A DNA stretch of 64,000 nt from IMG/VR virus record IMGVR_UViG_3300027819_000006; one strand, written 5' to 3'. This stretch comes from a virus (lineage: Duplodnaviria; Caudoviricetes). The notes beneath the pieces are model-generated. The model had not been told where the DNA came from. It saw only the letters and a program-made list of their open reading frames with translations, and did no database searches. Below, one piece after another: positions 1-64,000 of this stretch. Each line of letters starts with the position of its first letter. Positions within the stretch are counted from its first letter, which is position 1. The translations under genes were made by a program, and so were the position numbers.

Positions 1-154
1 TTTCTATATGTCATGGTGGAGATGTTGTTGCATCAGAAGTAGTTTTTAAATGTGGTTTGAAAATTGAAGCAAAATTCATTAAAAACCTGTAAATCCAGTC
101 TTTTAATCTTCCAAACATGTCCTTTCTCTGAAATGGAGTTGATAGTAGTTATTG

Positions 155-439
155 CTATAGTTTTACTTCTTCAAATTTCACTTCTTCTGTATCTTTTGCT
201 TTATGCACGACTAATTCTGGACTTGATGTAGATGTTTTTACTTCAGGCTGCACTTCTGATTTTTCTAATTCGTCAATATATTTGTTAATTGTAAGCATTG
301 CACCATTATTTGTGCTATAGTCATTGTTCAACGTTTTGAGATTATTTTCTGCTCTATTGATCTGTAGTTCTAGATTTAATAGATAGTTAGTCAGATCATC
401 TCTGTCTTTTTTCAGTCTTTCTAATCCTATACTGCTCAT
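155..439 (-). CDS. hypothetical coiled-coil protein
   Basis: 94 aa ORF, heptad-like N-half, in operon orientation. Confidence 0.6.
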   Translation of the reverse strand: MSSIGLERLKKDRDDLTNYLLNLELQINRAENNLKTLNNDYSTNNGAMLTINKYIDELEKSEVQPEVKTSTSSPELVVHKAKDTEEVKFEEVKL

Positions 440-451
440 TGTTTCTCCTTT

Positions 452-1360
452 TTATAGTTTTGTTGTTAAAGCTATCTTATCTTGCATCTTATTGTTGACT
501 AATTGTGTTGTGCCTATAAATGTTGTGCTCATCGTTGCATATCTGTCTGCTGATTCTACATAGTCATGAATACTCTTTTTGTTTCTGTAAGCTGCTATGG
601 CTAGACCTGATAGAAATACATCACCAGCACCTATAGAGCATTTGAATTGCTTGGGAACATAGAACTTTTTAGAATATACATTTTTCCTGTCAGTATAAAT
701 AATATTATCAGATGAATTTGTGACTATTAAGTTAAAATTAAACTTTTGAGCTACATATAATATTTTAGCTTCTAGTTTAGAATCTGTATCATATTCTAAA
801 TATCTATTGAAAGTTTTAGCATTAACTTGCAAATATGTGCAGCCATTATAGCAATCATCTAATTCTATGGTATCTACAAAAATCTTACATTTATTCTTAT
901 TTCCTATAGCTACGATCTTCTTTACATCTTCAGCATTTAAAAAGCCTTTTCTATAGTCAGATATCACAATAATATCATTACTACTAATACATTCTGTCAG
1001 CTGTTTATGATTCACTTCAACATTCAGATATAGATCGTCAAATTTGTCGATTCTAAATCTCAACTGATCATTGAAGTAGAATCTATCTCTTTTGATAGTT
1101 GGATGTTTGTTATATTCTATTCTTGGCAGAGCTAAAATTTTAGATTGAGTTGTAGCATTGCAAGATGTGAAAAATAAAATATCAACATTTTCTTCCATCA
1201 AAAGACTTGTAATTGTATTTGCTACATTTCCAGCAGCTCCCAAAGAGAATACTTCTCTTTCTAATTTAGAAGCTTTGTTAATACTTTCATCTATTTCTTT
1301 GTAATCTCGACAAAAGTAGTAGTTGTCCTCTATAACATCTCCAACAATTATAATTTTCAT
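452..1360 (-). CDS. hldE: PfkB-family sugar kinase, HldE/RfaE kinase-domain-like (heptose-7-phosphate kinase); kinase domain only
   Basis: MKIIIVGDVIED start, GAAGNVAN, ISDYRKG, C-terminal GAGD anion-hole motif; start moved to ATG 1360 (ATGA overlap with upstream stop). Confidence 0.75.
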   Translation of the reverse strand: MKIIIVGDVIEDNYYFCRDYKEIDESINKASKLEREVFSLGAAGNVANTITSLLMEENVDILFFTSCNATTQSKILALPRIEYNKHPTIKRDRFYFNDQLRFRIDKFDDLYLNVEVNHKQLTECISSNDIIVISDYRKGFLNAEDVKKIVAIGNKNKCKIFVDTIELDDCYNGCTYLQVNAKTFNRYLEYDTDSKLEAKILYVAQKFNFNLIVTNSSDNIIYTDRKNVYSKKFYVPKQFKCSIGAGDVFLSGLAIAAYRNKKSIHDYVESADRYATMSTTFIGTTQLVNNKMQDKIALTTKL

Positions 1361-1545
1361 GAAGATGCCTGATAGATATAGTTTATTGGAACTGTCATAC
1401 ATTTTATGAGCTCTTTGTGCATGTATAGACAAAATATATTAAAATCTTGATCATTTTTTGCCACATCTATTCCTAGAATATATCTTTTACATTGACATCC
1501 ATTTAAACACAGATCTTCTATAGAGCATGTGCATTTATTATTCAT
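1357..1545 (-). CDS. small protein with N-terminal CxC-x4-L-x3-GCxC motif
   Basis: CTCSIEDLCLNGCQC; overlaps both neighbours as expected for translational coupling. Confidence 0.6.
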   Translation of the reverse strand: MNNKCTCSIEDLCLNGCQCKRYILGIDVAKNDQDFNIFCLYMHKELIKCMTVPINYIYQASS

Positions 1546-2149
1546 TTTTCAAATCCTCTTGAATCCAATGAGCTGCATCTAATAAATCATCACATACAAT
1601 TATAGAATAATTTGGATTTTCTATAACTCTATTTTTATATTCTTCATATGATTCTTTACCAAATCCTGTCAGTACAAGAATATTCTTTTTACATCCTGCA
1701 GCTTTACCAGCTTCAATATCTGTAATAGAATCTCCGATCATATAAGATTTAGATACATCTATATCATGTCTTCTTGCAGCTTCTCTGATAAGTCCAGGTT
1801 TTGGCTTTCTACAATTACATTCAAAATCATAAAGATGATTGCCACAACCTACAGAATGAGGACAGTGAAATACATCTGTGATCTTACCAGAATACCAGCC
1901 TACTTGTTTTCTCATCTTGTTATGAATTTTCAGCAAATCTTGTTCATTAAAATAGCCTTTGCCAATTCCAGCTTGATTTGTAACTACTATAACTTTGAAT
2001 CCAAGTTCGTTTAATAGATATACTGCTCTACCAACATCTGGAAGAAGTTCAAACTGAGAATGATCATTGACATATTTTCCTTTTTCAGCAATATTTACGC
2101 ATCCATCGCGATCTAAAAAACAGCAAGGGCTCAAATTTACTTTTGACAT
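1538..2149 (-). CDS. gmhB: D,D-heptose 1,7-bisphosphate phosphatase (HAD family)
   Basis: FLDRDG motif I, VVTNQAGIG, CPH...CNCRKPKPG, MIGDSITD; start moved to MSKVN. Confidence 0.9.
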   Translation of the reverse strand: MSKVNLSPCCFLDRDGCVNIAEKGKYVNDHSQFELLPDVGRAVYLLNELGFKVIVVTNQAGIGKGYFNEQDLLKIHNKMRKQVGWYSGKITDVFHCPHSVGCGNHLYDFECNCRKPKPGLIREAARRHDIDVSKSYMIGDSITDIEAGKAAGCKKNILVLTGFGKESYEEYKNRVIENPNYSIIVCDDLLDAAHWIQEDLKNE

Positions 2150-2544
2150 TGACAACCTTTCGTCATTAAAGTGTCTATGGAGCAATTACATAATTTAGCT
2201 TCATTAGCTGTAGAAACATTACAAAAAGCATTTTCTAATAGTTTAATATATAGATCATCTAAATTAGCTATGCAAAAATAAGTCTCATCAAATCCTCCTC
2301 TTCTAATGTGATTTCTGAACCACATTCCTGCACCAAAATGAAAATGATTTTGCGTATACCAAAATTTGCCGTATTGATTGTAGTAATCTTCTATAAGTTT
2401 CTGATCAGAAGGATTTGTTTTTTCTCTAAGATATTGTATGCATTTTTCCAGTTTAGGTACTTCAACAGAATTGTATAGTTTTTGTAGTTCTACATCTAAT
2501 TCTTCATCTGTCATAGTCAGTCTTCTCAGTTCAGTGTCTGTCAT
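2137..2544 (-). CDS. hypothetical protein with C-terminal CxC-x4-L-x3-GCxC motif
   Basis: ends CNCSIDTLMTKGCQCQK. Confidence 0.7.
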   Translation of the reverse strand: MTDTELRRLTMTDEELDVELQKLYNSVEVPKLEKCIQYLREKTNPSDQKLIEDYYNQYGKFWYTQNHFHFGAGMWFRNHIRRGGFDETYFCIANLDDLYIKLLENAFCNVSTANEAKLCNCSIDTLMTKGCQCQK

Positions 2545-3107
2545 TCTTTTTTAAATAGAAAGCTTTCTATCACTAATATGTCTAAATCTATTTTTTTGAA
2601 CGTATTTAATGCATCTGAAGGAGTTTCAACTATACTTTCTCCAGGCCCATTAAAAGATGTATTAACTAACAATGGAACTCCAGTCAGATTATAATAAGTC
2701 CACAACAAACTATAAACTTTATAATTCTGTTTTTCATTAACTGTTTGTATTCTTGCTGTATTATCTTTATGTACAATTCCCAACACTTTATTTTTCTGAT
2801 GTTCTAATATTTTAGCAGATAATAACATGTAGGGAGAAGGTCTGTCTATGTCAAACCAATTGCTAACTTCTGATTCTAATATTATTGGAGCGACAGGCCT
2901 GAACATCTCACGACCCTTGATTCTATTCAATCTATCTTTAATATTTGCTTGTCTAGCATCAGCTAAAATTGATCTGAAACCAAGACTGCGCGGGCCGAAC
3001 TCAGATTTATCTACGAACCAACCGCATATTTTGTCATTTGATATTTCTTGAGCAACTACATCACACAAAATACTAAACTCTTTGAATTCTGTAAATTTCA
3101 TTGTCAT
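2541..3107 (-). CDS. carbamoyltransferase C-terminal domain (NodU/CmcH family), stand-alone
   Basis: SEFGPRSLGFRSILAD, REMFRPVAP, HKDNTARIQTV, LVNTSFN. Confidence 0.9.
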   Translation of the reverse strand: MTMKFTEFKEFSILCDVVAQEISNDKICGWFVDKSEFGPRSLGFRSILADARQANIKDRLNRIKGREMFRPVAPIILESEVSNWFDIDRPSPYMLLSAKILEHQKNKVLGIVHKDNTARIQTVNEKQNYKVYSLLWTYYNLTGVPLLVNTSFNGPGESIVETPSDALNTFKKIDLDILVIESFLFKKE

Positions 3108-4222
3108 TTCATAGCTTTCAGAATATCTTCTCTAGTATAACTTTTTCCAAGTGAAGCTAAATTTTCTGGAAATATAGGCAATTCTTTTTCATGTTTAAGC
3201 ACAGAATATACTCCACTAGATATGGCTAGACCTGTGTCATTAGTCCAAGGTGTTACATGAATATCTTTGAATATATTTTTATCTATTAGTTTTCTATTTA
3301 CAAGTATATTCAAGCTACTTCCTCCAGAGAACACAAGATTCTCTGTCTTTAAAGTTGGATGTAAGCATTCAAAAAAATCTACTATAGCATCTTCAAAGCA
3401 TTTCTGTAACCAAGCCGCTATATCTTGAGGCTCATAACAATCTAATTTTTTGAATAAGTCAAAATTGTACATTCTATCATATATTGTAGGAAAATAGAAT
3501 TTATCATTTACAACTTCAAATAATGATTCTACATCAACATTATCAGCATTACCATATCCTGCAAGTCCCATGATCTTGCCAGGAGCAGTTTCCATAAATA
3601 GATATGGATTGGTAAACTTTTTAGATTTCTCCGGTTCTATTCTTGTGTAGATATATCTTGATATGTTATTGTAAACTTGTCCTAAATTAAATACATTTCT
3701 ATTATTTAGACCATTCTTGAAATGGTTTAAGACTGTAATGCCTTTTGCTCGATCATAGTAAGCAAACAATCCTGTTTCATATTCTGTAACTAATTGGTTA
3801 TTAACTATATGATTATAACTACAACCGGCTCCATCTGCTGAGAAAATACTAGATTTCTCAAAAGGTGAAGAATATGCTGAGCCTAAACTGTGTCCTTGAT
3901 GATGATCACAGAATTCTATTTCAGCATTTACAAATTCATTTTTCAGAATTTTAGTAATTTGCTGCTCTGAATTAATATTAGATGTATGTATATTGTGAGT
4001 ATAGCAAACTACGTCTATGTCTTCTTTTTTTAAGCTATTATTTTCTAATATGTAGTCTATAGATAGAGCAGGATATTCTCCAGAGTATTTTTTTCTGTCG
4101 AGTCGCTCCTCCAATATTGAGTTAATTAATTTGCTTTCAACCCATAAAGAAACACCAGATGAGTGAACATGTTTAATTTCAGTATTAAATCCTACTGCTC
4201 CGTATAATCCTAAAATTTTCAT
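3104..4222 (-). CDS. carbamoyltransferase N-terminal (Kae1-like) domain, stand-alone
   Basis: EERLDRKKY, DHHQGH, DGAG, GKIMGLAGYG, FSGGSSLN, NDTGLAI; start set at MKILG (ATGA overlap with upstream HEG stop). Confidence 0.88.
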   Translation of the reverse strand: MKILGLYGAVGFNTEIKHVHSSGVSLWVESKLINSILEERLDRKKYSGEYPALSIDYILENNSLKKEDIDVVCYTHNIHTSNINSEQQITKILKNEFVNAEIEFCDHHQGHSLGSAYSSPFEKSSIFSADGAGCSYNHIVNNQLVTEYETGLFAYYDRAKGITVLNHFKNGLNNRNVFNLGQVYNNISRYIYTRIEPEKSKKFTNPYLFMETAPGKIMGLAGYGNADNVDVESLFEVVNDKFYFPTIYDRMYNFDLFKKLDCYEPQDIAAWLQKCFEDAIVDFFECLHPTLKTENLVFSGGSSLNILVNRKLIDKNIFKDIHVTPWTNDTGLAISSGVYSVLKHEKELPIFPENLASLGKSYTREDILKAMK

Positions 4223-5160
4223 ATGATATGCCACAATTTATCTATTTCACATTCTCTTATTCTAATTAATATGTATCCATTTTTCTTTGCTAATTTATTT
4301 TTATATTCATCATTAATAACTCTTCCTTCTTGAATCTTATTTATGGGACCTTCAGTGTAACATATAGAGCAGCAGTGCCAATAACAACCATCTACTTCTA
4401 TAAGAATATTAAAATCGGGTAAATAAAAATCATATCGTTTCGTGTCTATTATAAATTCTTTTCTGTATTGTATATTTGAGTCTATAAAAATTTTTCTACT
4501 TTTAAATTAGGTTTAGTATTTGTAGTATTGCCAGTGAATTTTATTTTTCCCTGTCTGTGTTGTTCTTTAGTTAATTCACTTAATATTTTTTTAGTTTTAT
4601 CTGAATGTTTGTGCCCATAGTTAGGCTGTTCTTCTGTGCTTAACAGTGTTTGATAAGCTATTCTTTTGCCACTTTTATAGTTTTCATGAGCTGTTATTCC
4701 TGATTTAGTAGAAGCTTGTTTTACTCTATCATCGCTTTCGCTAGTTAATCCTGTATTCCAAGAAACATTTCCTTTTTTTAAATCGTCCTTTTTCACCCCA
4801 CTTTCTGTTACAAGATAATACTGCATCTTCAAATATAAACCTGTATTCTTTACTAGTCATGCTATGAAAATATTTTAAATGTCGGCTTAAATGTTTAAAT
4901 CTTTTTTCTTCTTTATCTTTTAAACATATCTGGCAAATAATATAATCAATATTTTCTATTCCTTCATAAGGTATTACATTTTTAATTCTGCATGGGATAC
5001 ACAAACCGCTTTTATGACTTCTTCTTAAAATATTACTGCATGTTTCAAAGTTTTTACATTTAACTTTTAAACACTGTATACAAGTCCCTCTTTTATTTTT
5101 TATACTTAAAAAATTATGACATGTTTCAAAGTTTTTACATTTTTTATCACTTTTTTGCAT
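4219..5160 (-). pseudogene. frameshifted homing-endonuclease-like gene (Zn-finger, NUMOD3-like, DUF559/Vsr-like PD-(D/E)xK); may be intact if the indels are sequencing errors
   Basis: three frames join at A7 (4773-4779) and A5T5 (4486-4495) runs; last frame gives YDFYLPDFNILIEVDGCYWH...EIDKLWHII*. Confidence 0.8.
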
Positions 5161-5181
5161 CTACTTTCTCCATAAATACAA

Positions 5182-5275
5182 AAGCTATTATCATATGGTA
5201 TAGACAATAAACAATGTTTATGTCTTACGATAATAGCTTCTGATTTATTAGAATTAGTAGTCTATTGTCTATACC
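5182..5275 (-). promoter_or_regulatory. structured HEG leader A (two interleaved inverted repeats)
   Basis: 5182-5192 pairs with 5229-5239 (11 bp perfect); 5197-5209 pairs with 5263-5275 (13 bp perfect). Confidence 0.65.
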
Positions 5276-5278
5276 AAT

Positions 5279-5288
5279 AATAAATATA
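5279..5288 (-). promoter_or_regulatory. putative late promoter (TATATTTATT variant)
   Basis: one-base variant of recurring TATATTTATA motif directly upstream of leader A. Confidence 0.4.
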
Positions 5289-5324
5289 CTTATAGAGAAA
5301 AATAATGCAATTCAGAGATCCTTT

Positions 5325-5387
5325 CTAAGATATTAATTGCTCTGTAGAAAATCCACAGCAGCCATACAAGCTAACAATTTTAGCCAT
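5325..5387 (-). pseudogene. orphan 5' end of carbamoyltransferase N-domain gene
   Basis: MAKIVSLYGCCGFSTEQLIS* resembles MKILGLYGAVGFNTE at 4222; ATG overlaps upstream TAA. Confidence 0.6.
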
Positions 5388-5653
5388 TAAATTCTAACTT
5401 CATAAACATATCTTTGCAATTCTTTTCTTTTCATCAATCTCTTAATTAATTTAGCTACTACTCTTCTATATCGCCATTCAAATAGCCAATCATATCTACT
5501 AATAAGTGATGTTTCGCATATACTGACTTCTTTTCTATTATTCATCGAATCATTATAGAATTTACTAGTATGAAATCTGACCACAACCATCAAATCTAGA
5601 TCTCCAGCATCACCAGAATATAGATATACATCAAACATTGAAAATCCTTTCAC
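5387..5653 (-). CDS. hypothetical protein
   Basis: 88 aa ORF coupled to neighbours. Confidence 0.6.
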   Translation of the reverse strand: MKGFSMFDVYLYSGDAGDLDLMVVVRFHTSKFYNDSMNNRKEVSICETSLISRYDWLFEWRYRRVVAKLIKRLMKRKELQRYVYEVRI

Positions 5654-6249
5654 ATGATTTCATCTACAAGACCTAAAGCCAAAGATTGTTTAGCATCAAA
5701 CCAAGAATCTCTTTTTAGTAACGATATGATTTTATTGACAGGCATTTTGCTATTATTTTTATAGAATGTAGTAATCTGTTTCATACACATTTCTAGCAAA
5801 TTCATATTATCTTTCAGTTCTTCGTAGCGTCCCCAATTAAATCCAACTAACTGATGAACTAGCATAAATGAGCTTGGTGTAATATATCTTTTATTGCAGC
5901 TACAACTAATTATAGTTCCTGCTGAAGCACAAACACCTTCTATTATAGAATAAATTGGAGTTTTGGTTCTTTTAATTTGATCTGCTACACTGAAAGCAGA
6001 TAATAAATCTCCACCAAAGCTTTGAATGTGTAACCAAATTGGAGTATGTTCAAAACTATCCGGTATATCTCTAGATAATCTTTCATTTCTTAAATTAGTG
6101 TCGATTTGCTTAATCTGTTTTATCAAAGATAGACATCTGTCAGAATCTACTCCTGAATAGAAATAGATATGGTTATCTATAGATTCAACAGTTAATTTTG
6201 GAGTTTCTGTAGTTGCAATAGGAGTAGCCTCTGCATCAAACTTAATCAT
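5650..6249 (-). CDS. clpP: ClpP-like serine protease
   Basis: LHIQSFGGD, GVCASAGT (Ser), MLVHQ (His), RDSWFDAKQSLALGLVD. Confidence 0.8.
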   Translation of the reverse strand: MIKFDAEATPIATTETPKLTVESIDNHIYFYSGVDSDRCLSLIKQIKQIDTNLRNERLSRDIPDSFEHTPIWLHIQSFGGDLLSAFSVADQIKRTKTPIYSIIEGVCASAGTIISCSCNKRYITPSSFMLVHQLVGFNWGRYEELKDNMNLLEMCMKQITTFYKNNSKMPVNKIISLLKRDSWFDAKQSLALGLVDEIM

Positions 6250-7148
6250 TGAGATTTTCTTTCTTCTAAATTGATCCAGTTATCTAAGAAATTAATGTGT
6301 CCCATATTGAAAGCTAAATTGAATCTTGGAGGTTCGTAAAGGTATTCTACTCCACAGTTAAAAAACTCTACTCCGAATTTCGGCACATATAATTCATTTA
6401 TTCTGTAATTCGGTTCTAAATGTTTTATTAGATCAGTTCTTACAAAGAATGCATCTGTACCAGCTATAGAGCACCCAACTAGAACATAGTCTTTTTTAAT
6501 AGCAATATCATTCAAAGCTTTCAATGAAGTTCCATAATACGCACTACCATCCCATACTGCATCATCATTTCTTGGCACAGTTAAAGATATATTTGGAGGA
6601 ATATGAGAATTGTATTCTATGACTATGATCTGAGGTTTGAAATTTAAAGCTTCAAATAGATAATAATCATTCCAATCAGTATCTATAGACAGTAGATCTA
6701 AATCTGAATCTTTAGCTTTTAAATATTCTAAAATTACATCATTTATATTATCTACTGTTACTTTTTTATATAGTACATCTAAATTTGCATTAGTAAATTT
6801 ATCTCTAATAAACCTTACTTTCTCTGAGTCAGAATCAAGCCATAATCCTTTCCAGCCTTTAAGATTCAGATATCTAGTATTATTCTCCATTCCATCACCA
6901 CAACCAAATTCTATGAATGTACCTTTGCTGATATCTAATATTTCACATAGTTTTTCTATAATGCCATCTTGATCATTCTGTGAATACACTTTGAAACCAA
7001 ATCTGTTCAGTTTATTAGCATATTCTGATGATTTAATTAGAGATTGCCATAGCTTATATCTTTCAATTTTAGATATTTCTAAAACATTCTTCTCTAAAGA
7101 TATGATTCTTTTAGCTAAATTGTTTAAGTAATCTACATCAAGATTCAT
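6246..7148 (-). CDS. SAM-dependent methyltransferase, FkbM-like
   Basis: YSQNDQDGII, FIEFGCGDG, LSIDTDWND, PQIIVIEYN. Confidence 0.75.
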   Translation of the reverse strand: MNLDVDYLNNLAKRIISLEKNVLEISKIERYKLWQSLIKSSEYANKLNRFGFKVYSQNDQDGIIEKLCEILDISKGTFIEFGCGDGMENNTRYLNLKGWKGLWLDSDSEKVRFIRDKFTNANLDVLYKKVTVDNINDVILEYLKAKDSDLDLLSIDTDWNDYYLFEALNFKPQIIVIEYNSHIPPNISLTVPRNDDAVWDGSAYYGTSLKALNDIAIKKDYVLVGCSIAGTDAFFVRTDLIKHLEPNYRINELYVPKFGVEFFNCGVEYLYEPPRFNLAFNMGHINFLDNWINLEERKSQ

Positions 7149-8953
7149 TTATTTTCCTTTGCTAAAATATAATTATGCAACACTAAAATATCTATCTTGC
7201 TATTAATAAACATTTTAATAGCATCTTCTGGTGTTTCGATTACTGGCTGATCTAAACCATTAAAACTCGTATTTAACAGCATTGGAACTTCTGTCAGTTC
7301 ATAGAATTTCTTGATCAGTTTATAGTATAGTCTATTATTTGTTTCATCAACTGTCTGTATTCTAGATGTATTATCTATATGAATTACTGCAGGCACAGAC
7401 TCTGGTTTTAAGCATTTAATAGAAAACAGCATGAATGGAGATTCTATATTGCAATCAAACCATTCTGCTGCATGTTCTTTCAAGCAAGAGGGTGAAAAAG
7501 GGCGGAAAAATTCTCTATGTTTAATTTCTCTATTAATAAAATCTTTTACAGTTATAATTCTTGGATCAGCTAAAATAGATCTATGTCCTAATGATCGAGG
7601 GCCGGCCTCGCTACCATTTTGAAACCATCCAACAATTTTAGTCTCTGACAAATATTTTGCCACAGTTTCGCATAAAGAATCTTCATCTTTGAACTTAGTT
7701 ATTTCTATTCCTTTTAATTTATCTTTATATGCAGTTAAACTTTCTTTTATATCTTCTTCTGTATAAGTGATTCCACCTTCAAATATTTCTCTATTGCTGT
7801 GTTCTTTCTTTGGTAATTCATTATTAACTAACTCATTCTTCTTATTCTTTGTCAGTTTATCTGATAAAAATAGAGCTGCTCCAATAGATAGACCATCATC
7901 TCCACAAGCTGGTGCAATGAAATAGTTTTTGAACTTACATTCTTTCAATATTCTACCATTCATTGTGCAGTTCAGAAATGTTCCACCTGAGAATGTTATA
8001 TTTTCTGTTACGTTGTGCACTGAATCATAAAGCTGGTTGACAAAATTGATGACAGAATTTTCCAATATCTTCTGAGCAGTTGCAGCTATATTCTTATTTA
8101 GATCATTATTCCAATCTTCTTTTTTCAGCCAGAATGGATCTACTTTGCTACCCTCTTTTTTGAGCTGAGGATAGAATACTCTTGAGTCGGGAATCTTTTT
8201 TATACCAGCATCAAATAGAGTCTCTAAATATAAATCATTTCTTAGAGGTACAGCTTGATCAAATACAAAAGGATATATTAATTTTTCAGCAATTTTAGAA
8301 GGAGTGCCATAAGCAGCAAGAGCCATCACACTGCCAGCTTTAGCCAAACTGGGCGCAAATGAGAGAAAATCGCATATCTGCCCATAATAAGATCCAAAAA
8401 AGAAATCAGATCCTCTTCTTAGTGGTCTGAATATTTTTAGGTCATCATTGAAATAATAGACAGAGTGATTGTTAGCTATATTATCTGAAAAATCACAAGA
8501 GAATGAAACACATTCTTTATATGGAGACATGTAGTAAGAATAGAAAGAATGAGCAAAATGATGATCTACATGAAAAGCTTTTACAGTCTTGTCTCCAATG
8601 TGGAGATTAAAGAGACCTGCGGCTACTTGCCCAACATTATTATAGAAACTGATATAATCTTCAAAACTATACTCTATTCCATTATCATTTGTCAAGCTTA
8701 TTTCATGTTTCGATTTATCAAATAGTTCTTTGCCTTCATAAGAATCAGCAAACCAGTTAACAATAGCAGCTAAATCTATGTCCTCCCACTTTAAATTAGC
8801 TTTTTTGAGAACATATTTTATACATTCTTTGCTGATACCTCTTTCATACTTATTTTTAGTCAATCTCTCATGAGCAATATAAGCTAATAACTTGCCATCT
8901 CTAACAAGACAGCAACTGCCTCCGTGAGAAAAATTTATTCCTAAAACTAGCAA
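7145..8953 (-). CDS. full-length carbamoyltransferase (NodU/CmcH/TobZ family)
   Basis: GINFSHGGS, HERLTKNK, DHHFAH, SGGTFLN, GDDG, EAGPRSLGHRS, FRPFSP, NTSFN; start likely TTG 8953 after AAGGAA. Confidence 0.92.
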   Translation of the reverse strand: MLVLGINFSHGGSCCLVRDGKLLAYIAHERLTKNKYERGISKECIKYVLKKANLKWEDIDLAAIVNWFADSYEGKELFDKSKHEISLTNDNGIEYSFEDYISFYNNVGQVAAGLFNLHIGDKTVKAFHVDHHFAHSFYSYYMSPYKECVSFSCDFSDNIANNHSVYYFNDDLKIFRPLRRGSDFFFGSYYGQICDFLSFAPSLAKAGSVMALAAYGTPSKIAEKLIYPFVFDQAVPLRNDLYLETLFDAGIKKIPDSRVFYPQLKKEGSKVDPFWLKKEDWNNDLNKNIAATAQKILENSVINFVNQLYDSVHNVTENITFSGGTFLNCTMNGRILKECKFKNYFIAPACGDDGLSIGAALFLSDKLTKNKKNELVNNELPKKEHSNREIFEGGITYTEEDIKESLTAYKDKLKGIEITKFKDEDSLCETVAKYLSETKIVGWFQNGSEAGPRSLGHRSILADPRIITVKDFINREIKHREFFRPFSPSCLKEHAAEWFDCNIESPFMLFSIKCLKPESVPAVIHIDNTSRIQTVDETNNRLYYKLIKKFYELTEVPMLLNTSFNGLDQPVIETPEDAIKMFINSKIDILVLHNYILAKENK

Positions 8954-8969
8954 ATATAATTCCTTTCTA

Positions 8970-9311
8970 TCATAAACTAAAACTTTCTCCGCAGCCACAA
9001 GATGATTTAGCATTGGGATTAATTACTGCAAAGCCACTACCATCTAGTCCATCTTTATAGTCTAATACTGATCCCACTAAGAATAACAAACTTTTATTGT
9101 CTATTATAACTTCGACTCCATTTTCTTCTATTTTATTATCATCTTTTTCTATACTTTCTTTGTGCATAAATGACAACTTATAATTTAGTCCGCTACACCC
9201 TCCCCCAACTACAGCTATTCTTAATCGATAGTCGGCAGCCTCTTCATTTCCAAACTCTTTTTCAAGAAGCTCTTTAATTTTACTTGCTGCTTTTTCAGTT
9301 GCAGTTATCAT
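8970..9311 (-). CDS. iscA: A-type Fe-S carrier (IscA/ErpA/HesB family)
   Basis: LRIAVVGGGCSGLNY, NPNAKSSCGCGESF. Confidence 0.93.
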   Translation of the reverse strand: MITATEKAASKIKELLEKEFGNEEAADYRLRIAVVGGGCSGLNYKLSFMHKESIEKDDNKIEENGVEVIIDNKSLLFLVGSVLDYKDGLDGSGFAVINPNAKSSCGCGESFSL

Positions 9312-9520
9312 TTCTTAACTTCTGTTTCAGTTTTCTTTTTAGAATGTTTCTCTTTCAGCACATTGATGAACTTGTCTAGATCATTGCTGAACTCTTTCAA
9401 TCCATCTCTTGCTGATTCTAAATGTGATTCTACTATGTCTGCAGCAAGTTTCTTGTTCTCCATAAGCTTGTTAGCTATAGCTGTTATTTCATCAAGTAGT
9501 TCTGCAAATTTTTCTTTCAT
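9308..9520 (-). CDS. hypothetical coiled-coil protein
   Basis: 70 aa helical ORF, ATGA overlap with iscA. Confidence 0.6.
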   Translation of the reverse strand: MKEKFAELLDEITAIANKLMENKKLAADIVESHLESARDGLKEFSNDLDKFINVLKEKHSKKKTETEVKK

Positions 9521-9537
9521 TTTGATATTCTCCTTTT

Positions 9538-9738
9538 TTAAATTTTGCTACACTGGCATCCAATTGTCATAAGAGTGTTTAAATCGCAAGAACATTTATT
9601 GTTACTGAAATCTATTTTAATTAAAGCTTTAAATATATTAAACATGCAATCCTGACATATATCTAATTCTTCTCTATTGCTATTTATTATTTTCAATCCA
9701 GACATCTGTAAAGCTGTATTGCATCGAGAGCAGATCAT
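9538..9738 (-). CDS. zinc-ribbon protein with C-terminal CxC-x4-L-x3-GCxC motif
   Basis: CSRC...CQDC; CSCDLNTLMTIGCQC. Confidence 0.65.
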   Translation of the reverse strand: MICSRCNTALQMSGLKIINSNREELDICQDCMFNIFKALIKIDFSNNKCSCDLNTLMTIGCQCSKI

Positions 9739-9765
9739 TTAGAATTCTCTTTGCAGATGAGCATG

Positions 9766-9948
9766 TCATTTTCTCCCTGTATTATGTTGTTTCATAGCAC
9801 TCAAGCATTTCATGCAAGCAAACCAAGTAGGTTTATTAAAATAGATTAGATTGATGAAAAATAGATCATTAATTTCCATTTCTTCTTTACAGATTAGACA
9901 TATGAGCTTATGAACATTCTCTACTAAGTTCATATCTACTTTTTGCAA
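9766..9948 (-). CDS. small zinc-ribbon protein
   Basis: CLIC...CMKC. Confidence 0.55.
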   Translation of the reverse strand: MQKVDMNLVENVHKLICLICKEEMEINDLFFINLIYFNKPTWFACMKCLSAMKQHNTGRK

Positions 9949-10418
9949 TTACATCCAAAATTAGTTAGCTGATCAATAGAGCAAGAACATTTTTTGATAC
10001 TACTGCATCCTAAATCTTTACCAGTATTTGGAGCATTAAAATCGAATCTTAAAGTATTCCATTTATCTTCAAGTTTCCAATCTATTTTTTGAAAATATTG
10101 TTTCACGAAATTTTCATTTTTAATGATATTATTAGAAGATTTTTCATCTGTATCTCTCATATGTTTTAATATATCTAAATTGAGAACTGATTCTTTTTCA
10201 CTACAGATTTTAGCTGTAGTGTATGTAGAAGAAGTGTTATTCTGTGTAGCTCTAAATTTAATAGCTTCTTTTAATGTTTCTTTAGCTGTAATACAGCATA
10301 TAGCACACATTTTCATTTCTAAAAATGATTTAATGGCAAATACATCATCTGACTCTTTGTTGCAAATTTCACATTTCCAAGTCGATGTAGATTTAAATTC
10401 TTTTTCTTCAGACATCAA
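9936..10418 (-). CDS. zinc-ribbon protein with C-terminal CxC-x4-L-x3-GCxC motif
   Basis: CEIC...CAIC; CSCSIDQLTNFGCNC. Confidence 0.7.
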   Translation of the reverse strand: MMSEEKEFKSTSTWKCEICNKESDDVFAIKSFLEMKMCAICCITAKETLKEAIKFRATQNNTSSTYTTAKICSEKESVLNLDILKHMRDTDEKSSNNIIKNENFVKQYFQKIDWKLEDKWNTLRFDFNAPNTGKDLGCSSIKKCSCSIDQLTNFGCNCKK

Positions 10419-10495
10419 ATTCCTCCATAAAATATAAAATTTTTAGACACTGTTATTTAGTTCATTTTTAATAAACAGACTGTCAAATTTAAAAT

Positions 10496-10813
10496 TTATT
10501 TTCTTAATAGTGTGTTTTTATTGCACTGACAGCCAGAGTTCAGTAGTGTTTCTAAATTGCATTTGCAGCCAGTAGTATGATTGGCTAAACTGTCAATAGC
10601 ATTATGCATAGCTGTTTCGTAACAAGAGATGCAAAAGTATTTAGCTTCATGAGACAAGAATAGTTCAGATTCTTTGTTGCAGATAGAGCATTTTTGCTTT
10701 TCTTCAGGACAGAATGTATGCCCGACAGTTTTCATAGAGCTGCAATAAGGAATAATAGATGTGATTGTTGGGCTATATGTAACGCAGCCAGGGTTGTTGC
10801 AGATTATGTTCAT
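10496..10813 (-). CDS. zinc-ribbon protein with C-terminal CxC-x4-L-x3-GCxC motif
   Basis: CSIC...CISC; CKCNLETLLNSGCQC. Confidence 0.65.
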   Translation of the reverse strand: MNIICNNPGCVTYSPTITSIIPYCSSMKTVGHTFCPEEKQKCSICNKESELFLSHEAKYFCISCYETAMHNAIDSLANHTTGCKCNLETLLNSGCQCNKNTLLRK

Positions 10814-10821
10814 ATGTATTC

Positions 10822-11973
10822 CTAAAATGTTATCTGATTAGAGTTTTTGTTTTCTTCAATGTGAGCTTCAACTTTTTTGACTTCACGAAGAACTTGGTCT
10901 ACGGAAATGGATTGTCCACAGTTATATTCAAAAGGGCACATCCAATTGCGAGAATTAGCGTCAATATCTCCAGTACCAGGACGACGACAATAAATTTCGG
11001 GACAGCTGTATTGATTTGTAATGTGAAAGTGGGGCGTGCCGTGCCACTGTTGTGCCCACCCCCAAACATGAGGGCTTGTTGAGGTCCACAGAACAAGAGA
11101 TGGCTTCTTAATTGCTGCCGAGAGGTGGTGGAGATAATTATCTATTGACAATGTAAACGCACATTTTTTATTTTCCATTAGTTGCAATACAGGGTTTAAA
11201 TCTGTAACTTTTACACTTTTCATTCCAGGTATATCTACATTAAATTTATTAGCATACACCTGTACAAACTCATATTTATTCCCCAATTTAGCAACTATTT
11301 CTGCCCATCTAGCAATAGAAAATGTTTTAAAGAATCTATAGTTTATTGGGCTCATCATATCACCGTCATTTAAATCGACACCAAGATGGCATAATATATA
11401 CGGTCGAGATAATCCTTTAATAAAACTATCCAGTTCTTTATTATATTGAGTAACTTTTAGCATGGGTGTATTTCCCAAGTACTCAAGCGACGCTATCTTC
11501 CCATAATGATACGCAACAAATGACTCTTTCGATTTTTTTAGTCTATGCTGATGTAATAGCTTATCTAGAGAAAAGCAATAATCTATAGAATAGCATCTAT
11601 CCCAATTATTTCTAATTATATCGTGTAAATTTTTATTTTCTGTCTTATATAGATCTCTATAACTTTTTAGCCACACTGGATGTTCTACATTTCCATTTTC
11701 GTCTTTTAGTAATGATGGATGATGTGGCCAACTATTTGGATTATCATTTATAGTTATATGATGAATGTTTTGTGTCTTCATAGATTCTGAGCACATAGGC
11801 CCAACTATAGCATTGTCCACAATAATTATTGGAGCAGAATGATTATTATCTAATTTTCTTAATTTCTGTAATGTTGCAATAAATGCGCTAGAAATTATTC
11901 TTGCACCGATTCCCCCATTTAATATTAAGAGATAATAAGTAGTATTAAGATCCAATTGTATTGGTTGATTCAT
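10822..11973 (-). CDS. GT-B glycosyltransferase, GT9 (heptosyltransferase)-like
   Basis: GGIGARI, SIDNYLHHLSAAIKKPSLVLWTSTSPHVWGW, C-terminal Cys cluster. Confidence 0.7.
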   Translation of the reverse strand: MNQPIQLDLNTTYYLLILNGGIGARIISSAFIATLQKLRKLDNNHSAPIIIVDNAIVGPMCSESMKTQNIHHITINDNPNSWPHHPSLLKDENGNVEHPVWLKSYRDLYKTENKNLHDIIRNNWDRCYSIDYCFSLDKLLHQHRLKKSKESFVAYHYGKIASLEYLGNTPMLKVTQYNKELDSFIKGLSRPYILCHLGVDLNDGDMMSPINYRFFKTFSIARWAEIVAKLGNKYEFVQVYANKFNVDIPGMKSVKVTDLNPVLQLMENKKCAFTLSIDNYLHHLSAAIKKPSLVLWTSTSPHVWGWAQQWHGTPHFHITNQYSCPEIYCRRPGTGDIDANSRNWMCPFEYNCGQSISVDQVLREVKKVEAHIEENKNSNQITF

Positions 11974-11974
11974 T

Positions 11975-13267
11975 TTACATTATCCTCCAACTTAAATCTA
12001 TCTCATCATCCCATACTCTTATTAATTTATAATTTAATCTTTTGGCTAATTTATTTTTTTGTTTATCTATTTCTATTTTTTCTTTCTGTACAATATTAAT
12101 GGGACCATTTGGATATCTTTCTGGTTTACAATGATAATATGTTCCATCTACTTCTATTAAAATATTATATTTTGGCAAATAGAAATCAAATAACCTTGAT
12201 TTTTTATTTTCCTCATCATATATTCTATATTGATGAATATAGTCTATATTTAAATTTTTTAGGTACTCTTTTAATTGTAATTCACCTTTAGTGTCTTTAA
12301 ATTTTTTATATTTACCATCTATAATATTTTGACAGTGAGTTTTACTCATTTTAGCTTTTGATTCTTCAGAGTGTTTTTGACCCCATCGAGGATTTTTTTC
12401 TCCAATTAAAGTTTTTCTATATTCAGATTGTTTTTTCTTTGTCTCATCAGTAACTATTCTGCCTATTTTACACTTAGACATTTTTTCTAAAGATTCTTCT
12501 GAATATACATTTGTTCTACCATCATGCCATGTTTTACCACCATTTTTATAAAATGTTTTTCTGCTCTCTGATATTTTCTTTTTTGTTTCTTCTGAGTGTT
12601 TATTAGTACCATTTTTTATTTTTGTTTCTTGAGCTTTAATATATGATTCTTTATAGAAAATTTGTTTTTTAGTACAATCACTCAATACATTTCTAAGATT
12701 TTCTGCAATAAAAGTAGAAACATTATATTTTTTTGAATACTCTTCTTTAGTAATACCATGATCAGATAGTAAGTGTTTAGAGTTTATACTTATTTTTATA
12801 TATTTTGTGAAACCTTTATTTTCATTAAAACACTCTTTACATATTACATAGTCTATGTTTTCTTTACCATTTTGATATAAATTTAAAATAAATTTACACT
12901 TTTCATGATCAGTATTTTTGTATATTTTTTTGTTACACACATCGCATATTTTACAATATTCAAAAGATTCAACATTACATGCTTTGCAAATACCTTTCAA
13001 ATTACTTGGACCAAGTCTATTATTACAATTTTCATTTATGCAATATTTAACTCTATTTTTAGTTTGTTTTTTTCTACATTTTTTACAATAGCCACTAAAA
13101 TTGTTACTTTTCAATTTTTCTTTACAGTTTTCTTCTTTACAATACTTTGCGTTTTTAATATCTTTGTCGCTATCTTTCTTTTGACAATCTTTACAAATGC
13201 CATATTTATTCATATTGCCTAATTTCTTTCCACACCCTTCTCTGCTACAATATCTTGCTTCTGCCAT
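11975..13267 (-). CDS. homing-endonuclease-like protein: Cys repeats, NUMOD3 repeats, DUF559/Vsr-like nuclease
   Basis: HSEETKKKIS, HSEESKAKMS; FDFYLPKYNILIEVDGTYYH...IRVWDDEI. Confidence 0.85.
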   Translation of the reverse strand: MAEARYCSREGCGKKLGNMNKYGICKDCQKKDSDKDIKNAKYCKEENCKEKLKSNNFSGYCKKCRKKQTKNRVKYCINENCNNRLGPSNLKGICKACNVESFEYCKICDVCNKKIYKNTDHEKCKFILNLYQNGKENIDYVICKECFNENKGFTKYIKISINSKHLLSDHGITKEEYSKKYNVSTFIAENLRNVLSDCTKKQIFYKESYIKAQETKIKNGTNKHSEETKKKISESRKTFYKNGGKTWHDGRTNVYSEESLEKMSKCKIGRIVTDETKKKQSEYRKTLIGEKNPRWGQKHSEESKAKMSKTHCQNIIDGKYKKFKDTKGELQLKEYLKNLNIDYIHQYRIYDEENKKSRLFDFYLPKYNILIEVDGTYYHCKPERYPNGPINIVQKEKIEIDKQKNKLAKRLNYKLIRVWDDEIDLSWRIM

Positions 13268-13291
13268 CTCTTCAGACCTCCAAAAATAAAT

Positions 13292-13400
13292 ATAGGGTAA
13301 AAAGAGATGGTTTAAACAAGACTGCTCAAGTTTAACTTTTTACCCTATTTTTGTTATATCAATTTTATGAACGAGCACAAAAGTCTTATTTAATCCATCT
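13292..13400 (-). promoter_or_regulatory. structured HEG leader B (two interleaved inverted repeats)
   Basis: 13292-13304 pairs with 13336-13348 (13 bp perfect); 13305-13327 pairs with 13373-13400 (about 21 bp, interrupted). Confidence 0.65.
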
Positions 13401-13402
13401 AC

Positions 13403-13412
13403 TATAAATATA
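13403..13412 (-). promoter_or_regulatory. putative late promoter TATATTTATA
   Basis: recurring intergenic motif upstream of minus-strand genes. Confidence 0.5.
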
Positions 13413-13466
13413 CTATTACTTTGCTCAAAAAACATTTCAATGATCAAATCTAACCTATATAAAAAT

Positions 13467-15014
13467 TTATTTTGCTGTTGCTTCTTTCTTAACTTCTGTC
13501 TCTACCTTCTTCTTCTTAGCTTCCATAACAGCTTTTAACAAATTATTTTTACTCATCTTCTCTGGCTCTCTGATTCCCATATCATCTACTACGTCTTCTC
13601 TGTCTACATGCTGTTTTCTTTGACTGTAGTTTACCCAAGCTAATAATTCATCTTTAGTTAGAGCTTTCAGAACATTTTCTACATTTTCTATCTGTTCATA
13701 TTTCTTGAATTGCTCTACTTCTAGCAACCCGAGATGGTTAGTTTGAGTCCCGTCTTTAATAACATACTCATCCCCTCTGCTTGCAGATAGTCTCCAGTCA
13801 AATTCAGCATCTTTTATTCCATCTGAAGTTGTGCAAATCCAGAAACAATTACCGCATACTTTACAATCATCTTTAAACATAATTACTAATGGAGACCAAG
13901 ATTTCATGTTTGTAAGCTGTATATATATTCCATCATTTCTATTGACTAACTTGTCAAAATATTCTGGAAGACTGACCATTGCAATTCCATCACATAATTT
14001 AGCTTCACCCTCATAAAATATTCCATATTTCGGACCTTCTTCGAATCCATGAATTAAGTTCATTGCATTATATACATTTGGATTATCTTTTGAGCAACAA
14101 ACATGGGGTATAACGAAAGAACCAGCAAATTTGCCTAATGTGCCTCCTACACAAACATTACCTGTAGTACATATACAAGTTCCCTGAAATAAAACTGTAT
14201 ATATGCAAGTTACAGCACAAATAACTCCTGCTGAATTTAATCTACATGTAATTACAAAACCCCCTGAAGCATCAATGCTACTCCCAAAAGTAGCTGCACC
14301 GATTTGACAAGAAGTAGTTCCAATAACAAGAGTTCCAGTAGAACATAAAATAGGAGTAGATATTTGTGTTGCTCCACATAATTGTGGTGAGGTAACAGAA
14401 GTGATAGCACACAAAGTAGAGCCTAAAGTTGCAGCATTTGGTACACAAACAACTCCTCCAGCAGTTATGCAAATTTGTGCTGCATTATTCGTTCCAATCT
14501 GCAATCCCGTATTTGTCTGTGTTCCAATGAATCCAGATGTAGACCCGGCACGTATGTCTACAACAATGTTGTCAGATGTATCTTGAACACGAATCCAGGC
14601 AGGACCAGCCGATGAGGCATGCAAAACTGCAGAGCCGACAGGGCTTGTAGGGCCAAAGCCGAATGACCCAGAATTTGAAAACTGAACTATAGCAGCTGCA
14701 GGAGCAGCAGAGTTAGAGATGATTAGAGAACCTGGAGCTCCAGTGCCTGACCCTCGTATAGCCCATTGAGCATTAGTATTTTTAATGATAATAGTAGAAT
14801 CACCATTTGCACTCGTACTTTCAAATATCGCATTACTGTTGTTAGATGACTGTAGATCGAAACAATATCTATTAGCATGATCTACTCCAACGTTGATCAC
14901 GCAGGCAGATAAGCCAGAAATGCTAAATGTGCCTGCATTATCGAGGACATTTCTCGTCACCTCGTTATTGCGAAAACTCAAATGTGTCGCGAAACTCAAC
15001 TTATTAATCTCCAA
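13467..15014 (-). CDS. probable virion fibre/spike protein with Cys-rich repeat region and C-terminal chaperone-like domain
   Basis: G/S/T/A-rich beta-type N-half; FVIPH...LIHG..EGP...EGEAKL..G...LPEYF..LV...IQLT segment typical of phage fibre C-termini. Confidence 0.6.
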   Translation of the reverse strand: MEINKLSFATHLSFRNNEVTRNVLDNAGTFSISGLSACVINVGVDHANRYCFDLQSSNNSNAIFESTSANGDSTIIIKNTNAQWAIRGSGTGAPGSLIISNSAAPAAAIVQFSNSGSFGFGPTSPVGSAVLHASSAGPAWIRVQDTSDNIVVDIRAGSTSGFIGTQTNTGLQIGTNNAAQICITAGGVVCVPNAATLGSTLCAITSVTSPQLCGATQISTPILCSTGTLVIGTTSCQIGAATFGSSIDASGGFVITCRLNSAGVICAVTCIYTVLFQGTCICTTGNVCVGGTLGKFAGSFVIPHVCCSKDNPNVYNAMNLIHGFEEGPKYGIFYEGEAKLCDGIAMVSLPEYFDKLVNRNDGIYIQLTNMKSWSPLVIMFKDDCKVCGNCFWICTTSDGIKDAEFDWRLSASRGDEYVIKDGTQTNHLGLLEVEQFKKYEQIENVENVLKALTKDELLAWVNYSQRKQHVDREDVVDDMGIREPEKMSKNNLLKAVMEAKKKKVETEVKKEATAK

Positions 15015-15027
15015 TAATTTATATAAA

Positions 15028-16005
15028 TTAACATATTATTCTCCAAACTAAATCTACTTCATTGTCCCAAACTCTTACTAATTTGTAACCTTGCATTTTT
15101 GCAAGTTTATTTTTAAAATCATCATTATACAGTTTGGCATCTATGTTTGAAGGTTTTCTTTCTGATCCTCCATGCCAATATCTGCCGTCTACTTCTATCA
15201 ACATATTATACTTCGGAAGATAAAAGTCATAAAATCTATTTTTAAAATCTATACTTGTTAACTTATATTGTTTAATATATTCTATATTTAATTCATCAAA
15301 ATGTTTTGCTACTGCTAATTCACATTTCGTATCTTTACTATTATTTTTGCAATTTTTAAAGTTGTCTATTGGATTATATTCACCAGCAGCTATTTTCTTT
15401 CTTCTTGTTTCTGACCCTTTTATACCACCATTTTTCAAGCTTTCACATGTATCTTTAGTGAGCCCTTTACACCAACAAGACTTTCCTTTATTGGCATTAC
15501 TTATTTTATTTTTTGTTTCTTGTGTTATTATTCTACCTTTAAGGGATTTAGACAATTTTTGTCTAGTTTCTATAGAAGCTGGTAATCTATTTTTACCTGC
15601 ATCACTTAATTTTTTAGAAGTAATAGCTTTTTCTTCATCTGTTCTATTATTTAATCCATTTTTTATAGCCAATTTTGTTTCTTTTGTTGATATTCTACCA
15701 CTATTTGTATTAGATATCATTTCTCTTGTTTTAAGAGAATGTTTTCTACCATAAAACGGATTATTTTCTCCAGTAGTACCTAATGAAATTGCTTTCTTGT
15801 GTGATTCAGATAAAGGTTTACCAACTTTACTTTTGCTTATCTTTTGTTTTGTTTTTTCTGATTGACCATTTATTTGAGTAGCAGTAAATATTAAATTATA
15901 GTCATAAAATGTTATTCTCATTTCTGCTTGAGACGTTTGATGCGATTTTGCATGCGTACTAGTAATAGTTTTAAAATATTTACCACATATTGGACATTGA
16001 GTCAT
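15028..16005 (-). CDS. homing-endonuclease-like protein (C2H2-like, NUMOD3, DUF559/Vsr-like nuclease)
   Basis: CPICGKYF..ITSTH, HSLKTREMIS, YDFYLPKYNMLIEVDGRYWH. Confidence 0.85.
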   Translation of the reverse strand: MTQCPICGKYFKTITSTHAKSHQTSQAEMRITFYDYNLIFTATQINGQSEKTKQKISKSKVGKPLSESHKKAISLGTTGENNPFYGRKHSLKTREMISNTNSGRISTKETKLAIKNGLNNRTDEEKAITSKKLSDAGKNRLPASIETRQKLSKSLKGRIITQETKNKISNANKGKSCWCKGLTKDTCESLKNGGIKGSETRRKKIAAGEYNPIDNFKNCKNNSKDTKCELAVAKHFDELNIEYIKQYKLTSIDFKNRFYDFYLPKYNMLIEVDGRYWHGGSERKPSNIDAKLYNDDFKNKLAKMQGYKLVRVWDNEVDLVWRIIC

Positions 16006-16039
16006 CTACTTTCTCCTCTTGCTAAAAGATTTTATATAC

Positions 16040-16114
16040 TGGAGCTCCTATAGAGCAAGCTATAGAATTAACTGCTGGCCAAGGCAGAGACTCCATTTAT
16101 TTCATTCAATTCTA
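16040..16114 (-). promoter_or_regulatory. structured HEG leader C (weaker example)
   Basis: 16040-16047 with 16087-16095; 16063-16069 with 16108-16114; internal hairpins. Confidence 0.4.
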
Positions 16115-16124
16115 CTATAAATAT
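16115..16124 (-). promoter_or_regulatory. putative late promoter (ATATTTATAG)
   Basis: TATTTATA core immediately upstream of leader C. Confidence 0.45.
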
Positions 16125-16133
16125 TCACCAGAA

Positions 16134-16835
16134 CTAACTTTTGTCTAATATCTCTTTTAACTCTATATTACTATTTGGTGCTTGAGACTGCCCAAGATCT
16201 GTTACTTTGTAGATTCCATTCTTTTGCATAATATTACCAGAACCAATCCAATCATAAAATTTGATTTTATATTTGCTTAAGTGTTCTGCAGCACATATTA
16301 ATTGTAATACTTCTTTATATCCTAAATGGTTTTTTATCCAATCAATCTTTTCTTTTTCTAAATAATTGTCAGTAATATATCCAAGCAAATTATCTATATT
16401 ACATCTACCATCAAAAATCATTTTTAAATCTTTTTCTACTATATAATCATCTTCATTTTTTAATTTCAAATCCATAAACCAATCTGTAAAATACATATAA
16501 GAATTAACTTTATCTAACTTCTCTTGTTCTATGAACCAGATATCTTTAAATGCTGCATATTTCCACACTCTGAATACTTGTACAATATTAGGGTGTGGAT
16601 GCTGCATAACAATATTCATAGCATTTGCTTCAGTTTTATCAGCAGTAATTTTAAGAACCCGGTCATTTCCGATATAAATTACTACTCCATAAGAACCAGA
16701 GTCTATGAATCTTAGTAAATCATATCCATCAGATTCTAATCTATCTAATACTTGTAGCATTTTGCCTTCTGAATAGTTGAATAATTCTTTAGCAAAAAGC
16801 ATTACTTTGTCTTTTGTTTTAACAGAAGAATCCAT
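16134..16835 (-). CDS. protein-kinase-like fold protein, paralogue K1
   Basis: GSGSYG, VLK, TEA, DWIGSGN, TDLG. Confidence 0.85.
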   Translation of the reverse strand: MDSSVKTKDKVMLFAKELFNYSEGKMLQVLDRLESDGYDLLRFIDSGSYGVVIYIGNDRVLKITADKTEANAMNIVMQHPHPNIVQVFRVWKYAAFKDIWFIEQEKLDKVNSYMYFTDWFMDLKLKNEDDYIVEKDLKMIFDGRCNIDNLLGYITDNYLEKEKIDWIKNHLGYKEVLQLICAAEHLSKYKIKFYDWIGSGNIMQKNGIYKVTDLGQSQAPNSNIELKEILDKS

Positions 16836-16836
16836 T

Positions 16837-17169
16837 TTAATTTTTACCTATTGTAAGCAATATATCATCTATAGTAGTATTTTCATCTAATGTTGATTCT
16901 ATTTCTGTAGCAAATTGAAACTCGCTAGTAGTTCTATTAACAGATATTTCTGCTTTGTCTACCAAATAGCCCTCAACTGTCAAATTATATGTAGTCAAAA
17001 GAATTCTCGGACCATCAGAAAAATCTTGGAGATTATTTTCGTCTGTTGCACTGTCAAATATAGCATAGAAATAGAAACCACCATCTGTCATTATATTTCC
17101 AGGCTGATATTGCTTCCAGATACGCTGCGAGAACAGATTGTTGCTATATTTTATTAGATTTTTTTTCAT
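16837..17169 (-). pseudogene. orphan duplicate of the 3' third of the gp15-like gene
   Basis: about 73 of 102 aa identical (manual alignment) to C-terminus of 17963..18769. Confidence 0.85.
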
Positions 17170-17285
17170 GTTCTAATATTATATCATCAATGGTTATATT
17201 GCTATTTTTATAGAAATTCAATCTAAACTTCATCATTAAAGAATTACAATATATTTCTGCTGATAAACTTTTATTAATCAACTGT

Positions 17286-17828
17286 TCAAGATTTGGAGTA
17301 TATCCTTTTATTTCTTCTATCATCAGTATCTTTAGTGAGACCATCAATCCAAGTCTTTCCGCCATTTGCAAAAAATTTTTTACGTGATTCAGACATGTTG
17401 TGTCTAGCTTTGTCTGACATTTTTCTACCCTTTAAAGCTTTAGATATTTTTTCTCCAAAACTTTTAGGTCTTTTCGTTCCTTTTCTTTTTCTATTACATT
17501 CTATAAGTATAGCTTGAGTTCTGGGATGCATTTTTCTACCTTTTTTGCTTTTAGAAATTTTTGCTCTATGTTCCTTAGAAAGTTTTCTGCCCTTATTAGC
17601 TGCTGATATTTTCTTTTTGTGTTCTTCTGTAATTTTGCAACCTTTTCTAGTCATAGAATGAGCATGAAAAGAGCAGCGGACATTTTCTCCTATTGTCTGC
17701 ACATTACATCCTTCTTCTATACAATGATGAACTATTTTGTCTCTACATGGTTTGCAAACAGTTCCTCCAACATGAATAGTTTTAGCTTGCAATTTATTTA
17801 TTCCACATTCTGAACATAATTTACTCAT
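17286..17828 (-). pseudogene. truncated HEG (Cys N-terminus and NUMOD3 repeats, no nuclease domain seen)
   Basis: ITEEHKKKIS, LSKEHRAKIS, MSDKARHNMS; stops after GGKTWIDGLTKDTDDR. Confidence 0.65.
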
Positions 17829-17838
17829 TTATATCTCC

Positions 17839-17928
17839 ATAAAATAAAAAGCTGAATAGATCGGTCTGCAATGAATTATAATTCAGCAGCTATTCAGCTT
17901 CCTATTTTATGTATCATTGCCAACCGAT
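17839..17928 (-). promoter_or_regulatory. structured HEG leader D (two interleaved inverted repeats)
   Basis: 17849-17859 with 17890-17900 (11 bp) plus 17839-17846 with 17903-17910; 17860-17874 with 17914-17928 (13 of 15). Confidence 0.65.
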
Positions 17929-17930
17929 AT

Positions 17931-17940
17931 TATAAATATA
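17931..17940 (-). promoter_or_regulatory. putative late promoter TATATTTATA
   Basis: recurring motif. Confidence 0.5.
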
Positions 17941-17962
17941 AATGAACGAGATAAATATGTCA

Positions 17963-18769
17963 TTAATTTTTACCTAAAGATATTAAAATATCATCAATAG
18001 TTGTATTTTCGTCTAAAGTTGATTCCACTTCAGTAGAAAATTGAAATTCAGATGTAGTTCTATTGACTTCTATATCTGATTTGCTTATTAAATATCCTTC
18101 TATTGTTAAATTATAGATAGTCTTGTATGTTCTTGCACCCTCTGAAAAATCTTCTTCAGTATTATCTTCATTTGAACTGTCAAATATTGCATAAAAATAA
18201 AATCCCCCATCAGTTTTTATATTTCCTGGCTGATAATTGTTCCAAATTCGTTGATGAAATAAATTGCTACTGGAAACATAAGAACTCCAAAACGAGACAT
18301 AATATTGTATATTAATAAACATGGGATATGGCAATTTATATACTTCATAAACTGGCAAATTCTTCCTATATTGCCCAGCTGGCCCTACATTCCATTTATC
18401 TGAAAAGGGTACTCTTTGAGTGTCATCAAATTTACTTTGTGCTATTCTTTTATGAAATGTAATATAGGGTTTGCCATTTTCACTTCTAACATATCTAGTA
18501 GGATTTGGAGAAATATCTCCTCTTCTAATAGAAATGAGTGGTAATTTTAGCATACCCTTGTGATCTCGAAGTTCATTCAAATTTTTGTCATCAGATCCTT
18601 GTAATTGTACCCATCGCTCCCATGCACCAAATAGAACAGGGACTTTTCTGTCTCTAATTATTAGATTTGTTTTATTTTGAAGAAAAGAAAATACAGATCG
18701 ATCAATTGCTAATAAATCTACACCTTCTATTGGAATATTCATTACATATGGATCTTTAGGTTGAGCCAT
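17963..18769 (-). CDS. gp15: tail terminator / sheath stabiliser (T4 gp15-like)
   Basis: VPVLFG..ERW, LKLPLISIRR, LPYPMFINIQY; position after neck genes. Confidence 0.6.
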   Translation of the reverse strand: MAQPKDPYVMNIPIEGVDLLAIDRSVFSFLQNKTNLIIRDRKVPVLFGAWERWVQLQGSDDKNLNELRDHKGMLKLPLISIRRGDISPNPTRYVRSENGKPYITFHKRIAQSKFDDTQRVPFSDKWNVGPAGQYRKNLPVYEVYKLPYPMFINIQYYVSFWSSYVSSSNLFHQRIWNNYQPGNIKTDGGFYFYAIFDSSNEDNTEEDFSEGARTYKTIYNLTIEGYLISKSDIEVNRTTSEFQFSTEVESTLDENTTIDDILISLGKN

Positions 18770-18777
18770 TTTGATTT

Positions 18778-19653
18778 CTACTCTATTTTAAGTATATTGA
18801 ATTTCTTATATTTTAAATATTGCTCTATTTCGTGATTTGTAGAGGGTATTATTCTATCAAACTGTTTTATATTCTTTTCTATAGCTCTTTCTCTTGGATT
18901 TCTATCTGCTCTAACTCTAAATACTATTCTCTTATCATTTGCCCAAGATCCATACTCTGCAGTATAAAATTTAAATTTACCATCTTTGAAAGTATATGTT
19001 TTTTGTTCTAATATTGTTTTTAATTTCAATTGCTCTAATATATCAGTAACAACTCCACTTGATATAGACATACTTAAATCGATAATTTTATAATATCCAT
19101 TCTTTTGCATTATATTTGATGAATGCCAATCTTTAAAAATTATTTTCATTTCTTTTAAATCATTTGCTGCATCTATCATATTTTTCAAAAATTTTGCTTC
19201 ATTCGGTGCTATATTATTATCGCAGTATAAATTTTTTAATAACTGTTTTGCATTATTTTTATTAACTATACTTAAAGATATAAAGTCATCTGTTATATGC
19301 TCTAACAATTTCCATAATGGCAAAGCAAAATCATTATTATTTCTGAATTTAAATAGCCAATCATCAATGATATCTTTATTTATAGATTTTAACTTTTCTT
19401 GTTCTATAAACCATACATCATTTATTGAATTGAGTTTAAATACTCTAAAAATTTTTACAATATTTTTAAAATTTTTCCCAATTATAATAGAAGACGAATT
19501 AGCTTCTCTTTCATCAGAAGTTATTTTTAGAACTCTGTCGTTGCCTATATCATAAGCATATCCAAATTCTCCTCTACCTATAAATTTTATTAAAACATAA
19601 TTATTTCTTAATAATTTATTTTCTACATCTTTAAAATTTTTAATATTGTACAT
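18778..19653 (-). CDS. protein-kinase-like paralogue K2 with C-terminal extension
   Basis: GRGEFG, VLK, DWHSSN, IDLS. Confidence 0.85.
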   Translation of the reverse strand: MYNIKNFKDVENKLLRNNYVLIKFIGRGEFGYAYDIGNDRVLKITSDEREANSSSIIIGKNFKNIVKIFRVFKLNSINDVWFIEQEKLKSINKDIIDDWLFKFRNNNDFALPLWKLLEHITDDFISLSIVNKNNAKQLLKNLYCDNNIAPNEAKFLKNMIDAANDLKEMKIIFKDWHSSNIMQKNGYYKIIDLSMSISSGVVTDILEQLKLKTILEQKTYTFKDGKFKFYTAEYGSWANDKRIVFRVRADRNPRERAIEKNIKQFDRIIPSTNHEIEQYLKYKKFNILKIE

Positions 19654-19661
19654 AATTTTTA

Positions 19662-20357
19662 TTAATTGAGTAATGTTTTCAATTTAAATTGCTCTAATAT
19701 GTCTGTCACTTTTCCAGTAGATTTAGAAACACCTAAATCTGTTATTTTATAGTTGCCGTCTTTCCATAGAATATTTCCTTCATGCCAATCTCTGAAACTT
19801 ATCCCTACTTTTTCTAAATGCTTTGCAGCATCAAACATGTCTATAATAAAATTGTACTCATCAGATTTCATTTTATGTCTCATGAATGAGCCATAAAATC
19901 TATCTGCCGAAATATAACTCATTTCACGCTTTACAATCATGTCGATTAATTTTTCTGCATCTGTTTGCAATAAACTGTGAAAATGAGAATTGAAATAAGC
20001 TGTATCAGAAATATAAGTTAGTAGCTTTTGAAGTGTGCCTCCAATACTTCTATTTTCATATGATCTTTTGTCTTCTAAATACTGCTCTATCTTATCTTCA
20101 TCTATATGCTTTAATTTTTCTTGCTCAATGAACCAGAGATAGTCTACATTTTTCAACTTAAATACTTTATATATCTGTACAATGTTTTTATGCGGATGCT
20201 TTTGTATCACAGTAGAAGAATTAGCTTCAGACTCATCTTTGGTAATTTTAAGAACTCTGTCATTGCCAATGTCATAGGCTGTGCCATATGTGCCACTGCC
20301 AAGTTTATGATCAAGACTGTAGCCATGTTTAGCTAATCTTTCTTTAATATCAGACAT
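19662..20357 (-). CDS. protein-kinase-like paralogue K3
   Basis: GSGTYG, VLK, DWHEGN, TDLG. Confidence 0.88.
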   Translation of the reverse strand: MSDIKERLAKHGYSLDHKLGSGTYGTAYDIGNDRVLKITKDESEANSSTVIQKHPHKNIVQIYKVFKLKNVDYLWFIEQEKLKHIDEDKIEQYLEDKRSYENRSIGGTLQKLLTYISDTAYFNSHFHSLLQTDAEKLIDMIVKREMSYISADRFYGSFMRHKMKSDEYNFIIDMFDAAKHLEKVGISFRDWHEGNILWKDGNYKITDLGVSKSTGKVTDILEQFKLKTLLN

Positions 20358-20362
20358 TCTAT

Positions 20363-21283
20363 TTATACTATTTCAAATTTTGATAGTTTCAAAGTGCTGT
20401 AATTAGCATCCCATTTAATGGTGCAATTGTGTTTACTATCAGCTTGCATCCATTGACTAAATATTTGCTCTACTAATTCATCTTGAGCCATCATTAGAGG
20501 AGGATCAAATTTAACTCCAGCATCAATCATTCTTTTAACTTGCTGATAGCGATCTTTCTGATCTTCTTTGATTATCTGCTTTAGTTTCATTTCACGCTCC
20601 AATATTTCAATTTTTTGTTGAGGAGATATAGATGCTCCAAGATCTATAAGCATATATCTTCCATTTTTCTGCATTATATTGCCAGAATGCCAATCATGAA
20701 AACGAATTCCATTTTCATAAATATGTTTTGCTGCAGACAACATATCTACAAAAAAAGAGTGAAATCCTTTAGACATTTTTTCTACTTTATATTTTCTATT
20801 TATAAACTCATGTTTATCAACCATTCTCTTTACTATTCCCTCTATATCATAATTTTTAGTTACTGTTCTGCTTTGAGAATAATATGTAAGAATAGATAAA
20901 ATATTTTTATAATATGGAGAATCTTCTGCTTCTTGTATTATTGTGTATAGCAACCATTTGTTTATTTTGTTTTCATCTATGGGCTCTAATAATTCCTCTT
21001 CTTCAAAATAGCAATCTTTTTCACTACTAAATTTAAATACTCTATATACTTTTACTATATTTGGATGTGGATGGTACATAATTATATTCATTGCATCTGC
21101 TTCTGAGTCATCGTCTGTTATTTTTAGAACTCTATCAGAAGATATTTTAAATGCTTTGCCACAAACGCCTGCACCTAAATAGTTACTTAGATGGTAGCCT
21201 AATTTGTTTAGCTTGCTTTCTACTGCACCTATATCTACATGTTCTTTAATTATTTTCATTATGGAACTATTATTCTCCAACAT
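20363..21283 (-). CDS. protein-kinase-like paralogue K4 with C-terminal extension
   Basis: GAGVCG, VLK, HDWHSGN, IDLG; internal MKLKQIIKE. Confidence 0.88.
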   Translation of the reverse strand: MLENNSSIMKIIKEHVDIGAVESKLNKLGYHLSNYLGAGVCGKAFKISSDRVLKITDDDSEADAMNIIMYHPHPNIVKVYRVFKFSSEKDCYFEEEELLEPIDENKINKWLLYTIIQEAEDSPYYKNILSILTYYSQSRTVTKNYDIEGIVKRMVDKHEFINRKYKVEKMSKGFHSFFVDMLSAAKHIYENGIRFHDWHSGNIMQKNGRYMLIDLGASISPQQKIEILEREMKLKQIIKEDQKDRYQQVKRMIDAGVKFDPPLMMAQDELVEQIFSQWMQADSKHNCTIKWDANYSTLKLSKFEIV

Positions 21284-22182
21284 GTGTCAATCTCATCTTC
21301 CCAAACTCTAATTAATCTGTATCCATTATCTTCTGCTAACTTGTTTTTTTCTATATCATTTATAACGACATATTTTTGAGTTTCATTTATGTGACCATTT
21401 ACATATATAGAGGGCTTACAGTGCCAATAACAACCATCTACTTCTATAAGAATATTATATTCTGGTAAATAGAAATCATAAAATTTATTTTTACTACTCT
21501 TTATAACAAATTGTTGTATATATTTTATGTTGTTTTCTTCTAATATTTGCTTTAATTTTAATTCAGGTTTTGTATTTCTGCCGCAAAACATTTTATGTCT
21601 ATTATTTTTCATTCTTATGCTGCTTTCTATAGCTGCTTCAGGATGCTCTAAATAATAAGCTTTTTTTGTTTTTGATATAAGATTTTTCGTTTCTTTTGTA
21701 TGTTTTTTACCATAGAATGGATTTTTATCTCCAATTTTAAGTTTTTGTTTTTCAGACATTTTAAATCTAGTTTCAGCAGTATGGTGTTTACCATACAGAG
21801 GATGATTTTCTCCCTTAATACTATCACTGATTTTTTTCTTATGTTCTTCTGTCAGAGGTTTTCTTTCGCTATTATATATTTCTTTAAATCTATCTTCTCC
21901 AAGATATTCTTTCATGTCGAGGTTTTTATTCCATGTTTCATTTTCAGAATAATATTGTTTATTGCTCTCAGATATAAGATCTTTAGTTTCTTTTGTATGT
22001 TTCTTATTATAAAAACCATTACCTGCGCCCATCTTAGAAAGTCTAAGTTCTTCAGAAAATATTGGAGCATCTGGAAATCTTGTTCTGTATTCAAGAGTTG
22101 TAATGCTATGTTTACTTTTCAAGTGAGATGGCGTGATAAAATTAAATTTTTTATCTTTCGGACATAGTTCGCAATTTATCAT
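21259..22182 (-). CDS. homing-endonuclease-like protein (NUMOD3, DUF559/Vsr-like nuclease)
   Basis: HTKETK repeats; YDFYLPEYNILIEVDGCYWH. Confidence 0.85.
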   Translation of the reverse strand: MINCELCPKDKKFNFITPSHLKSKHSITTLEYRTRFPDAPIFSEELRLSKMGAGNGFYNKKHTKETKDLISESNKQYYSENETWNKNLDMKEYLGEDRFKEIYNSERKPLTEEHKKKISDSIKGENHPLYGKHHTAETRFKMSEKQKLKIGDKNPFYGKKHTKETKNLISKTKKAYYLEHPEAAIESSIRMKNNRHKMFCGRNTKPELKLKQILEENNIKYIQQFVIKSSKNKFYDFYLPEYNILIEVDGCYWHCKPSIYVNGHINETQKYVVINDIEKNKLAEDNGYRLIRVWEDEIDTCWRIIVP

Positions 22183-22196
22183 ATACCTCTAAAAAA

Positions 22197-22751
22197 TCAA
22201 TAAGGATTTTGGGAATCGTGCTCTATTTCATTATTATTTTCATCAATATTAGATCTAGGATTGAAGACATCTTGTCTTACACTATAAGCTTTTAATAAGA
22301 CTGATACTTTTCCCTGCGGGACACCAAAAAAGAATTTAGGTACACCGGCATAGTTTATTTCGAAAAAAGCTCCGTCATATTCTAAATAGTCACCCACTTT
22401 AGGATCTATACCTAATTCTGTCATTCTGTCTTTGTGTGCGCTTACTTCAATTGTGCGAGGGCTTTCTGTTGTAAATGCTCCAGTAGTATTTTCTACTCTG
22501 TCTAGCATTACCCATGCATAGAACATCACTGGCTGTCTAGATATTTTCTTTTCTGCCTCTCCATAGATATCATTACCATCTGTTAAAGTTCTATCAATCA
22601 TCCAATAATTAAGATTTTGCAATTGTACTATTTCTAATAGAGAAGTATTAACATAGTTCACATAAGCCATGGTGCGAGCATCAAAAAATAGAGAATATTT
22701 AGGATCTGACGTTGTAGAAGAAAAAAGCGAAGCCATTATATTATTCTCCAA
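22197..22751 (-). CDS. gp14: neck / head-completion protein (T4 gp14-like)
   Basis: DIYGEA..K, PKVGDYLEYDGAFFEI; between gp13- and gp15-like genes. Confidence 0.55.
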   Translation of the reverse strand: MENNIMASLFSSTTSDPKYSLFFDARTMAYVNYVNTSLLEIVQLQNLNYWMIDRTLTDGNDIYGEAEKKISRQPVMFYAWVMLDRVENTTGAFTTESPRTIEVSAHKDRMTELGIDPKVGDYLEYDGAFFEINYAGVPKFFFGVPQGKVSVLLKAYSVRQDVFNPRSNIDENNNEIEHDSQNPY

Positions 22752-23447
22752 ACTATATCTATTTCATCTTCCCAAATACGAATTGGTCTATAACCATTGT
22801 CTTCAGCAAGCTTATTTTTATATTCATCATTTTCTGTTCCATATGGATAATTATGCCAATATTTACCGTCAACTTCTATTAACAGATTATGTTCGATAAT
22901 ATAAAAATCAAAAAATTTACCTTCTACATTGAATTGTTTTACATATGATAAATTCATACTTTGTAAAATTTTTTCTACTTTTTTCTCTGGTTTTGTATCA
23001 AAAAATTGTCTACTATTATTTCTTCTACCTTCATTATAAGCTACTTTCAATGAAGAGCTTATTTTTTGTTTCATTTTTTCAGGCAAATGTATATTGCTAT
23101 TCCAGGGTTTTCTTCCTTTACCAGCTTTACTGAGATTATTTTTATGACTTTCTGTTAGATGTTTTCCTTTATTTTTCTTTCCTATGTTTCTAATTTTTTC
23201 TCTTTTTTCTTCAGTATATGCTTCTTTCATTTTATTTTTAGTTTCTTCAGACCTTGTACTGCCTGTCTGAGCTATAGAAGCTCTATTTCTAAGACCTATA
23301 GATTTTAAACAACATAAATTATATTCAGTTTTATACTCTACCAATGTCATTTCATGCTTTTTCAAATGAGTATGTTATTTCTTCAAAAAATTTGTGACAA
23401 ATTTGGCATTCTATTTTTAATTGATTGTTGTCTAATAAATCAGCCAT
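22736..23447 (-). pseudogene. HEG with frameshift near 23370 (NUMOD3, DUF559-like)
   Basis: ATG 23447 gives MADLL...CQICHKFFEEIT; second frame continues THLKKHEM...FDFYIIEHNLLIEVDGKYWH. Confidence 0.7.
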
Positions 23448-24084
23448 TTTGTAATATCTCTTTTAATTCTATATTAGCTTTTTTTGCTACTTCTGAAAAC
23501 CCTAAATCTATTAGCTTATAACATGAAGCATCTTTCATAACATTTCCAATATGATAATCGTGAAATTTTATTCCAACTTTATGCAAATGTCTAGCAGCTT
23601 GTACCATATCTTCTAAAAATCTCTTTGATATAGCAGATAAATTCTCTAATATTCTGAGCTCTTTGTTATAGAAATATCCATTTAACAATATTTTATCTAT
23701 GACATCAAATCTTCCCTGATATAATAGATCTGCTATTCTGATATCTGGTCCTTTTTCTTCTAATTTAATAAAGTTTTCTAATAGGTCGTCTATTGTAATT
23801 TCTTCTTCATCGCTCAGTTTCTGCAATCTTCCCTCTACAATATAGTATAAATCCTTGTCACTCTTGAACTGAAATACTTTATAGACTTTGACTATATAGT
23901 CTGAAGGATATTCTTTTATGATAGCCATTGAATTAGCCTCAGATTCATCACTTGTAATTTTTAGTATTAGAGCATTGTTAATTCTATAAGCTACTCCTCT
24001 AGTATCAAAACCTAACATTGATTTAATGTCAATATTCTCTTTTGATAGTTTCTTTCTCAACTCTTTGTTAACTACTATTTTCAT
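23440..24084 (-). CDS. protein-kinase-like paralogue K5 (degenerate Gly loop)
   Basis: GFDTRG, ILK, SEA, HDYHIGN, IDLG. Confidence 0.8.
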   Translation of the reverse strand: MKIVVNKELRKKLSKENIDIKSMLGFDTRGVAYRINNALILKITSDESEANSMAIIKEYPSDYIVKVYKVFQFKSDKDLYYIVEGRLQKLSDEEEITIDDLLENFIKLEEKGPDIRIADLLYQGRFDVIDKILLNGYFYNKELRILENLSAISKRFLEDMVQAARHLHKVGIKFHDYHIGNVMKDASCYKLIDLGFSEVAKKANIELKEILQNG

Positions 24085-24712
24085 TGTAATTCTAAATATT
24101 TTAACATATATGTTAGAAATTTTTTATATATAATACCACCTATTTCATGATATATTTTACTTGTATTATTTACTTCATATAAATGTTCTGTAATATGCAA
24201 AGAATGATTATTTTCTAATTCATCTACTACCATATCTCCTATTTCATCTATATCATAATCTTTTACTAAAACTTGTATTGCATCATTAGCTTGTGCCTCT
24301 ATTTCATTTTCTCTCGAATAATAAGTCTTATCATCTAACTGAGTAACTGTTTCGTGGTTATTTTGTTTAGCATGAATCAATTCATGCTTATAGATAGATT
24401 CAAATTCATCAATAAATTCTTGTAAATTGTTTTCATTTATTTTTGTATATTTGTCTATAAAGATTATGATTTTTTTCTTATTATATTCATACCCTCCACC
24501 TGCTAAAATTTTATCATATTTTCTTTTTTTATTTGTATACATAAATTTTATATTGTATTTTTCAAGCAAATCGTTTAGATTATCTATAAGCCCCTGATTG
24601 TCGAAAGTTTGAATAATACACCTTTTTTCTTTAAAAATAATATCTTTAATATAAAATCTTTAAATATATTTTCTTTTAATAATAATTTCAATTTCATGTT
24701 GTCTGTTTCCAT
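24081..24712 (-). CDS. HExxH metalloprotease-like protein with MKLKLLLKE leader; one-base frameshift at 24653-24656
   Basis: HELIHAKQ...ENEIEAQA; 5' frame METDNMKLKLLLKE joins by adding one T. Confidence 0.55.
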
Positions 24713-24787
24713 TTTAATTTGTATTGTAGAATTCAATCTAAGGTCATTAGATGAATTCTAGACTCCTCTAATTTGTAGTATCATATA

Positions 24788-25186
24788 CTATATGGACTTC
24801 TTATTCTCTACTATATACAAATTTTTACTTTTGTAAATATTAGAATATTTTTTAGACAATGCCTCCCATATACCTGTAGAATATTCATTCAGACTAATAC
24901 TACTCTTCACTGTTATATTTCTGTCTATATGCAATATTTTTGATATGCACAGTTCATAGAAAAACATCCCGAGTCCTCTGCCACGAAGTTCTTTATTCAG
25001 TTCAGATGTTGTAACTTGAAAACATTTTCTATTTAAACTATCTCTAGATATGTCTCCTTCGATAGTTCCTAAATTGTTTGCTTTTATTTTATGAACAGGT
25101 TTATACAGATCTCTTAAATAACAGATCCATCTATTATCTTCAAAGTTTATATCTAGTGAAATATCTAAACATTGTTCGAAGTTCAT
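24788..25186 (-). CDS. GNAT-like acetyltransferase
   Basis: LRGRGLG acetyl-CoA loop, S..IWEAL. Confidence 0.55.
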   Translation of the reverse strand: MNFEQCLDISLDINFEDNRWICYLRDLYKPVHKIKANNLGTIEGDISRDSLNRKCFQVTTSELNKELRGRGLGMFFYELCISKILHIDRNITVKSSISLNEYSTGIWEALSKKYSNIYKSKNLYIVENKKSI

Positions 25187-25218
25187 AGAATTAATGTTAT
25201 ATTAAGTAATACTATTTA

Positions 25219-26371
25219 TTAATATATTGTCCATTTCTCATCTATTTCATCTTCCCAAACTCTGACTATTTTGTAACCATTATCTTTAGCAACAAAATTT
25301 TTATATTTATCTCTTTTCCATATCTCTTCAGCTGTAGTTTTCATGTATGGGTGTATATACTCAGCAGAATATTTGCTGGGCTTACAATGCCAATAACAAC
25401 CGTCAACTTCTAAAAGTATATTAAAATCTGGCAAATAGAAATCATAAAATCGACATCTTTTATTTTTTCTATCATATACTACCCACTGTTTTTCATAATT
25501 TATGTTGTTTTTTAATAGTATTTTTTCAATTTTAATTTCGCAAGATGTATTAAATCTAACATTTTTAGCTTTAATGTTTGTATATTTTCTTTCCACATTT
25601 TTAAAGCTTCTTCTTCTCCATACGCATCAATCCACAAGTCTAAACGTTTATTCCATACATTGGATTACCAGAACCAGATATTCTTTCTGACATATCTTCA
25701 TATTTTTTTTTCCACATTTCTTCAGCAATTTCAGGACCATGTTTTTCAGTCCAAATTTCTTTAACAGATGTACCAAACCAAGCATTTTTTGAACCACTTA
25801 CAGAAGCGGAAATTTTATCATGTCTTATTTCAGCTAATCTATTAGCTTCTTCTATACCATGTATATCAACCCAATGTTCATAAACCGATTTACCAAACAT
25901 TCCATTCATAGAACCTGTCAAACTCCAAGTACCATTTTCTATTCTAGTTTCTTTAGCTTTTTTAGCTATATCTTGATAAAATAGTTCTTTCTCTTCTCCC
26001 GATACAGATTGAGTATAGCTAATAAAATCATCTCTAAAATAATTTGGGAAATGTTCATATCTTGTTTTTACTATCTTGTCACTTAATTCTTTTATTTGTT
26101 CTTCTGTAAATGTTCTAGCCCAATGTTTAGTTTCCATAGCTTCTTTTGTGGAATCAGAAGTTATTTTTCTCATTTCATCACTCCAACATTTAGCTTCTGG
26201 AAATTCTTTCATATATTCTTCTTTGGTACTGTCATGACTACTTTTGAAATGTCTATTATCTATTTTTAAATATTCTGTTCTTTCATTATCATCTCTTACA
26301 CACCAAAAACAAGTCACCATAATGTTTTCTCCAATTTTTAAATTTTGATTGATAATATAAATATCAACCAA
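25219..26371 (-). pseudogene. HEG split by two one-base deletions (25642-25644, 25590-25592)
   Basis: repeat unit GxxNxxxG.SV.E.W...HG.EEA upstream; FYDFYLPDFNILLEVDGCYWH downstream. Confidence 0.7.
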
Positions 26372-26386
26372 TTATTAAAATTGGCA

Positions 26387-27613
26387 TTATCCCATTATAT
26401 AAATACCCCCTCCAGCAAAAGGAATAAATTGCATCTGTCTACTTATAGCTTCTGCCATTTCTGCATTTCTCTTATATATTTCTATATCTGATGTTTCTTC
26501 TAATCCAGCTTTCAACTCTTCTCTTAATTCTGTCTGTCTAGTCAAAGCTTCTGAAACCAACTGTTCTCCATCCATAGTTATATCACCATTAGGAATTGGA
26601 ATGCTAGAGAATCTTCTTCTGATTTTACCAAGCATCTCATTAGACAGAGCTAATGTATATTGTCTAATCCATCTTCTACCAAATGCATTTATCTTGTCAT
26701 AGGTTATGTCTGTAAATGGAACATTTGTAATATTAGTTACACCAGAGATTGATGGATCCCCGCCGGTTGTTGAATAGTCTGCATTTAAGGGATTATAGTC
26801 GTAGAATGTATATTCTATCCATATCTTCAAATTTTTAGAAGGTTTAGGCAGAAGCCTAATTCTGTCTCCATAGATATTATATGTATGATTACTTCTTCTA
26901 ACTCTGTCATTTGTCTCTAACATTCCAGCTCTTAGAATGTCTGTCCATATGGGCATTATATAGAATATAGTTTCCATATTCATCGATTCATATTGAAACT
27001 CTTGAGATAATGTATTAACAGAAGAATATGGATCATAAAACCTGTATAGTGAAGATGGTTCGGAATGCCATACTTTTCTAACTTCTATTCTTGCTGAAGA
27101 TACAGATTGTAAATATGATCCTATAGAACTTCCTGATAATTCATCTGTAAAATTATTTAGTAAACTATAATCCATGCTTGTTGAATTTATTGTGACATAA
27201 GCTCGTCTCATATTTTGAAAACCACCAGCACCGGCTTCTGTGCCATATTGAGCAGTAGATCTCATTAGATAATCCATAGTTTCTTGAGGTAGTTTGTCTG
27301 TAACATTTATATTTCTGTCCATTCCTAAATAATTGTCAATCCAGTTTTTAGCTTGGAATTGATTGACAATAGCAGAATATTCCATATTAGATTCTTCAAA
27401 TGCAGCAAATATTTGTAGATTGTCAATTTCACTAGGTAAACGAGGTTCATTTTGTCTATACCTGACCCAAGTAATAATAGACTGAGCTTCAGCTGATAAT
27501 ATATTTAGATTAATAGACATCGGAAGAGTTTGTGCTGATGCAGAAAATACAGACTGGAAACTAGAATTAGATGCTGTCTGAGATAATGTTGCGAAAAAAT
27601 TTTCAAAAGCCAT
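26387..27613 (-). CDS. gp13: neck protein (T4 gp13-like)
   Basis: C-terminal WIRQYTLALSNEMLGKIRRRFSSIPIPNGDITMDGEQLVSEA motif. Confidence 0.8.
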   Translation of the reverse strand: MAFENFFATLSQTASNSSFQSVFSASAQTLPMSINLNILSAEAQSIITWVRYRQNEPRLPSEIDNLQIFAAFEESNMEYSAIVNQFQAKNWIDNYLGMDRNINVTDKLPQETMDYLMRSTAQYGTEAGAGGFQNMRRAYVTINSTSMDYSLLNNFTDELSGSSIGSYLQSVSSARIEVRKVWHSEPSSLYRFYDPYSSVNTLSQEFQYESMNMETIFYIMPIWTDILRAGMLETNDRVRRSNHTYNIYGDRIRLLPKPSKNLKIWIEYTFYDYNPLNADYSTTGGDPSISGVTNITNVPFTDITYDKINAFGRRWIRQYTLALSNEMLGKIRRRFSSIPIPNGDITMDGEQLVSEALTRQTELREELKAGLEETSDIEIYKRNAEMAEAISRQMQFIPFAGGGIYIMG

Positions 27614-28563
27614 TACTTTTCTCCATATAGTATATCTTGATCCCAGACAGAAAATTTCATATTATTTAGTTTGCAAAATTCTTCAGCTTTTTCTATTTTT
27701 AGCACAGTATTGTCTAAATCATATTTTATTTTCCATTTGGGCTTTACTTCTATCACTTCTTTTGAATTATCTAGATGAATTATTAGAAAATCAGGTACAT
27801 AATGTTTAGTATGTGTTATAGGGATTATGATTTTATGTTTTCTTTCTTGTTTAAAATCAATGATTTTTCCATCAAACATCATTTCAGACAGTATTTTGAT
27901 AGCGTCTAATTCCATAGATGATCTATAGTATATTACTTCATTTTTTATTCCGCAATAGTAGTGTCCACTCTTGCCATAACTATACACCTTTTGAGGATTT
28001 TTTATATTTCTTTCACACTGACTTATTGACATTTTTCTTTTAGCTTCTTCTGAATGTACATATCCCTTTTTTATGCCCCAAATTTTACCAGAATCTATAG
28101 TTCTTTTTCTGACTGCTTTAATGTTGGCACTTAGTTTAGCTTTTACTTCTGGAGTATTTAATCCTTTCATCATCTTATCACGGACTTCAGGTCTAGCCAT
28201 AGCTTTTGTAGTGTTTTCAGAAATTAATTTTCTTTCTTCTTTTGTATATGTCTTATCCAGTGTAGAAAATGTAGCTAATCTTATTTTAGTAGCTTCTGTT
28301 AAAATTTTTGAACCTGGAAACTCTTTTTTGTATTCTGCAGTTGAAATTTTATGATATCTGCTTATATGAAAAGCTAAACTTTTAAATTTCTTTTCTTCTA
28401 TTTCATTAATTTTAGTGCACAGACAACATGATATCCTTTCTGTCAAGTCCACATCTTTCAGCAGCCTTTCTTTGACCATTTTTATGAATGATTTCTTTTC
28501 TTCTTTGCCAGCCAGACTTTTCAGATGCTCTATTTCTTGTGCTGTAAATTTGTCAAATGCCAA
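27613..28563 (-). CDS. NUMOD3 plus TnsA/gp4-like PD-(D/E)xK endonuclease
   Basis: HSEEAKRKMS; YRSSMEL...YVPDFLI...EVKP. Confidence 0.75.
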   Translation of the reverse strand: MAFDKFTAQEIEHLKSLAGKEEKKSFIKMVKERLLKDVDLTERISCCLCTKINEIEEKKFKSLAFHISRYHKISTAEYKKEFPGSKILTEATKIRLATFSTLDKTYTKEERKLISENTTKAMARPEVRDKMMKGLNTPEVKAKLSANIKAVRKRTIDSGKIWGIKKGYVHSEEAKRKMSISQCERNIKNPQKVYSYGKSGHYYCGIKNEVIYYRSSMELDAIKILSEMMFDGKIIDFKQERKHKIIIPITHTKHYVPDFLIIHLDNSKEVIEVKPKWKIKYDLDNTVLKIEKAEEFCKLNNMKFSVWDQDILYGEK

Positions 28564-28605
28564 GTAATTTACCTCTTTTTCTTAAATGTTTACACATTAT
28601 TCTAT

Positions 28606-28615
28606 TATAAATATA
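28606..28615 (-). promoter_or_regulatory. putative late promoter TATATTTATA
   Basis: heads the neck operon. Confidence 0.55.
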
Positions 28616-28627
28616 CAAACAAAAGCA

Positions 28628-28662
28628 AATAAAAATGCTACTGACATTTCTATCAGCAGCAT
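28628..28662 (-). terminator. intrinsic terminator
   Basis: AUGCUGCUGA/UCAGUAGCAU stem followed by U tract. Confidence 0.7.
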
Positions 28663-28723
28663 CAATCAATTCTACTTTTATTTTTATAATTGCCAGCACC
28701 ACCTCCTCATGTGAATATTAAAT

Positions 28724-28969
28724 TTACGAGGCTGCAACTACAGGCTCTGCTACCTTCTTCGTATAACTCCGCAGAACCTTTACTGTTACAGTCTTGTCTG
28801 CTACTGCAGTTTCAAATGCCGCTACATCTGAAACAGCTGAACGAGTCCAAACAGTGACTGTTGAATCATCAAAATTTACATAAACAGCAGGAACTCCAGT
28901 CTTCTCAGTGAACAGAGTCTTGACCTGCTTAACATTCATATCCGCAGAACCGACAGTTAGCTTCTTCAT
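28724..28969 (-). CDS. hypothetical protein
   Basis: 81 aa ORF with AGGAGG RBS and own promoter. Confidence 0.75.
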   Translation of the reverse strand: MKKLTVGSADMNVKQVKTLFTEKTGVPAVYVNFDDSTVTVWTRSAVSDVAAFETAVADKTVTVKVLRSYTKKVAEPVVAAS

Positions 28970-29022
28970 TTTGAAACCTCCTTAAAATAAATATTGGTTT
29001 AATTACCTAATTTGTATAGTTT

Positions 29023-29051
29023 AATATAAACAATTTTTGTTAAGAAGTAAA
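29023..29051 (-). promoter_or_regulatory. early-type promoter TTTACT-N17-TATATT
   Basis: one of seven copies. Confidence 0.7.
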
Positions 29052-29054
29052 TAG

Positions 29055-29354
29055 TTATTTTCGAATTCCCATCATTTTTTGAGCTCGACCTCGAGCAATA
29101 TGAATACCTATCTTTTTGTTGTAGTTATCATTAAGACTACAATCTGCACTTCCTTCTGCAACTACATTTCCAGAATCATCTACAAACTGAAAGATTGTCT
29201 CTCCACCGAGAGGATCTACAACTGACTTGTCACCAAAGATATCATAAAGCTCTCGATGGCTGTAACTGCGAAAAGCTTCTCCTAAAACAATCTTATATTG
29301 AACCCTTGGATTGTCTAGATTGAGATATCTATGGTGATAAATATTTGTCTTCAT
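29055..29354 (-). CDS. conserved phage hypothetical protein
   Basis: CS..DNYNKKIG..IARGRA motif. Confidence 0.65.
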   Translation of the reverse strand: MKTNIYHHRYLNLDNPRVQYKIVLGEAFRSYSHRELYDIFGDKSVVDPLGGETIFQFVDDSGNVVAEGSADCSLNDNYNKKIGIHIARGRAQKMMGIRK

Positions 29355-29407
29355 GATAATATCTCCTTGTTTCGATTGTTTTTATTAACCACAGCCATTT
29401 TGTAATA

Positions 29408-29436
29408 AATATAAACAATTTATGAGCAAATGTAAA
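29408..29436 (-). promoter_or_regulatory. early-type promoter TTTACA-N17-TATATT
   Basis: one of seven copies. Confidence 0.7.
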
Positions 29437-29439
29437 CAA

Positions 29440-29691
29440 CTATTTTGATTTCTTTTTAGCAGATGAATATGATTTTGTTACATCTTTTGCAACTGAAATG
29501 TCTCTCAGTCTAATTGATACTATTTCTCCGTCTGAAACATCTTCAAAGTCAAACCATCCAGTGCCTATGGTAGAACTACTCTTTTCATATACATTGTTCA
29601 TAAAAATTTCTCTATTTACTGGAGACTTGACACATATTTTACAACCATAGACATTGATTTCTATAATATAGCTGCTTGTTTCTTCCACCAT
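29440..29691 (-). CDS. hypothetical protein
   Basis: ORF track, coupled to upstream stop. Confidence 0.55.
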   Translation of the reverse strand: MVEETSSYIIEINVYGCKICVKSPVNREIFMNNVYEKSSSTIGTGWFDFEDVSDGEIVSIRLRDISVAKDVTKSYSSAKKKSK

Positions 29692-29924
29692 TAGCTCTGT
29701 TCATTCATCAAGTTATCATCTGTAATGCTATGATCTATCATCCATTGAAACATTATAAAGTTGTCTATTACCATCTGTACCATTCTTCTTCTATCTCTCA
29801 TTTTGTTTATGTGGCGCATAGAATTTGGCTGTGCCATATACATCTGATCTTCAGATAGTAGATTGATTCTTCTGTCTAGACTGTTACCTAATCTCATGAA
29901 TTCTTGAATTGGTCTTAACTGCAT
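29691..29924 (-). CDS. hypothetical protein
   Basis: ORF with AAGGAG RBS. Confidence 0.6.
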   Translation of the reverse strand: MQLRPIQEFMRLGNSLDRRINLLSEDQMYMAQPNSMRHINKMRDRRRMVQMVIDNFIMFQWMIDHSITDDNLMNEQS

Positions 29925-29995
29925 GTACTTTACTCTCCTTATATAGTTTTTTAATTGTTATTATTTTTAATCAATTCTAATGAATTTTTAAACTG

Positions 29996-30781
29996 CTATT
30001 TATTGAATATTTCTATTGCTTGCATCCATCTACTAAATTCTCCAATGTCAATCCAATAGTCTCTAATTTTATATGTGGCAATTTTTAGATCATATTTTAG
30101 CAATACATTTATGATGTCTCCAAACTCTTTATAGTTTTCTTCCATATAAGAATTTAGATATGACATTACAAAACTGTAATAGTTGGCTGGAATATAATAC
30201 AATGAGCATGCTACTTTTTTAGATAGTATTTTGCCTGGTTTCTCATGTAGATTGTATACAAATTCTTCACCATATGATTTGTCAGAATTCATGAATAGCT
30301 GTCCAGCATTCAGAATATGATTTTCATCATTATCTTTTATATAAGCTATTCTAGCATAATCAAAATTTTTATGAGGTATAGTTTTAGAATGTTGCAAAGA
30401 TTGATTGACAAAATTGAATAAATCTTGTCTAGATATTAAATGATCTGCTGATAGAATGAATACATCTTCATTTTTACCATATTTCTTGTACATCTCTATC
30501 AGATCATTAAATCCCGAATGTTCATAGCCAGACAATTTATCACTATACAAATACATTCTGGGACTATTAATAGGTGATCTATCAGTAAATTTTATATAAT
30601 CTTCACTTTTTATACCTACAACTATATCATCAAATTTAATAAGCTTAATAGACAGAAGATTGTTAATTATATTATCTAATACAGTTGTATAGCTATCTAA
30701 TGGAAGCAATGGTTTAGGAATATATTTAGTTATTGGATAAAGTCTTGTACCTAAACCTGCAGCAGGAATTAATACTTTCAT
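29996..30781 (-). CDS. sugar-phosphate nucleotidyltransferase
   Basis: LIPAAGLGTRLYPITKYIPKPLLP, HEKP, WIDIG. Confidence 0.88.
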   Translation of the reverse strand: MKVLIPAAGLGTRLYPITKYIPKPLLPLDSYTTVLDNIINNLLSIKLIKFDDIVVGIKSEDYIKFTDRSPINSPRMYLYSDKLSGYEHSGFNDLIEMYKKYGKNEDVFILSADHLISRQDLFNFVNQSLQHSKTIPHKNFDYARIAYIKDNDENHILNAGQLFMNSDKSYGEEFVYNLHEKPGKILSKKVACSLYYIPANYYSFVMSYLNSYMEENYKEFGDIINVLLKYDLKIATYKIRDYWIDIGEFSRWMQAIEIFNK

Positions 30782-30792
30782 ATGCTTACTTT

Positions 30793-30993
30793 CTATTGCA
30801 AGATTTCTCTGTCATAATTCAGTCCCACTTTCTTGGCACAATTAATACACAACCATTTACGATATCTTTCAGAATATTTTGTTATGTTGAAAGTTCTTTT
30901 GCACATTTCACAGAAATAACCATCTATGTTCAGATCTTCTATTTCTTTCTTGTCTTCAAATAGTTTTGGAAATAAACCTAAAAATTTAATCAT
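30793..30993 (-). CDS. small zinc-finger protein
   Basis: CEMC...CINC. Confidence 0.55.
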   Translation of the reverse strand: MIKFLGLFPKLFEDKKEIEDLNIDGYFCEMCKRTFNITKYSERYRKWLCINCAKKVGLNYDREILQ

Positions 30994-31232
30994 TTATGTA
31001 CAAAATGAATACAGCCAAAATTTTCACCAATATTTAATTCCACTCTATAGCGTTCATGATCTTTATAGCCTATGCCATCTAATGGTATTTCTCTATCGCT
31101 CTCTCCATATTCTTCAGCTACAAGATAGATGATTTTATCAGATTTGCAATCTCCATATTTTTCTGACACTATGCTTCCATCATGTTTTTCCCACACAAAT
31201 CTTTCCCAAAATTTGCATTTGCTGCATGTCAT
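30990..31232 (-). CDS. small Cys-containing phage protein
   Basis: CSKCKFW...GDC...ENFGCIHF. Confidence 0.6.
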   Translation of the reverse strand: MTCSKCKFWERFVWEKHDGSIVSEKYGDCKSDKIIYLVAEEYGESDREIPLDGIGYKDHERYRVELNIGENFGCIHFVHK

Positions 31233-31849
31233 TTTAGCATATCTCCAAGAAAAGGTTTCAGCTTATCTTTTGCTCTTTCAATTGCCTTCCATACTCCCAT
31301 CGCTGTCATATCTAATTTTGCAGCTATATCTTCAAGAATCTTGTCTTCTCCGTCATCCAATCCGAATCTCATGATAATACATTTAGACTCTACTTCTGAT
31401 AAATCTGACATTTCAATCATCTTAAGAATATGATCCTTGTCATCTGTATTCTTTTGTCTAGTTCTTAGAGCATCTACTACATAATGAGTTTCTGTATTAT
31501 CTTGAATAGTCTGTAAATATAGCTCTTTATGTACAACTCTGTCTTTGTCAGAGTTGTCTCTGTTTAATCTGTATTGCTGGTTGATCCGATTCCAAGGAAT
31601 ATGCACATTCCTATTTTCATAAATGCTTTTTCTAATTTCTGCATTGATCCACCAAAACAAGTGTGTTTCAAACTTCACGCCTCTAGTTTCATCCCATTTC
31701 TGTGCACCAATTACGAGACCGAGGTTTCCAGATGCTACTAATTCTGATTCGTCTAAATTTGGATTTTTTCTAACATATATTTGAGCACATTTTCTTGATA
31801 ACCACTGATAGTCTTTACAAATTTTTTCTATAGTTTTGTCATTATTCAT
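31229..31849 (-). CDS. RNA polymerase sigma70-family factor (regions 2 and 4)
   Basis: ELVASGNLGLVIGAQKWDETRGVKFETHLFWWI; RFGLDDGEDKILEDIAAKLDMT. Confidence 0.88.
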   Translation of the reverse strand: MNNDKTIEKICKDYQWLSRKCAQIYVRKNPNLDESELVASGNLGLVIGAQKWDETRGVKFETHLFWWINAEIRKSIYENRNVHIPWNRINQQYRLNRDNSDKDRVVHKELYLQTIQDNTETHYVVDALRTRQKNTDDKDHILKMIEMSDLSEVESKCIIMRFGLDDGEDKILEDIAAKLDMTAMGVWKAIERAKDKLKPFLGDMLK

Positions 31850-31861
31850 AGATGTCCTTAT

Positions 31862-32062
31862 TCAGATTGTATTATTACTTTCTACAATATCGAAATCTTC
31901 TGTACTATCTACAAACATCGGAGTTCCTACTCCTAAATCTTTGCACTTGTCAAATACTCCAAATGGGTCTCTGCTAATAAATCGATACACCTGTGTCTCA
32001 TTAACTTCCCATCGATTTGGAGCATAGTAGCCTGAACCATTCCAGTAAATAACTGTTTTCAT
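31862..32062 (-). CDS. hypothetical protein
   Basis: ORF track. Confidence 0.55.
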   Translation of the reverse strand: MKTVIYWNGSGYYAPNRWEVNETQVYRFISRDPFGVFDKCKDLGVGTPMFVDSTEDFDIVESNNTI

Positions 32063-32066
32063 TTTT

Positions 32067-33371
32067 TCAATCCTCCACTTTACAGTGTGTAATGATTGTC
32101 TGTTTGCAACCCTTGAATTCAGAATGATCTTTTACAGTTCCTTTAACTTTGTAGAATTTTCCTTCATCAAGATTGTTTGAAGAAGCAAACCAATTAACTT
32201 TATTTCCACTCATATCTTCAAAGATGTGTAGATGAGAAATTCCATAAGCTGTTTCAAAGCTTGTAACTTTATTTAGTTTCAGCTCAAAGATTTCTCTCTT
32301 TCCAATTGTCCCAACATGGTTTGAAATCTTTGCTTCTTTTGCAATCTTCTCATAATGTTCAACTTCTCTGTTATATGCAGGAACCAGACAAGCTGCAAGA
32401 TTGACCATTTTATGATCAATCATCTCTGAAGAAGTTATGACTCTCAGATTAAAATCGAAATCTGAAAGAGTGTCAACATCTGCATTGACAAATTTATTTG
32501 TAGCCCAGTCAATGACTTTGACAATCTTTTCTCTGTTCTTTGTAGTAATCTCTACCTTGTCTCTCGAATCAAGTTTGAATCCACGGAGGCCATAATAGAA
32601 ATTGTCAAATGCCCTGCTTGAAGTTGTAGGAATGTAGTAATCTGTCTTACCAGAATCATAGAGTTCATTAGACTTCTTCTTACTCATCCAACCAAACTTT
32701 TCAATGCAAGCATCTACATAGACAAGAAACTGATCAAGAGGGATGTATCTACTTTCTCTGTGACCGTAATAAGAACCTTCACATTCATCAAAAGTAGCAG
32801 CAATTGTATGCCAAAATTCAGCATATGCCAAGAAATATTCAGGATTGGGATGACCCAAAAAATCTCGAATACAGCTTCTGCCAACCTGCTTATAGTCATT
32901 CAAATCATTCTTGACTACAAAAGTTTCTCTACGATAGATTCCTTTGTGGCAATGATCACAATTGTAACGATTAGCATCTCTATACTGAAGAGGAACTTCT
33001 TCTCCAGGAACTTTCTTGATCAGCACTGCATTTGCTTCATCAGAAACATGCTGAAGTTCTGCAACAAGATGCCATCCATTGATTACTGGAGAGTCTCCAA
33101 CAACTTTTACATCTAACGTCTTGATCATTCCAAGAGACTCTCCAGTAGTTTCATCCTTCTTTTCTACAAAATGTTCAGAAACTACCACAATCTCAAGAGT
33201 ATTGCATCCTAACTTCACAGCTTTCTTGTTTATCTTTTCAATCTTCTCTTTCAGAATGAACATATTAGATTCAGGAATGCTTCTAACTTCTGTCTCTTTG
33301 AGTTCCATTTTAGAGCTCCTGAATTGAGATTGTCTATTTTGTATGGTTAAATATAAACAATCTATGTTCAA
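32067..33371 (-). CDS. conserved phage protein with CxxC and C-terminal OB-fold-like domain (start probably MELKE at 33308)
   Basis: CDHC...VGRSCIRDF; HVGTIGKRE...YG...HIFED..GN...WFAS. Confidence 0.65.
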   Translation of the reverse strand: MNIDCLYLTIQNRQSQFRSSKMELKETEVRSIPESNMFILKEKIEKINKKAVKLGCNTLEIVVVSEHFVEKKDETTGESLGMIKTLDVKVVGDSPVINGWHLVAELQHVSDEANAVLIKKVPGEEVPLQYRDANRYNCDHCHKGIYRRETFVVKNDLNDYKQVGRSCIRDFLGHPNPEYFLAYAEFWHTIAATFDECEGSYYGHRESRYIPLDQFLVYVDACIEKFGWMSKKKSNELYDSGKTDYYIPTTSSRAFDNFYYGLRGFKLDSRDKVEITTKNREKIVKVIDWATNKFVNADVDTLSDFDFNLRVITSSEMIDHKMVNLAACLVPAYNREVEHYEKIAKEAKISNHVGTIGKREIFELKLNKVTSFETAYGISHLHIFEDMSGNKVNWFASSNNLDEGKFYKVKGTVKDHSEFKGCKQTIITHCKVED

Positions 33372-33378
33372 AAGTAAA
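33350..33378 (-). promoter_or_regulatory. early-type promoter TTTACT-N17-TATATT
   Basis: 33346-33381 is identical (36 nt) to 43204-43239. Confidence 0.75.
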
Positions 33379-33386
33379 GGACTTTT

Positions 33387-33686
33387 TTAAAACTCTTCTG
33401 GAGGTCCCCAATCCATCATATCATCAGTATCTAATCCAGAATACATGCTATATCCATAGATAGGGTCTTTGCTATAGTATGCTTTGTATTCATGTCTTTT
33501 TCTATCCAATGGACACTTAACATGAATCCACCAATTTTTGCAAGAATTGTCAATTAGCGTAGTTCTTATCTCATCCCCTATATAAATATCTCTTTGACAA
33601 GCTCTGCATATACCAGAATATCTTGCTATAGCTGTCTTTTTAACGTGCTTAGCTATTGATTCATTAATTTTATTGATGTTGATCAT
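33387..33686 (-). CDS. small zinc-binding hypothetical protein
   Basis: ARYSGICRAC...HVKC. Confidence 0.6.
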   Translation of the reverse strand: MININKINESIAKHVKKTAIARYSGICRACQRDIYIGDEIRTTLIDNSCKNWWIHVKCPLDRKRHEYKAYYSKDPIYGYSMYSGLDTDDMMDWGPPEEF

Positions 33687-33833
33687 TTTATTCTTCTACA
33701 GCATAATAAATTGTGAAGGCTGAAAGATTAAAAAATATGAAACATGCATTTACTAAATCTTTAGCTATGACAAAACACATAGCATTTATGATAGCTAAAA
33801 TTAAGTGAAAGTTTCTTCTAAAATGAATGCTGT

Positions 33834-34982
33834 TCACTGTGAAATCCTCTCAAGAAACTTGACAGCATCGCCTAAAGTATTAGTCTGTTTTCTAATGAAA
33901 ATTTTGATATTATTTTCTATATCTTCATATTTTAGATCGTTCTTCTGCTCTATAATAGAATAGCACTGCATGATTACAGGAAACAGAAACTCTGATTTAT
34001 TAGCAATTGCTAAATCTTTCCTGCTTCCTTCAAAGACCATAAACTTCATTTCTATTTCATCGATCGATTTAATCATCCAATGCAGTATTTTATGTGTAAT
34101 ATCTTCAATTTTTGTTCTTGCAGGATCATCTTTATCAATTGCAGAAACTGCATCGTCAACATTCTCATTTAAAATTGCTGAAATAATCCAATTCTCTTTT
34201 CCAATATCTTCTGTGAGTAATTTATGATTATCAAGATACCACTGAGTTTTGATCTTCATCATCTGTCCATCTTCAAAAGTAACAACCCAACCTTCTGTAT
34301 CTTTTAAATCTTTAGTCAAATACATGAGATAGTCTAAATTATTAGACAGAGGAGTGAAATATGGAACAGTTTTGATGCCAAATCTATCTTCATATTTATA
34401 GACATCTAAATACTTGCCAGTGTCTTCTTCTCTTAGTTGCAACAACTGCAATTCACTTTTCCTATATCGTAGAACAATTCTATTTGCAGGGCTAATGTAT
34501 TCAAAAATTGCTGCCAAATTGTTGTCTAATGTGTAATCAATGAAATATTTGAATTCTTTATCTGAATTATAGACACTTTCAGCAAATGTAGTCTGATCAT
34601 TTCCAAAATCATATTTAGTTTTTGCAATAACTCTACCATTTGGAAGACGAATAAAACGAATCATTGTCCCATCTAACTTGTCCTGAATTCTGATAATCTT
34701 CTTATATTTTACGTCTGAATAATGATAACCTTCAGTTTGTCCAAGGTTAAAGAATTTATGAAGCATTATATACCTCATATTTCTATAATTAATATAAGAT
34801 AATCCTCTGAGTTCAAAAGCTTTATAATCTTCATCGCGCAAAGGTTTTTCAAAATCAGAATAACTTGCAAGTCTATAATTGAACACATGAATATCATAGC
34901 CATCAACATTGACAATCTTTTTAAGAAAAGCATCATTATTTCTGACTATTTCTAGAGCTTGATTATAGTTTGGTATAAACAT
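33834..34982 (-). CDS. RNA ligase (T4 Rnl1-like)
   Basis: AFELRG, KFFN, motif I KLDG, FEY, EGWVV, MKIK. Confidence 0.88.
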   Translation of the reverse strand: MFIPNYNQALEIVRNNDAFLKKIVNVDGYDIHVFNYRLASYSDFEKPLRDEDYKAFELRGLSYINYRNMRYIMLHKFFNLGQTEGYHYSDVKYKKIIRIQDKLDGTMIRFIRLPNGRVIAKTKYDFGNDQTTFAESVYNSDKEFKYFIDYTLDNNLAAIFEYISPANRIVLRYRKSELQLLQLREEDTGKYLDVYKYEDRFGIKTVPYFTPLSNNLDYLMYLTKDLKDTEGWVVTFEDGQMMKIKTQWYLDNHKLLTEDIGKENWIISAILNENVDDAVSAIDKDDPARTKIEDITHKILHWMIKSIDEIEMKFMVFEGSRKDLAIANKSEFLFPVIMQCYSIIEQKNDLKYEDIENNIKIFIRKQTNTLGDAVKFLERISQ

Positions 34983-35893
34983 TTATTTTATTTCTTTTAT
35001 CGACCATCCATTAGTGTTGTTTCGCAATTCTGTTTTTCTATTACATCTGCTTTCTGATATGATGCCCTTGTCTATATGAATTCTTATAGTATTATATGAA
35101 AGTTTATTCTCTTTACAAAATTCTGTTAATCTGCCGTGCACCATATAATAATTATCAGATCTATCTATTAAAACATAAGTTTTTGCATTGCTTTTTACTC
35201 CATTTCTTTTTCTTGTTTCTTGAATTTTGTTTATATGCTCTTTAGTAAGTTTGCATCCAGTTTTATGTTTTTTAGTAGATATAGATATCTTTTCTCTCGT
35301 TTCTAAGCTGTGAGTTCTTCCATAGAAACTATTTCCTTCTCCAGTTTGAGATTTACTAATTTTATCTTTATTTTCTTGTTTATATAGAGGATTGTCTTTT
35401 TTAAATCTTTCAGATGCTTCTTTTTTTCTTTTTTCTATTTCTGAACTATCTTTCATTATTTCTTCATAAGACTTTCCTTTAAAAGCATCAGAAAGTTTTT
35501 TTTTTGTTTCTGGTAGGGTTTCATGTCCCGTAAGAGATTTTGATATTTTTGATTTTATATCGTCAGATCTTTTTATACCAAAATTTACACTATCTTCTCC
35601 AGCGCCCCAGCCATCTCCTCCAGGAGTTATGTTATATCCATCTTTCTGACTATTATAGAATTTAATATAAAACATTTCTTTGTTTTTTATTTCATTTATG
35701 TCATCTGATTCATCTAAAAGCTTTACTTCAAAATTTTCTTTTGAATATTTTTTAATAGCTGAAGCTATAATACTTCTACCCCTTTTACAATCATTGTTGC
35801 AATGTTCTTCAAATCTTTCTTGTATAGTTTTAGAAGTATATCCTATGTAGCATTTATTGTTATACATGTTATTTTATATATTTTATATTTCAT
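34983..35893 (-). pseudogene. GIY-YIG homing endonuclease with NUMOD3/NUMOD1-like tail; one-base frameshift at about 35860
   Basis: MKYKIYKITC in one frame, NNKCYIGYT..RF.EH...E..YI...GYN in the next. Confidence 0.8.
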
Positions 35894-35914
35894 TTAAAAG
35901 CTCCTTAAAGTTAT

Positions 35915-35924
35915 AATAAATATA
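35915..35924 (-). promoter_or_regulatory. putative late promoter variant (TATATTTATT)
   Basis: upstream of GIY-YIG gene. Confidence 0.4.
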
Positions 35925-35962
35925 ACTCTCAAGAGCTTATTGTTTGGTTTATTATAAAAAAA

Positions 35963-36199
35963 TTACCATTTGTTGAGCATTAAATATCTTGCATTTCTAA
36001 AATGTGTGAATGAAATTCCTCTCAATTCAAATGCATCAATGTCATCATTGTCAGAAATTGGATGCACAAAATCATTCAATGAAGCAAGTCTGTAGTTATA
36101 AATGGTGATAGGATAACCATCAATAGTTACAGTCTTCTTCATGAATGCTTCGTTATTTTTGACTATTTGATCGCAATCATTTTGAGTTGGGATGAACAT
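35963..36199 (-). pseudogene. orphan duplicate of RNA ligase 5' end
   Basis: about 43 of 78 aa identical (manual) to N-terminus of 33834..34982. Confidence 0.85.
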
Positions 36200-36304
36200 T
36201 TAGTATCTTTTAAAAATTAAATATCTCTATGCAGTATATCAGCATTCTAAACATTTCTGACATGATAGTTAGATAGCTGCATAGAGCCTTTATATAAGGA
36301 GATT

Positions 36305-36520
36305 TTAACATTTTTGTGACAAACCATACTTTATAGCAAAAAGAAAAGTAACTAAGCACATGCTAAAAACAAAACATATTAAATTTATAGAAATTCTATC
36401 AACATAGATATTAATAAAAAGACTTAGTGCTGCTGCAAACATGTTGATAGCAATAGCAAGATTTAAATATTTCATGATGCACTCCTTAAAAAATCCAATT
36501 GATTTCATCAAACTCATCAT
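36305..36520 (-). CDS. small membrane protein
   Basis: two hydrophobic stretches; start probably MKYLN. Confidence 0.55.
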   Translation of the reverse strand: MMSLMKSIGFFKECIMKYLNLAIAINMFAAALSLFINIYVDRISINLICFVFSMCLVTFLFAIKYGLSQKC

Positions 36521-37553
36521 AAGCAGGAACCATGAATTGTCTCATCTTATTCACGATTACATCTTTAGCCAATGTTTTCTTCACTCTGTTACCATTTCTT
36601 TCCATGATCGTATTGTATCCTGTAGCAAAAACAATTGCTATTGTATTATAGATATTCTTAGGAATATTGCTCAAATACTTCCTCCTAAACTTTCTTGTCA
36701 TATTCGTCATATCTATAACAAAAGTCTTATTCTTGTTCAGCAATTCTTTAAATTTAGCACTGACAATTTTGTCTATTGCATCATGATCAACATTTCTGAA
36801 ACATTCATTGTAGTCTGTATCTACAGGAAATATGGAAGTAACCACATCGTCTCTGCTTAATACATTGCAATTTGCATAATTGGCCAATTGATATGTAGTC
36901 TTGCCACAATTGGGTGGTCCAACCATGAACACTACTTCTGCTTTCTTTTTGACATATTGCTTTGAATTGCTTGCTGTTTGAAAAAGTATGTCATTAAATA
37001 TAGCATTATTTAGAACTTCTTTGTCAAATACTTCATCTGTAATTCTGCCAAGATGATCACATAAGATGTGTCTAAAAACATAATCCATCAAATGTATCTG
37101 ATTTGTGAATCTTTCTGCTACTTTTTTGATAAACTTTGTAGTCATAACTTCTGGATTTAAAATTCCATAGAATTCTCCATGCAGAGATATGATATTGAGA
37201 ATCATCTTTTTGTCAGCAACAGATATTTCATCTCCTAATTTATTCAAGACATCAATAGCTAAATAGAAAGATAGACCAGCATGCCCAATGAAATTTTTCC
37301 TACCATTATTTTCATTGTATCCTGTAGCCATGGGCTTGCCAAGATCATGCAAAAGTATAGCAGATTGCAAAATATCATCTTTTGGATACATCTCTTTTGC
37401 ACAGTCATATACCATCATTGTATGCTTAAGAATATCTCCCTCCATGTGAAACGGAGATATCACAGTCTCAGAATGATGAGAGCAGTTGCTCATCAAATCT
37501 TTTAAACTAGAAAATTCTGTATTCAGAAGATCTAAAATTTTAGTGTTTAGCAT
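36486..37553 (-). CDS. HD-domain phosphohydrolase fused to P-loop polynucleotide kinase
   Basis: HMEGDI..HT, LLHDLGK, GHA; GPPNCGKTT, SRDD, IDMTN. Confidence 0.85.
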   Translation of the reverse strand: MLNTKILDLLNTEFSSLKDLMSNCSHHSETVISPFHMEGDILKHTMMVYDCAKEMYPKDDILQSAILLHDLGKPMATGYNENNGRKNFIGHAGLSFYLAIDVLNKLGDEISVADKKMILNIISLHGEFYGILNPEVMTTKFIKKVAERFTNQIHLMDYVFRHILCDHLGRITDEVFDKEVLNNAIFNDILFQTASNSKQYVKKKAEVVFMVGPPNCGKTTYQLANYANCNVLSRDDVVTSIFPVDTDYNECFRNVDHDAIDKIVSAKFKELLNKNKTFVIDMTNMTRKFRRKYLSNIPKNIYNTIAIVFATGYNTIMERNGNRVKKTLAKDVIVNKMRQFMVPAYDEFDEINWIF

Positions 37554-37559
37554 TTAAAT

Positions 37560-37754
37560 TTAGTTCACCTTTGTAAAATTCATTTCTGTCAATCTGTACA
37601 TATAAGACGTGTCACGACTATTTAAATATTTTACTTCTTTTACTCCATTTTTATAATGCTGTTCAAAAAACAAAGTATTCGCATATGGAGAATTCATTTT
37701 CCAATTTGCATCTGGATTTTGTCTGGTTTTTATTTCTACAACATAAATTTTCAT
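37560..37754 (-). CDS. hypothetical protein
   Basis: downstream of early promoter. Confidence 0.55.
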   Translation of the reverse strand: MKIYVVEIKTRQNPDANWKMNSPYANTLFFEQHYKNGVKEVKYLNSRDTSYMYRLTEMNFTKVN

Positions 37755-37788
37755 AATGTCTCCTTTGTGAGAACCATTTTATAGTTTA

Positions 37789-37817
37789 AATATAACAAAT
37801 TAAATTGCTAAAGTAAA
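37789..37817 (-). promoter_or_regulatory. early-type promoter TTTACT-N17-TATATT
   Basis: one of seven copies. Confidence 0.65.
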
Positions 37818-37833
37818 GGAGTTTTGTTCATGT

Positions 37834-38088
37834 TCAATCTTTTTTATCTTTATCTATTTGCCAGAATGCCCAGCAAGTTATGATTATTGCATCTCTTTCA
37901 GTTTCATCTTCTGCTAAATTGAATTTATCGTAGTTTTCCTGATACTCTGATTCCTTTATGCTTCCTTGTTCGATACTTTTTGTAAGTATAAAATCTATAT
38001 AGTAGTGCCTCTGTTCTTCTGTTAATTTTGGAGGATCAGTTTTACTTACTAGAATGTCCATATTTATCCAATCTTTGACATGTACCAT
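37834..38088 (-). CDS. hypothetical protein
   Basis: ORF track. Confidence 0.5.
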   Translation of the reverse strand: MVHVKDWINMDILVSKTDPPKLTEEQRHYYIDFILTKSIEQGSIKESEYQENYDKFNLAEDETERDAIIITCWAFWQIDKDKKD

Positions 38089-38321
38089 CTACTGGCTGCT
38101 TCATCAAGAATTGCTGCCTCAACAAGCATCAGAGCTGTTTGATGGCAGTGTTCTTTTGCTATTTCTGTATACAATTTGAAAATGTGAGTATTTTCTTTTA
38201 TGATGTTAGTGTTTCTGAGAATATAAAGTTCATTTATCAAAGTTAGCAAGTTTTCATCTGTGCATCTTGACATGTACCAAGAGTTAATATCATTGAGTGT
38301 CATCTTAAACCCTTTCAGCAT
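38064..38321 (-). CDS. hypothetical protein, paralogue of 39149..39411
   Basis: DENLLTLINEL...AASRW. Confidence 0.6.
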   Translation of the reverse strand: MLKGFKMTLNDINSWYMSRCTDENLLTLINELYILRNTNIIKENTHIFKLYTEIAKEHCHQTALMLVEAAILDEAASRWYMSKIG

Positions 38322-38872
38322 ATAGTACTATAGTTTACTGTGTGCCCTTTTATAGTTTCTAAATAGTTCAATCCACCAATCGTAATACTTCTGTTCTTTT
38401 TCATCAATTTCTTTGAGATCAAACTTTCATATACAACATCTTCAAATTTTGGTCTAAATGCTGCAATTAAAGCTCTTGAATAATATAGAGCTTTCTTTTC
38501 ATCTTCTGTAAGTTCAAAATTGTTATGCTGTGGTAAAAACTGAGTAGCATCTGAAGATGTATAGATTGTACAAGACTCAGGATATGTACTAATTTTTACA
38601 ACTATGCAACTTGCCGGTACTTCAATATCATTCTGCTCACCTTTGTAGTTGTAATCTAAACCCGAATAATATAAATCTTTGTCATTGAGTTCAACAAATT
38701 TGTCATTTTTTAAAGCAAAAACTTTATAGAAATTAGAGCAACCATCATGCCAAGGAGCATGAATTGAAAACTTTCCCTTCTGATCAATTGCAAACTTTCT
38801 CAAATCTTTTTGAAGCTTTGACTTGACATAAGTTCTGATTTCATATGGAACTTCAGAAGATTTGATGATCAT
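38315..38872 (-). CDS. hypothetical protein
   Basis: 185 aa ORF with GGAG RBS. Confidence 0.7.
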   Translation of the reverse strand: MIIKSSEVPYEIRTYVKSKLQKDLRKFAIDQKGKFSIHAPWHDGCSNFYKVFALKNDKFVELNDKDLYYSGLDYNYKGEQNDIEVPASCIVVKISTYPESCTIYTSSDATQFLPQHNNFELTEDEKKALYYSRALIAAFRPKFEDVVYESLISKKLMKKNRSITIGGLNYLETIKGHTVNYSTIC

Positions 38873-38893
38873 GTTTTTTAATCTCCATTATTA

Positions 38894-39094
38894 TCAAGCT
38901 TCTGTATAAAGCCCTTGAATGCCAGCCTTCTTCATCTCTGGAATTGTATAAATCTTTGTGAGCTGAGGATCTGAAACAATCCAGACGATATGATCAGTGT
39001 CAAACTTCTTCGTCTTTGATTCGATATCCCTAGCATCTTGGAAGTTTGTAATCCATTTCATTGTAGTTCTCCATTTTAGAAGTGGAGGAACCAT
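38894..39094 (-). CDS. hypothetical protein (start probably MKWIT)
   Basis: downstream of promoter. Confidence 0.55.
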   Translation of the reverse strand: MVPPLLKWRTTMKWITNFQDARDIESKTKKFDTDHIVWIVSDPQLTKIYTIPEMKKAGIQGLYTEA

Positions 39095-39111
39095 ATTTTA
39101 TTTAATGATTA

Positions 39112-39140
39112 AATATAAACAATCTACGATGAAAAGTAAA
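39112..39140 (-). promoter_or_regulatory. early-type promoter TTTACT-N17-TATATT
   Basis: one of seven copies. Confidence 0.72.
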
Positions 39141-39148
39141 GGACTATT

Positions 39149-39411
39149 TTAACTATTGTCAAAACCATTATCTCTGACCCATCTTGATGTGCATTCTTTA
39201 TATAATGTCAATTCTATTAAATTAACCCAATTTAAAATTCCAACTGATCCATAAGAACTGTAGATAAATAGTCTAATACTGGAGAAAGTTTAACATTTTT
39301 ATATTTTAAAAAACAGTGTAGTTCAAGCACTAACTCATTCAGTCTTTCATCGTCTAAATTGTAAATAAAATTGTCAAAAACTTCTTTGGTGGAGCTAAAT
39401 TTATAGTTCAT
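39149..39411 (-). pseudogene. frameshifted paralogue of 38064..38321
   Basis: MNYKF...DDERLNELVLEL in one frame, LIELTLYKECTSRW in another. Confidence 0.45.
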
Positions 39412-39671
39412 TTTAACATCTCCAAAGCTTTTTTAGTTGCTTTAATAGCTTGTTCGTAAGCAGCAATTTTCACTTCTAACTCTATTTCGTCAGCAAAATA
39501 TTTTGTTCCATGTGTAGATAAGATTAAAACAGTCTTATTCTTATGTCTTGCAACATATCCTTTATAGTCACATTCCCATCCGCTCCATAATATAGGAAAT
39601 TCATACAATATTTCTATATTATCATCTTTGTTCACATATTTTAATTTAGAATAACTTCTCATGTTGCTCAT
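39408..39671 (-). CDS. hypothetical phage protein
   Basis: LWSGWECD motif; coupled starts and stops. Confidence 0.65.
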   Translation of the reverse strand: MSNMRSYSKLKYVNKDDNIEILYEFPILWSGWECDYKGYVARHKNKTVLILSTHGTKYFADEIELEVKIAAYEQAIKATKKALEMLK

Positions 39672-40285
39672 ATGTCAATAAACTCTAACTCATTCAAGCA
39701 TATAAACTTACAATTTTTCAAAGTCCATTCTCTACACTGATGATGATGACCAAAAACCCACAACCTGGGCTGATGAGCATCAAACATGTTGGTTAGAAGA
39801 TTCCTTGTCAAACTCTTGTCATCAAAATGATGACTTATCATACCTTCTAAAGCTTGCTGAGGACAGTCATGAGACAGAACAATTGAAGGCTTTGTCTTGA
39901 CATATAGATCAAAACAATCTATAGCTTGCTGATAATTTAGTTCTTCATTTCTCCACCAAGATTTATCTTCTGTTCTAAGATGCTTATCTATACTTAAAGC
40001 ACCGCTGACATAAAAGAAATCTGTGTTTCCAACATTTGCATTTCCATATCGGCCAAGATAGAAGCTTCCAAGAATATCAAGATCATCTTGAGAATCGTGA
40101 TTTCCACAGAAAAATTTATGATCATCAAAATTGAAATCAAGCAGAGCATTATTCTTATACTGTAGCAGCTCTAAATATGTTTTCTTGAATCCCATGTCTC
40201 CGATCTGTACAGAATTATTTGCTCCACAGACTAAAAATATGTAACCTTCGACTTTTGCATGCACATCGCCTACCACGCGGAGCAT
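39668..40285 (-). CDS. calcineurin-like metallophosphoesterase
   Basis: GDVH, GDMG, GNHD, SHDCP, GHHH. Confidence 0.9.
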   Translation of the reverse strand: MLRVVGDVHAKVEGYIFLVCGANNSVQIGDMGFKKTYLELLQYKNNALLDFNFDDHKFFCGNHDSQDDLDILGSFYLGRYGNANVGNTDFFYVSGALSIDKHLRTEDKSWWRNEELNYQQAIDCFDLYVKTKPSIVLSHDCPQQALEGMISHHFDDKSLTRNLLTNMFDAHQPRLWVFGHHHQCREWTLKNCKFICLNELEFIDI

Positions 40286-40512
40286 TATAGACCTTTCATG
40301 AGCTCTTTTAACAGAGCTGGGTGATCTTTAAGAATATCTTTTGCTTGATTGAACTTATCTTCACCTAATACTTTCAGATCATCCAAAGATCTTACTTTTA
40401 ACAAGTCAATGAAAGAATCATTTAGCAATTTCTTAAGTTTCAATACAGCATATATTTCTGACATAGTAACCATTTTTATTCTCCTCCTGACGAACCAGAG
40501 TCTGATGATCAT
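40285..40512 (-). CDS. hypothetical protein
   Basis: ORF track. Confidence 0.5.
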   Translation of the reverse strand: MIIRLWFVRRRIKMVTMSEIYAVLKLKKLLNDSFIDLLKVRSLDDLKVLGEDKFNQAKDILKDHPALLKELMKGL

Positions 40513-40925
40513 GAGTCGCTTGAACTTCCGTTGTCGCTAGATGAAGAGCTATCAGAACTATAATCTGAAGAAGAGCTCTGATCTTGCTGAGATGAATCAT
40601 CTTTATCCCAAGAGCTAGATGCTCCTGCTCCAGAAAATTCTCCATCTTCCGGAACAATATTATCTACTGCTGCTGGCTGATCATTATTCTGTTGACTTGA
40701 AAGTAGTTCCGCCAGAACAATTGTGCTCAGCAATGAACTAGAATCATCTTCTTTAACTACTGTATTAGCTCTTTTGTCTTCTGATCTATTAAGATTATAC
40801 TGAGTTTTCAAAGCTTTAAATCTGTTCCTATCTACATCACTCAATTCAATATTAGGTGGTGTATCTACTGATCTGTCAACTTTTTTCTTCCAGAACTTTA
40901 AAAATTCAAACATGTTAATCTCCAT
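40509..40925 (-). CDS. protein with Ser/Asp-rich tail and GEFSGAGASSSW motif
   Basis: translation. Confidence 0.65.
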   Translation of the reverse strand: MEINMFEFLKFWKKKVDRSVDTPPNIELSDVDRNRFKALKTQYNLNRSEDKRANTVVKEDDSSSLLSTIVLAELLSSQQNNDQPAAVDNIVPEDGEFSGAGASSSWDKDDSSQQDQSSSSDYSSDSSSSSDNGSSSDS

Positions 40926-41184
40926 TAAAAATTGTCAAGCACCTGTCTCCACCCATTTCAAATTTTCTACATGCTATAGGTCTGCTCTCATGAATTGTAC
41001 ATAGACCGTCTTTGAAAGCTATACAGTCACCATTTTTCTTCTTTTTCAGAATACATATTTTTAAAAAATGATTCTTCTCAATCATCTCTTCTGGAATGTT
41101 CTTATCTGCAAATGGAGCTAATTGGATGTATAATCTATTAGACTTGCAGCATTTGCCACCACACTGCTCACATAGAGTTTTCAT
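40915..41184 (-). CDS. YkgJ-family Cys-cluster (Zn/Fe-chelating) protein
   Basis: CEQCGGKCC...CIAF...CTIHESRPIACRKF. Confidence 0.8.
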   Translation of the reverse strand: MKTLCEQCGGKCCKSNRLYIQLAPFADKNIPEEMIEKNHFLKICILKKKKNGDCIAFKDGLCTIHESRPIACRKFEMGGDRCLTIFNGD

Positions 41185-41334
41185 TCAGATTCCATAGAAA
41201 CAAAAATATCATAACCCACTATAAAAAATAAAGCTGTTGTAGGAATCGCTGCAAATATAGGGTGAAAATTTTCACAAATAGCAGCAACTAAAAGACTTGT
41301 CAGTCCTACAACAATAATGTTATAATAAATCCTT

Positions 41335-41535
41335 TCACACATCTGAATACTCCTTTCTCGATTTTTCTGCTAGTTCACATATCATTTGTTCTACATATTG
41401 AGAATATGACTTGTTTACTATAACAATAGCTTTTCTCAATCCTTTTATTTCATCATAAGAAGCAGTTAGACCAAGTATCACTTCTCTATTTATATTGTCG
41501 ATGATCATTTGAACTAATGTATCTTCTTGGCACAT
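41335..41535 (-). CDS. hypothetical protein
   Basis: ORF track. Confidence 0.5.
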   Translation of the reverse strand: MCQEDTLVQMIIDNINREVILGLTASYDEIKGLRKAIVIVNKSYSQYVEQMICELAEKSRKEYSDV

Positions 41536-41648
41536 AGAAATTATTCCTCCACTGTAATTTCTGAATATTTAGAAGCTCCAATACAAACACCATAAATATA
41601 ACATAAAAGAATATCTTGCAGTGAAGGCTCTATATATTATTTCGATTT

Positions 41649-41852
41649 TTAAAAAGAAACATATTTTTTGTTAATTCTATCAAGAAATGTATTTGCTTCT
41701 TCTAAAAATGTTATTGCTCTGCTAGCATTCGAAAAATAATAATTATGATCATAGAAGTCATCTTGATTTTTTGGAGTATTTTCTTTGTTTATGCTATTGA
41801 TAATGTTTTTTATGTTATCAATATGGCTGATAATCTGATCTTCACTTAGCAT
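41649..41852 (-). CDS. hypothetical protein
   Basis: ORF track. Confidence 0.5.
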   Translation of the reverse strand: MLSEDQIISHIDNIKNIINSINKENTPKNQDDFYDHNYYFSNASRAITFLEEANTFLDRINKKYVSF

Positions 41853-41865
41853 TGTAGTATAACCT

Positions 41866-42120
41866 TTAAAGTTTAAATACTTTTGTAATTTTAATTAGAT
41901 CAATGTCTCCACCTACTCCCCAAGTTTCCCATCCTTCGAGAGTGGTAGCTTTTTCATAAACATTCATATATGTGCCCTCAAAATACCCGAGAGTTGGCTG
42001 ATGCTGTGATCCACTGAAATCACAATTAGAATCTTCACCTTTTACAATCCAAGTTCCATAAATATGAGGCTGATACTTATGTATATGAACAATCTTTCCA
42101 TCTATAAATTTACGTTCCAT
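41866..42120 (-). CDS. conserved phage hypothetical protein
   Basis: GTWIVKGED..CDF.G..HQPTLGYFEG motif. Confidence 0.6.
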   Translation of the reverse strand: MERKFIDGKIVHIHKYQPHIYGTWIVKGEDSNCDFSGSQHQPTLGYFEGTYMNVYEKATTLEGWETWGVGGDIDLIKITKVFKL

Positions 42121-42135
42121 TATAATAACCTTTCT

Positions 42136-42639
42136 TTATTTAATTCCCGCTATCAATTCCTTATATCTTTCATAAAGAACTGGACCCCATTCTTGAGCAC
42201 TCTTTTCTGCATCTGCTTCTTTCGGGTTATGATAATATGTAGAGTTAAAATGCTTTGAATAATCCTGCTGAGAAATATTATGCATGATAGTTGGAATACT
42301 GAAATGCATATCAAACTGAATAACATGCTGAAGTTCATGAGCAAGAATATGAAAGAAAGCAGAAAATCTATTAACTTCCATATACAGATCTACCATTCTC
42401 CAAACATGTTCTTTGTTTCCGAGTTTATCAACAATGTCGATCTGAAAAGGAGAGATTGTAACCTTACGTTTTGTATATGATCTACGATACCTTCCTGCAA
42501 TATGCTTGAGTTTACCGTCCATAGCAATAATGAAACTGCTTTTAATCTTGTCTCCGTAAAACTCTTCAACAATTTGCTTGATGTAATCAGGATTGAAACC
42601 ATACTTTATAACATTTTTTATTGTAACTTCCATTTTCAA
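42136..42639 (-). CDS. SprT-like HExxH metalloprotease
   Basis: AHELQHVIQ...NPKEADA. Confidence 0.7.
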   Translation of the reverse strand: MKMEVTIKNVIKYGFNPDYIKQIVEEFYGDKIKSSFIIAMDGKLKHIAGRYRRSYTKRKVTISPFQIDIVDKLGNKEHVWRMVDLYMEVNRFSAFFHILAHELQHVIQFDMHFSIPTIMHNISQQDYSKHFNSTYYHNPKEADAEKSAQEWGPVLYERYKELIAGIK

Positions 42640-42681
42640 AGCTCCTGATTAATTTTTGAAAATGTTTATTTTGTATAATAT

Positions 42682-42710
42682 AATATAAACAATTTGCTTC
42701 AAAATGTAAA
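42682..42710 (-). promoter_or_regulatory. early-type promoter TTTACA-N17-TATATT
   Basis: one of seven copies. Confidence 0.7.
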
Positions 42711-42713
42711 GGT

Positions 42714-42968
42714 TTATTGTGAATCTTCTACAATTTCTTGTTCAACTTCAATTGTATCAATATCTTTTAAACGTACATAGAATGGATTGCCAAGAAATTC
42801 ATCGTTTTCTTGATCTCTACCAGTAAGGAAAACCCATTCTGAATTCACATCAATTCCTAAAAATATGTAATTATGCCAATCACTTCTACTATCTTTCCAA
42901 GTAATTATTACATTTTCTCCAACTGGCCAAAAATTGTTCTCTATAGAGACTGTATCAATCTTATACAT
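42714..42968 (-). CDS. hypothetical protein
   Basis: ORF track. Confidence 0.55.
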   Translation of the reverse strand: MYKIDTVSIENNFWPVGENVIITWKDSRSDWHNYIFLGIDVNSEWVFLTGRDQENDEFLGNPFYVRLKDIDTIEVEQEIVEDSQ

Positions 42969-42991
42969 TTTTGTTTACTCTTTCTTTGTTT

Positions 42992-43180
42992 TCACCAATT
43001 GTAATATTCAACAAATTCAAGAGCTTCTGTAAGCTTTGTAAATATTTTAAGTTCATTGTTTTTCTTAACTTCAAAACCATCTTGAATCTTTTTGATAAAA
43101 GAGAATTTTGAAAATGTCATAATCTTTCCAGCTGCAGCTGTTTTAAACTTATTGATCTGATGCATTGTGTGATTTTCCAT
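42992..43180 (-). CDS. hypothetical protein
   Basis: AAGGAG RBS after promoter. Confidence 0.6.
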   Translation of the reverse strand: MENHTMHQINKFKTAAAGKIMTFSKFSFIKKIQDGFEVKKNNELKIFTKLTEALEFVEYYNW

Positions 43181-43207
43181 TTTGTTCTCCTTTATTTTGT
43201 ATAGTTA

Positions 43208-43236
43208 AATATAAACAATCTATGTTCAAAAGTAAA
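43208..43236 (-). promoter_or_regulatory. early-type promoter TTTACT-N17-TATATT
   Basis: 36-nt identity with the copy at 33346. Confidence 0.75.
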
Positions 43237-43248
43237 GGAGAATTTGAA

Positions 43249-43968
43249 CTATTTATATTTAATCAGAGGATTAACCTGCTCTACTGTATCTTGTGCATTA
43301 TCTGCTCCAGCAGGTTCTTTATCTTCCAAATTTTCTTTAAACTCGTTGATCACGTCTTGAATGAAGTCATGTCTTGCTTCTCTGTAATTCTTTAAACAGT
43401 CTTCGCACATTACATAACCAGCATATACATCTTCATGTTCAATTCTTGGTTTCTTGTCCAGCATTACAGACTCAATAAAATACTTCACACAACACTGAGG
43501 ATAAGAAAATAAAATTCCCAACCACATCTCTCTTTCATTTGTTCTATCAATTTCATTTAATACTCTATTTGCAGCATGAGCACAGTCTAAATCTTTGATA
43601 CCTGTCCAGATGTCATCAACTATCTTTCCATCGCAGACATCTTTAAAGTACTTTTTATAATCTTTGATCTCAGAATCTTTGAATATCTCAGAACACTTGA
43701 TGTCAGGAGCCAAGAATATCTCAAATAGATGTGTATCCCATTCTTCATCTTCATCTGCTTCATAAAATTCTTCATTCTCTACTGTCTGTAACCCAAACAT
43801 CTTTGCCAATTCCATGATCTCATGCTTCTCATTGTAATAGCAAAATAGTTCTGGAGGATAGTCTTCATCAATAGCTACTTCAGAAGATACTAGAGTGACT
43901 AGCTTGTTGCCATTGAGAACTTTGATGATATTGGTATAGTCAACTTTGTCGATGTAGTCTGTGAACAT
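43249..43968 (-). CDS. hypothetical protein with G.L.SYPQCC motif (DUF483-like)
   Basis: LGILFSYPQCCVKYF...GYVMCEDC. Confidence 0.55.
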   Translation of the reverse strand: MFTDYIDKVDYTNIIKVLNGNKLVTLVSSEVAIDEDYPPELFCYYNEKHEIMELAKMFGLQTVENEEFYEADEDEEWDTHLFEIFLAPDIKCSEIFKDSEIKDYKKYFKDVCDGKIVDDIWTGIKDLDCAHAANRVLNEIDRTNEREMWLGILFSYPQCCVKYFIESVMLDKKPRIEHEDVYAGYVMCEDCLKNYREARHDFIQDVINEFKENLEDKEPAGADNAQDTVEQVNPLIKYK

Positions 43969-43982
43969 TAGAAAATCCTTTC

Positions 43983-46289
43983 TTATATTGTTGGTTTGTG
44001 AAAAATTAATAGCTTTTCTTCATGAGTCTTTTTAATTTTAGAGAAATGAGAACCTTGAGAAGATATGACAAAAACATCTTTTAATTTAAATCCTACTTGT
44101 TCATATATTTTAATAAAATCATTTGACAATTTATTCGATACTACTAAAATACATAACTGAGGGTCTAAATTTAATTTGCTATAAATGTTAATTGCTGTTT
44201 TTCTGACATATTTATCTAGCCAGTTTTCATATGTTTTATAATTTTCAGCAATATCGTAATCATAAGTTTCTGTATTCCAATATGGAGGACATGTAAATGA
44301 AAAATTTATATCTTTGTTAAGTTCTAAATTTTCAGATTTTTCAGAATACATTTCAACATTTGTATCCTCTAATGTTTTAACTAGCAACTGATTGTTTTTG
44401 AAAGTTTCTGTATCAGGATCTGTGCCAATATAATATGAATTATTAACTACTTTAGAAGACAAGTATCGAGACCCAAACCCCATAGACGGATCATATATGT
44501 ATAACTTATCAAATTTATCTTCATATTCTTTCAAAAATAGTTTATAAACCATAGAAGCTAAATTTGGTTTAAAAAAAGACACTGATTTTTGTTTAACGAT
44601 TAAACCTCTAATTATATTTTTCACAGATATATCAAATGTTTCTTTAGTATTTATAATATCACCATTTCTAAGAGTATAAGAATACATTTTAGAATTATTA
44701 ACTCCACATCTATATATAATACTTTCCATCATGTCTTTATCATTTTCAAACATTTCTATTACTGATTTGCAATTATTTCTTTTACAGTTATAAAAATTAG
44801 CAAAATGATGTTTTAATTCTTTACAACCAAAATTATTATAATTTTTTATTATTTTGTCTTCTATATCTATATATTTTTCTAATTTTGTATTTGAAAATGT
44901 ATTTATATGGTCATTTATAATTTCTCTAGTCATCAATTGTTGTTTATATGGAAATTGTGGAAAAAATGCTCGTACATATTCTAATATAGACGGAGCATAA
45001 TTCATTATTACCTGTCGTTCGTAATCAGTATTTTTAAGTTTAGATTTTAGAAGTTTCTCTTTTGTCATGAATATGTTGTTAATATCCTGTATAATATCTA
45101 AATATGGAGATTGTTTTATTACATTTCCATATTCATCTTGATAATAATAAGATATATCTTCTAGATCTTTTATATCTCTTATGATAAAATTTTCTAATTC
45201 TCTGGTTTTATTGTCTAATATTCTAAATATTTTTCTTTTTATTAGAATAGCTTCTTTGTTTTTTTCATAATCATTTGTAATTCTATTATAGAAAATAGTA
45301 GAATCTTTTATTGGTATATGGAAAATTCCATCAATTTCTACTATACAATTAAATTTCTCTATAATAAAATCCCATCTATTTATTCTGTTAACTCCTTCAT
45401 ATTTTTGTTCTAAAAAATCAATATTAGAGTGTATTAGTATATTTCTAAATCTTTCTTCAGATTTATAACTCTTTTTCCAGATAAAATTTGCATTTACTTT
45501 ATCAATATTTTCCGATTTTAATTTATTTGTATGCTGAGAAGTTATTTGAGCTCTTGGAAATCTAATTTTAAATTCTTCTATAGTAATGTTATGTTTAAGA
45601 TTAAGATGTTTATTATTTATATGAAGAAGTTTTATATTACACAAAGGACATTCTATTCCATATTGTTCTATGAGTTTAAGTTTTTCTATTTCACCAGCTC
45701 TTAAAAATATATTTTCTTTTTCTTTGTCATATTCATTTATATAATCTACTGTATCTATATGATGAAAACTACCCAGATGTGTTCCAAAAGACTCTTTAAG
45801 GGTTTCAATTGAATCAGCAGAAAAATCTTTAGTACATATTTTACATGTGTAGTTGAATTCTTTTTTAATACTATTTAAATATTCTTTTTTGTCTAATATA
45901 TCAAAATATTCTTTTACATTGTTTTCATTTACTTTTATAATTGCGATTTGTATACAATTGTGATTTTTATGTTGAGAAAGAGCTCCACCAACATTGCTGT
46001 CAGATATAAAATCACAATATTTGCATTTCCATAATTGTTCTTTCAATTTCAAAGCTTCACTAGATCTATTTTTTCTATATTCTCTATATTCTTCATCTTT
46101 AAATTTACAACTATTAGAACAATATACTCTGCTACTATGTATTATATTCGGACATATTTTACATTTTATTCCAAATTTCTCTATTTCATAATCATGTAAA
46201 GAAATCAAATGTTTCATAGACATATGATATGATAAAGATTTATTATTAAAACATTCTTTTTTGCAATCATCAAATGGGCATATTTCCAT
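43983..46289 (-). CDS. C2H2 zinc-finger repeats, DUF559-like nuclease and amino-type DNA methyltransferase fusion
   Basis: multiple CxxC..HxxxxH; WDFIIEKFNCIVEIDG; YDPSMGFGSR (motif I), FTCPPY (motif IV). Confidence 0.72.
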   Translation of the reverse strand: MEICPFDDCKKECFNNKSLSYHMSMKHLISLHDYEIEKFGIKCKICPNIIHSSRVYCSNSCKFKDEEYREYRKNRSSEALKLKEQLWKCKYCDFISDSNVGGALSQHKNHNCIQIAIIKVNENNVKEYFDILDKKEYLNSIKKEFNYTCKICTKDFSADSIETLKESFGTHLGSFHHIDTVDYINEYDKEKENIFLRAGEIEKLKLIEQYGIECPLCNIKLLHINNKHLNLKHNITIEEFKIRFPRAQITSQHTNKLKSENIDKVNANFIWKKSYKSEERFRNILIHSNIDFLEQKYEGVNRINRWDFIIEKFNCIVEIDGIFHIPIKDSTIFYNRITNDYEKNKEAILIKRKIFRILDNKTRELENFIIRDIKDLEDISYYYQDEYGNVIKQSPYLDIIQDINNIFMTKEKLLKSKLKNTDYERQVIMNYAPSILEYVRAFFPQFPYKQQLMTREIINDHINTFSNTKLEKYIDIEDKIIKNYNNFGCKELKHHFANFYNCKRNNCKSVIEMFENDKDMMESIIYRCGVNNSKMYSYTLRNGDIINTKETFDISVKNIIRGLIVKQKSVSFFKPNLASMVYKLFLKEYEDKFDKLYIYDPSMGFGSRYLSSKVVNNSYYIGTDPDTETFKNNQLLVKTLEDTNVEMYSEKSENLELNKDINFSFTCPPYWNTETYDYDIAENYKTYENWLDKYVRKTAINIYSKLNLDPQLCILVVSNKLSNDFIKIYEQVGFKLKDVFVISSQGSHFSKIKKTHEEKLLIFHKPTI

Positions 46290-46333
46290 AATATTTTATC
46301 CTCCAAATAGGTTGATTATTATATTTACTATTT

Positions 46334-46343
46334 AATAAATATA
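46334..46343 (-). promoter_or_regulatory. putative late promoter variant (TATATTTATT)
   Basis: downstream of MCP terminator, upstream of fusion gene. Confidence 0.4.
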
Positions 46344-46399
46344 TTTAAGTTTATAAATTGTAATCCTTATTTAAGGATAAAATATTATAAATTTGTGTA

Positions 46400-46435
46400 T
46401 AAAAATATAGGGCCATATAAAAATATGACCCTATA
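46400..46435 (-). terminator. intrinsic terminator after major capsid gene
   Basis: 13-bp stem UAUAGGGUCAUAU/AUAUGGCCCUAUA plus U tract. Confidence 0.8.
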
Positions 46436-46457
46436 AATTGATATAACTTATTATTTA

Positions 46458-48197
46458 TTATACACTTGAGGGTGAACCTAAAAATCCGAGATCCGACACT
46501 GTAACTGTCCCATAATAGTCTGCTCTGACCATGGCTAGAGCCGATCTTTGCATAACGCCTTTCCGTGGAGTAAAGTCATTTGGCTCGAATATTGTCGGTG
46601 TAACAATTAACGGTACATAGGGTGCATATACGAATCCTGCATCTAGTGCTCCCGAACCCTTATACCCTAACAGAATCTTATTGACTGGGAAATAAGGATC
46701 TTTGTATACAGTAAATCTATTTACAAGTGTTCCAACTTTCTCAATACCAAGACTATATTGAACCTCTGAAGGGTCAAATGTAGCATTTGGTTTGAATGTA
46801 GCAATGCTTTCAATAATTGAGCAGACATCTGGAGATGTTACCATCCAGTTTGCACCTGATCTCATATTTCTCTTGTGGATCTCATTGCTTACAGTTGTAA
46901 CAGTTTCGCCTAATGTTTGATACCATTCTTGCTGAGTTCCGAAGAATGCTTGATAGGTGAATGATGTATTTGCAGAACCAGCAGGAATTACTGTAGAAAC
47001 TACATCATTAGCATTCCATTTTACATATCTACCGATAACTCTTGACCATGCAGCTCTTACTGCGGCACCTGAAAGTAGCATTGCAAGAATATTTCTGTCT
47101 ATTTCTGTGGTGATTACTTCAGATAGAATTGTTGTCAATTCTACTTCTGCATCAAGAGCATGATAGGCATTTAGATCTTGTGCTAGTTCAGGAGTCCAGA
47201 TAGCTTTTAGTTTTCTTGTCTCAGCATTTACAGCAATTGAAGAAACTGATATATTGATTTCTGGAATTGCAGATGTTGATTCAAAATCACCTAAACTATT
47301 TGAGCCAGAGTCTACTGACACAACAGTTCTTCCTGGACCAACTATTACTCCTGCAGTTACTGAACCGTCAGACCATGATTTGTCTGGTCCTGGCCAGTTT
47401 GCATTAGGTCTCTTTAAGAATACTTGGATTAGAGCTCCTGTTAGTACAGTCATTGTATGATCCATGTCTCCGAAGAAAGATCCACCTGTTAGTGAGTGCA
47501 GAGCTCTTAGAGTTCTGAATGTTTTTGTACCATCTTCATTTAGCTCACCAGATGCAGCACCTCTGATTTCCATAAGAGAACCAATATCTGTTGCAGCTGA
47601 AGAAGCTAGTGTAAAGTTATAGCCTGAAACAGTTACAGAACCTAACATTTCTGAAGTAGCTGTTACACCAGAGTATGTAGGAGCTGCTGTAGATAGAAGA
47701 AACATTCTTTTTGAATAACCAGTTTGCATGTTGTAGAATCCACCGGATGCGTTCTGTTCACCTACGGCATGTAACTGTGCATTATTATTTGGAGGACCAT
47801 TTTCAAAGTTACCATAGACAGATCCACCACCAGTGAATCCTGCTCTTGTACGATCAAATTTGAAATCAAGATAGAAAATCAAACCTGATGGCAAGCTCAT
47901 CGGTTGTACAGATACTAGTTCGTTGGCTAATAGCTGTCCGAATACTCTTCTTACTAGTGGGAATGCAATCTTTTGAAAGTTTGCGATATCTCCAACTTGC
48001 GAAGCAGATTCGTTCATGGTTCTTCTTAGTTCAATTGCTTGGTTTTCAAGCAATCTTGCCATAATAGGAACTTTGTTGTCAGGTAGCTTTTTTAGCAGTC
48101 CTGTTCTTGACCATTTGGCAACGAGTCTTTTTGCTTCCTCGTTCATGTTTCTTTCATGATGGTCTCTAGTCATTTCTAGAATAAGTTTGTCGTTCAT
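46458..48197 (-). CDS. gp23: major capsid protein (T4 gp23-like)
   Basis: RLLENQ, LVRR...LANELVSVQPM..PSGLIFY, AETRKLKA.WT.ELAQDL, FVYAPYVPL, F.PRKGVM.R. Confidence 0.97.
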   Translation of the reverse strand: MNDKLILEMTRDHHERNMNEEAKRLVAKWSRTGLLKKLPDNKVPIMARLLENQAIELRRTMNESASQVGDIANFQKIAFPLVRRVFGQLLANELVSVQPMSLPSGLIFYLDFKFDRTRAGFTGGGSVYGNFENGPPNNNAQLHAVGEQNASGGFYNMQTGYSKRMFLLSTAAPTYSGVTATSEMLGSVTVSGYNFTLASSAATDIGSLMEIRGAASGELNEDGTKTFRTLRALHSLTGGSFFGDMDHTMTVLTGALIQVFLKRPNANWPGPDKSWSDGSVTAGVIVGPGRTVVSVDSGSNSLGDFESTSAIPEINISVSSIAVNAETRKLKAIWTPELAQDLNAYHALDAEVELTTILSEVITTEIDRNILAMLLSGAAVRAAWSRVIGRYVKWNANDVVSTVIPAGSANTSFTYQAFFGTQQEWYQTLGETVTTVSNEIHKRNMRSGANWMVTSPDVCSIIESIATFKPNATFDPSEVQYSLGIEKVGTLVNRFTVYKDPYFPVNKILLGYKGSGALDAGFVYAPYVPLIVTPTIFEPNDFTPRKGVMQRSALAMVRADYYGTVTVSDLGFLGSPSSV

Positions 48198-48241
48198 TTG
48201 TTGCTGTCTCCTGAGTTTATTTTAGTCTCCCTTTATTTAGA

Positions 48242-48499
48242 CTAAAGTTGTTTATGTACTGCTTTTTGAAGTGTTTTACCTATTTCTTCTAAATGCTCGC
48301 CTATTTCTAAAATATATTCTGCATCTTCCTCGCTTATTGAGCTAACTTGTTGAAAATACATATCAAAACCTATAATATCTTTATCTATTTCCATCAGTTT
48401 TTGAAGTTTATTTTTGGTTGTGACAGAACTTTCATTTTCTAAAAGTTGGTTAGATTTTATTTCTTCTTTAATCAATTTTCTTAGTTGTTTTATAGTCAT
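48242..48499 (-). CDS. small head-associated protein with MTIKQLRKLIKEE leader
   Basis: shared N-terminal motif. Confidence 0.7.
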   Translation of the reverse strand: MTIKQLRKLIKEEIKSNQLLENESSVTTKNKLQKLMEIDKDIIGFDMYFQQVSSISEEDAEYILEIGEHLEEIGKTLQKAVHKQL

Positions 48500-48505
48500 T
48501 GAAAT
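48462..48505. repeat. 44-nt exact direct repeat (second copy 49044-49087) encoding MTIKQLRKLIKEE
   Basis: direct comparison. Confidence 0.9.
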
Positions 48506-48540
48506 TGAAATTTCCTTATTCAGACTAAAGTTGTTTTTGT

Positions 48541-48849
48541 TTATTTTAGTAAATTCTTTACTTTGATTTTGAAATTATTACCTTTTGATACTTCTTTTAT
48601 TAAATCTGTTATTTGCTCTGCTGCATAATTAGATGCAGCTCCTGGAGTATATACATTTTTACCAACATCTCTTGCTAACATTTCGTGAAGAATTAGAGCA
48701 ACATTTTCTAATGCTATGTCTAAATCATCAAATATTTTTGTGCTTATTTCTTCTTTAATAATTTTTTTCAATTCTGTTTTTGTTATAGTCATTGTATCTC
48801 TATTTATTAAAATGGCTTGTATATCTTTTAAGAAAAGATATTGCACCAT
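48541..48849 (-). CDS. small protein with MTITKTELKKIIKEE leader (start probably internal Met)
   Basis: shared motif. Confidence 0.65.
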   Translation of the reverse strand: MVQYLFLKDIQAILINRDTMTITKTELKKIIKEEISTKIFDDLDIALENVALILHEMLARDVGKNVYTPGAASNYAAEQITDLIKEVSKGNNFKIKVKNLLK

Positions 48850-49081
48850 TCCCTACTTTGTAATTAGTTTTAAATTGTTCAAACATATGGCTTAATACAG
48901 AAAACATTAATTCATCTCTTTTATCGCCATCTTGTATTTTTGGAATATTAATTTTTAAAGCTTTTACAAATTCATCAGCTTTTTCATTAATTATATCAGA
49001 AACTCCAGCTTCCCAGCTTTCATTGCCAGGTTCTTTACCAAGCTCTTCTTTAATCAATTTTCTTAGTTGTTTTATAGTCAT
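48800..49081 (-). CDS. small protein with MTIKQLRKLIKEE leader
   Basis: shared motif. Confidence 0.7.
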   Translation of the reverse strand: MTIKQLRKLIKEELGKEPGNESWEAGVSDIINEKADEFVKALKINIPKIQDGDKRDELMFSVLSHMFEQFKTNYKVGNGAISFLKRYTSHFNK

Positions 49082-49149
49082 TGAAATCTCTTTTGTTTTA
49101 GAATGTTTGAGCAGTAGTTTTTTAAAGTACTGCTCAAGTTTGATTCACT

Positions 49150-50208
49150 TTATTTAATCCCTGCCAATTCTTCTAGTCTAGAACCTTCAGATTGTCTGTC
49201 TTCATTCATTTGAGATCTTGTTGACTGTACATTTCTTGAAACTTTTTTGTCTCTTCTTACTGCTGGTCTTACAGAAGCAATACCTTCTTTCAGTGCACTG
49301 TATACTTTCTTCACTTCTAGAATTGTAGAAGCCTCATCAAATCTGTCAATTACTCTTTCTTGTTGTTTTCTGCTCATGGGAGTAGCTTTCAGAAGTTTTG
49401 TAGCATATACAAGTCTTGCATTGAATAGGTTGACCTCATCAATTCTTTTCTTTAGAATTGTCAGAGCTCTTTTGTGTTCAGATAAACTTCTTTTCATCTT
49501 TCTGCTGTTTCTGTATTCTAGTCTTAGTTTTCTGCGAAGAGATTCTTCAACCTTGTCTTCTTCCTCTTCATCATCCTCATCTTTGGTTTCAGATACTGGA
49601 TGTGGTCGCGGTTTGTTTCTACCTCTTCTGCATCTTTCTTCTAGCTCTTCTTTGTCGTCATCATCATCTACAACTTCAATGACTTCATCGTCCTCATCTT
49701 CATCATCCTTTGCTTCATCCATGTCTTCTTCATCATCATCTACTTCCATCATCTCATCAAGATCATCTTCATCTTCGTCTTTTGCCTCTTCCATATCCTC
49801 ATCTTCCTCATCGTCAACTTCTAAAGTAAGAGCTTCATCCATGTCGTCTTCATCATCTTCTTCGTCTTTGTCTTCTGTAACTTCTACTTCGTCATCATCT
49901 TCATCGTCTACAGAAGCTTCCACTACATGATAAGGACCTGGATCACCGTCACCTTCTTTTGAAAGATGTTCTTGAGCTTCTGCATCTTCAGGATCACCAT
50001 CTTTTGGATTTTTTCTCTTCTGCTCGCCATCTGCATCATAACCCTTAGGTTGGTCTGCATTAATAGCAAGTTCTTCATTGATAGTTCTTGATAGTTTTGA
50101 TTGAAGTTGGCTTTTCATAGCTTCGGCTAAAGTTGATTTAGCTGATTCTAGAGCTACTTCTTTCATTTTCTTTGCTGATCTGATTGCATCTTTTACGATA
50201 TCTGCCAT
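49150..50208 (-). CDS. gp22: prohead scaffold protein (T4 gp22-like), very acidic centre
   Basis: immediately upstream of MCP; A..AK..L.EA N-terminus, EVNLFNARLVY...FDEA..I.EVK C-terminus, ends ELAGIK. Confidence 0.8.
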   Translation of the reverse strand: MADIVKDAIRSAKKMKEVALESAKSTLAEAMKSQLQSKLSRTINEELAINADQPKGYDADGEQKRKNPKDGDPEDAEAQEHLSKEGDGDPGPYHVVEASVDDEDDDEVEVTEDKDEEDDEDDMDEALTLEVDDEEDEDMEEAKDEDEDDLDEMMEVDDDEEDMDEAKDDEDEDDEVIEVVDDDDDKEELEERCRRGRNKPRPHPVSETKDEDDEEEEDKVEESLRRKLRLEYRNSRKMKRSLSEHKRALTILKKRIDEVNLFNARLVYATKLLKATPMSRKQQERVIDRFDEASTILEVKKVYSALKEGIASVRPAVRRDKKVSRNVQSTRSQMNEDRQSEGSRLEELAGIK

Positions 50209-50270
50209 CTGTTAAATCTCCATTTGTTTTTGTTTAAATTGTTATACTTGAAACAGTTACATTTTCATAA

Positions 50271-50280
50271 TATAAATATA
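50271..50280 (-). promoter_or_regulatory. putative late promoter TATATTTATA
   Basis: upstream of scaffold and MCP. Confidence 0.6.
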
Positions 50281-50310
50281 CATGAATTTTAAGAAAAGAC
50301 ATTTTATAGT

Positions 50311-50569
50311 TTAAAATTTATTATCTGGATGGTTTATTTTAATATTCAAAAATCCTTCTAATTTATCCATAGATTCTACTGCGGTTTTATAAAATTTGTC
50401 TGCTGTAGATCTATCATTTGGACCAAGTTTAGCAACAAAGTCTTCTATCAAATCATAATATTCGTTTTTTACATCTTCTAATCTGTCATAAAGTGTATAT
50501 TCTTTTAAAACTTTCTTTGATTTGTTCAACTCTTCTTTTATCAGCTCTCTCAGTTCTTTTTTTTGTCAT
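50311..50569 (-). CDS. small protein with MTKKELRELIKEE leader; apparent +1 indel in A8 run (50557-50564)
   Basis: removing one A joins ATG 50569 to ORF 50311..50529. Confidence 0.55.
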
Positions 50570-50573
50570 TATT

Positions 50574-51101
50574 CTATTCTCCATTAATTATTATTGTTGC
50601 CACAGTTCCCAAATATTTTACTTTGATCTGAATATCGTCATAGTACCGTAATAATTTATTTCTCATCAATTTTGTCAAATCTTTCATAAAGCTCAAATCT
50701 GATTTAGATCTTGTCTTCTGTTTCTGTTCTTTAAAATCTATTATATAATCATCACACAACCACATGCCTTTGTTGAATGCTGGCATATCTGTTTTGAATT
50801 TTACAATTTTCTTTTTAGGTGCATTATAAACATGTCTCTTCCAACTCTTTACTTTTTTGAATGCTTCTATAGCTTGTACTAATTTGAATTGAACTAATTT
50901 TCTAATTATTCCTCTATGTATTGGCTTGAAGTCATTTCTGTGAAAGTAGAAAGATAGTTCTATATTAGCATCGCTACTACCAAAATATTTAGTACGCACC
51001 TCGATGTGAAAAGGAACATTTATGTCCGATAACTGAAAATCTTCTTTGTCACCTTTTCTGTCAAGAAATAAATCTCTTTTTGCTTCTGATAAATTGATCA
51101 C
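50574..51101 (-). CDS. hypothetical protein
   Basis: 175 aa ORF. Confidence 0.65.
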   Translation of the reverse strand: MINLSEAKRDLFLDRKGDKEDFQLSDINVPFHIEVRTKYFGSSDANIELSFYFHRNDFKPIHRGIIRKLVQFKLVQAIEAFKKVKSWKRHVYNAPKKKIVKFKTDMPAFNKGMWLCDDYIIDFKEQKQKTRSKSDLSFMKDLTKLMRNKLLRYYDDIQIKVKYLGTVATIIINGE

Positions 51102-51286
51102 ATTAGTTCTCTGCCATCTGATGTTTTACGTCTTCTTCTTTTTAGTCTTCTTTTCTGAGATTTTGTAAGGTAAAAATCTGATTTACGTATTTCTTGCATG
51201 CGCCCCTCAAACTTCATCTGTCTTTTAAATCTTTTCAGCAATCCTTCTGCTGATTCATTGTCATATGCTTTTATGTATAAGCTCAT
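51098..51286 (-). CDS. rpsU: ribosomal protein bS21 homologue
   Basis: NESAEGLLKRFKRQ...EIRKSDFYLTKSQKRRLKRRR pattern; location in head module. Confidence 0.8.
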   Translation of the reverse strand: MSLYIKAYDNESAEGLLKRFKRQMKFEGRMQEIRKSDFYLTKSQKRRLKRRRRKTSDGRELM

Positions 51287-51296
51287 TTAGTTCTTT

Positions 51297-51752
51297 CTAT
51301 TGTTTCTTTTTTGGACCATACATCGCATTTGAGATCGCGAATGGATTTGTAGGTTTGGTTTGGCCTGTCTTTTTATCTTTATATGTCTTTGGTATTTGTC
51401 CAGTCTGTACTCCTTTTTTGATTCCTTTTATCATTTTTTCTCTGTCAGCTTCTACATCTTCAGATATTTCTGTATCGCATTCTTCTACAGCATGAGTATG
51501 ATGCATTGCATTTTCCTGAATAAAAGTTTTTATTTCTTCATCTGATATTCCTTGTCTAATTTTTTTATTGAATGCAATTTTTACCATGTTTAGAAGCTCA
51601 TCTTTATCTAATATCCCATTTTCCATATGTAAAGCTATAAATTGAGATATGGCTGATTCTGCCATTTTTCTGAGATTGGGAGATGTAGCTTCTGCAATAG
51701 ATATTTTCGATACTTCTTCTTTTATAATTTGTTTTAATTGTTTTATTGTCAT
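51297..51752 (-). CDS. protein with MTIKQLKQIIKEE leader
   Basis: shared motif; NPFAIS C-terminus. Confidence 0.7.
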   Translation of the reverse strand: MTIKQLKQIIKEEVSKISIAEATSPNLRKMAESAISQFIALHMENGILDKDELLNMVKIAFNKKIRQGISDEEIKTFIQENAMHHTHAVEECDTEISEDVEADREKMIKGIKKGVQTGQIPKTYKDKKTGQTKPTNPFAISNAMYGPKKKQ

Positions 51753-51763
51753 TCATATTTCTC

Positions 51764-52180
51764 TTAATTAAATTTGAACTTGCTTAATGCTTCACATATT
51801 TCTAGTATTTTATCATTCGAATATCCCTTGAGAAATCCGTGCAAATCAATCCAATTACCAGGTCCACCCATAGCATTTGGCGTGATTTTAATGTAACTAT
51901 TTATTCCCAATTTTATAATAACTTCTCCTTTTTCTTTGTATCTGTTTTCATCTACTTTAAATCCCAAAGATGCAAAATGTTCAATAGTATCTGATATTTT
52001 TGCTTCGTCTTTATCTTTTTCTAGAGCATTTATACCAGCTTGATCACCAGCTTTATATAGCTCTTTTTCTTTATTTTTAAGATTTTCTTGTCTAGGTCCA
52101 TTTACAGAAAAATTTACATATTCTTTGAGATTTTTCTTCAATTCTTGTCTTATAGTTTCTCTTAATTGCTTTATTGTCAT
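51764..52180 (-). CDS. protein with MTIKQLRETIRQE leader
   Basis: shared motif. Confidence 0.7.
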   Translation of the reverse strand: MTIKQLRETIRQELKKNLKEYVNFSVNGPRQENLKNKEKELYKAGDQAGINALEKDKDEAKISDTIEHFASLGFKVDENRYKEKGEVIIKLGINSYIKITPNAMGGPGNWIDLHGFLKGYSNDKILEICEALSKFKFN

Positions 52181-52181
52181 T

Positions 52182-52838
52182 CTATTTATCCAAGCTTGCG
52201 ATCAACACATTAGCTTCTTTTTTAACAGCGTCCATAGCTTTTTCTGCTACTCTTGACATTTTTACAAGATTTGCAACTTTGATCCTAAACTCTTTCAAAT
52301 TGTCTGGATCCATTTTCTCTATCTTTTCTGCTATAGCACTCTGAGAAGATCCCACATACCAGTATCCGCTTTTGCTAGTGAGAAGATTAGCTATATTATT
52401 AAATTGTTTTAACCAAGCTTGCCAAGTATTTGCTACTTTTTTAGCTTCTTCTTTGCTCAATCCTTTTGTTTCTAGTCCTGGATCTTTATAAATAGCTTCT
52501 TGTATCATTTTCTTTAATTCTGATCTTGTTATCTGCATTACTTTATTCTCCATAGTTTGTTTGTTTTCTAATTGTATCCATTCAGGTTTCACTCTTATCA
52601 CATCATTACTACCTTCAAAATTTATAAGAGTAGGATCATTATCTACTAGATAAGCTTGTCCATTTCTACTCATATTTTGCAATTGTTGAGGTGCTTTTGC
52701 TGTAATCATAACTTGTCTTTCATTTCTCTTTCGATAATCTTCTCTTCTTCTAAATTGCATTTCTTTAATCTCTTCTGTCTCATATATGTCTAGAAGTCCA
52801 GGTTCGTAGTAGACGTACTTTTTCTTCTTTTTCATCAT
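52182..52838 (-). CDS. protein with internal MQITRSELKKMIQEA motif (possible fusion or internal start)
   Basis: motif at about residue 100. Confidence 0.6.
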   Translation of the reverse strand: MMKKKKKYVYYEPGLLDIYETEEIKEMQFRRREDYRKRNERQVMITAKAPQQLQNMSRNGQAYLVDNDPTLINFEGSNDVIRVKPEWIQLENKQTMENKVMQITRSELKKMIQEAIYKDPGLETKGLSKEEAKKVANTWQAWLKQFNNIANLLTSKSGYWYVGSSQSAIAEKIEKMDPDNLKEFRIKVANLVKMSRVAEKAMDAVKKEANVLIASLDK

Positions 52839-53146
52839 GTTTGTTTGTCAAATAAAATCACAGAATATACTAGTTTTTTATCAAGTAATATTTCTCCTAA
52901 TCCTTTATTTGTTTCTTTTACTACTAATGTTTTTCTATTCACTTTCAATATTTCACCAAAAGAACCATCCATACCTCCTCGAACTGGTATTCCAAATGTA
53001 ACTCTAGTTCCAACTTGATAGTCAAAATTTAATTTATCTTGAACAGAATTAAGTTTAGTTTCATCAATTCCATGATCTTTTGGATTATATTCTTTCAAGC
53101 TTTTAACTTCTTCTTTAATCAGTAATTTAAGTTCTTTTATTGTCAT
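52835..53146 (-). CDS. protein with MTIKELKLLIKEE leader
   Basis: shared motif. Confidence 0.7.
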   Translation of the reverse strand: MTIKELKLLIKEEVKSLKEYNPKDHGIDETKLNSVQDKLNFDYQVGTRVTFGIPVRGGMDGSFGEILKVNRKTLVVKETNKGLGEILLDKKLVYSVILFDKQT

Positions 53147-53156
53147 TTTATATTCC

Positions 53157-53669
53157 TCATTCTAAATAGCGGCTAAAATCTATATTTTCAGGATCTATTT
53201 TTCCAGTAGCTACATCTTCTGCTTTAATTTCTGATACATCTACTACTGGTGTAGACAGTATTCTATTTTCTCTTTCTAATATTTTATTATTTATTCTTTC
53301 TGCTGGATCAACTGCATCCATTACGAGATCAGCAAGCATGTCATTGCCAAACAGTTTCTTGGCTACAGCAGCGCCTTTTTGTCTTGCTGCCATTTCATGC
53401 TGTCTTCTAGCTACAGCTTCTTTTGCTTCTGAAACATTATTGCTACTTGTTTTTTTTGCAGGAACTCTTTCTGAAGGTTCATCATCTTCAAGTTCATCAT
53501 TTTCATATAATGATCTGACTTTCTTACTTCTACTGATAACAGATTCATAGACTAAATCTTTGACTGTAGCTTGGACTTCTTCTTTGATAATTTTTTTTAT
53601 TCTTGGTAACAGAAGTTTTGCTACTTCCAATGCTATATTTTTTGATAATTGTTCTGTACTAACTTTCAT
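53157..53669 (-). CDS. conserved head-module hypothetical protein
   Basis: IKKIIKEEV...LVYES. Confidence 0.7.
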   Translation of the reverse strand: MKVSTEQLSKNIALEVAKLLLPRIKKIIKEEVQATVKDLVYESVISRSKKVRSLYENDELEDDEPSERVPAKKTSSNNVSEAKEAVARRQHEMAARQKGAAVAKKLFGNDMLADLVMDAVDPAERINNKILERENRILSTPVVDVSEIKAEDVATGKIDPENIDFSRYLE

Positions 53670-53676
53670 GTTTATC

Positions 53677-53883
53677 CTATATTAGTATATCTTCTAATGT
53701 TTTCTTCATATCTTGCAACTTATGAAATATATTTATAGCTTTATTATTGTCATTTTCTGCCATTTCTATCATTTTATCTTTGAATTTAGATTCATTTTCC
53801 ATAATTATCGAATGCAAATCTTCTATAGCTTTTATATATTGCTTTGCAAAATGATTCATTTCAAGCAGTTGTCTAAGTTTCAT
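53677..53883 (-). CDS. small protein with MKLRQLLE leader
   Basis: short variant of motif. Confidence 0.6.
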   Translation of the reverse strand: MKLRQLLEMNHFAKQYIKAIEDLHSIIMENESKFKDKMIEMAENDNNKAINIFHKLQDMKKTLEDILI

Positions 53884-53938
53884 TATTTATGCTCTATATA
53901 TTTGTAAATGCTGAATCTATAGCTGCCAATAATGACTG

Positions 53939-54295
53939 CTATACTTCTAATTTTACTACATCTTTATCAGTTATTCTAGAAATAGCTCCTTTATATTTAT
54001 TAATTAGAGAAACTACTGACTTGCTAGTTGCTGCATATAAAGTTTCTAAATCTGTTGGAAAATTATTTTTAAATGTTTCATCTTGCGATTTAGCCAATTC
54101 TGTTGCAAAACTTTGCTGAATCTTTGTACCGGTAGTAACTATTTTTTGTGCAGCAATTTTGACAGCAGATGTACCAACTTTCTGTCCAAGTCTTCCAATA
54201 GCTTTTAAATAATCCATTGGACCTTCTTGAAGCTGATCTTGCAACTCTTTTCTTACAACCTTTCTTAATTCTTGTTCAGTTATAGTTTTCTTCAT
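53939..54295 (-). CDS. protein with TITEQELRKVVRKE leader
   Basis: shared motif. Confidence 0.65.
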   Translation of the reverse strand: MKKTITEQELRKVVRKELQDQLQEGPMDYLKAIGRLGQKVGTSAVKIAAQKIVTTGTKIQQSFATELAKSQDETFKNNFPTDLETLYAATSKSVVSLINKYKGAISRITDKDVVKLEV

Positions 54296-54546
54296 CTCTT
54301 TTTAGCTCCAATTATTTGCATGTTTTTTGCTTCGTGTTCCATGTCTCTAAGATTCTTGATCAGAATGTTAGAGTTCTCTTTATTTTTCAGCATTAAATTT
54401 GTTATAGTTTTATCTATTCTTCTCTTGCTTGAATCAAAAGTAGTTTTATCACATCTCATAATCATTCTAAAAACTTCTTTTATGTCGTTGTTTATAATGT
54501 TGTAGTTGTTGATGATTATATCTATAAGCTGATCAGTTGTTTTCAT
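54292..54546 (-). CDS. hypothetical protein
   Basis: ORF track. Confidence 0.55.
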   Translation of the reverse strand: MKTTDQLIDIIINNYNIINNDIKEVFRMIMRCDKTTFDSSKRRIDKTITNLMLKNKENSNILIKNLRDMEHEAKNMQIIGAKKR

Positions 54547-54838
54547 GTTTTTCTATAAAGTTTTTCACTGCATAAATATCATTTACGTCACCATCTTCAA
54601 TTGCTGAATTCAGTTCATTTGATAGCTCTCTAGACGTTTCTGATTCTCCGAATTTATTAAATATTAAGTCTATTCCCTGTTTCATCAAGTCTTTCTTCTG
54701 CTCATCTTCATAGTAGTCATTAGGGTCCGCTTTCCAATTAGATATACCAGTTACTTGCAAGTATCCAGATGTATTCCATGTAGAGAAAGTTGGAGTATCT
54801 TCTTTGAGCAAAAGTTTTATGACTTGTCTAAGCAGCAT
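54533..54838 (-). CDS. protein with MLLRQVIKLLLKE leader
   Basis: shared motif. Confidence 0.6.
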   Translation of the reverse strand: MLLRQVIKLLLKEDTPTFSTWNTSGYLQVTGISNWKADPNDYYEDEQKKDLMKQGIDLIFNKFGESETSRELSNELNSAIEDGDVNDIYAVKNFIEKHENN

Positions 54839-55256
54839 CTTCTTGTTTCTCCAAATCTATATTTATGTATTTCTTAGAAATTGCAATCACTTTCTTCAAG
54901 TCTCTAAAACTCTCTACTCCATCAAAAACCATGTTGCCTCTGTCTACAGGCTTCTTCTCATTCTTAAATTTAATTAGTGCCCATGCATATACATGTTTAT
55001 ATTTTGCTACTTGAAATTCATATCTGATCATAGAATCTTCTGAATACCATTTCCATAACATGATACCAGGATGCTGTTCAGTGTTTAAGTTAGTCATTTT
55101 ACTGCCAGCAGCATGTAGAAGTCTGTATTCTTCTTTTGTGAACATGAGCTGATGGCCAAATTTAGCATCTATAACTTTGAAGTAGAGAATTTGTCCAGAT
55201 AATATAGCTGAAGATAGTTTTAATTCATTGACAAAATACAGGATTTTTAGTTTCAT
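54828..55256 (-). CDS. hypothetical protein
   Basis: ORF track. Confidence 0.6.
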   Translation of the reverse strand: MKLKILYFVNELKLSSAILSGQILYFKVIDAKFGHQLMFTKEEYRLLHAAGSKMTNLNTEQHPGIMLWKWYSEDSMIRYEFQVAKYKHVYAWALIKFKNEKKPVDRGNMVFDGVESFRDLKKVIAISKKYINIDLEKQEDAA

Positions 55257-55630
55257 TTCTTTTTTGGCTCCATAATTTCGTACACTGCTACATTTCCTGA
55301 TTTTAATATTTCTGCATCTAGTGGCATTGTTTCTTTTTCTGTGGGATCATTTAAGTCCCAGTATTGAAGCATGGGTTGACCTTTGACATTCACAAACCCT
55401 AGAGCTCTGATTTCATAGTAGTAGCCGCCTTTCTTGGGATTTTGTACAATTAAATAGTTGAGATCTTTGGCAATGTGATAGACAGAGTGGATACGTTTGA
55501 GACGAGATTTGTTGATATGGATGTCGTAGGATGAGATCCACGAAGAAGCGTCGTCATAAGCAATTTCAGATAAATTTGTAGGTAAAAGAGATTTTAAAGT
55601 AGTCATCATTAATTTTATATTATTCTCCAA
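55253..55630 (-). CDS. hypothetical protein (TLKSLL...LSE leader-like)
   Basis: ORF track. Confidence 0.6.
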   Translation of the reverse strand: MENNIKLMMTTLKSLLPTNLSEIAYDDASSWISSYDIHINKSRLKRIHSVYHIAKDLNYLIVQNPKKGGYYYEIRALGFVNVKGQPMLQYWDLNDPTEKETMPLDAEILKSGNVAVYEIMEPKKK

Positions 55631-56563
55631 GAAAAATCAACTTCATCTTGCCAGATACGGACAATTCTGTAGCCCAAATCTTTGGCAATATCATTTTTAT
55701 GTTCATCACATTTAATTCTCATTTCTGCATTAGGAGGGTGTTTTCTTCCAGGTTTACAATGCCAATAGACCCCATCAACTTCCACCAATATGTTAAAATC
55801 TGGCAAATAGAAATCATAATATCTGTTCTCTTCGGGGTAGACTGATCTTAAATTGCTTCTGATATCTTATATTGCTGTCAATGAAATGTTGCTCTACTTG
55901 TTTTTCGCATGTAGTTTCTTTGAATATTTTAACATTTTTGCCAAACATTGGATTGCCAGAACCTTTTCGAGCTTCAGACATTCTAGCTATTCTTTCATCT
56001 GTTTCTTTTGTCAATCCATTATTCCACGATTTAGTTTTTCCAGATGCTAAATTTTCTTTTCTGGTTTTTATTGATTTATCTATAGAATTTTTTAATTTGG
56101 GACTAGTTTCGACAGTCAATCCAGTTTGCCAAGGTTTATTACCTTTTGGAAATCTATAATTTATTCCATTTTCATTATTGTATTTTAAAGAACATGGATG
56201 ACCACAAAATTTATGACATTTATTGTTTTTGATATTTGCAACATTCTCAAACCAATTATTACAATTTAAACATTTAGTGTAGCATTCAAACCATCTTTTA
56301 GCTTTACTAGGTTTTCCTCTTAAAGTATAAGATGTTGAGCAACTAGAAGAGCAACACTTACTATAATTTCCGTTAATATGTATAGTATTATCAAACCATT
56401 TATTACAATTCAAGCATTTTGTAGAGCAGTAAAAACTTTTATTTTTTGTGGGATAATATGGAAACATTTCTTTATATTGTTCATTTGTTATCTGGTGTTT
56501 ATCTCTTAAATGACTATTAGTTAGCGATTTAAATTCTTTTCTACATATAGCACATTCTATCAT
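55615..56563 (-). pseudogene. HEG (Cys repeats, DUF559-like nuclease) split by +1 C in CCCC (55834-55837)
   Basis: removing one C gives LPEENRYYDFYLPDFNILVEVDGVYWH. Confidence 0.78.
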
Positions 56564-56570
56564 TTTATTT

Positions 56571-56643
56571 CTCCTGTTAGATTTTTAAGGGAGTCAGATT
56601 AAACAGGTAATCTGATTAAGAGGTAATTAGTCTCAGCTCCCTT
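56571..56643 (-). promoter_or_regulatory. structured intergenic RNA upstream of HEG
   Basis: AAGGGAG/CUCCCUU outer stem, UCAGAUUA/UAAUCUGA inner hairpin, loop CCUGUU complementary to AACAGG at the RBS. Confidence 0.5.
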
Positions 56644-56649
56644 GTTTAT

Positions 56650-57264
56650 TTATTTTAAGTTCAGTATTTCATTTAGAATTTCGTCTAGTAAGATTAGACG
56701 ATTTGATTCTGTAAGTATTCTATAATCTTTTGATTCTCTTAAATTCATAAATGCTCCAGATGTTGATGGATTTCCTACTGCATCAAATGCTATTAAGCTT
56801 AAAGATTCATCAACAACATCAATACCATTAGAATTTCTTTTTGTTTCTCCAAGACATCTACTAGATATTCCCAATTTTATGTTTCTTTCTACTAATTTAG
56901 CCAATATATTTCCTTTGGGAGTATCTAATACTTCTAATTCTCCATATAAATTGTCGCCTTCCCAGAATGTCTTTGTAAATAAATGCGAAACATTCTGCAA
57001 TTCTACACAAGAACTAGAGGGATGATCAAGTTCTCCTAAAGCTCGTCTGTCCTTGATCAACTCCTGATATTTCTTATCCTCCCGTTCCAAGATGCTGCGA
57101 GGATATAGACGCCCATTAGCATTTACTTTATTGGCTATTTGAATAATCCCTTCCATCTTTAAAATCCCATCAGAACTAGTTGAAGGGTGTATGTCGCCAT
57201 GTTCAAATAACATGAACTCTCTCAATAGCTTTCTACTATCTGCTGTATTTTTTTTATCTTCCAT
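56650..57264 (-). CDS. gp21: prohead core protease (T4 gp21-like)
   Basis: NANGRLYP, ALGELDHP, VSH, DTPKG, LGISSR..G, FDAVGNPS. Confidence 0.96.
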   Translation of the reverse strand: MEDKKNTADSRKLLREFMLFEHGDIHPSTSSDGILKMEGIIQIANKVNANGRLYPRSILEREDKKYQELIKDRRALGELDHPSSSCVELQNVSHLFTKTFWEGDNLYGELEVLDTPKGNILAKLVERNIKLGISSRCLGETKRNSNGIDVVDESLSLIAFDAVGNPSTSGAFMNLRESKDYRILTESNRLILLDEILNEILNLK

Positions 57265-57282
57265 ATATTATTCTCCTTTTTC

Positions 57283-57561
57283 TTAATGTAATGTCTTTGC
57301 AACATTTTCAAATTCCTCTATTGCCAGTGCTAACTGATTATTTGCTTCACTCATATGACCAGTAGCTTTTAAAGTAGCATCTTTTCCTTTTTCTGTTGCT
57401 TGCCACATGAGAAATTTGATTTCTTTTAAATGCTTGTTCAGTTCTCTGATATAGTGATTGCAGTCATCTTTTGTAAATGGTATAGGATTGCTGAACATTA
57501 TAGCTTCTTTGATAAGCTTTCTAAGTTCCGATTTAGTTATTTTCATTGTATTATATCTCAT
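57283..57561 (-). CDS. protein with MKITKSELRKLIKEA leader
   Basis: shared motif. Confidence 0.7.
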   Translation of the reverse strand: MRYNTMKITKSELRKLIKEAIMFSNPIPFTKDDCNHYIRELNKHLKEIKFLMWQATEKGKDATLKATGHMSEANNQLALAIEEFENVAKTLH

Positions 57562-57839
57562 TTCACCACATGTATATTATAGCTTGTCTTTTCATTTACA
57601 TCTATGACTAAATCATACATCTTACTTTTATCATTTGCATCGGTAAGATGAGCAGTAATTATTATTTGCTGAGGACCTTGATAGTTAAGTGTGAAATCTC
57701 CATTTGTTACCATTTTGCCAAGATCTTCTACTTTTATAGATTTCCATGTATGCTGAGACTTTTCTTTTGCTTTGCTTTTATCTGCTTGTTTGAGCTCAGC
57801 TTCTACAAGCTGTCGTATTTGTTTTCTAGTTATTGTCAT
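57558..57839 (-). CDS. protein with MTITRKQIRQLVEAE leader
   Basis: shared motif. Confidence 0.7.
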   Translation of the reverse strand: MTITRKQIRQLVEAELKQADKSKAKEKSQHTWKSIKVEDLGKMVTNGDFTLNYQGPQQIIITAHLTDANDKSKMYDLVIDVNEKTSYNIHVVK

Positions 57840-58249
57840 CTTATTCTCGCCATTACATTTTGCAAATGTTTCAAATCTTGATTTATTAAATCTATATTTA
57901 CAAAATTAAATTTAGTTCTATGTTTTATTTTCAGCAATTCATGCTCAGCATTCATCAAATCATTATGAGCTGTTTCTAATATTTTCTCATCTGCAAAATT
58001 ATCTTCTTCATTTAATATATTCTTCAATGTCATATCTTTGTTCTCCAAATAATTCCAACCTCTTGGCTCTGATTTACTTCTTCCTACAGCATTCTGTGCA
58101 GCTTTTTGTTTGCTTCTTCGAACTACATTTGGGTCTTTTCTGACATCATATATTCCAAGAGGCAGAGCAAAACCAGCAACATTGCCAGTTACAGAAGTTT
58201 CTTTTTTGAGTTTTTTCTTCTTGCGTTTCTTTTTATCAGGTGTTTTCAT
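57836..58249 (-). CDS. basic head-module hypothetical protein
   Basis: KETSVTGNVAGFALP; internal MTLKNILNE. Confidence 0.65.
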   Translation of the reverse strand: MKTPDKKKRKKKKLKKETSVTGNVAGFALPLGIYDVRKDPNVVRRSKQKAAQNAVGRSKSEPRGWNYLENKDMTLKNILNEEDNFADEKILETAHNDLMNAEHELLKIKHRTKFNFVNIDLINQDLKHLQNVMARIR

Positions 58250-58674
58250 TATTTTGGCAGCACATCTTTACCATAAGCATTCGATCCATCTTTTTTGGCA
58301 TTATATGTGTCTGCTCCACCAAGCAATGGATTTCGATTTGCATTCTGTCCAGGTGACAGAGTTGTAATCCCCTCTAAAATTAAGCCTGATGATCTAAATC
58401 TATTATACAGAGCTATATGCTCTCCTTGATCATTTTTGTCTCCAAGATATAGATCTTTGTCATAAGCTACTTCTGGAGTCCATACATCTATAAGTTGTGT
58501 TAGAGCCATTTTGTCGTCTAATTTTTCTGTTTTGCTTGGTGTCTTGTCTGTTACTTTGTGAAATGGTTTATTTACAGTTATATCATTGAGCACATTTATT
58601 CCGTCTGCTACACCATTGGCATCAGAATTTCTGTCTGCAAATACTTTTCCTTGCTGATCTATGATTGCTGGCAT
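58249..58674 (-). CDS. hypothetical protein
   Basis: GGAG RBS, 141 aa. Confidence 0.7.
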   Translation of the reverse strand: MPAIIDQQGKVFADRNSDANGVADGINVLNDITVNKPFHKVTDKTPSKTEKLDDKMALTQLIDVWTPEVAYDKDLYLGDKNDQGEHIALYNRFRSSGLILEGITTLSPGQNANRNPLLGGADTYNAKKDGSNAYGKDVLPK

Positions 58675-58684
58675 TTTTATACTC

Positions 58685-58987
58685 CTATTTTAATTCGCCA
58701 ATAATTTCGTCTATCAAATCTATAACTTCATTCATTTTTTCTTCTATAGAGCCTGCTAATTTGGTAATTTTTCTTTTATCAATGTGTTCTACATTGTTCA
58801 ATACATTGTCTAGAGCTTGTTCTAAATCTGCAGGACCAAAAGAATCTTCAAATTGCTGTTTGAGTTTTTGTATTTTATCTTTTGCTTCAGAAATATGTTT
58901 AGTATTAGCTCTTCTATCATCCATAGACAGAGCTGGTTTCATAGCTTCTTGTATCATCTGTTTAAGTTGTGTTCTAGTTATTTTCAT
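58685..58987 (-). CDS. protein with MKITRTQLKQMIQEA leader
   Basis: shared motif. Confidence 0.7.
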   Translation of the reverse strand: MKITRTQLKQMIQEAMKPALSMDDRRANTKHISEAKDKIQKLKQQFEDSFGPADLEQALDNVLNNVEHIDKRKITKLAGSIEEKMNEVIDLIDEIIGELK

Positions 58988-58998
58988 TCTATTGTTCT

Positions 58999-59868
58999 CT
59001 AAAATAATTTTAAGTTTTCTTTAAGCTCAATAGCTTTCATAACAACATAGATGTTATCTTCAGTCAATTCTTCTTTCAAGACATTTTTCAGCTTCTGTTC
59101 AGTCATTTCTAGTTTGTCATAGACTGTATCATCTTCTACAAATTCTTTCTTTGATTCGATCTCAACAAGAATCTTTTCTACTTTCTTTTCTAGCCATCTC
59201 TTATATAACTTGTCTGAAGCTGTAGTCAAGTATTTTTCCAAACACTCATTCTGCTCTTTCAGTAAAGTATTTGAATACTGTTTGCTAAATTCATCATAAG
59301 CAAGTACTAAAGCTAAATTATTAGTAGATAACTTTTCTTCATTGTGTTCCATACTATTTAAGTATTCTGCATCTTTCAGAACTTTGACATTTTCTCTGTT
59401 TTCTAGTAAATGCTTGACAATAGTTCTTTCACAATTTAGCTTGTCAATCTGTGTCAATGATACTTTCTTCAGCTTTTCATCTACTAGAGTCTTAAAGCTT
59501 GCAAATAATAGATAATTGTCTACTTTCTCTTTGATAAGTTTCTTATGATCAGTTACTCTGTCAATTCTATTGATCATTCTATCTATTTCTGTATTCACTT
59601 TTGAATAATCTATTTTAGCAGCTTCATCTATCAAGCTGTTGGCATAATTCATTGCTTGATTCTCACCAGCAGCATTACCATATAATACTTGAGAATATAG
59701 TTTCCAAGTTTTAGAAATCTCAGTATTATTTAAATAATGTTCTTTTATAACTCGAAGCAATCTTGAGCTGATATCATTATTGCTGCTGTTGTTCAAATTA
59801 TGAGTTATAGTACTATTCAAAGTTTCAAATAGGACTCCAACATTTCTTAGTTTGTTATGTTTTACCAT
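58999..59868 (-). CDS. conserved helical protein downstream of portal
   Basis: KHNKLRNVGVLFE N-terminus; position. Confidence 0.7.
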   Translation of the reverse strand: MVKHNKLRNVGVLFETLNSTITHNLNNSSNNDISSRLLRVIKEHYLNNTEISKTWKLYSQVLYGNAAGENQAMNYANSLIDEAAKIDYSKVNTEIDRMINRIDRVTDHKKLIKEKVDNYLLFASFKTLVDEKLKKVSLTQIDKLNCERTIVKHLLENRENVKVLKDAEYLNSMEHNEEKLSTNNLALVLAYDEFSKQYSNTLLKEQNECLEKYLTTASDKLYKRWLEKKVEKILVEIESKKEFVEDDTVYDKLEMTEQKLKNVLKEELTEDNIYVVMKAIELKENLKLF

Positions 59869-59888
59869 GTCTTTTTCTCTTTTGTTAG

Positions 59889-62800
59889 TTATAATTTAAT
59901 TTCTGTTGATGCTGCTAAAATTTGTTTCACTGCCATTGGACCATCAGTACCCTCATATTCATCTACAGACTTACTACCATCAGCATTCTCAGCATTTGCA
60001 AAGTCTTTCAAACCCTCAATAATATTTTTAGTGAATCTATCATGTTGCATTACATCAGTGATATAGCGGTCAAATACATCAGTCTTCTTTCTATTCTTAA
60101 TTATATCTCTTGCTTTTGCTCTTTTTCTAGATATTATTTCTGAGTTAGAAGTTTTTGCTTTTGACAATCCTACATTAGATTCTTTCTTTTTGCCTACAGA
60201 TCTAACACCTGGAGTTCCTTTTGTACCAGCAGGATCAGCAACTTTCATTGGATTCTTGTCTGTATCTGTGAATGTTTCTCCGTCCTTCTTTTTAGGCTTG
60301 CCTCTAGTAGATTCTTTGTCAGAATCTTCATCTTCAGTAGGTTTTTCTTTATTTTCATCTGAAAAATCTGGCATGTCTGAATCTGCAGATTCTCCATCTT
60401 TCCCTTCAGCACCAGAATCATCAGCAGGTTCTTCTGTCTGCTCTTCTTCTTCTAGTTTGCCATTCTGTTCAATCTGTCCAAGCTCCCATTTCTTCTTAGC
60501 GTCAAGTCTTAACTGCTCATTGATCTCTTCGATTTCATCATCTGTTAGACCAAGTACATGTTTCTGTGTATAAGGTTCGGAAACAAGATGAGAATCACCC
60601 ATTCTAGTAGATATATCAAATCTCTTCTCTACTAGTTCAAGATGCATAAGATCCATCACAGTAGAGGGGTTGGTCAGTTTAAGCTCGAAGTTATAAATAT
60701 CATCTTCATCAAAACCTTTTAAAAATAGATGGATTAGACCAATTTTAGATAGTTCAGATATAACAGCTTTTTGTACACGCTGAATTGTGCGAGCGAATCT
60801 AATGTCTTCTTGAGAATTTGCGATAAAAATTCCAGCATCTATAGCAAAATTATGGAATTCATTATCAACAGTTATACATCCAACATCTACAGTATAGGGC
60901 AATAACTTTACTATTTTAATTTTCCAACTAGATAATTCATATGTTTCAAAATTTATTGGATTAAAATCTATAAATCCTTTTACTGGTTCTGATAAATCAT
61001 AATCTTCTAATTTTATTTTTTTACCTTCAAAAGTAACTAACTCGTGATTTTTAGTACAATCTAAATATTTACCATTTTCGAAGTGAACTCTATATATAGT
61101 AGCATTTCTTTGAGTAATACCTGCCCATTTTATTAGGGATGAAATAATTCTATTTTTATTAGAATCATAAGATATAATTGTATCTTTTAATTCATTTTTA
61201 TTGAATAAGTCAATAATTTCTTTTAGGGTTTTAGTTTTACTATGAGCTAAAACAATTTTAGTATTTAAATCTATACATAGAGTCTGCTTGCCACCTAAAG
61301 ATTCCATATTTTGAAGATAAGCTTTAGGTACTCCGAGCGAAGTAAAGAGCTGGTTCTGGATAAACTCGACATCCGCAATCGCGTCTTGATTTGTCCCTCC
61401 TGGAAGTTGTTCTATAGAAGAACCTCTATCTCCACGAATTGGGATGTAGAAATTTTCTAGAATGGAATTCTTAATTATTATTCCGCTTTCATTTCCAGTA
61501 ATATGTTCATAACAATCTCTACTACCTATAGTTGCAAAATTTCCATATTTTTCTACTGTTATACAACCTACATCTTGTTTTTCTTCTAATAATTCAATTC
61601 TGGTTACTTTGTGATTTAATATTCTATTACCTCTTATAGTATCTATATTACAATCAGTTTTTATTTTAAGAAACTCCGGATATTTATGAGATAGAGTTTT
61701 TATTAATAATTTTATAGTTGTATTATTCAAATCAAATTTTCTTTCAATTTGTCGAAAAGTTATAATATCTTTTTTACTACAATAATTAACTATTTTATTT
61801 ATATCTATTTTATTTTTTAAGAGCCAAATAGATTTGTATTCTGTAAATCCAGAATATCCTAAAGTTTTAAATAGACTACTAAATCTTCCTCTACCCAATT
61901 TATCTTTAAAACCATTATTGAATGTAATATTTTTATCTATTAAATAATTTGTAAAATCTTTGTTTTCATTTATCTGTTTCATAGCTTCATGAGCTTTTAT
62001 ATTAACAGTAGAATTATCTAATATAGTATCAATAAATTTTATAAATATATTTTCATCTATAACTAATGACAGCAATTCACTTACATTTTTATAGTGTTTA
62101 TTTTTTTTATCTTTGTCATTCCAGTGATTAGTAAAATGATATAATTTTCCTTCTTTCCAACTTTTTGTCATTCTATTTTTAGAATTTTCTCTACCAATCT
62201 CTGATTTATTATATTCTAAAATTGCATCACCATGAAGTTTTTGATGATCGTGCCAACTCATTACTTGCAGATTGTCTGGATTATTGTTTCTTTTATTATT
62301 TTTGTCTTTTAGAAAATTTTTGTGATGAACAACTGCTCTTCTATTTTTTTCTACTTTGCAATAGTCATCTTGAAATAGTTTACCAGCAACAATTTTATGT
62401 GTATAATCAAATGCATTTGTATTTGGGTCATAAATCATTTCATATCCATTTGTAGATAAATTTTTATATAATGGCATCAAACTATCATTCTCTTTTAAGT
62501 GTTGAGCTTCAATATATTCTCCGATTCTTAATAAAAACTTATGATCTAAAGTTGTATCTATGTAAGTATTATTGTCTAAATGAATACGTATTATTTGCTC
62601 ATTTTTTCTTGTCATTTTAGCATTTATTACTCTTCCTGGAACTATAGCATTATTGTTTTCTCTATCTATCGAATAAACCCATTGATTTTTTTTGCCATTA
62701 TTTCTTTCATTTATTATTTCTTCTAAAGTAAGAGTTCTTCCATCTAATAATTGAACTAAGTTGTTTGCCAGTATACAAGTTGGATTGTATCTCATATCTA

Positions 62801-63617
62801 ACCCTCCAGTACTTTCTGTCACTAGCGGTGTCCTTAACATTTTGTCTCTTACATTGTTCATGTAAGAATCCACATCTTTTGGAGGAATATTTCCAACATC
62901 AACTTTAAACACTAATCTTTCTGGAGCTCTCGATATCCTATAAATTAACATTGCATCAATTGCAAGTATTAGCTGCTTCCAAGCTCTTCTACCAGAATCA
63001 AGAATTGATCTACCATAGGGCAAAAACCTGTCATCTCCAAGAAGTCTAAAATGAGCAATTTGATAAGGCTCGAATGCTTGGTTTGACTGAGTCATCCATC
63101 TAAATCTAACAGATGCAGGATCACCATCGTAGCCTTCTTCTCTCGACATTTCCAACAATGGTAAAGGAATGGCTCCTAAAACTCCATATTTATTTTCTAT
63201 ATCTAATAATGTAAAAACGTCTCCATATTTTACGAGGTTCCTGACCCACAACCATAAGTTAAAATCTATATCTAGTATGTCAAAGTATAATTCTTCTAAA
63301 GTCTTAACTATAGTTTCTTCTTCCGATCTAATATCTAGTATTTTACCTTCATAATTATATGTGGTCGAATCATCCGCATAAATATTACAAGCCGTACTAA
63401 TCTCTGGACTCTGATCCATCTGTTCATAGTCTCTTACTCTTTCAGTTCTTTCAGCTCCACCAGCCAATGCTTGCAAATACAGAGAACTAGCCGATTTTTG
63501 GAAACTGTCATACGGGCGTCTTCCACCCGCACGATTTGCAGGAGAGTCAGTTGGAATTTTTTCTGAAGCTCTCCTCCCGCGAAGTATGCGCTTGAGCAAG
63601 CTGATCTTATCGGCCAT
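59889..63617 (-). CDS. gp20: portal vertex protein (T4 gp20-like) with two inteins and acidic C-tail; predicted spliced length 651 aa
   Basis: YGRSIL...WKQL....DAMLIYRISRAPERLVFKVDVGNIP; FYIP.RG....I..LPGG; LF..LGVPK; EDIRFARTIQRVQ. Confidence 0.95.
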   Translation of the reverse strand: MADKISLLKRILRGRRASEKIPTDSPANRAGGRRPYDSFQKSASSLYLQALAGGAERTERVRDYEQMDQSPEISTACNIYADDSTTYNYEGKILDIRSEEETIVKTLEELYFDILDIDFNLWLWVRNLVKYGDVFTLLDIENKYGVLGAIPLPLLEMSREEGYDGDPASVRFRWMTQSNQAFEPYQIAHFRLLGDDRFLPYGRSILDSGRRAWKQLILAIDAMLIYRISRAPERLVFKVDVGNIPPKDVDSYMNNVRDKMLRTPLVTESTGGLDMRYNPTCILANNLVQLLDGRTLTLEEIINERNNGKKNQWVYSIDRENNNAIVPGRVINAKMTRKNEQIIRIHLDNNTYIDTTLDHKFLLRIGEYIEAQHLKENDSLMPLYKNLSTNGYEMIYDPNTNAFDYTHKIVAGKLFQDDYCKVEKNRRAVVHHKNFLKDKNNKRNNNPDNLQVMSWHDHQKLHGDAILEYNKSEIGRENSKNRMTKSWKEGKLYHFTNHWNDKDKKNKHYKNVSELLSLVIDENIFIKFIDTILDNSTVNIKAHEAMKQINENKDFTNYLIDKNITFNNGFKDKLGRGRFSSLFKTLGYSGFTEYKSIWLLKNKIDINKIVNYCSKKDIITFRQIERKFDLNNTTIKLLIKTLSHKYPEFLKIKTDCNIDTIRGNRILNHKVTRIELLEEKQDVGCITVEKYGNFATIGSRDCYEHITGNESGIIIKNSILENFYIPIRGDRGSSIEQLPGGTNQDAIADVEFIQNQLFTSLGVPKAYLQNMESLGGKQTLCIDLNTKIVLAHSKTKTLKEIIDLFNKNELKDTIISYDSNKNRIISSLIKWAGITQRNATIYRVHFENGKYLDCTKNHELVTFEGKKIKLEDYDLSEPVKGFIDFNPINFETYELSSWKIKIVKLLPYTVDVGCITVDNEFHNFAIDAGIFIANSQEDIRFARTIQRVQKAVISELSKIGLIHLFLKGFDEDDIYNFELKLTNPSTVMDLMHLELVEKRFDISTRMGDSHLVSEPYTQKHVLGLTDDEIEEINEQLRLDAKKKWELGQIEQNGKLEEEEQTEEPADDSGAEGKDGESADSDMPDFSDENKEKPTEDEDSDKESTRGKPKKKDGETFTDTDKNPMKVADPAGTKGTPGVRSVGKKKESNVGLSKAKTSNSEIISRKRAKARDIIKNRKKTDVFDRYITDVMQHDRFTKNIIEGLKDFANAENADGSKSVDEYEGTDGPMAVKQILAASTEIKL
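60816..61277 (-). mobile_element. mini-intein (154 aa) in portal
   Basis: TL|CIDLNT...CTKNHEL...DVGCITV...HNFAI..GIFIAN|SQ. Confidence 0.92.
61467..62777 (-). mobile_element. intein (437 aa) with HNH endonuclease in portal
   Basis: PT|CILANN...TTLDHKF; VVHHKN...NNNPDNL; DVGCITV...NF...IIKN|SI. Confidence 0.92.
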
Positions 63618-63682
63618 AATATTCTATTACCTCTGTTACAACTATTCTATTTCTATCTATCATCTATATTCTTTCTTTATAA

Positions 63683-63922
63683 TTATCTAAGTTTTAATAC
63701 TACTTCTATGACTAAATATATCAATACTGGTATCAGTCCGCCCATCAAACCCCAGATACCAGATTTAACTTTCAGTATTGCTACTTCTAATCTCAATTCA
63801 TTTATTCTTTTTTCAGCAGATTCTAACCAATCAGATAATCTCTCTAATTCAGATAACACCAACTTTTGATATTCACTCCATCCATTTATTGTAGTTTCTT
63901 TATTGCTATTGTTATGATTCAT
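63683..63922 (-). CDS. holin-like / XhlA-like coiled coil with C-terminal transmembrane helix
   Basis: coiled coil then GIWGLMGGLIPVLIYLVI. Confidence 0.55.
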   Translation of the reverse strand: MNHNNSNKETTINGWSEYQKLVLSELERLSDWLESAEKRINELRLEVAILKVKSGIWGLMGGLIPVLIYLVIEVVLKLR

Positions 63923-64000
63923 TCAGTTTTATCTCTATATTTCTATGTTAACTTTGAAAAATTCCCCGTGCAAAACTTTTCAATTCACCATTTCAATATG

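Follow-up and report, generated by a model that had tools for sequence, protein, structure and literature searches.

Five short cysteine-rich motifs encoded by an uncultured groundwater jumbo phage are, judged from their sequences, diverged versions of a so far undescribed mini-domain that is portable and specific to phages, the "CxC-helix-GCxC tail tag". These phage-only tails are likely to adopt a fold centered on a metal ion and to be used in common for docking or stabilization. The phage contig measures 271,885 bp, and the stretch analyzed here, referred to as the window, covers 64 kb of it.

A six-frame regex scan of the window with C-x-C-[SDN]-[IL]-x2-L-x3-G-C-x-C gave exactly five matches, all on the minus strand, and the looser pattern C.C.{8}GC.C returned the same five and no extra ones. 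The chance expectation is 0, as 100 shuffles yielded no match. Copy 1 (CTCSIEDLCLNGCQC, 1489..1533) is the sole N-terminal copy and occupies residues 5-19 of a 62-aa ORF (1357..1545, minus strand). The other four are found 2-8 residues from the C-terminus: copy 2 (CNCSIDTLMTKGCQC, 2146..2190) 2 residues from the end of a 135-aa ORF (2137..2544), copy 3 (CSCDLNTLMTIGCQC, 9550..9594) 3 residues from the end of a 66-aa ORF (9538..9738), copy 4 (CSCSIDQLTNFGCNC, 9945..9989) 2 residues from the end of a 160-aa ORF (9936..10418), and copy 5 (CKCNLETLLNSGCQC, 10523..10567) 8 residues from the end of a 105-aa ORF (10496..10813), all on the minus strand. When a family HMM that had been built with the window rows left out was run against 1607 six-frame segments of the window, exactly these five tags were recovered (copies 1 to 5: E = 3.7e-5, 5.4e-10, 1.9e-9, 4.9e-5, and 3.5e-6, thus spanning 5e-10 to 5e-5), while the next-best segment scored E = 0.21. 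Cys 1, 3, 13, and 15, Leu 8, Gly 12, and the fixed spacing are present in all five copies. Their codons have diverged, with a pairwise nucleotide identity of 25-30 of the 45 positions and 3-6 identical residues per pair encoded by different codons. The positions, the division into four C-terminal copies and one N-terminal copy, and the constant spacing with diverged codons that the preliminary description took as a sign of protein-level selection were thereby reproduced. That description also regarded the copies as confined to the glycan/IscA cluster, which is correct for the 64-kb window plus the 7.4 kb adjoining its start, out of 271,885 bp of contig in total.

The 62-aa ORF, the one host in which the tag is not at the extreme C-terminus, is also called as a 62-aa gene by an external gene caller. 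Its ATG overlaps the stop codon of a HAD/GmhB-like gene, its stop codon overlaps the ATG of a PfkB-type kinase gene, and it has its own ribosome-binding site (GAGGA, 8 nt upstream). Three other tagged ORFs were independently called by outside gene callers as well, the 160-aa ORF being predicted as 159 aa by the external caller. The N-terminal part of the 135-aa protein weakly resembles DUF6794 (21.6 bits, under the cut-off); this protein matched only itself among 5.8 billion proteins, and no relatives of it were found in IMG/VR.

The five host proteins had been presented as otherwise different from one another, which is overstated because three of them are paralogues. The 66-, 105-, and 160-aa proteins share an N-terminal CxxC-x(18-24)-CxxC module with an untagged 60-aa ORF (9766..9948, minus strand), and on the basis of their sequences these four are paralogues with a C4 zinc-ribbon-like head. 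In the 66-aa protein the C4 head is followed by a helix and then the tag, in the 160-aa protein by a long linker and the tag, and in the 105-aa protein by the tag. The untagged paralogue ends with H-N-T-G-R-K-stop and the 105-aa protein with H-T-T-G, 21 codons including the tag, and R-K-stop. The tag block was thus gained or lost precisely, as 21 codons separate the two window paralogues. Word-indexed homologue searches with single-protein queries returned self or near-self matches only, and an alignment query added a few members together with P0160, an orthologue of the 66-aa protein from another sample. P0160 is 73% identical to the 66-aa protein overall and matches it in 14 of the 15 tag residues, which indicates at the sequence level that the tag is retained between orthologues.

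Beyond this phage, pattern scans of IMG/VR recovered about 25 different tags, the phage contigs that carry them having a GC content of 32-68%, and an exhaustive hmmsearch of 1.84 billion representatives gave 740 tagged protein clusters (50% identity clusters) at E ≤ 1e-3, almost all of them uncultured-phage proteins of 45-220 aa. The motif is hence conserved in phage proteins outside of the window phage. The family consensus reads (P)KK-CTCDIMxLMxxGCKCGG[IVK], after which the protein ends; among the best 150 family proteins, 94 of 154 tags are followed by just 3 more residues. In the same 150 proteins C1, C3, L8, G12, C13, and C15 are 100% conserved, M9 is conserved in 93%, G16 in 96%, and position 5 is I, M, L, or F in 96%; across about 170 family tags the four Cys, Leu 8, and Gly 12 are invariant. 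By BLAST, the N-terminal parts of the tagged proteins fall into at least 127 unrelated components. In the 15 residues preceding the tag, P, K, and E are overrepresented about 2-fold and hydrophobic residues underrepresented, and a membrane segment is absent from 149 of the 150 family proteins. The sequences thus point to a real portable module that typically sits behind a P/K/E-rich linker at the C-terminus of more than 100 unrelated small soluble phage proteins. The 740 clusters and the at least 127 unrelated N-terminal sequences bear out the earlier view of a portable module under protein-level selection. Phages mostly carry one or two tags, and cultured phages, like the 185,579 cellular species genomes covered, are nearly devoid of the tag. 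As a separate observation, the T4-type capsid family gave no matches in five other tagged phages, and its control was likewise without a match.

Within this family the window copies stand apart. Position 16 is K, Q, S, K, or N instead of Gly, so that Gly16 is missing from all five window tags and from P0160, compared with about 5% of other tags. Met9 is kept in two of the five copies and replaced in three, and is therefore not essential in the window copies. Lacking G16 and mostly lacking Met9, the window copies are considered a divergent sub-type. In this phage the tag would have spread to five genes within a 9-kb accessory region, and the change shared by the five copies would be the loss of the Gly after the last Cys. 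Recent copying or intragenomic homogenization was rejected as an explanation, as the window tags agree at 2.3 of 10 variable positions versus 3.85 of 10 in typical family pairs.

No named family was found that covers the tag, in agreement with the preliminary description. Pfam, PHROGs, and NCBIfam gave none for the window proteins and up to 150 family members, and Pfam specifically gave none over the tag region in the 5 window proteins, 9 IMG/VR proteins, and 150 family members. CDGSH/NEET, SWIM, metallothionein, and other named Cys-rich Pfam families showed no profile match to the tag. A PDB sequence profile search returned 0 matches at E ≤ 10, Foldseek found no match of the predicted model in the PDB, and an ESM Atlas feature search gave unnamed clusters only, with scores at chance level. 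Literature searches with the motif notations and strings yielded nothing relevant, the GCKCG matches being metallothioneins. The "CxxC...CxC" domain of CapR was considered and is different from the tag.

AlphaFold confidently predicts a tag mini-fold consisting of a CxC knuckle, a six-residue helix, and a GCxC knuckle. In copy 3, a ten-residue block covering the tag averages a pLDDT of about 88, with the helix at tag positions 5-10, and in a tandem-tag protein the same helix is predicted in both tags. Given the invariant Cys in about 170 tags, the knuckle-like GCxCG, and this compact predicted fold, a four-Cys metal-binding module remains the most economical reading. Small phage proteins often use zinc-knuckle or zinc-ribbon modules, and rubredoxin-type metal knuckles are Gly-flanked (CPxCG). 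Like the tag, rubredoxin-type knuckles and zinc ribbons have four Cys in two pairs, a Gly-flanked second pair, and a tiny, autonomous, metal-stabilized fold, which for the tag is predicted; they are, however, built from CxxC pairs and beta hairpins, whereas the tag has CxC pairs flanking a six-residue helix, and neither sequence nor profile searches linked the tag to a zinc-ribbon family of Pfam or the PDB. CxC pairs also occur in the zinc sites of the Hsp33 C-terminal redox switch (CxC...CxxC) and the N-terminus of RNA polymerase beta-prime (CxC-x12-CxxC), and in the CD4/CD8-Lck zinc clasp, in which CxC and CxxC from two chains make a short motif into a metal-dependent docking tail. The CxC pair as a zinc ligand pair, predicted in the tag, is common to all of these, but two CxC pairs 9 residues apart are particular to the tag in this comparison, and Pfam and PDB searches detected no homology of the tag to these sites. 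An antiparallel zinc-clasp dimer, in which the CxC pairs would be too distant to share one metal, finds no support in the models: the six-residue helix fits an intramolecular site, and in tandem-tag proteins the two tags are not packed together (pTM 0.23), which also leaves self-pairing without support.

The metal could be of another kind. A thiolate site for soft metals (Cu(I)/Cd), of the metallothionein or copper-chaperone type, or a substrate for post-translational Cys modification, would fit the CxC pairs and GCKCG strings of metallothioneins and the Met conserved beside the Cys residues of the tag. With just four Cys per tag, no metallothionein family match, and no modifying enzyme or metal-transport gene consistently nearby, we consider this highly improbable. 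Ligation of an iron-sulfur cluster, for example a [2Fe-2S] cluster held by the two CxC pairs, possibly bridging chains, and loaded by a phage IscA-type carrier, has more in its favor and yet appears unlikely. An IscA-type (A-type Fe-S carrier) gene (8970..9311, minus strand; PF01521, E = 1.7e-19) adjoins the tagged genes, a second Fe-S assembly gene (PF01883; L053:16071-16370) is found about 5 kb outside the start of the window, and NEET proteins bind a [2Fe-2S] cluster via a CxC pair and a third ligand 8 residues on. Against this, PF01521 is missing from all five near-complete genomes of other tagged phages, while the control was matched in 10 of 14 known genomes; none of 150 family members matched a Pfam Fe-S or CDGSH family, and the tag spacing is unlike any canonical Fe-S signature. 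The functional tie to IscA that had been suggested was consequently not upheld by co-occurrence.

The suggested tie to ClpP fared no better. The region does encode a ClpP-like serine protease (5650..6249, minus strand; PF00574, E = 6.9e-24), and degrons are typically C-terminal, so that the tag might act as a degron or as a handle to ClpXP or phage ClpP, with the C4 heads mimicking the ClpX zinc-binding domain. Among the near-complete genomes of other tagged phages, ClpP is present in only three of five, and in the two with comparable positions the ClpP gene and the tag are about 250 kb apart. The likeness to ClpX concerns the C4 heads and not the tag: the N-terminal zinc-binding domain of ClpX (PF06689) has a CxxC-x(~20)-CxxC arrangement followed by a helix, the 160-aa protein weakly matched the ClpX N-terminus in NCBIfam (E = 0.49), and the C4 heads aligned with two ClpX N-termini at an hhalign probability of 60% over 34 columns, a score that could come from any similarly spaced C4 ribbon. 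PF06689 had no Pfam match in the window proteins at E ≤ 1, and ClpX was not returned by a PDB profile search. As a folded metal knuckle is moreover an unlikely entry point for an unfoldase, a Clp-type signal seems very unlikely.

To a portable, metal-clamped mini-domain that docks unrelated accessory proteins onto a shared partner we give about an even chance. The two Cys pairs would hold a single metal ion, with Zn2+ as the likeliest candidate, at the ends of the six-residue helix, producing a self-folding knuckle of about 20 residues. A fold of this size appears unable to bury the whole invariant hydrophobic face of Ile5, Leu8, and Met9, which would hence be a likely contact surface, and with such an exposed surface the tag would act as a plug of common design through which unrelated accessory proteins attach to one shared partner, for which another tag (oligomerization) or a conserved host or phage hub are candidates. 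Typical portable terminal docking tags are the dockerin modules, the SSB C-terminal tail, and the C-terminal targeting helices of MinD and FtsA. They resemble the tag in being short conserved C-terminal modules on flexible linkers, attached to many unrelated proteins with several per genome, but their receptors are known and they lack a Cys4 site, whereas docking by the tag is inferred. Arguing against docking, Ile, Leu, and Met could form the mini-core of the knuckle, no co-occurring gene fits a phage-encoded receptor (about 30 loci and three further contexts contained no recurring neighbor or receptor gene beside the tags), and most phages have only one or two tags.

The same observations would suit a purely structural tag, that is, a metal-clamped C-terminal cap, folding aid, or shield against host proteases for very small proteins that needs no partner. 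In favor of this, AlphaFold folds the tiny, self-contained tag with confidence, there are many phages with just one tagged protein, no co-occurring receptor gene was found at about 30 loci and in three further contexts, and the conserved hydrophobics could be a mini-core as in classical zinc fingers. However, tag and body are held apart by a flexible P/K/E-rich linker, and at the end of such a floppy tether a cap cannot stabilize the fold of that body. The strong conservation of non-ligand residues across phages of 32-68% GC (M9 and G16) and the same position-16 change in all five copies of one genome also speak against a mere cap, which we regard as rather unlikely.

In its broadest form the docking reading describes a phage-wide "address label", in which a zinc-stabilized docking peptide would connect unrelated accessory proteins, hundreds of them and encoded by uncultured phages that are often jumbo phages, with one conserved target. 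A hub present in all bacteria is one candidate for this target, and the tag itself, which would then assemble mixed complexes, is another. We propose this tentatively, as a possibility short of an even chance; if true, it would constitute a new virus-specific modular recruitment system with a logic comparable to dockerin-cohesin or SSB-tail hubs. Because the tag is virtually missing from cellular genomes and cultured phages, it is a useful marker for particular lineages of uncultured phages, and current model phages cannot be used to study its biology. The tag may also lend itself to use as a minimal, metal-dependent handle for fusion or recruitment. Large uncultured phages have mostly small genes that lack annotation, and a way into this phage "dark matter" is provided by a single module of about 20 residues, which marks at least 740 protein clusters and which a simple profile suffices to detect. 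Should the tag dock onto a common partner, naming that partner would show at once where hundreds of uncharacterized proteins act.

A six-frame regular-expression scan of the window with the pattern C-x-C-[SDN]-[IL]-x-x-L-x-x-x-G-C-x-C returned exactly five matches, all on the coding strand, at 1489-1533, 2146-2190, 9550-9594, 9945-9989, and 10523-10567, and thereby confirmed the five copies of the preliminary description. Relaxed patterns revealed no further copies in the window, and zero matches were obtained in shuffled sequence. Four tags are C-terminal, lying 2-8 residues from the end of ORFs of 135, 66, 160, and 105 amino acids, and the fifth copy occupies residues 5-19 of a 62-amino-acid ORF. 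A GAGGA lies 8 nt before the ATG of this ORF, which overlaps its neighbors at both ends, namely the phosphatase stop and the kinase start. The 62-, 105-, 135-, and 159/160-amino-acid genes were called by external gene callers, and the 66-amino-acid gene was called separately. The five 45-nt tag stretches share a pairwise DNA identity of only 56-67%, and where residues are identical, each pair differs by 3-6 synonymous codons; conservation of the repeat therefore acts at the protein level, in line with the selection proposed earlier.

The window (GC ~30%, with all long ORFs on the minus strand) belongs to a contig of 271,885 bp from an uncultured groundwater phage that encodes a T4-type major capsid protein (PF07068) and a portal. 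The portal gene (59889-63617, minus strand; 1242 amino acids) contains an HNH-endonuclease-like insert (phrog_7545, residues 388-475), which points to an intein or to insertion of a mobile element. An accessory region takes up the first 12 kb and contains genes for a PfkB-type kinase, a HAD/GmhB-like phosphatase, two carbamoyltransferases (one split), a ClpP-like protease, an IscA-type Fe-S carrier, and a weak GT9-like protein, together with homing-endonuclease-like genes. The homing-endonuclease-like proteins at 4741-5160 and 11975-13267 (both minus strand) have repeated Cys-rich units (C-x2-C ... C-x-x-C) with weak ROS/MucR-like matches; these units, unrelated to the tag, recall the CapR/DUF723 DNA-binding repeats of T5orf172 HEGs (PMC10448857). 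Between the ClpP and carbamoyltransferase genes lies a 300-amino-acid protein (6246-7148) with weak TehB/SAM-methyltransferase matches. Its homologues adjoin tagged genes in two other low-GC jumbo-phage fragments (L004:3049-4017 and L005), which links these fragments to the lineage of the window phage.

The tag hosts had been regarded as otherwise different, a view that has to be narrowed since the 66-, 105-, and 160-amino-acid proteins have in common an N-terminal CxxC-x(18-24)-CxxC module with a helix after it (C4 head; residues 1-44, 34-82, and 11-58, respectively; 9538-10813, minus strand). The same head is found in an untagged 60-amino-acid paralogue (9766-9948, minus strand). This paralogue ends with H-N-T-G-R-K-stop, and the 105-amino-acid protein (10496-10813, minus strand) reads H-T-T-G, followed by 21 codons including the tag and then R-K-stop. 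Judged from this comparison, the tag block was inserted or deleted precisely between conserved flanks, which is direct evidence that the tag is a module. The C4 heads themselves have a possible resemblance to the zinc-binding domain at the ClpX N-terminus (hhalign probability 60%, NCBIfam E=0.49), below every Pfam threshold, and a ClpP-like gene is located 3.3 kb from the C4-head genes. A Clp-related signal function of the tag is very unlikely, and the suggested link to ClpP was not upheld, as ClpP occurs in three of five tagged phages and lies distant from the tags.

Outside the window, degenerate DNA patterns back-translated from the motif yielded ~25 distinct true tags in IMG/VR contigs (GC 32-68%), almost all C-terminal and on unrelated ORFs of 49-300 amino acids. 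A 30-row alignment of these tags, whose own members score 34-55 bits, was used for an exhaustive search of 1.84 billion cluster representatives and retrieved 740 proteins at E<=1e-3. This number is a lower bound on the family size because divergent versions such as those of the window score below the library-wide threshold. In the best 150 of the 740 proteins (median length 108 amino acids), C1, C3, L8, G12, C13, and C15 are 100% conserved, followed by G16 (96%), I/M/L/F at position 5 (96%), M9 (93%), D/S/N/E/T at position 4 (90%), and K/Q at position 14 (88%), with K or H directly before C1. Of the 154 tags in these proteins, 94 end exactly three residues before the C-terminus (GG and then I, V, or K), and a second tail type of 8-12 residues reads G-[QA]-[FMI]-x-R-E-[QR]. 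BLAST comparison of the regions preceding the tag gives 127 components for the 150 proteins; the tag is therefore fused to many different proteins, which, together with the tag-block indel, bears out its earlier description as portable. P, K, and E are ~2-fold overrepresented in the 15 residues before the tag, and hydrophobic and aromatic residues are depleted there, as would be expected of a flexible linker, and 149 of the 150 proteins are without a membrane-like segment.

Two tandem tags are present in four of the best 150 proteins (P0002, P0076, P0080, and P0030, all metagenomic), 12-14 residues apart. P0002 (692 amino acids) and P0076 (634 amino acids) contain a KOW motif; few tagged proteins other than these have a recognizable domain. 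In another contig (L025:11600-11727; the same in L015:1769-1837), a tag, CDCEINHLMANGCTC-GAMED-stop, lies in a 36-codon open frame without a good start codon. Just upstream is an ATG-started 16-codon frame with the heptamer A_AAT_TTA, at which a -1 slip would shift reading precisely into the frame of the tag. A mini-protein made by frameshifting, a sequencing indel, and a decayed gene are all possible explanations.

Searched with a profile built from non-window tags only, the 1607 six-frame segments yielded the five window copies and no others (E from 5e-10 to 5e-5; next-best segment E=0.21). The window copies are divergent family members: none of the five has the Gly after the last Cys that is found in ~95% of other tags, and Met9 is kept in two of them. 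The window tags are no more similar to each other than to outside tags and are therefore old copies rather than recent conversions. An orthologue of the 66-amino-acid protein from another sample (P0160; 73% identity overall, 14 of 15 residues in the tag) also lacks Gly16. The common loss points either to a single ancestral tag in the lineage, from which all descend, or to copies that adapted jointly to a partner they have in common.

In one genome per species from 185,579 bacterial and archaeal species, a strict DNA pattern including Met9 and Gly16 occurred at three loci, where ~2 would be expected by chance as estimated from its information content, and only one of them, on a contig of 27.9 kb in an NC10 MAG, appears genuine. 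In a tblastn search with two tag variants, a single one of 50,697 GenBank phage records was matched: LR756511.1, from an uncultured huge phage (595 kb) in which three or four copies are solid. The tag count in other phage records ranges from one to four, and in G012, a related low-GC fragment, four tags fall within 12 kb, once more next to sugar-nucleotide genes. Taken together, the analyses show the tag to be a four-Cys module that is conserved, autonomous, movable, cytoplasmic, and confined to phages.

The source names of the tagged proteins read only "hypothetical protein". In none of the proteins tested is the tag covered by a Pfam, PHROG, or NCBIfam model, a sequence profile search of the PDB gave no match at E<=10, Foldseek gave none against the PDB, and literature searches for the motif notation and sequence strings returned nothing relevant. 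The tag is therefore treated as an undescribed family, which agrees with the initial failure to assign it to a named one.

An AlphaFold2 model of the 66-amino-acid protein, run with 145 aligned tags, has a low-confidence head and a ten-residue block covering the tag with a mean pLDDT of ~88. A six-residue helix at tag positions 5-10 is predicted between both Cys pairs; position 4, with its polar residue, would be compatible with a helix N-cap. Rubredoxin has a Gly-flanked knuckle, and Gly12 and Gly16 would by analogy fit a GCxCG knuckle in the tag. In the model of a tandem-tag protein, the same short helix appears in each tag, with no confident tag-tag packing (pTM 0.23).

The Cys4 module is likely a metal-binding one, and the tag would bind one metal ion, most simply Zn. 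That the cysteines instead serve soft-metal binding or modification chemistry is hardly probable. A role as Fe-S ligand draws on an IscA-type gene among the tagged genes and on a 99-amino-acid PF01883 (FeS_assembly_P/DUF59) gene on the opposite strand, ~5 kb past the window start (L053:16071-16370) between the tail sheath and tail tube genes, giving the window phage two Fe-S assembly factors. However, IscA was found in none of five near-complete tagged phages, so that the proposed link to the adjacent IscA is not supported and such a role is doubtful.

The invariant Ile5/Leu8/Met9 face is probably the contact surface of the tag. As this face is too large for burial in the small fold and the tag sits on a flexible tether at the chain end, the tag would most likely act as a common plug for protein-protein contact, either by self-association or by docking to a conserved host or phage hub; no recurrent neighbor gene that might encode a receptor was found at the tagged loci examined. 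A purely stabilizing cap is unlikely, and we consider the chances of a metal-bound, common protein-protein plug to be evenly balanced. Small Cys4 metal modules as fusion tags are a familiar kind of thing; this CxC-helix-GCxC family, its size, its restriction to phages, and its tail-tag architecture appear undescribed.

What the first reader, a model, noticed from the sequence alone, without database searches (positions are those of the whole stretch)
5182..17940. Recurrent promoter plus pseudoknot-like leader upstream of homing-endonuclease genes
Seen: four intergenic regions of about 75-110 nt (5182-5275, 13292-13400, 16040-16114, 17839-17928) differ in sequence but share one topology. Each has two interleaved inverted repeats in a1-b1-a2-b2 order (stems of about 11-21 bp in A, B and D; 7-8 bp in C), with a small local hairpin between b1 and a2. 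The TAT(A)TTTAT motif abuts b2, and a GGAG RBS plus the HEG start lies just beyond a1. Conserved topology without sequence conservation suggests selection on structure. Established: T4 HEGs are silenced by simple RBS-sequestering hairpins, and some nucleases (IscB, HEARO) have an associated structured RNA. Inference: a new cis-regulatory switch, ribozyme or nuclease-bound RNA that travels with this DUF559-like HEG family.
Basis: partly seen in the sequence, partly recalled or inferred. Interest (0 to 1): 0.85.

Follow-up and report, generated by a model that had tools for sequence, protein, structure and literature searches.

The report
Two-hairpin RNA leader before phage nuclease genes
Several selfish nuclease genes of an uncultured 272-kb groundwater phage carry their own promoter followed by an RNA leader with two interlocked hairpins, one terminator-like; it probably limits how much nuclease is made and elaborates a control known from phage T4.

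Summary
Region C is marginal.

On the transcribed minus strand each leader reads:
- a -10 box, TATATT(TAT);
- 6-7 nt later, the 5' arm of stem S1, at the predicted +1;
- the 5' arm of S2, then a mini-hairpin;
- the 3' arm of S1, directly abutted by the 3' arm of S2;
- a U-run, GGAG and the start codon.

The stems are 10-22 bp and unrelated in sequence between copies. Only these three of 107 window genes show the design. Shuffles give about 0.2 interleaved pairs against 3-5 observed.

I found the same design four more times in this genome, once before a TnpB gene, and twice in a second groundwater phage. It was absent from about 137 other loci of the same nuclease family.

G.U pairs favour the coding strand 14:3, so selection acts on the RNA. 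No Rfam family matches.

Loop lengths exclude a true pseudoknot in three of the eight copies measured, so I read S1 and S2 as competing hairpins. S2 looks like an intrinsic terminator next to the RBS. S1 forms first. An outer helix often pairs the promoter region with the start codon, as in T4.

This is a new variant of T4-type control of homing-endonuclease genes, not a ribozyme or guide RNA. Earlier unchecked notes of this scan report similar leaders in other windows of this genome and in at least five other genomes.

The parts
5283..5288 (-). Leader A: -10 box TATATT (extended TATATTTATTATTGG)
   Evidence: The same 15-nt motif heads leaders E and F.
5286..5311 (-). Leader A: outer arm C, upstream of and overlapping the -10; pairs with the RBS/start region 5154-5178
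   Evidence: RNAduplex gives -22.9 kcal/mol against a null of -9.2 +/- 2.6. It also appears in the MFE of the read-through form.
5260..5276 (-). Leader A: S1 5' arm, starting 6 nt after the -10 at the predicted +1
5229..5240 (-). Leader A: S2 5' arm. An extended, imperfect version spans 5226-5260 and pairs with 5161-5195, covering the RBS.
5196..5212 (-). Leader A: S1 3' arm. Its 5' part also forms the mini-hairpin with 5213-5226.
5181..5192 (-). Leader A: S2 3' arm, followed by a U-rich tail, GGAG (5168-5171) and the ATG at 5160
4222..5160 (-). Nuclease gene A, broken into three frames: 4741-5160 (Zn-finger N-terminus), 4482-4832 (NUMOD3-like), 4222-4494 (Vsr/DUF559-like nuclease domain)
13407..13412 (-). 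Leader B: -10 box TATATT (TATATTTATAGTAG)
13382..13400 (-). Leader B: S1 5' arm
13336..13355 (-). Leader B: S2 5' arm
13305..13323 (-). Leader B: S1 3' arm. Positions 13302-13310 can instead pair with the start region 13264-13272 (9 bp, perfect).
13285..13304 (-). Leader B: S2 3' arm (gap 0 to the S1 3' arm), then a U-run, GGAGG (13277-13281) and the ATG at 13267
11975..13267 (-). Nuclease gene B, 430 aa: Cys-rich N-terminus, NUMOD3, Vsr/PD-(D/E)XK-like C-terminus
16006..16135 (-). Leader C (marginal): -10-like AATATT at 16120-16125; an S1-like 12-nt, 83% repeat at 16103-16114/16063-16074; no abutting S2; fold not better than shuffles
15028..16005 (-). Nuclease gene C, 325 aa: NUMOD3 x2 plus a Vsr-like domain
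17934..17945 (-). Leader D: outer arm C, including the -10 box TATATT (17935-17940); pairs with the RBS/start region 17825-17836
17907..17928 (-). Leader D: S1 5' arm (core 17914-17928), starting 6 nt after the -10
17890..17911 (-). Leader D: S2 5' arm, overlapping the long form of the S1 5' arm by 5 nt
17860..17881 (-). Leader D: S1 3' arm (core 17860-17874); its inner part forms the mini-hairpin
17838..17859 (-). Leader D: S2 3' arm (gap 0) with a U-run, then GGAG (17835-17838) and the ATG at 17828
17286..17828 (-). Nuclease-related gene D, 180 aa: NUMOD3 only, nuclease domain missing

Best explanation
The leader is a cis-acting RNA expression-control module that sits in front of selfish nuclease genes: NUMOD3/Vsr-like homing endonucleases and at least one TnpB. 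The host is an uncultured T4-like jumbo phage from groundwater.

Shown:
- A phage promoter of the -10-only class (TATATTTAT) fires so that the transcript begins at the first base of stem S1.
- S1 (15-20 bp) and S2 (10-22 bp) are interleaved, and their 3' arms abut.
- S2 ends in a U-run directly upstream of the RBS, so it looks like an intrinsic terminator.
- A mini-hairpin competes with S1.
- In about half of the copies an outer helix pairs sequence upstream of or overlapping the -10 with the RBS and start codon.

Inferred:
- S1 and S2 are alternative, not simultaneous, structures.
- S1 forms first on the nascent chain. It keeps S2 from forming, so RNA polymerase reads into the nuclease gene and the RBS stays open.
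- When S2 forms instead, plus the mini-hairpin and in some copies an extension over the RBS, transcripts terminate or are poorly translated.
- Read-through transcripts from upstream genes carry the outer arm and are translationally silent, as for T4 gene e and I-TevI.
- The net effect is low nuclease expression, driven only from the cassette's own promoter and probably late.
For: Real and specific structure:
- z-scores run from -3.1 to -7.7.
- Interleaved pairs number 3-5 against about 0.2 in shuffles.
- Only A, B and D of 107 window genes score 29 or more.
- None of 661 control ORFs in other loci scores 22 or more.

Conserved geometry with unrelated sequences, in eight copies measured plus a ninth, J, seen:
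- The -10 ends 6-7 nt before S1 in 8 of 8.
- The 3' arms abut (gap 0-4 nt, mostly 0).
- Own-arm pairing is 97-100% against 48% between leaders.
- Outside the promoter and RBS there is no sequence similarity.

Selection on RNA of the coding strand: 14 G.U against 3 A.C.

S2 is terminator-like: a T-run of 4 or more follows S2 in every copy, against 19% of 104 control genes. A run of 5 or more occurs in 6 of 8 against 3.8%. The tail resembles the hairpin plus U-run after the major head gene (46406-46435).

S1 forms first: P(S1) is 0.88-1.0 in nascent RNA that ends at the S1 3' arm.

Bistability: at equilibrium S2 wins in A, D, H and J, S1 wins in E, F, G and I, and B is about 50/50.

Outer helix: -20 to -23 kcal/mol against a null of -7 to -9 in A, E and I, and moderate in D and H. 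Predicted RBS accessibility rises from 0.07 to 0.37 (D) and from 0.10 to 0.51 (E) when the transcript starts at the cassette promoter.

Precedent: RBS-sequestering hairpins with internal late promoters are known for T4 e, soc, 49, I-TevI/II/III, Aeh1 mobE and T4 segB (PMC3014915).

The design precedes unrelated nucleases (TnpB) and recurs in a second phage.
Against: - There is no transcript evidence. Only groundwater DNA runs hold this phage, so the promoter, the +1, termination and translation effects are all predictions.
- S1 and S2 share no nucleotides. Their exclusivity is steric: certain only where the linker is 0-5 nt (D, E, F) and merely likely elsewhere.
- No input signal was found that would decide between S1 and S2. 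Upstream context changes the S1 probability only in H.
- The equilibrium preference differs between copies, which fits no single simple switch logic.
- The stems are AU-rich and the S2 loop is large, which is atypical for strong intrinsic terminators.
- Several nuclease genes of the same phage lack the leader.
- Covariation in the strict sense, across alignable orthologues, could not be tested. No close relatives exist in the collections.
Confidence: 0.6

Rival explanations
1. The two stems form at the same time as an H-type pseudoknot. This would be the functional unit of a ribozyme, or of an RNA bound by the nuclease as a guide or scaffold, like the IscB/HEARO or TnpB omega RNAs.
For: The stem order is interleaved. 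In A, B, G and H the linker between the two 5' arms is 17-29 nt, long enough in principle to run along both stacked helices. One copy precedes a TnpB gene.
Against: - The 3' arms abut, and in D, E and F the linker that must span 29-37 bp is only 0-5 nt.
- No nucleotide outside the promoter and RBS is conserved, unlike ribozyme cores or guide scaffolds.
- Rfam finds nothing, including HEARO and group I introns.
- The same design precedes protein-guided nucleases that need no RNA.
- From general knowledge, TnpB guide RNAs derive from the 3' end of the element, not from the 5' leader.
Confidence: 0.05
2. The leader is a stand-alone small RNA gene. Transcription from the TATATT promoter normally stops at S2 and its U-run, giving an RNA of about 95-110 nt with its own function. 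The nuclease is made only by leakage.
For: The promoter sits at a fixed distance from S1, and S2 with its U-run looks like a terminator. S2 is the equilibrium structure in A, D, H and J.
Against: S1 forms first on the nascent chain in every copy, which would prevent termination. There is no sequence conservation that could specify a trans target. The RBS and start codon always follow within 0-20 nt.
Confidence: 0.1
3. The long helices are processing or stability signals rather than a switch. S1, flush with the 5' end, would protect the cassette's own mRNA from 5'-end-dependent decay. The rod of more than 40 bp formed in read-through RNA (outer helix plus S2) would be an RNase III site, and the U-rich tail an RNase E site. 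Cleavage would cut nuclease expression off from upstream transcripts.
For: S1 starts at the predicted +1 in 8 of 8 copies. The read-through forms of A and D fold into long, nearly continuous duplexes. Aeh1 mobE mRNA is processed at an RNase E-like site (my recollection of Gibb and Edgell 2007, which is cited in PMC3014915).
Against: This does not explain why the two helices must be interleaved with abutting 3' arms. The host and its RNases are unknown, and nothing here tests cleavage.
Confidence: 0.1
4. The repeats act at the DNA level, as cruciform or recombination sites that move the cassette (like PeSL promoter-terminator cassettes) or as binding sites for the nuclease. A further possibility is that they are by-products of template switching during double-strand-break repair.
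For: Most pairs are Watson-Crick, so the repeats also exist in the DNA. PeSL cassettes in T4-type phages combine a stem-loop with a promoter and mediate gene shuffling (PMC4122927). I-TevI binds an operator at its own promoter (cited in PMC3014915).
Against: - Non-Watson-Crick positions are G.U on the coding strand 14 times and A.C 3 times, as expected for RNA and not for DNA.
- The copies share no sequence that could support homologous recombination or a common binding protein.
- The fixed placement between +1 and the RBS, and the U-run, point to a transcript-level role.
Confidence: 0.08

Closest known systems
T4-type translational control by an RBS-sequestering hairpin with an internal late promoter (T4 genes e, soc, 49; I-TevI, I-TevII, I-TevIII; Aeh1 mobE; T4 segB). 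Reference: PMC3014915.
   Same: This is a T4-like phage, with a gp20-type portal, a gp23-like head protein and an RNA ligase. The nuclease genes have their own -10-only promoter. In A, D, E, H and I a helix pairs sequence upstream of or overlapping that promoter with the RBS and start codon, so only transcripts started at the cassette promoter should be translatable.
   Different: An additional pair of long interleaved hairpins lies between +1 and the RBS. Their 3' arms abut and S2 carries a terminator-like U-run. The T4 examples are single hairpins. The outer helix is not significant in B, F, G and J. The late class of the promoter is inferred, not shown.
Transcription attenuators with alternative terminator and antiterminator hairpins (trp-type leaders, riboswitch expression platforms)
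   Same: There is a promoter-proximal leader, a hairpin plus U-run just before the coding region, an earlier-forming competing helix, and a small third hairpin that competes with that helix.
   Different: The competing helices share no nucleotides, so exclusion is steric, through interleaving. No ligand pocket, leader peptide or binding-protein site is conserved, and no signal is known. Termination has not been demonstrated.
PeSL composite promoter/stem-loop cassettes of T4-type phages (PMC2839356, PMC4122927)
   Same: Both are small regulatory cassettes that combine a promoter and a stem-loop and are associated with variable, mobile genes of T4-like genomes. This phage also has a repeated TTTAC(A/T)-N17-TATATT promoter class that resembles the PeSL promoters.
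   Different: PeSLs are conserved in sequence between copies and are proposed to act through recombination. Here the stems differ completely between copies, lie downstream of the promoter, and show RNA-type G.U asymmetry.
Similar leaders noted earlier by this scan in other genomes (e1-3281309, e1-3510070, e1-3721453, e1-3268322, e1-4810106). These are AI notes, not publications.
   Same: A promoter plus interleaved or competing helices in front of several unrelated selfish nuclease genes of uncultured phages or archaea; one helix is terminator-like or holds the RBS.
   Different: They come from different genomes and differ in sequence and helix number. I did not examine those loci, so any relationship is unknown.

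Membership tests
T4-type RBS-sequestering hairpin with internal promoter | A helix pairs the Shine-Dalgarno sequence and/or the start codon with upstream RNA | tested here: met
   Met in A, E and I (-20 to -23 kcal/mol against a null of -7 to -9) and moderately in D and H. B uses a different partner, 13302-13310 with 13264-13272. Not significant in F, G and J.
T4-type RBS-sequestering hairpin with internal promoter | The promoter lies within or downstream of the 5' arm, so the gene's own transcript lacks that arm | tested here: met
   By sequence position only: the outer arm lies upstream of or overlaps the TATATT box. Promoter activity itself was not tested.
T4-type RBS-sequestering hairpin with internal promoter | Long transcripts are not translated and short ones are | not testable with these tools
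   Only predicted RBS accessibility is available: 0.07 to 0.37 in D and 0.10 to 0.51 in E. No RNA or protein data exist.
Terminator/antiterminator attenuator | A hairpin immediately followed by a U-tract, upstream of the coding region | tested here: met
   A T-run of 4 or more follows S2 in all copies against 19% of controls; a run of 5 or more occurs in 6 of 8 against 3.8%. The simple terminator scan did not call them, because its loop limit is 3-8 nt.
Terminator/antiterminator attenuator | The antiterminator shares nucleotides with the terminator stem | tested here: not met
   S1 and S2 use separate nucleotides. Exclusion would be steric, through abutting 3' arms and short linkers.
Terminator/antiterminator attenuator | A sensed signal (ligand, ribosome on a leader peptide, protein, tRNA) | tested here: inconclusive
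   There is no conserved sequence and no consistent leader ORF by inspection of the sequences printed. Upstream context matters only in H.
H-type pseudoknot | Two interleaved stems | tested here: met
H-type pseudoknot | Loops long enough to cross the grooves, so that both stems coexist | tested here: not met
   The gap between the 3' arms is 0-4 nt. In D, E and F the linker between the 5' arms is 2, 5 and 0 nt but would have to span 29-37 bp. In A, B, G and H it is 17-29 nt and cannot be excluded by length alone.
Described RNA families (Rfam 15, including HEARO, group I/II introns, riboswitches) | A covariance-model match at or near the gathering score | tested here: not met
   No hits at gathering thresholds over the whole window. 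At E<=1 there are only three microRNA-precursor look-alikes on hairpin D, at 24-26 bits against cut-offs of 57-90.
PeSL promoter/stem-loop cassette | Sequence-conserved stem-loop plus promoter, repeated across the genome | tested here: not met
   Only the 9-17-nt promoter motif is shared between leaders.
Free-standing homing endonuclease genes (the proteins downstream) | A nuclease domain plus DNA-binding modules, in multiple diverged and decaying copies between phage genes | tested here: met
   NUMOD3 plus Vsr/DUF559/PD-(D/E)XK-like domains. Nine or more paralogues lie in the window, several broken or truncated. Homing activity itself was not tested.

The most novel reading that the evidence does not exclude
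The interleaved S1/S2 leader is a distinct, portable class of RNA governor for selfish nuclease cassettes. It is defined by architecture alone: the 5' end sits flush in S1, a terminator-like S2 abuts it, and an optional outer helix covers the start codon. It serves homing endonucleases and TnpB alike. In this reading it acts as a true switch that reads a signal, for example whether the RNA starts at the cassette promoter, or a late phage factor or host RNase. The similar leaders noted by this scan in several other uncultured phage and archaeal genomes would be further members.
Probability: 0.35. Interest if true: 0.75.

Novelty: new variant of a known kind. Interest (0 to 1): 0.55.

Why it matters
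Homing endonucleases and TnpB-type nucleases are dangerous to the genomes that carry them, and little is known outside T4 and Aeh1 about how they are kept in check. Here an uncultured jumbo phage uses one architectural solution for unrelated nuclease families, maintained purely by base-pairing. If it works as proposed, it is a compact control element that does not depend on sequence: a promoter, a 5'-terminal helix, a steric anti-terminator and a start-codon lock. It could be tested in reporters and reused in synthetic biology. It would also be a useful marker for finding mobile nuclease cassettes in metagenomic phage genomes.

Tried and rejected
- Close relatives for classical covariation: none found. 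Megablast against phages gave no hit. IMG/VR by protein and by exact leader sequence gave nothing. The 5.8-billion-protein search returned only the same genome at high identity.
- The one metagenome scan and an IMG/VR scan with the nuclease-domain alignment gave 160 loci of the family. Only L059 has the leader.
- Sequencing runs: only groundwater DNA runs hold the phage and there are no RNA runs. Laying contigs showed the same phage at low depth and no allele lacking the nuclease genes, so the cassette borders could not be defined.
- The simple sigma-70 and terminator scan was uninformative in this AT-rich DNA.
- Hypothesis that read-through RNA prevents S1: rejected, because upstream context changes P(S1) only in H.
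- Hypothesis of one consistent thermodynamic preference: rejected.
- Leader-peptide idea: only B has an AUG near +1, and A, E and F have UUG. The pattern is not consistent.
- The TnsA-like nuclease gene at 27613-28563 scored 24 on interleaving, but its leader does not fold better than shuffles (z +1.31).
- I did not build a covariance model. The copies cannot be aligned and the structure is not nested.


Full report
CONTEXT. The window is AT-rich (about 30% GC) and all its genes lie on the minus strand. It encodes a T4 gp20-type portal interrupted by intein sequence, a gp23-like major head protein and a gp63-like RNA ligase. The head protein is only 36-38% identical to the nearest known phages: Flavobacterium 'immuto', Microcystis Mel-JY01 and uncultured huge phages. 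The same DNA is a 271,885-bp contig from groundwater metagenomes. No whole genome is held for it, and no close relative exists in the phage, IMG/VR or metagenome collections.

THE GENES. The four ORFs downstream of the flagged regions belong to one family with NUMOD3 motifs, and two of them (B, C) also carry a Vsr/DUF559-type PD-(D/E)XK nuclease domain.
- B (430 aa) and C (325 aa) look intact.
- A is broken into three frames.
- D has lost its nuclease domain.
The window holds at least five more paralogues or fragments: 21259-22182, 22736-23365, 25219-25596, 55618-56563 and 34983-35867. It also holds a TnsA-like nuclease gene at 27613-28563.

OBSERVATION. On the transcribed minus strand, leaders A, B and D read in this order:
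- the TATATT(TAT) box;
- the S1 5' arm;
- the S2 5' arm;
- a mini-hairpin;
- the S1 3' arm, then the S2 3' arm;
- a U-run, GGAG and the start codon.

The RNA folds far better than dinucleotide shuffles: z = -6.15 (A), -3.08 (B) and -7.69 (D). Region C has one weak repeat in the S1 position and no abutting S2, and its fold is no better than chance (z +0.65).

Interleaved pairs number 3 (strict) or 5 (relaxed) in the window, against 0.2 and 0.27 in shuffles. With a score that requires abutting 3' arms, only A, B and D of 107 minus-strand genes reach 29 or more, and the next best is 24.

THE MOTIF IS A GENERAL PROMOTER. TATATTTA is enriched in intergenic DNA on the coding strand and precedes many genes. 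Two classes appear.
- One has a conserved TTTAC(A/T) -35 box 17 nt upstream. It resembles T4 early and PeSL promoters and precedes small ORFs.
- The other has only the extended -10, TATATTTAT(T/A)A. It precedes the nuclease genes and also genes next to the head gene, at 50280 and 46343.
That the second class is the late class is my inference.

MORE COPIES. Following the paralogue P0002 and walking along the contig, I found the same design four more times in this genome.
- E: L044:9869-10000, perfect 16- and 14-bp stems.
- F: L044:2805-2937, before a frameshifted Cys-rich/NUMOD3 gene.
- H: L126:13031-13161, before a 382-aa NUMOD3 protein.
- I: L126:16601-16726, before a 390-aa TnpB (Pfam Cas12f1-like TNB, 3.3e-17).

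A scan of 80 metagenome loci that encode the same nuclease domain gave one clear case, G at L059:1430-1567. It belongs to a different phage, with a 154-kb contig that is also groundwater-type. That phage shares few genes with this one in the regions compared and has a second copy, J, at L127:8131-8262.

By contrast, 56 of 57 homologous nuclease ORFs in those loci, all 661 control ORFs and 80 IMG/VR loci lack the design. Several paralogues in the window lack it as well. The leader is therefore a feature of a narrow phage lineage and of several nuclease families, not of the DUF559-like family as such.

GEOMETRY (eight copies):
- The -10 hexamer ends 6-7 nt before S1 in every copy, so S1 begins at the expected +1.
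- S1 is 15-20 bp and S2 is 10-22 bp.
- The gap between the two 3' arms is 0 in five copies and 1-4 nt in the rest.
- The linker between the two 5' arms ranges from 0 to 29 nt.
- Pairing is 97-100% within a leader and 48% when arms are exchanged between leaders.
- Apart from the promoter and the RBS region, the leaders share no sequence.
- A T-run of 4 or more follows S2 in every copy, against 19% of control genes.
- Non-Watson-Crick positions in the stems are G.U on the coding strand 14 times and A.C 3 times. The expected frequencies are similar, so this points to selection on the coding-strand RNA rather than on DNA.

PSEUDOKNOT OR COMPETITION. With the 3' arms contiguous, both helices could coexist only as one stacked rod. 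The 5'-arm linker would then have to run the whole length of that rod (25-37 bp). In D, E and F this linker is 2, 5 and 0 nt, so both helices cannot coexist there. In A, B, G and H (17-29 nt) length alone does not exclude it. Because the architecture is shared, I take competition to be the common property.
- Constrained folding shows both states are stable, with no uniform winner. The free-energy difference (S1 minus S2) ranges from +6.5 to -12.7 kcal/mol.
- In nascent RNA that ends at the S1 3' arm, S1 is formed with probability 0.88-1.0 in all nine copies.
- At equilibrium S2 dominates in A, D, H and J, S1 dominates in E, F, G and I, and B is balanced.
- The mini-hairpin overlaps the start of the S1 3' arm and extends S2 into a long hairpin.

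THIRD LAYER. Sequence upstream of or overlapping the -10 is complementary to the RBS and start region. The pairing is strong in A, E and I and moderate in D and H (also visible). This is the T4 arrangement described for genes e, soc, 49 and I-TevI, and for the free-standing mobE and segB (PMC3014915). Read-through RNA is translationally locked, while RNA started at the internal promoter is not. Predicted RBS accessibility agrees for D and E, weakly for A, and not for B or C.

MECHANISM (inferred). The cassette brings its own promoter. S1 folds first, holds the S2 5' arm in its loop, and lets the polymerase pass the U-run with the RBS open. Where S2 forms, co-transcriptionally if the mini-hairpin delays S1 or later by refolding in A, D, H and J, the transcript terminates or its RBS is crowded or covered. 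In A, for example, S2 extends over the GGAG. Upstream read-through RNA is silenced by the outer helix. Which step dominates, and whether anything regulates the S1/S2 choice, is unknown.

Rivals that I cannot exclude are a separate small RNA that ends at S2, and a role of the long duplexes as RNase III or RNase E sites or as a 5' stabiliser. A ribozyme or nuclease-bound RNA, and a purely DNA-level role, are unlikely for the reasons given under the rival explanations.

KNOWN OR NEW. RNA-structure control of homing-endonuclease genes in T4-like phages is established. The interleaved pair of long helices is not in Rfam and did not turn up in my literature searches. Its distinguishing features are abutting 3' arms, a 5' arm flush with +1 and a terminator-like second helix, shared by HEGs and TnpB without sequence conservation. 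I rate it a new variant of a known kind.

Earlier notes of this scan describe further copies in other windows of this genome; I verified E and one TnpB copy. They also describe comparable leaders in at least five other genomes, which I did not examine.

LIMITS. Everything rests on sequence and folding predictions. There are no transcripts, no orthologous alignments and no cultured host.

Noticed in passing
window 59889-63617 (-): The T4 gp20-type portal gene is 1242 aa long. It carries intein splicing-domain matches (residues about 290-696) and an HNH-like segment, so it is probably an intein-containing portal protein.
   Followed up: partly
window 28970-29054, 29355-29439, 33355, 37755-37833, 39095-39231, 42640-42713, 43181-43248 (-): A promoter cassette of about 50 nt is highly conserved and repeated: (C)CTTTAC(T/A)TTT-N-ATTGTTTATATTTAA. 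Its -35 region (TCCTTTA) is complementary to the downstream RBS (TAAAGGAGA), for example 43185-43194 with 43233-43242. It looks like PeSL-type early promoters that double as anti-RBS arms.
   Followed up: partly
window 35868-35962 (-), upstream of 34983-35867: A NUMOD3 protein gene (294 aa) has a simple version of the control. The TATATTTATTATAAC promoter sits in the loop of a hairpin whose 3' arm is the RBS (AAGGAGCTT); z = -4.45.
   Followed up: partly
window 27613-28563 (-): A TnsA-like (PD-(D/E)XK) endonuclease gene follows a TATATTTATAATAG promoter but has an unstructured short leader.
   Followed up: yes
window 43983-46289 (-): The 768-aa ORF just downstream of the major head gene contains a stretch (about 45207-45473) weakly similar to the Vsr-like nuclease domain of the HEG family. 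Pfam finds nothing. It may be a fusion or an ancient insertion.
   Followed up: no
window 3104-4234 and 7145-9013 (-): Two Nol-like carbamoyltransferase genes lie here, with a ClpP-like protease (5650-6249) and an Fe-S biogenesis-like gene nearby. This is an unusual auxiliary gene set for a phage.
   Followed up: no
window 55253-56563 (-): Another paralogue of the nuclease family appears frameshifted: 55814-56563 plus the nuclease domain at 55618-55842 in another frame. Its leader, 56564-56649, is a nested multi-branch hairpin, not an interleaved one (z -2.66).
   Followed up: partly
L126:16727-17899 and L126:13162-14310 (same genome, outside the window): A TnpB gene with no obvious IS200/IS605 partner sits among phage glycosyltransferase and topoisomerase genes behind an S1/S2 leader with a 12-bp outer helix. 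A NUMOD3 protein with a weak DUF1064 match lies 2.4 kb upstream behind another such leader.
   Followed up: partly

What the first reader, a model, noticed from the sequence alone, without database searches (positions are those of the whole stretch)
16134..24712. Kinases carry the head-protein leader motif at their C-terminus or internally
Seen: directly after the kinase domain, K4 reads EILERE-MKLKQIIKE followed by an unrelated tail of about 60 aa. K2 reads DILEQ-LKLKTILE plus a different tail. K3 ends DILEQ-FKLKTLLN, and K1 and K5 end NIELKEILDKS and NIELKEILQNG. K4 also starts IMKIIKE. This matches the motif that begins about 16 head-module proteins. Established: in T4 a short capsid-targeting sequence cleaved after Glu by gp21 directs internal proteins into proheads, and Alt is a packaged, injected modifying enzyme. 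Inference: the motif is a position-independent packaging tag, and kinase cassettes were fused in front of former leader-bearing genes.
Basis: partly seen in the sequence, partly recalled or inferred. Interest (0 to 1): 0.72.

Follow-up and report, generated by a model that had tools for sequence, protein, structure and literature searches.

The report
Phage kinases fused to capsid-leader genes
In an uncultured 272-kb T4-like groundwater phage, two of five small protein-kinase genes have merged in frame with the next gene, which carries a capsid-loading-type leader; that explains the "internal leader", but nothing yet shows that it loads the kinases into the capsid.

Summary
All quoted strings are in the sequence. 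They are not one phenomenon.

- **K1 and K5:** NIELKEIL is the kinase family's own domain-end motif (I-D/E-h-L-E about 14 residues after DLG) plus five residues. It is not a leader, and K1's sister-phage orthologue ends NIEIRENK.
- **K2:** a kinase fused in frame to a small gene. In a sister phage (structural proteins 73-83% identical) that gene stands alone and starts MKLKLLIEQ exactly where K2 reads LKLKTILEQ.
- **K4:** also a fusion. Its sister orthologue has a full head-type leader (MNLSKLKKIIKEEI) between the kinase and the tail domain. K4's MKLKQIIKE is the only kinase site that clearly beats controls under a head-leader matrix.
- **K3:** its 9-residue tail is a truncated copy of K2's junction.
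- **52182-52838:** a third in-frame "X-leader-Y" chimera, in the head module itself.

Across 146 relatives elsewhere, leader-like matches are enriched at the N-terminus (odds ratio 9, p=2e-6) and just after the kinase domain (odds ratio 5.6, p=0.0025).

The fusion inference is supported. The position-independent packaging tag remains untested. T4 Alt's C-terminal propeptide is a precedent. The scan has already reported the N-terminal leader family on other stretches of this genome.

The parts
16134..16835 (-). K1, mini Hanks-type kinase (233 aa). Its end NIELKEILDKS (16137-16169) is the family domain-end motif plus 5 aa, not a leader. It has a 25-aa N-terminal extension.
   Evidence: The sister orthologue is 64% identical and ends NIEIRENK.
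18778..19653 (-). K2, a chimera of a kinase (aa 1-208), a former leader LKLKTILEQ (19003-19029, first codon TTG) and a small conserved domain (18781-19002).
   Evidence: Two independent assemblies give the same 291-aa ORF.
19662..20357 (-). K3, a stand-alone kinase. Its 8-9 residue tail (Q)FKLKTLLN (19665-19688) is collinear at the DNA level with K2's junction, and its stop codon lies where K2 reads CAA.
   Evidence: K2 and K3 are sister paralogues. The AF2 tail has pLDDT 63/47.
20363..21283 (-). K4, a chimera. The likely start is Met9 (21259), giving a leader-like N-terminus MKIIKEHVDIGAVE (21218-21259). Then come the kinase, the internal leader MKLKQIIKED (20561-20590, with GGAG 6 nt upstream) and a 65-aa tail domain (20366-20560).
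23440..24084 (-). K5, a kinase (214 aa). Its end NIELKEILQNG (23443-23475) is the domain-end motif. It has no N- or C-terminal tag.
24081..24697 (-). An HExxH-type gene whose MKLKLLLKEN leader (from 24697) is out of frame with the body (24081-24569) across an A-run.
48242..58987 (-). Head module, with at least 12 small ORFs that begin with the leader M-T/K-I-(T)-K/R-x-Q/E-L-R/K-x-h-I-K/Q-E-E/A.
   Evidence: Leave-one-out scores are 8-26 bits.
52182..52838 (-). A third in-frame 'X-leader-Y' chimera. A conserved head-module N-domain (aa 1-100) is followed by a canonical internal leader MQITRSELKKMIQEAI (52491-52538) and a different C-terminal module.
   Evidence: (19.0 bits, not in the training set). 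The L014 homologue shares only aa 1-116 and has no leader there.
56650..57264 (-). T4 gp21-type prohead protease.
   Evidence: phrog_207, E=4e-47.
46458..48197 (-). T4 gp23-type major capsid protein.
   Evidence: phrog_138, E=3e-67. It is 36-38% identical to the capsid proteins of Flavobacterium phage immuto and uncultured phage LR756508.
49150..50208 (-). Candidate scaffold (gp22 position, immediately upstream of the capsid gene). It has no family hit.
   Evidence: Position only.

Best explanation
The kinase 'leaders' are mostly scars of gene fusion. The five genes belong to a large phage family of truncated Hanks-type kinases. The domain ends about 14 residues after DLG, in a conserved S-P-x-x-x-I-(D/E)-h-L-E. 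They lie in a tightly packed late neck/tail operon among genes with capsid-targeting-type leaders. In K2 and K4 the kinase ORF runs in frame into the next gene, so that gene's N-terminal leader became internal. K3 is a duplicate of the K2 kinase plus the leader stump, closed by a stop codon. K1 and K5 simply end in the family motif. The remaining steps are inferred. T4-type prohead proteases cut after (L/I)-x-E wherever the site lies. The kinase end (ILE) and the leader end (IKE in K4, ILE in K2) would therefore be cut if the chimera enters the prohead, releasing the kinase and the small protein separately. That would make such fusions tolerable and could carry the kinase in as a passenger. 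Entry of the kinases into the capsid is plausible but unproven.
For: Shown: kinase identity. The alignment keeps Gly-loop G25, K37, D190, N195 and D207 invariant or nearly so. A profile matches solved protein kinases through the catalytic loop and DFG at E about 1e-10. The AF2 model has pTM 0.82 and matches APH(2'') and eukaryotic-type kinases. Shown: the family end motif is seen in most repeats of 150 relatives. Shown: K2 fusion. Stand-alone homologues exist, and P0151 reads MKLKLLIEQTYTFKDGKF... against K2's LKLKTILEQKTYTFKDGKF..., 79% identical over 82 aa. The syntenic sister locus L094 has K4' followed directly by this gene with an ATGA overlap and lacks K2 and K3. Shown: K4 fusion. The sister K4' reads IEILEKK-MNLSKLKKIIKEEIQYIKED- followed by a homologous tail. 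K4's site is the only strong matrix hit. Shown: K3's tail is collinear with K2's junction at the DNA level, and K2 and K3 are sisters in the tree at 91/78 support. Shown: K1 and K5 tails fit the end motif, and K1' ends NIEIRENK. Shown: the same architecture occurs outside the kinases, in 52182-52838. It also occurs in other kinase lineages: P0098, P0083 and P0088. Context: the gp21-type protease, gp23-type capsid protein and gp13-type neck protein are present. All the kinases abut or overlap their neighbours.
Against: The direction of the K2 event is inferred from a single sister phage. A loss of K2 and K3 in the sister that recreated a start codon is unlikely but not excluded. K4's tail has no stand-alone homologue. 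Met right after the end motif is not enriched across the family (2 of 30 and 19 of 162, close to expectation). A short amphipathic tail follows LE in about 28% of repeats, including GC-rich polyproteins, so part of the resemblance may be a family trait rather than a scar. K2's small domain is as conserved as the structural proteins (79%). This hints that the internal leader still has to work, which favours the rival.
Confidence: 0.6

Rival explanations
1. One reading: the motif is a working, position-independent capsid-targeting and processing tag. A C-terminal or internal copy binds the scaffold core like an N-terminal leader, loads the kinase, and is then cut at the adjacent (I/L)-x-E.
For: Using the window's leader matrix on 146 relatives from other phages, hits are enriched at the N-terminus (9 of 1898 against 67 of 126,849 positions, odds ratio 9, p=1.9e-6). 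They are also enriched 5-30 aa after DxG (6 of 11,544 against 11 of 118,663, odds ratio 5.6, p=0.0025). P0098 carries IKRIVKEEV after its kinase and ends in VKNIVKEELKESYV. Many multi-kinase polyproteins start with MxxLDELIxEA-type leaders. K3's tail is not packed onto the fold (pLDDT 63/47). K2's fused domain stays 79% conserved. T4 Alt loses 63 C-terminal residues at LTE-619, and prohead proteases lose C-terminal targeting regions (PMC5694885; PMC9026906).
Against: Four of the five tails do not beat controls. K1's tail is not conserved in its orthologue, and K5 has no tag. K4's internal leader carries a 10-residue indel relative to the sister. The 8 tail residues of K2 and K3 are no more conserved than the rest of the protein (5 of 8 identical, p=0.32). 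In related head modules C-terminal copies are rare (7 of 214).
Confidence: 0.25
2. The tail is an intrinsic, optional C-terminal helix of this kinase family with a regulatory or oligomerisation role. It resembles the leader only because both are K/E/I/L-rich amphipathic helices in a 30% GC genome.
For: LE followed by an amphipathic stretch recurs in distant relatives, including GC-rich ones such as PPVLEKIIRETLEEL. The kinases' own N-terminal helix scores 7.9 bits (KELRKKLSKEN). Shuffled proteomes give about 2 hits of 9 bits or more.
Against: About half of the stand-alone relatives stop at or right after LE, and only 28% of repeats have the amphipathic pattern. K2's motif is positionally identical to the start of a separate gene in the sister phage. 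K4' has a full canonical leader beginning with Met.
Confidence: 0.1
3. The internal Met of K4 is a live start codon. The tail would then also be made on its own as a 75-aa leader-bearing protein nested in frame within the kinase ORF.
For: GGAG lies 6 nt upstream of the ATG in K4 and 7 nt upstream in K4'.
Against: That GGAG is encoded by the conserved Leu-Glu codons, so it need not be under selection as a ribosome-binding site. K2 has TTG and a poor spacer.
Confidence: 0.05

Closest known systems
Phage T4 capsid targeting sequence (CTS) of IPI, IPII, IPIII and Alt, processed by the gp21 prohead protease
   Same: A short leader ending in (I/L)-x-E sits on many unrelated proteins next to a gp21-type protease, a scaffold and a gp23-type capsid gene. 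Fusions behind a CTS-bearing protein are packaged in T4 (PMC9026906).
   Different: Here the copies of interest are internal or C-terminal, and they arose by natural gene fusion. Neither targeting nor cleavage has been shown. The leader consensus (MTIKQLRKLIKEE or MKLKxLLxE) differs from T4's MKTYQEFIAE.
C-terminal propeptides of T4 Alt (cut at LTE-619) and of prohead proteases (T4 gp21, SPN3US gp245)
   Same: A packaged enzyme loses a C-terminal piece at an x-E site. The C-terminal region is thought to tether or target the protein (PMC5694885).
   Different: Alt's propeptide is 63 residues long and is not reported to resemble the N-terminal CTS. The kinase tails are 5-9 residues, or are whole fused genes.
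Hanks-type (eukaryotic-like) Ser/Thr kinases and APH-type kinases
   Same: The Gly-rich loop, the VxK lysine, the helix-C Glu, the D-x-H-x-x-N catalytic loop and DLG are all present. Profile and fold matches support this.
   Different: The domain stops about 14 residues after DLG. There is no activation segment, APE, helix F or helices G-I. A helical insert of roughly 100 aa precedes the catalytic loop. Pfam Pkinase reaches its cut-off only in K3. The substrate is unknown.
Proteolytically processed ejection proteins of phiKZ-like giant phages (201phi2-1, SPN3US)
   Same: Large head-packaged proteins are cut at x-E motifs into fragments that stay in the head (PMC5694885).
   Different: The capsid lineage and the cleavage motif (S/A/G-x-E) are different, and no kinases are reported among them.

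Membership tests
T4-type capsid targeting sequence (CTS) | An N-terminal propeptide of 10-19 residues | tested here: not met
   The kinase copies are internal (K2, K4) or C-terminal (K3). Only K4 has a possible N-terminal one (MKIIKEHVDIGAVE, 9.2 bits).
T4-type capsid targeting sequence (CTS) | Ends in (L/I)-x-E, the gp21 cleavage motif | tested here: met
   At the sequence level only: K4 has IIKE and ILE, and K2 has ILE twice. K3 has ILE before the tail, but the tail itself ends LLN. Cleavage itself cannot be tested.
T4-type capsid targeting sequence (CTS) | The phage encodes a gp21-type prohead protease and a gp23-type capsid | tested here: met
   phrog_207 at E=4e-47 and phrog_138 at E=3e-67.
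T4-type capsid targeting sequence (CTS) | Sufficient to load a passenger protein into proheads | not testable with these tools
   This needs virion proteomics or reporter packaging.
This phage's head-module leader family | Scores like true leaders under a matrix built from them (leave-one-out 8-26 bits) | tested here: inconclusive
   K4 scores 9.4-11.5 bits, within the range. K2 scores 5.0. K1, K3 and K5 score 0 or below over 11 columns. K2 and K3 fit the MKLKxLLxE subtype seen in P0151 and at 24697 instead.
Hanks-type protein kinase fold | Gly-rich loop, catalytic Lys, D..N catalytic loop and DFG-type Asp | tested here: met
   G25, K37, D190 and D207 are invariant and N195 is nearly so in 47 sequences. 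Matches to solved kinases reach E=1e-10. Foldseek probability is 1.0.
Hanks-type protein kinase fold | A complete C-lobe (activation segment, APE, helices F-I) | tested here: not met
   The proteins end 14-25 residues after DLG. The model has no helices after DLG apart from a low-confidence 5-residue one.

The most novel reading that the evidence does not exclude
The leader works wherever it sits. An internal or C-terminal copy docks the whole chimera onto the scaffold core. The prohead protease then cuts at the kinase-end ILE and at the leader's I-x-E, so one ORF delivers a kinase and a second effector into the capsid. By extension, the widespread polyproteins of 1000-2500 aa with 2-7 kinase repeats, leader-like N-termini and leader-like helices after kinase repeats would be capsid-loaded, protease-resolved arrays of injected kinases.
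Probability: 0.25. Interest if true: 0.75.

Novelty: new variant of a known kind. Interest (0 to 1): 0.5.

Why it matters
I found no report of a protein kinase packaged in a phage head. If these chimeras are loaded and cut, kinases would join ADP-ribosyltransferases such as Alt among enzymes injected with the DNA. Without that, the comparison with the sister phage still shows how cargo genes are shuffled. The short leader marks module boundaries. In-frame mergers at or before it have happened at least three times within 64 kb. A position-blind protease would make such mergers harmless. This gives a testable rule for reading large multi-domain proteins of giant phages as strings of former cargo genes.

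Tried and rejected
- **Complex prediction:** candidate scaffold (49150-50208) with full-length K4 scored 0.00, so there is no verdict either way.
- **Whole genome:** none is held, and the ENA record cannot be searched by handle. I could not build a genome-wide leader model or verify the MKLKxLLxE leaders that earlier notes report elsewhere in this genome.
- **K3 in annotated phages:** tblastn found no match.
- **K4 tail:** no homologue was found by the word-index search.
- **K2 tail domain:** no Pfam family, no atlas hit, and no significant fold match (AF2 pLDDT 81, best Foldseek E=0.6).
- **T4 late promoter TATAAATA:** not enriched, 23 sites against 16 +/- 4 expected.
- **Met after the LE motif as a family-wide fusion signature:** not enriched.
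- **Extra conservation of the K2 and K3 tails:** 12 of 15 identical (p=0.012), but this comes from the kinase-end part. The 8 tail residues alone give p=0.32.
- **Contexts of P0003, P0011, P0152 and P0154:** uninformative. They lie in a replication module, on a short contig, in a bacterial genome, and in another large phage without an adjacent kinase.
Full report
**Setting**

The window is about 30% GC and almost all long ORFs lie on the minus strand. It is part of a 271,885-bp ENA metagenome contig.

The head genes are distantly T4-like:
- The major capsid protein (46458-48197) matches phrog_138 at E=3e-67. It is 36-38% identical to the capsid proteins of Flavobacterium phage immuto and uncultured phage LR756508.
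- The portal gene (59889-63617) carries an HNH-like insert.
- A gp21-type prohead protease lies at 56650-57264 (phrog_207, E=4e-47).
- A gp13-type neck protein lies at 26387-27613.

The five kinase genes lie between the neck and tail-completion-like genes. They abut or overlap their neighbours and are interleaved with NUMOD3/Vsr-type homing endonucleases.

**The observation**

All quoted strings are present. The head-module leader is real, and at least 12 ORFs between 48.2 and 59 kb carry it.

I built a position matrix from those 12 leaders, leaving out the N-terminal MTI columns. Leave-one-out scores for true leaders are 8-26 bits. The kinase post-DLG regions scored as follows:

| Kinase | 11 columns | Comment |
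|---|---|---|
| K4 | 9.4 bits | 0.17% of 32-residue windows in non-head proteins reach this. With 7 columns it scores 11.5 bits, which no non-head position reaches. |
| K2 | 5.0 bits | Not significant |
| K1, K3, K5 | below 0 | Motif truncated by the protein end. With 6-7 columns, K1 and K5 ELKEIL lie at the 2-10% level and K3 at 40-65%. |

Shuffled non-head proteomes give about 2.2 positions of 9 bits or more. The kinases are paralogues (31-40% identical to K1), so they do not count as independent observations.

**What the kinases are**

A profile of the five kinases finds 1744 proteins at E<=1e-3 among 1.8 billion representatives, and 642 at E<=1e-10. Many hits are 1000-2500 aa proteins with 2-7 kinase repeats.

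The family keeps the Gly-rich loop, the catalytic Lys, the D-x-H-x-x-N loop and DLG. It matches solved protein kinases at E about 1e-10. The AF2 model has pTM 0.82 and resembles APH(2'') and eukaryotic-type kinases.

The domain is truncated. About 14 residues after DLG comes a conserved S-P-x-x-x-I-(D/E)-h-L-E, and many members stop there or within a few residues. In the K3 model, confidence is 94 through ...VTDI and falls to 63 and 47 over LEQFKLKTLLN. The tail is therefore not part of the fold.

**K1 and K5**

NIELKE aligns with IEILE, DILE and IEDIRE, which is the family end motif. The sister-phage orthologues end NIEIRENK (K1', 64% identical overall) and NIELKEII (K5', 76%). These two kinases carry no leader. 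K5 also has no N-terminal extension.

**K2**

Residues 213-291 have stand-alone homologues. The closest is P0151 (82 aa, 79% identical). It reads MKLKLLIEQ-TYTFKDGKFKFYTAHYGSW..., while K2 reads LKLKTILEQKTYTFKDGKFKFYTAEYGSW....

P0151 lies in L094, a syntenic sister-phage contig without the homing endonucleases. Its gene order is gp13, GNAT, K5', Kx, the 179-aa protein, K4', P0151, the gp15-like protein, K1'. Its structural proteins are 73-83% identical to the window's. There, K4' is followed directly by P0151 with an ATGA overlap, and K2 and K3 are absent.

K2's first leader codon is TTG where P0151 has ATG. More distant homologues of this small domain, one of them in a bacterial genome, lack the leader. 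In the AF2 model the leader residues are disordered. The leader therefore behaves as an add-on module. Two independent assemblies give the same 291-aa K2.

**K4**

The sister orthologue reads IEILEKK-MNLSKLKKIIKEEIQY-IKEDQKERARQ..., a full head-type leader followed by a homologous tail. K4 has the shorter MKLKQIIKED. In both phages GGAG lies 6-7 nt before the Met, but it is encoded by the conserved Leu-Glu codons.

**K3**

K3's last codons (...GAG CAA TTT AAA TTG AAA ACA TTA CTC AAT TAA) are collinear with K2's junction (...GAG CAA TTG AAA TTA AAA ACA ATA TTA GAA CAA). The K3 stop lies opposite K2's CAA. K2 and K3 are sisters in the tree at 91/78 support. The eight tail residues are no more conserved than the rest of the protein.

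**The same architecture elsewhere**

- In the head module, 52182-52838 has a conserved N-domain. At residue 101 it has MQITRSELKKMIQEAI (19.0 bits, not in the training set), followed by a different C-terminal module. Its L014 homologue shares only residues 1-116 and has no leader there.
- In another phage (L008), three tandem kinases include one with IDVLEQ-IKRIVKEEV- plus an extra domain that ends VKNIVKEELKESYV. A second has LDVLE-IKNIIKEI- plus a tail.
- P0088 reads DIREHK-MKLQELI- plus a tail.

**Does the motif act as a tag?**

Evidence for:
- On 146 relatives from other phages, the window's leader matrix is enriched at the N-terminus (odds ratio 9, p=1.9e-6).
- It is also enriched 5-30 residues after DxG (odds ratio 5.6, p=0.0025).
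- Many polyproteins begin with MxxLDELIxEA-type sequences.
- K2's fused domain remains well conserved.
- T4 Alt loses a C-terminal propeptide at LTE-619 (PMC5694885).

Evidence against:
- In 80 related head modules the motif is N-terminal in 97 of 214 hits, although N-terminal positions are only 6% of all positions. It is C-terminal in only 7.
- K1, K5 and the K1 orthologue show no constraint on the tail.
- K4's internal leader carries an indel relative to the sister.
- Met after LE is not enriched across the family.

The complex prediction gave no verdict.

**Verdict**

The internal and C-terminal "leaders" of K2, K3 and K4 are best explained as products of in-frame fusion with leader-bearing neighbours. 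K1 and K5 are false matches.

Whether such leaders still load and process the chimeras is open. I put it at about 25%, and it is experimentally testable. Earlier notes of this scan on the same genome had already described the N-terminal leader family (e1-5338668, e1-5338746, e1-5338737). The MKLK-type leader list in e1-5338737 led me to compare the K2 and K3 tails with that subtype. I could check that only through P0151 and the copy at 24697.

Noticed in passing
window 50311-50570: The gene called from TTG at 50529 is preceded by ATGACAAAAAAAAGAACTGAGAGAGCTGATAAAAGAAGAG. With one A fewer in the A8 run this reads MTKKELRELIKEEL in frame with the ORF. So a canonical leader is separated from its gene by a homopolymer frameshift. 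This could be an assembly error, slippage or decay.
   Followed up: partly
window 24081-24736: The MKLKLLLKEN leader ORF and the HExxH-type ORF (HELIH) are in different frames across an A-rich run (AAAGAAAAAAGG). One base change would join them.
   Followed up: partly
window 16837-17169 versus 17963-18769: The 110-aa ORF duplicates the last roughly 100 residues of the gp15-like gene (72% identical). The two copies flank the homing endonuclease at 17286-17828. This fits the 'replaced gene end plus stub' pattern noted elsewhere in this genome.
   Followed up: partly
window 22736-23365 versus L094 2325-2939: The slot that holds a sixth kinase (Kx, ending NIEDIRETMKLKEVL) in the sister phage is occupied by a homing-endonuclease gene in the window. 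The sister locus has no endonucleases between gp13 and K1'.
   Followed up: no
P0003-P0086; L003 8783-12181; L004 8156-12151: A large uncharacterised family of phage polyproteins (1000-2500 aa) has 2-7 copies of this truncated kinase domain. They are often combined with an HxGH nucleotidyltransferase-like segment (GRFQPFHKGHA) and a conserved Ser/Gly-rich C-terminal region (GSSGWS).
   Followed up: partly
L094 3555-4517: The sister K4' has an internal duplication at its N-terminus: NNIGYYSQTYLGHGAMGKA is repeated as NNIGYYLQTYLGHGVMGKA, doubling the Gly-loop region.
   Followed up: no
window 59889-63617: The portal ORF is 1242 aa, with four separate matches to the portal profile and an HNH-endonuclease-like segment at residues 388-475. 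This suggests intein-type or other insertions.
   Followed up: no
window 58999-59868: This conserved 289-aa head-module protein has leader-like stretches at residues 106 (TDHKKLIKEKV) and 258 (QKLKNVLKEEL), the latter about 30 residues from its C-terminus.
   Followed up: no
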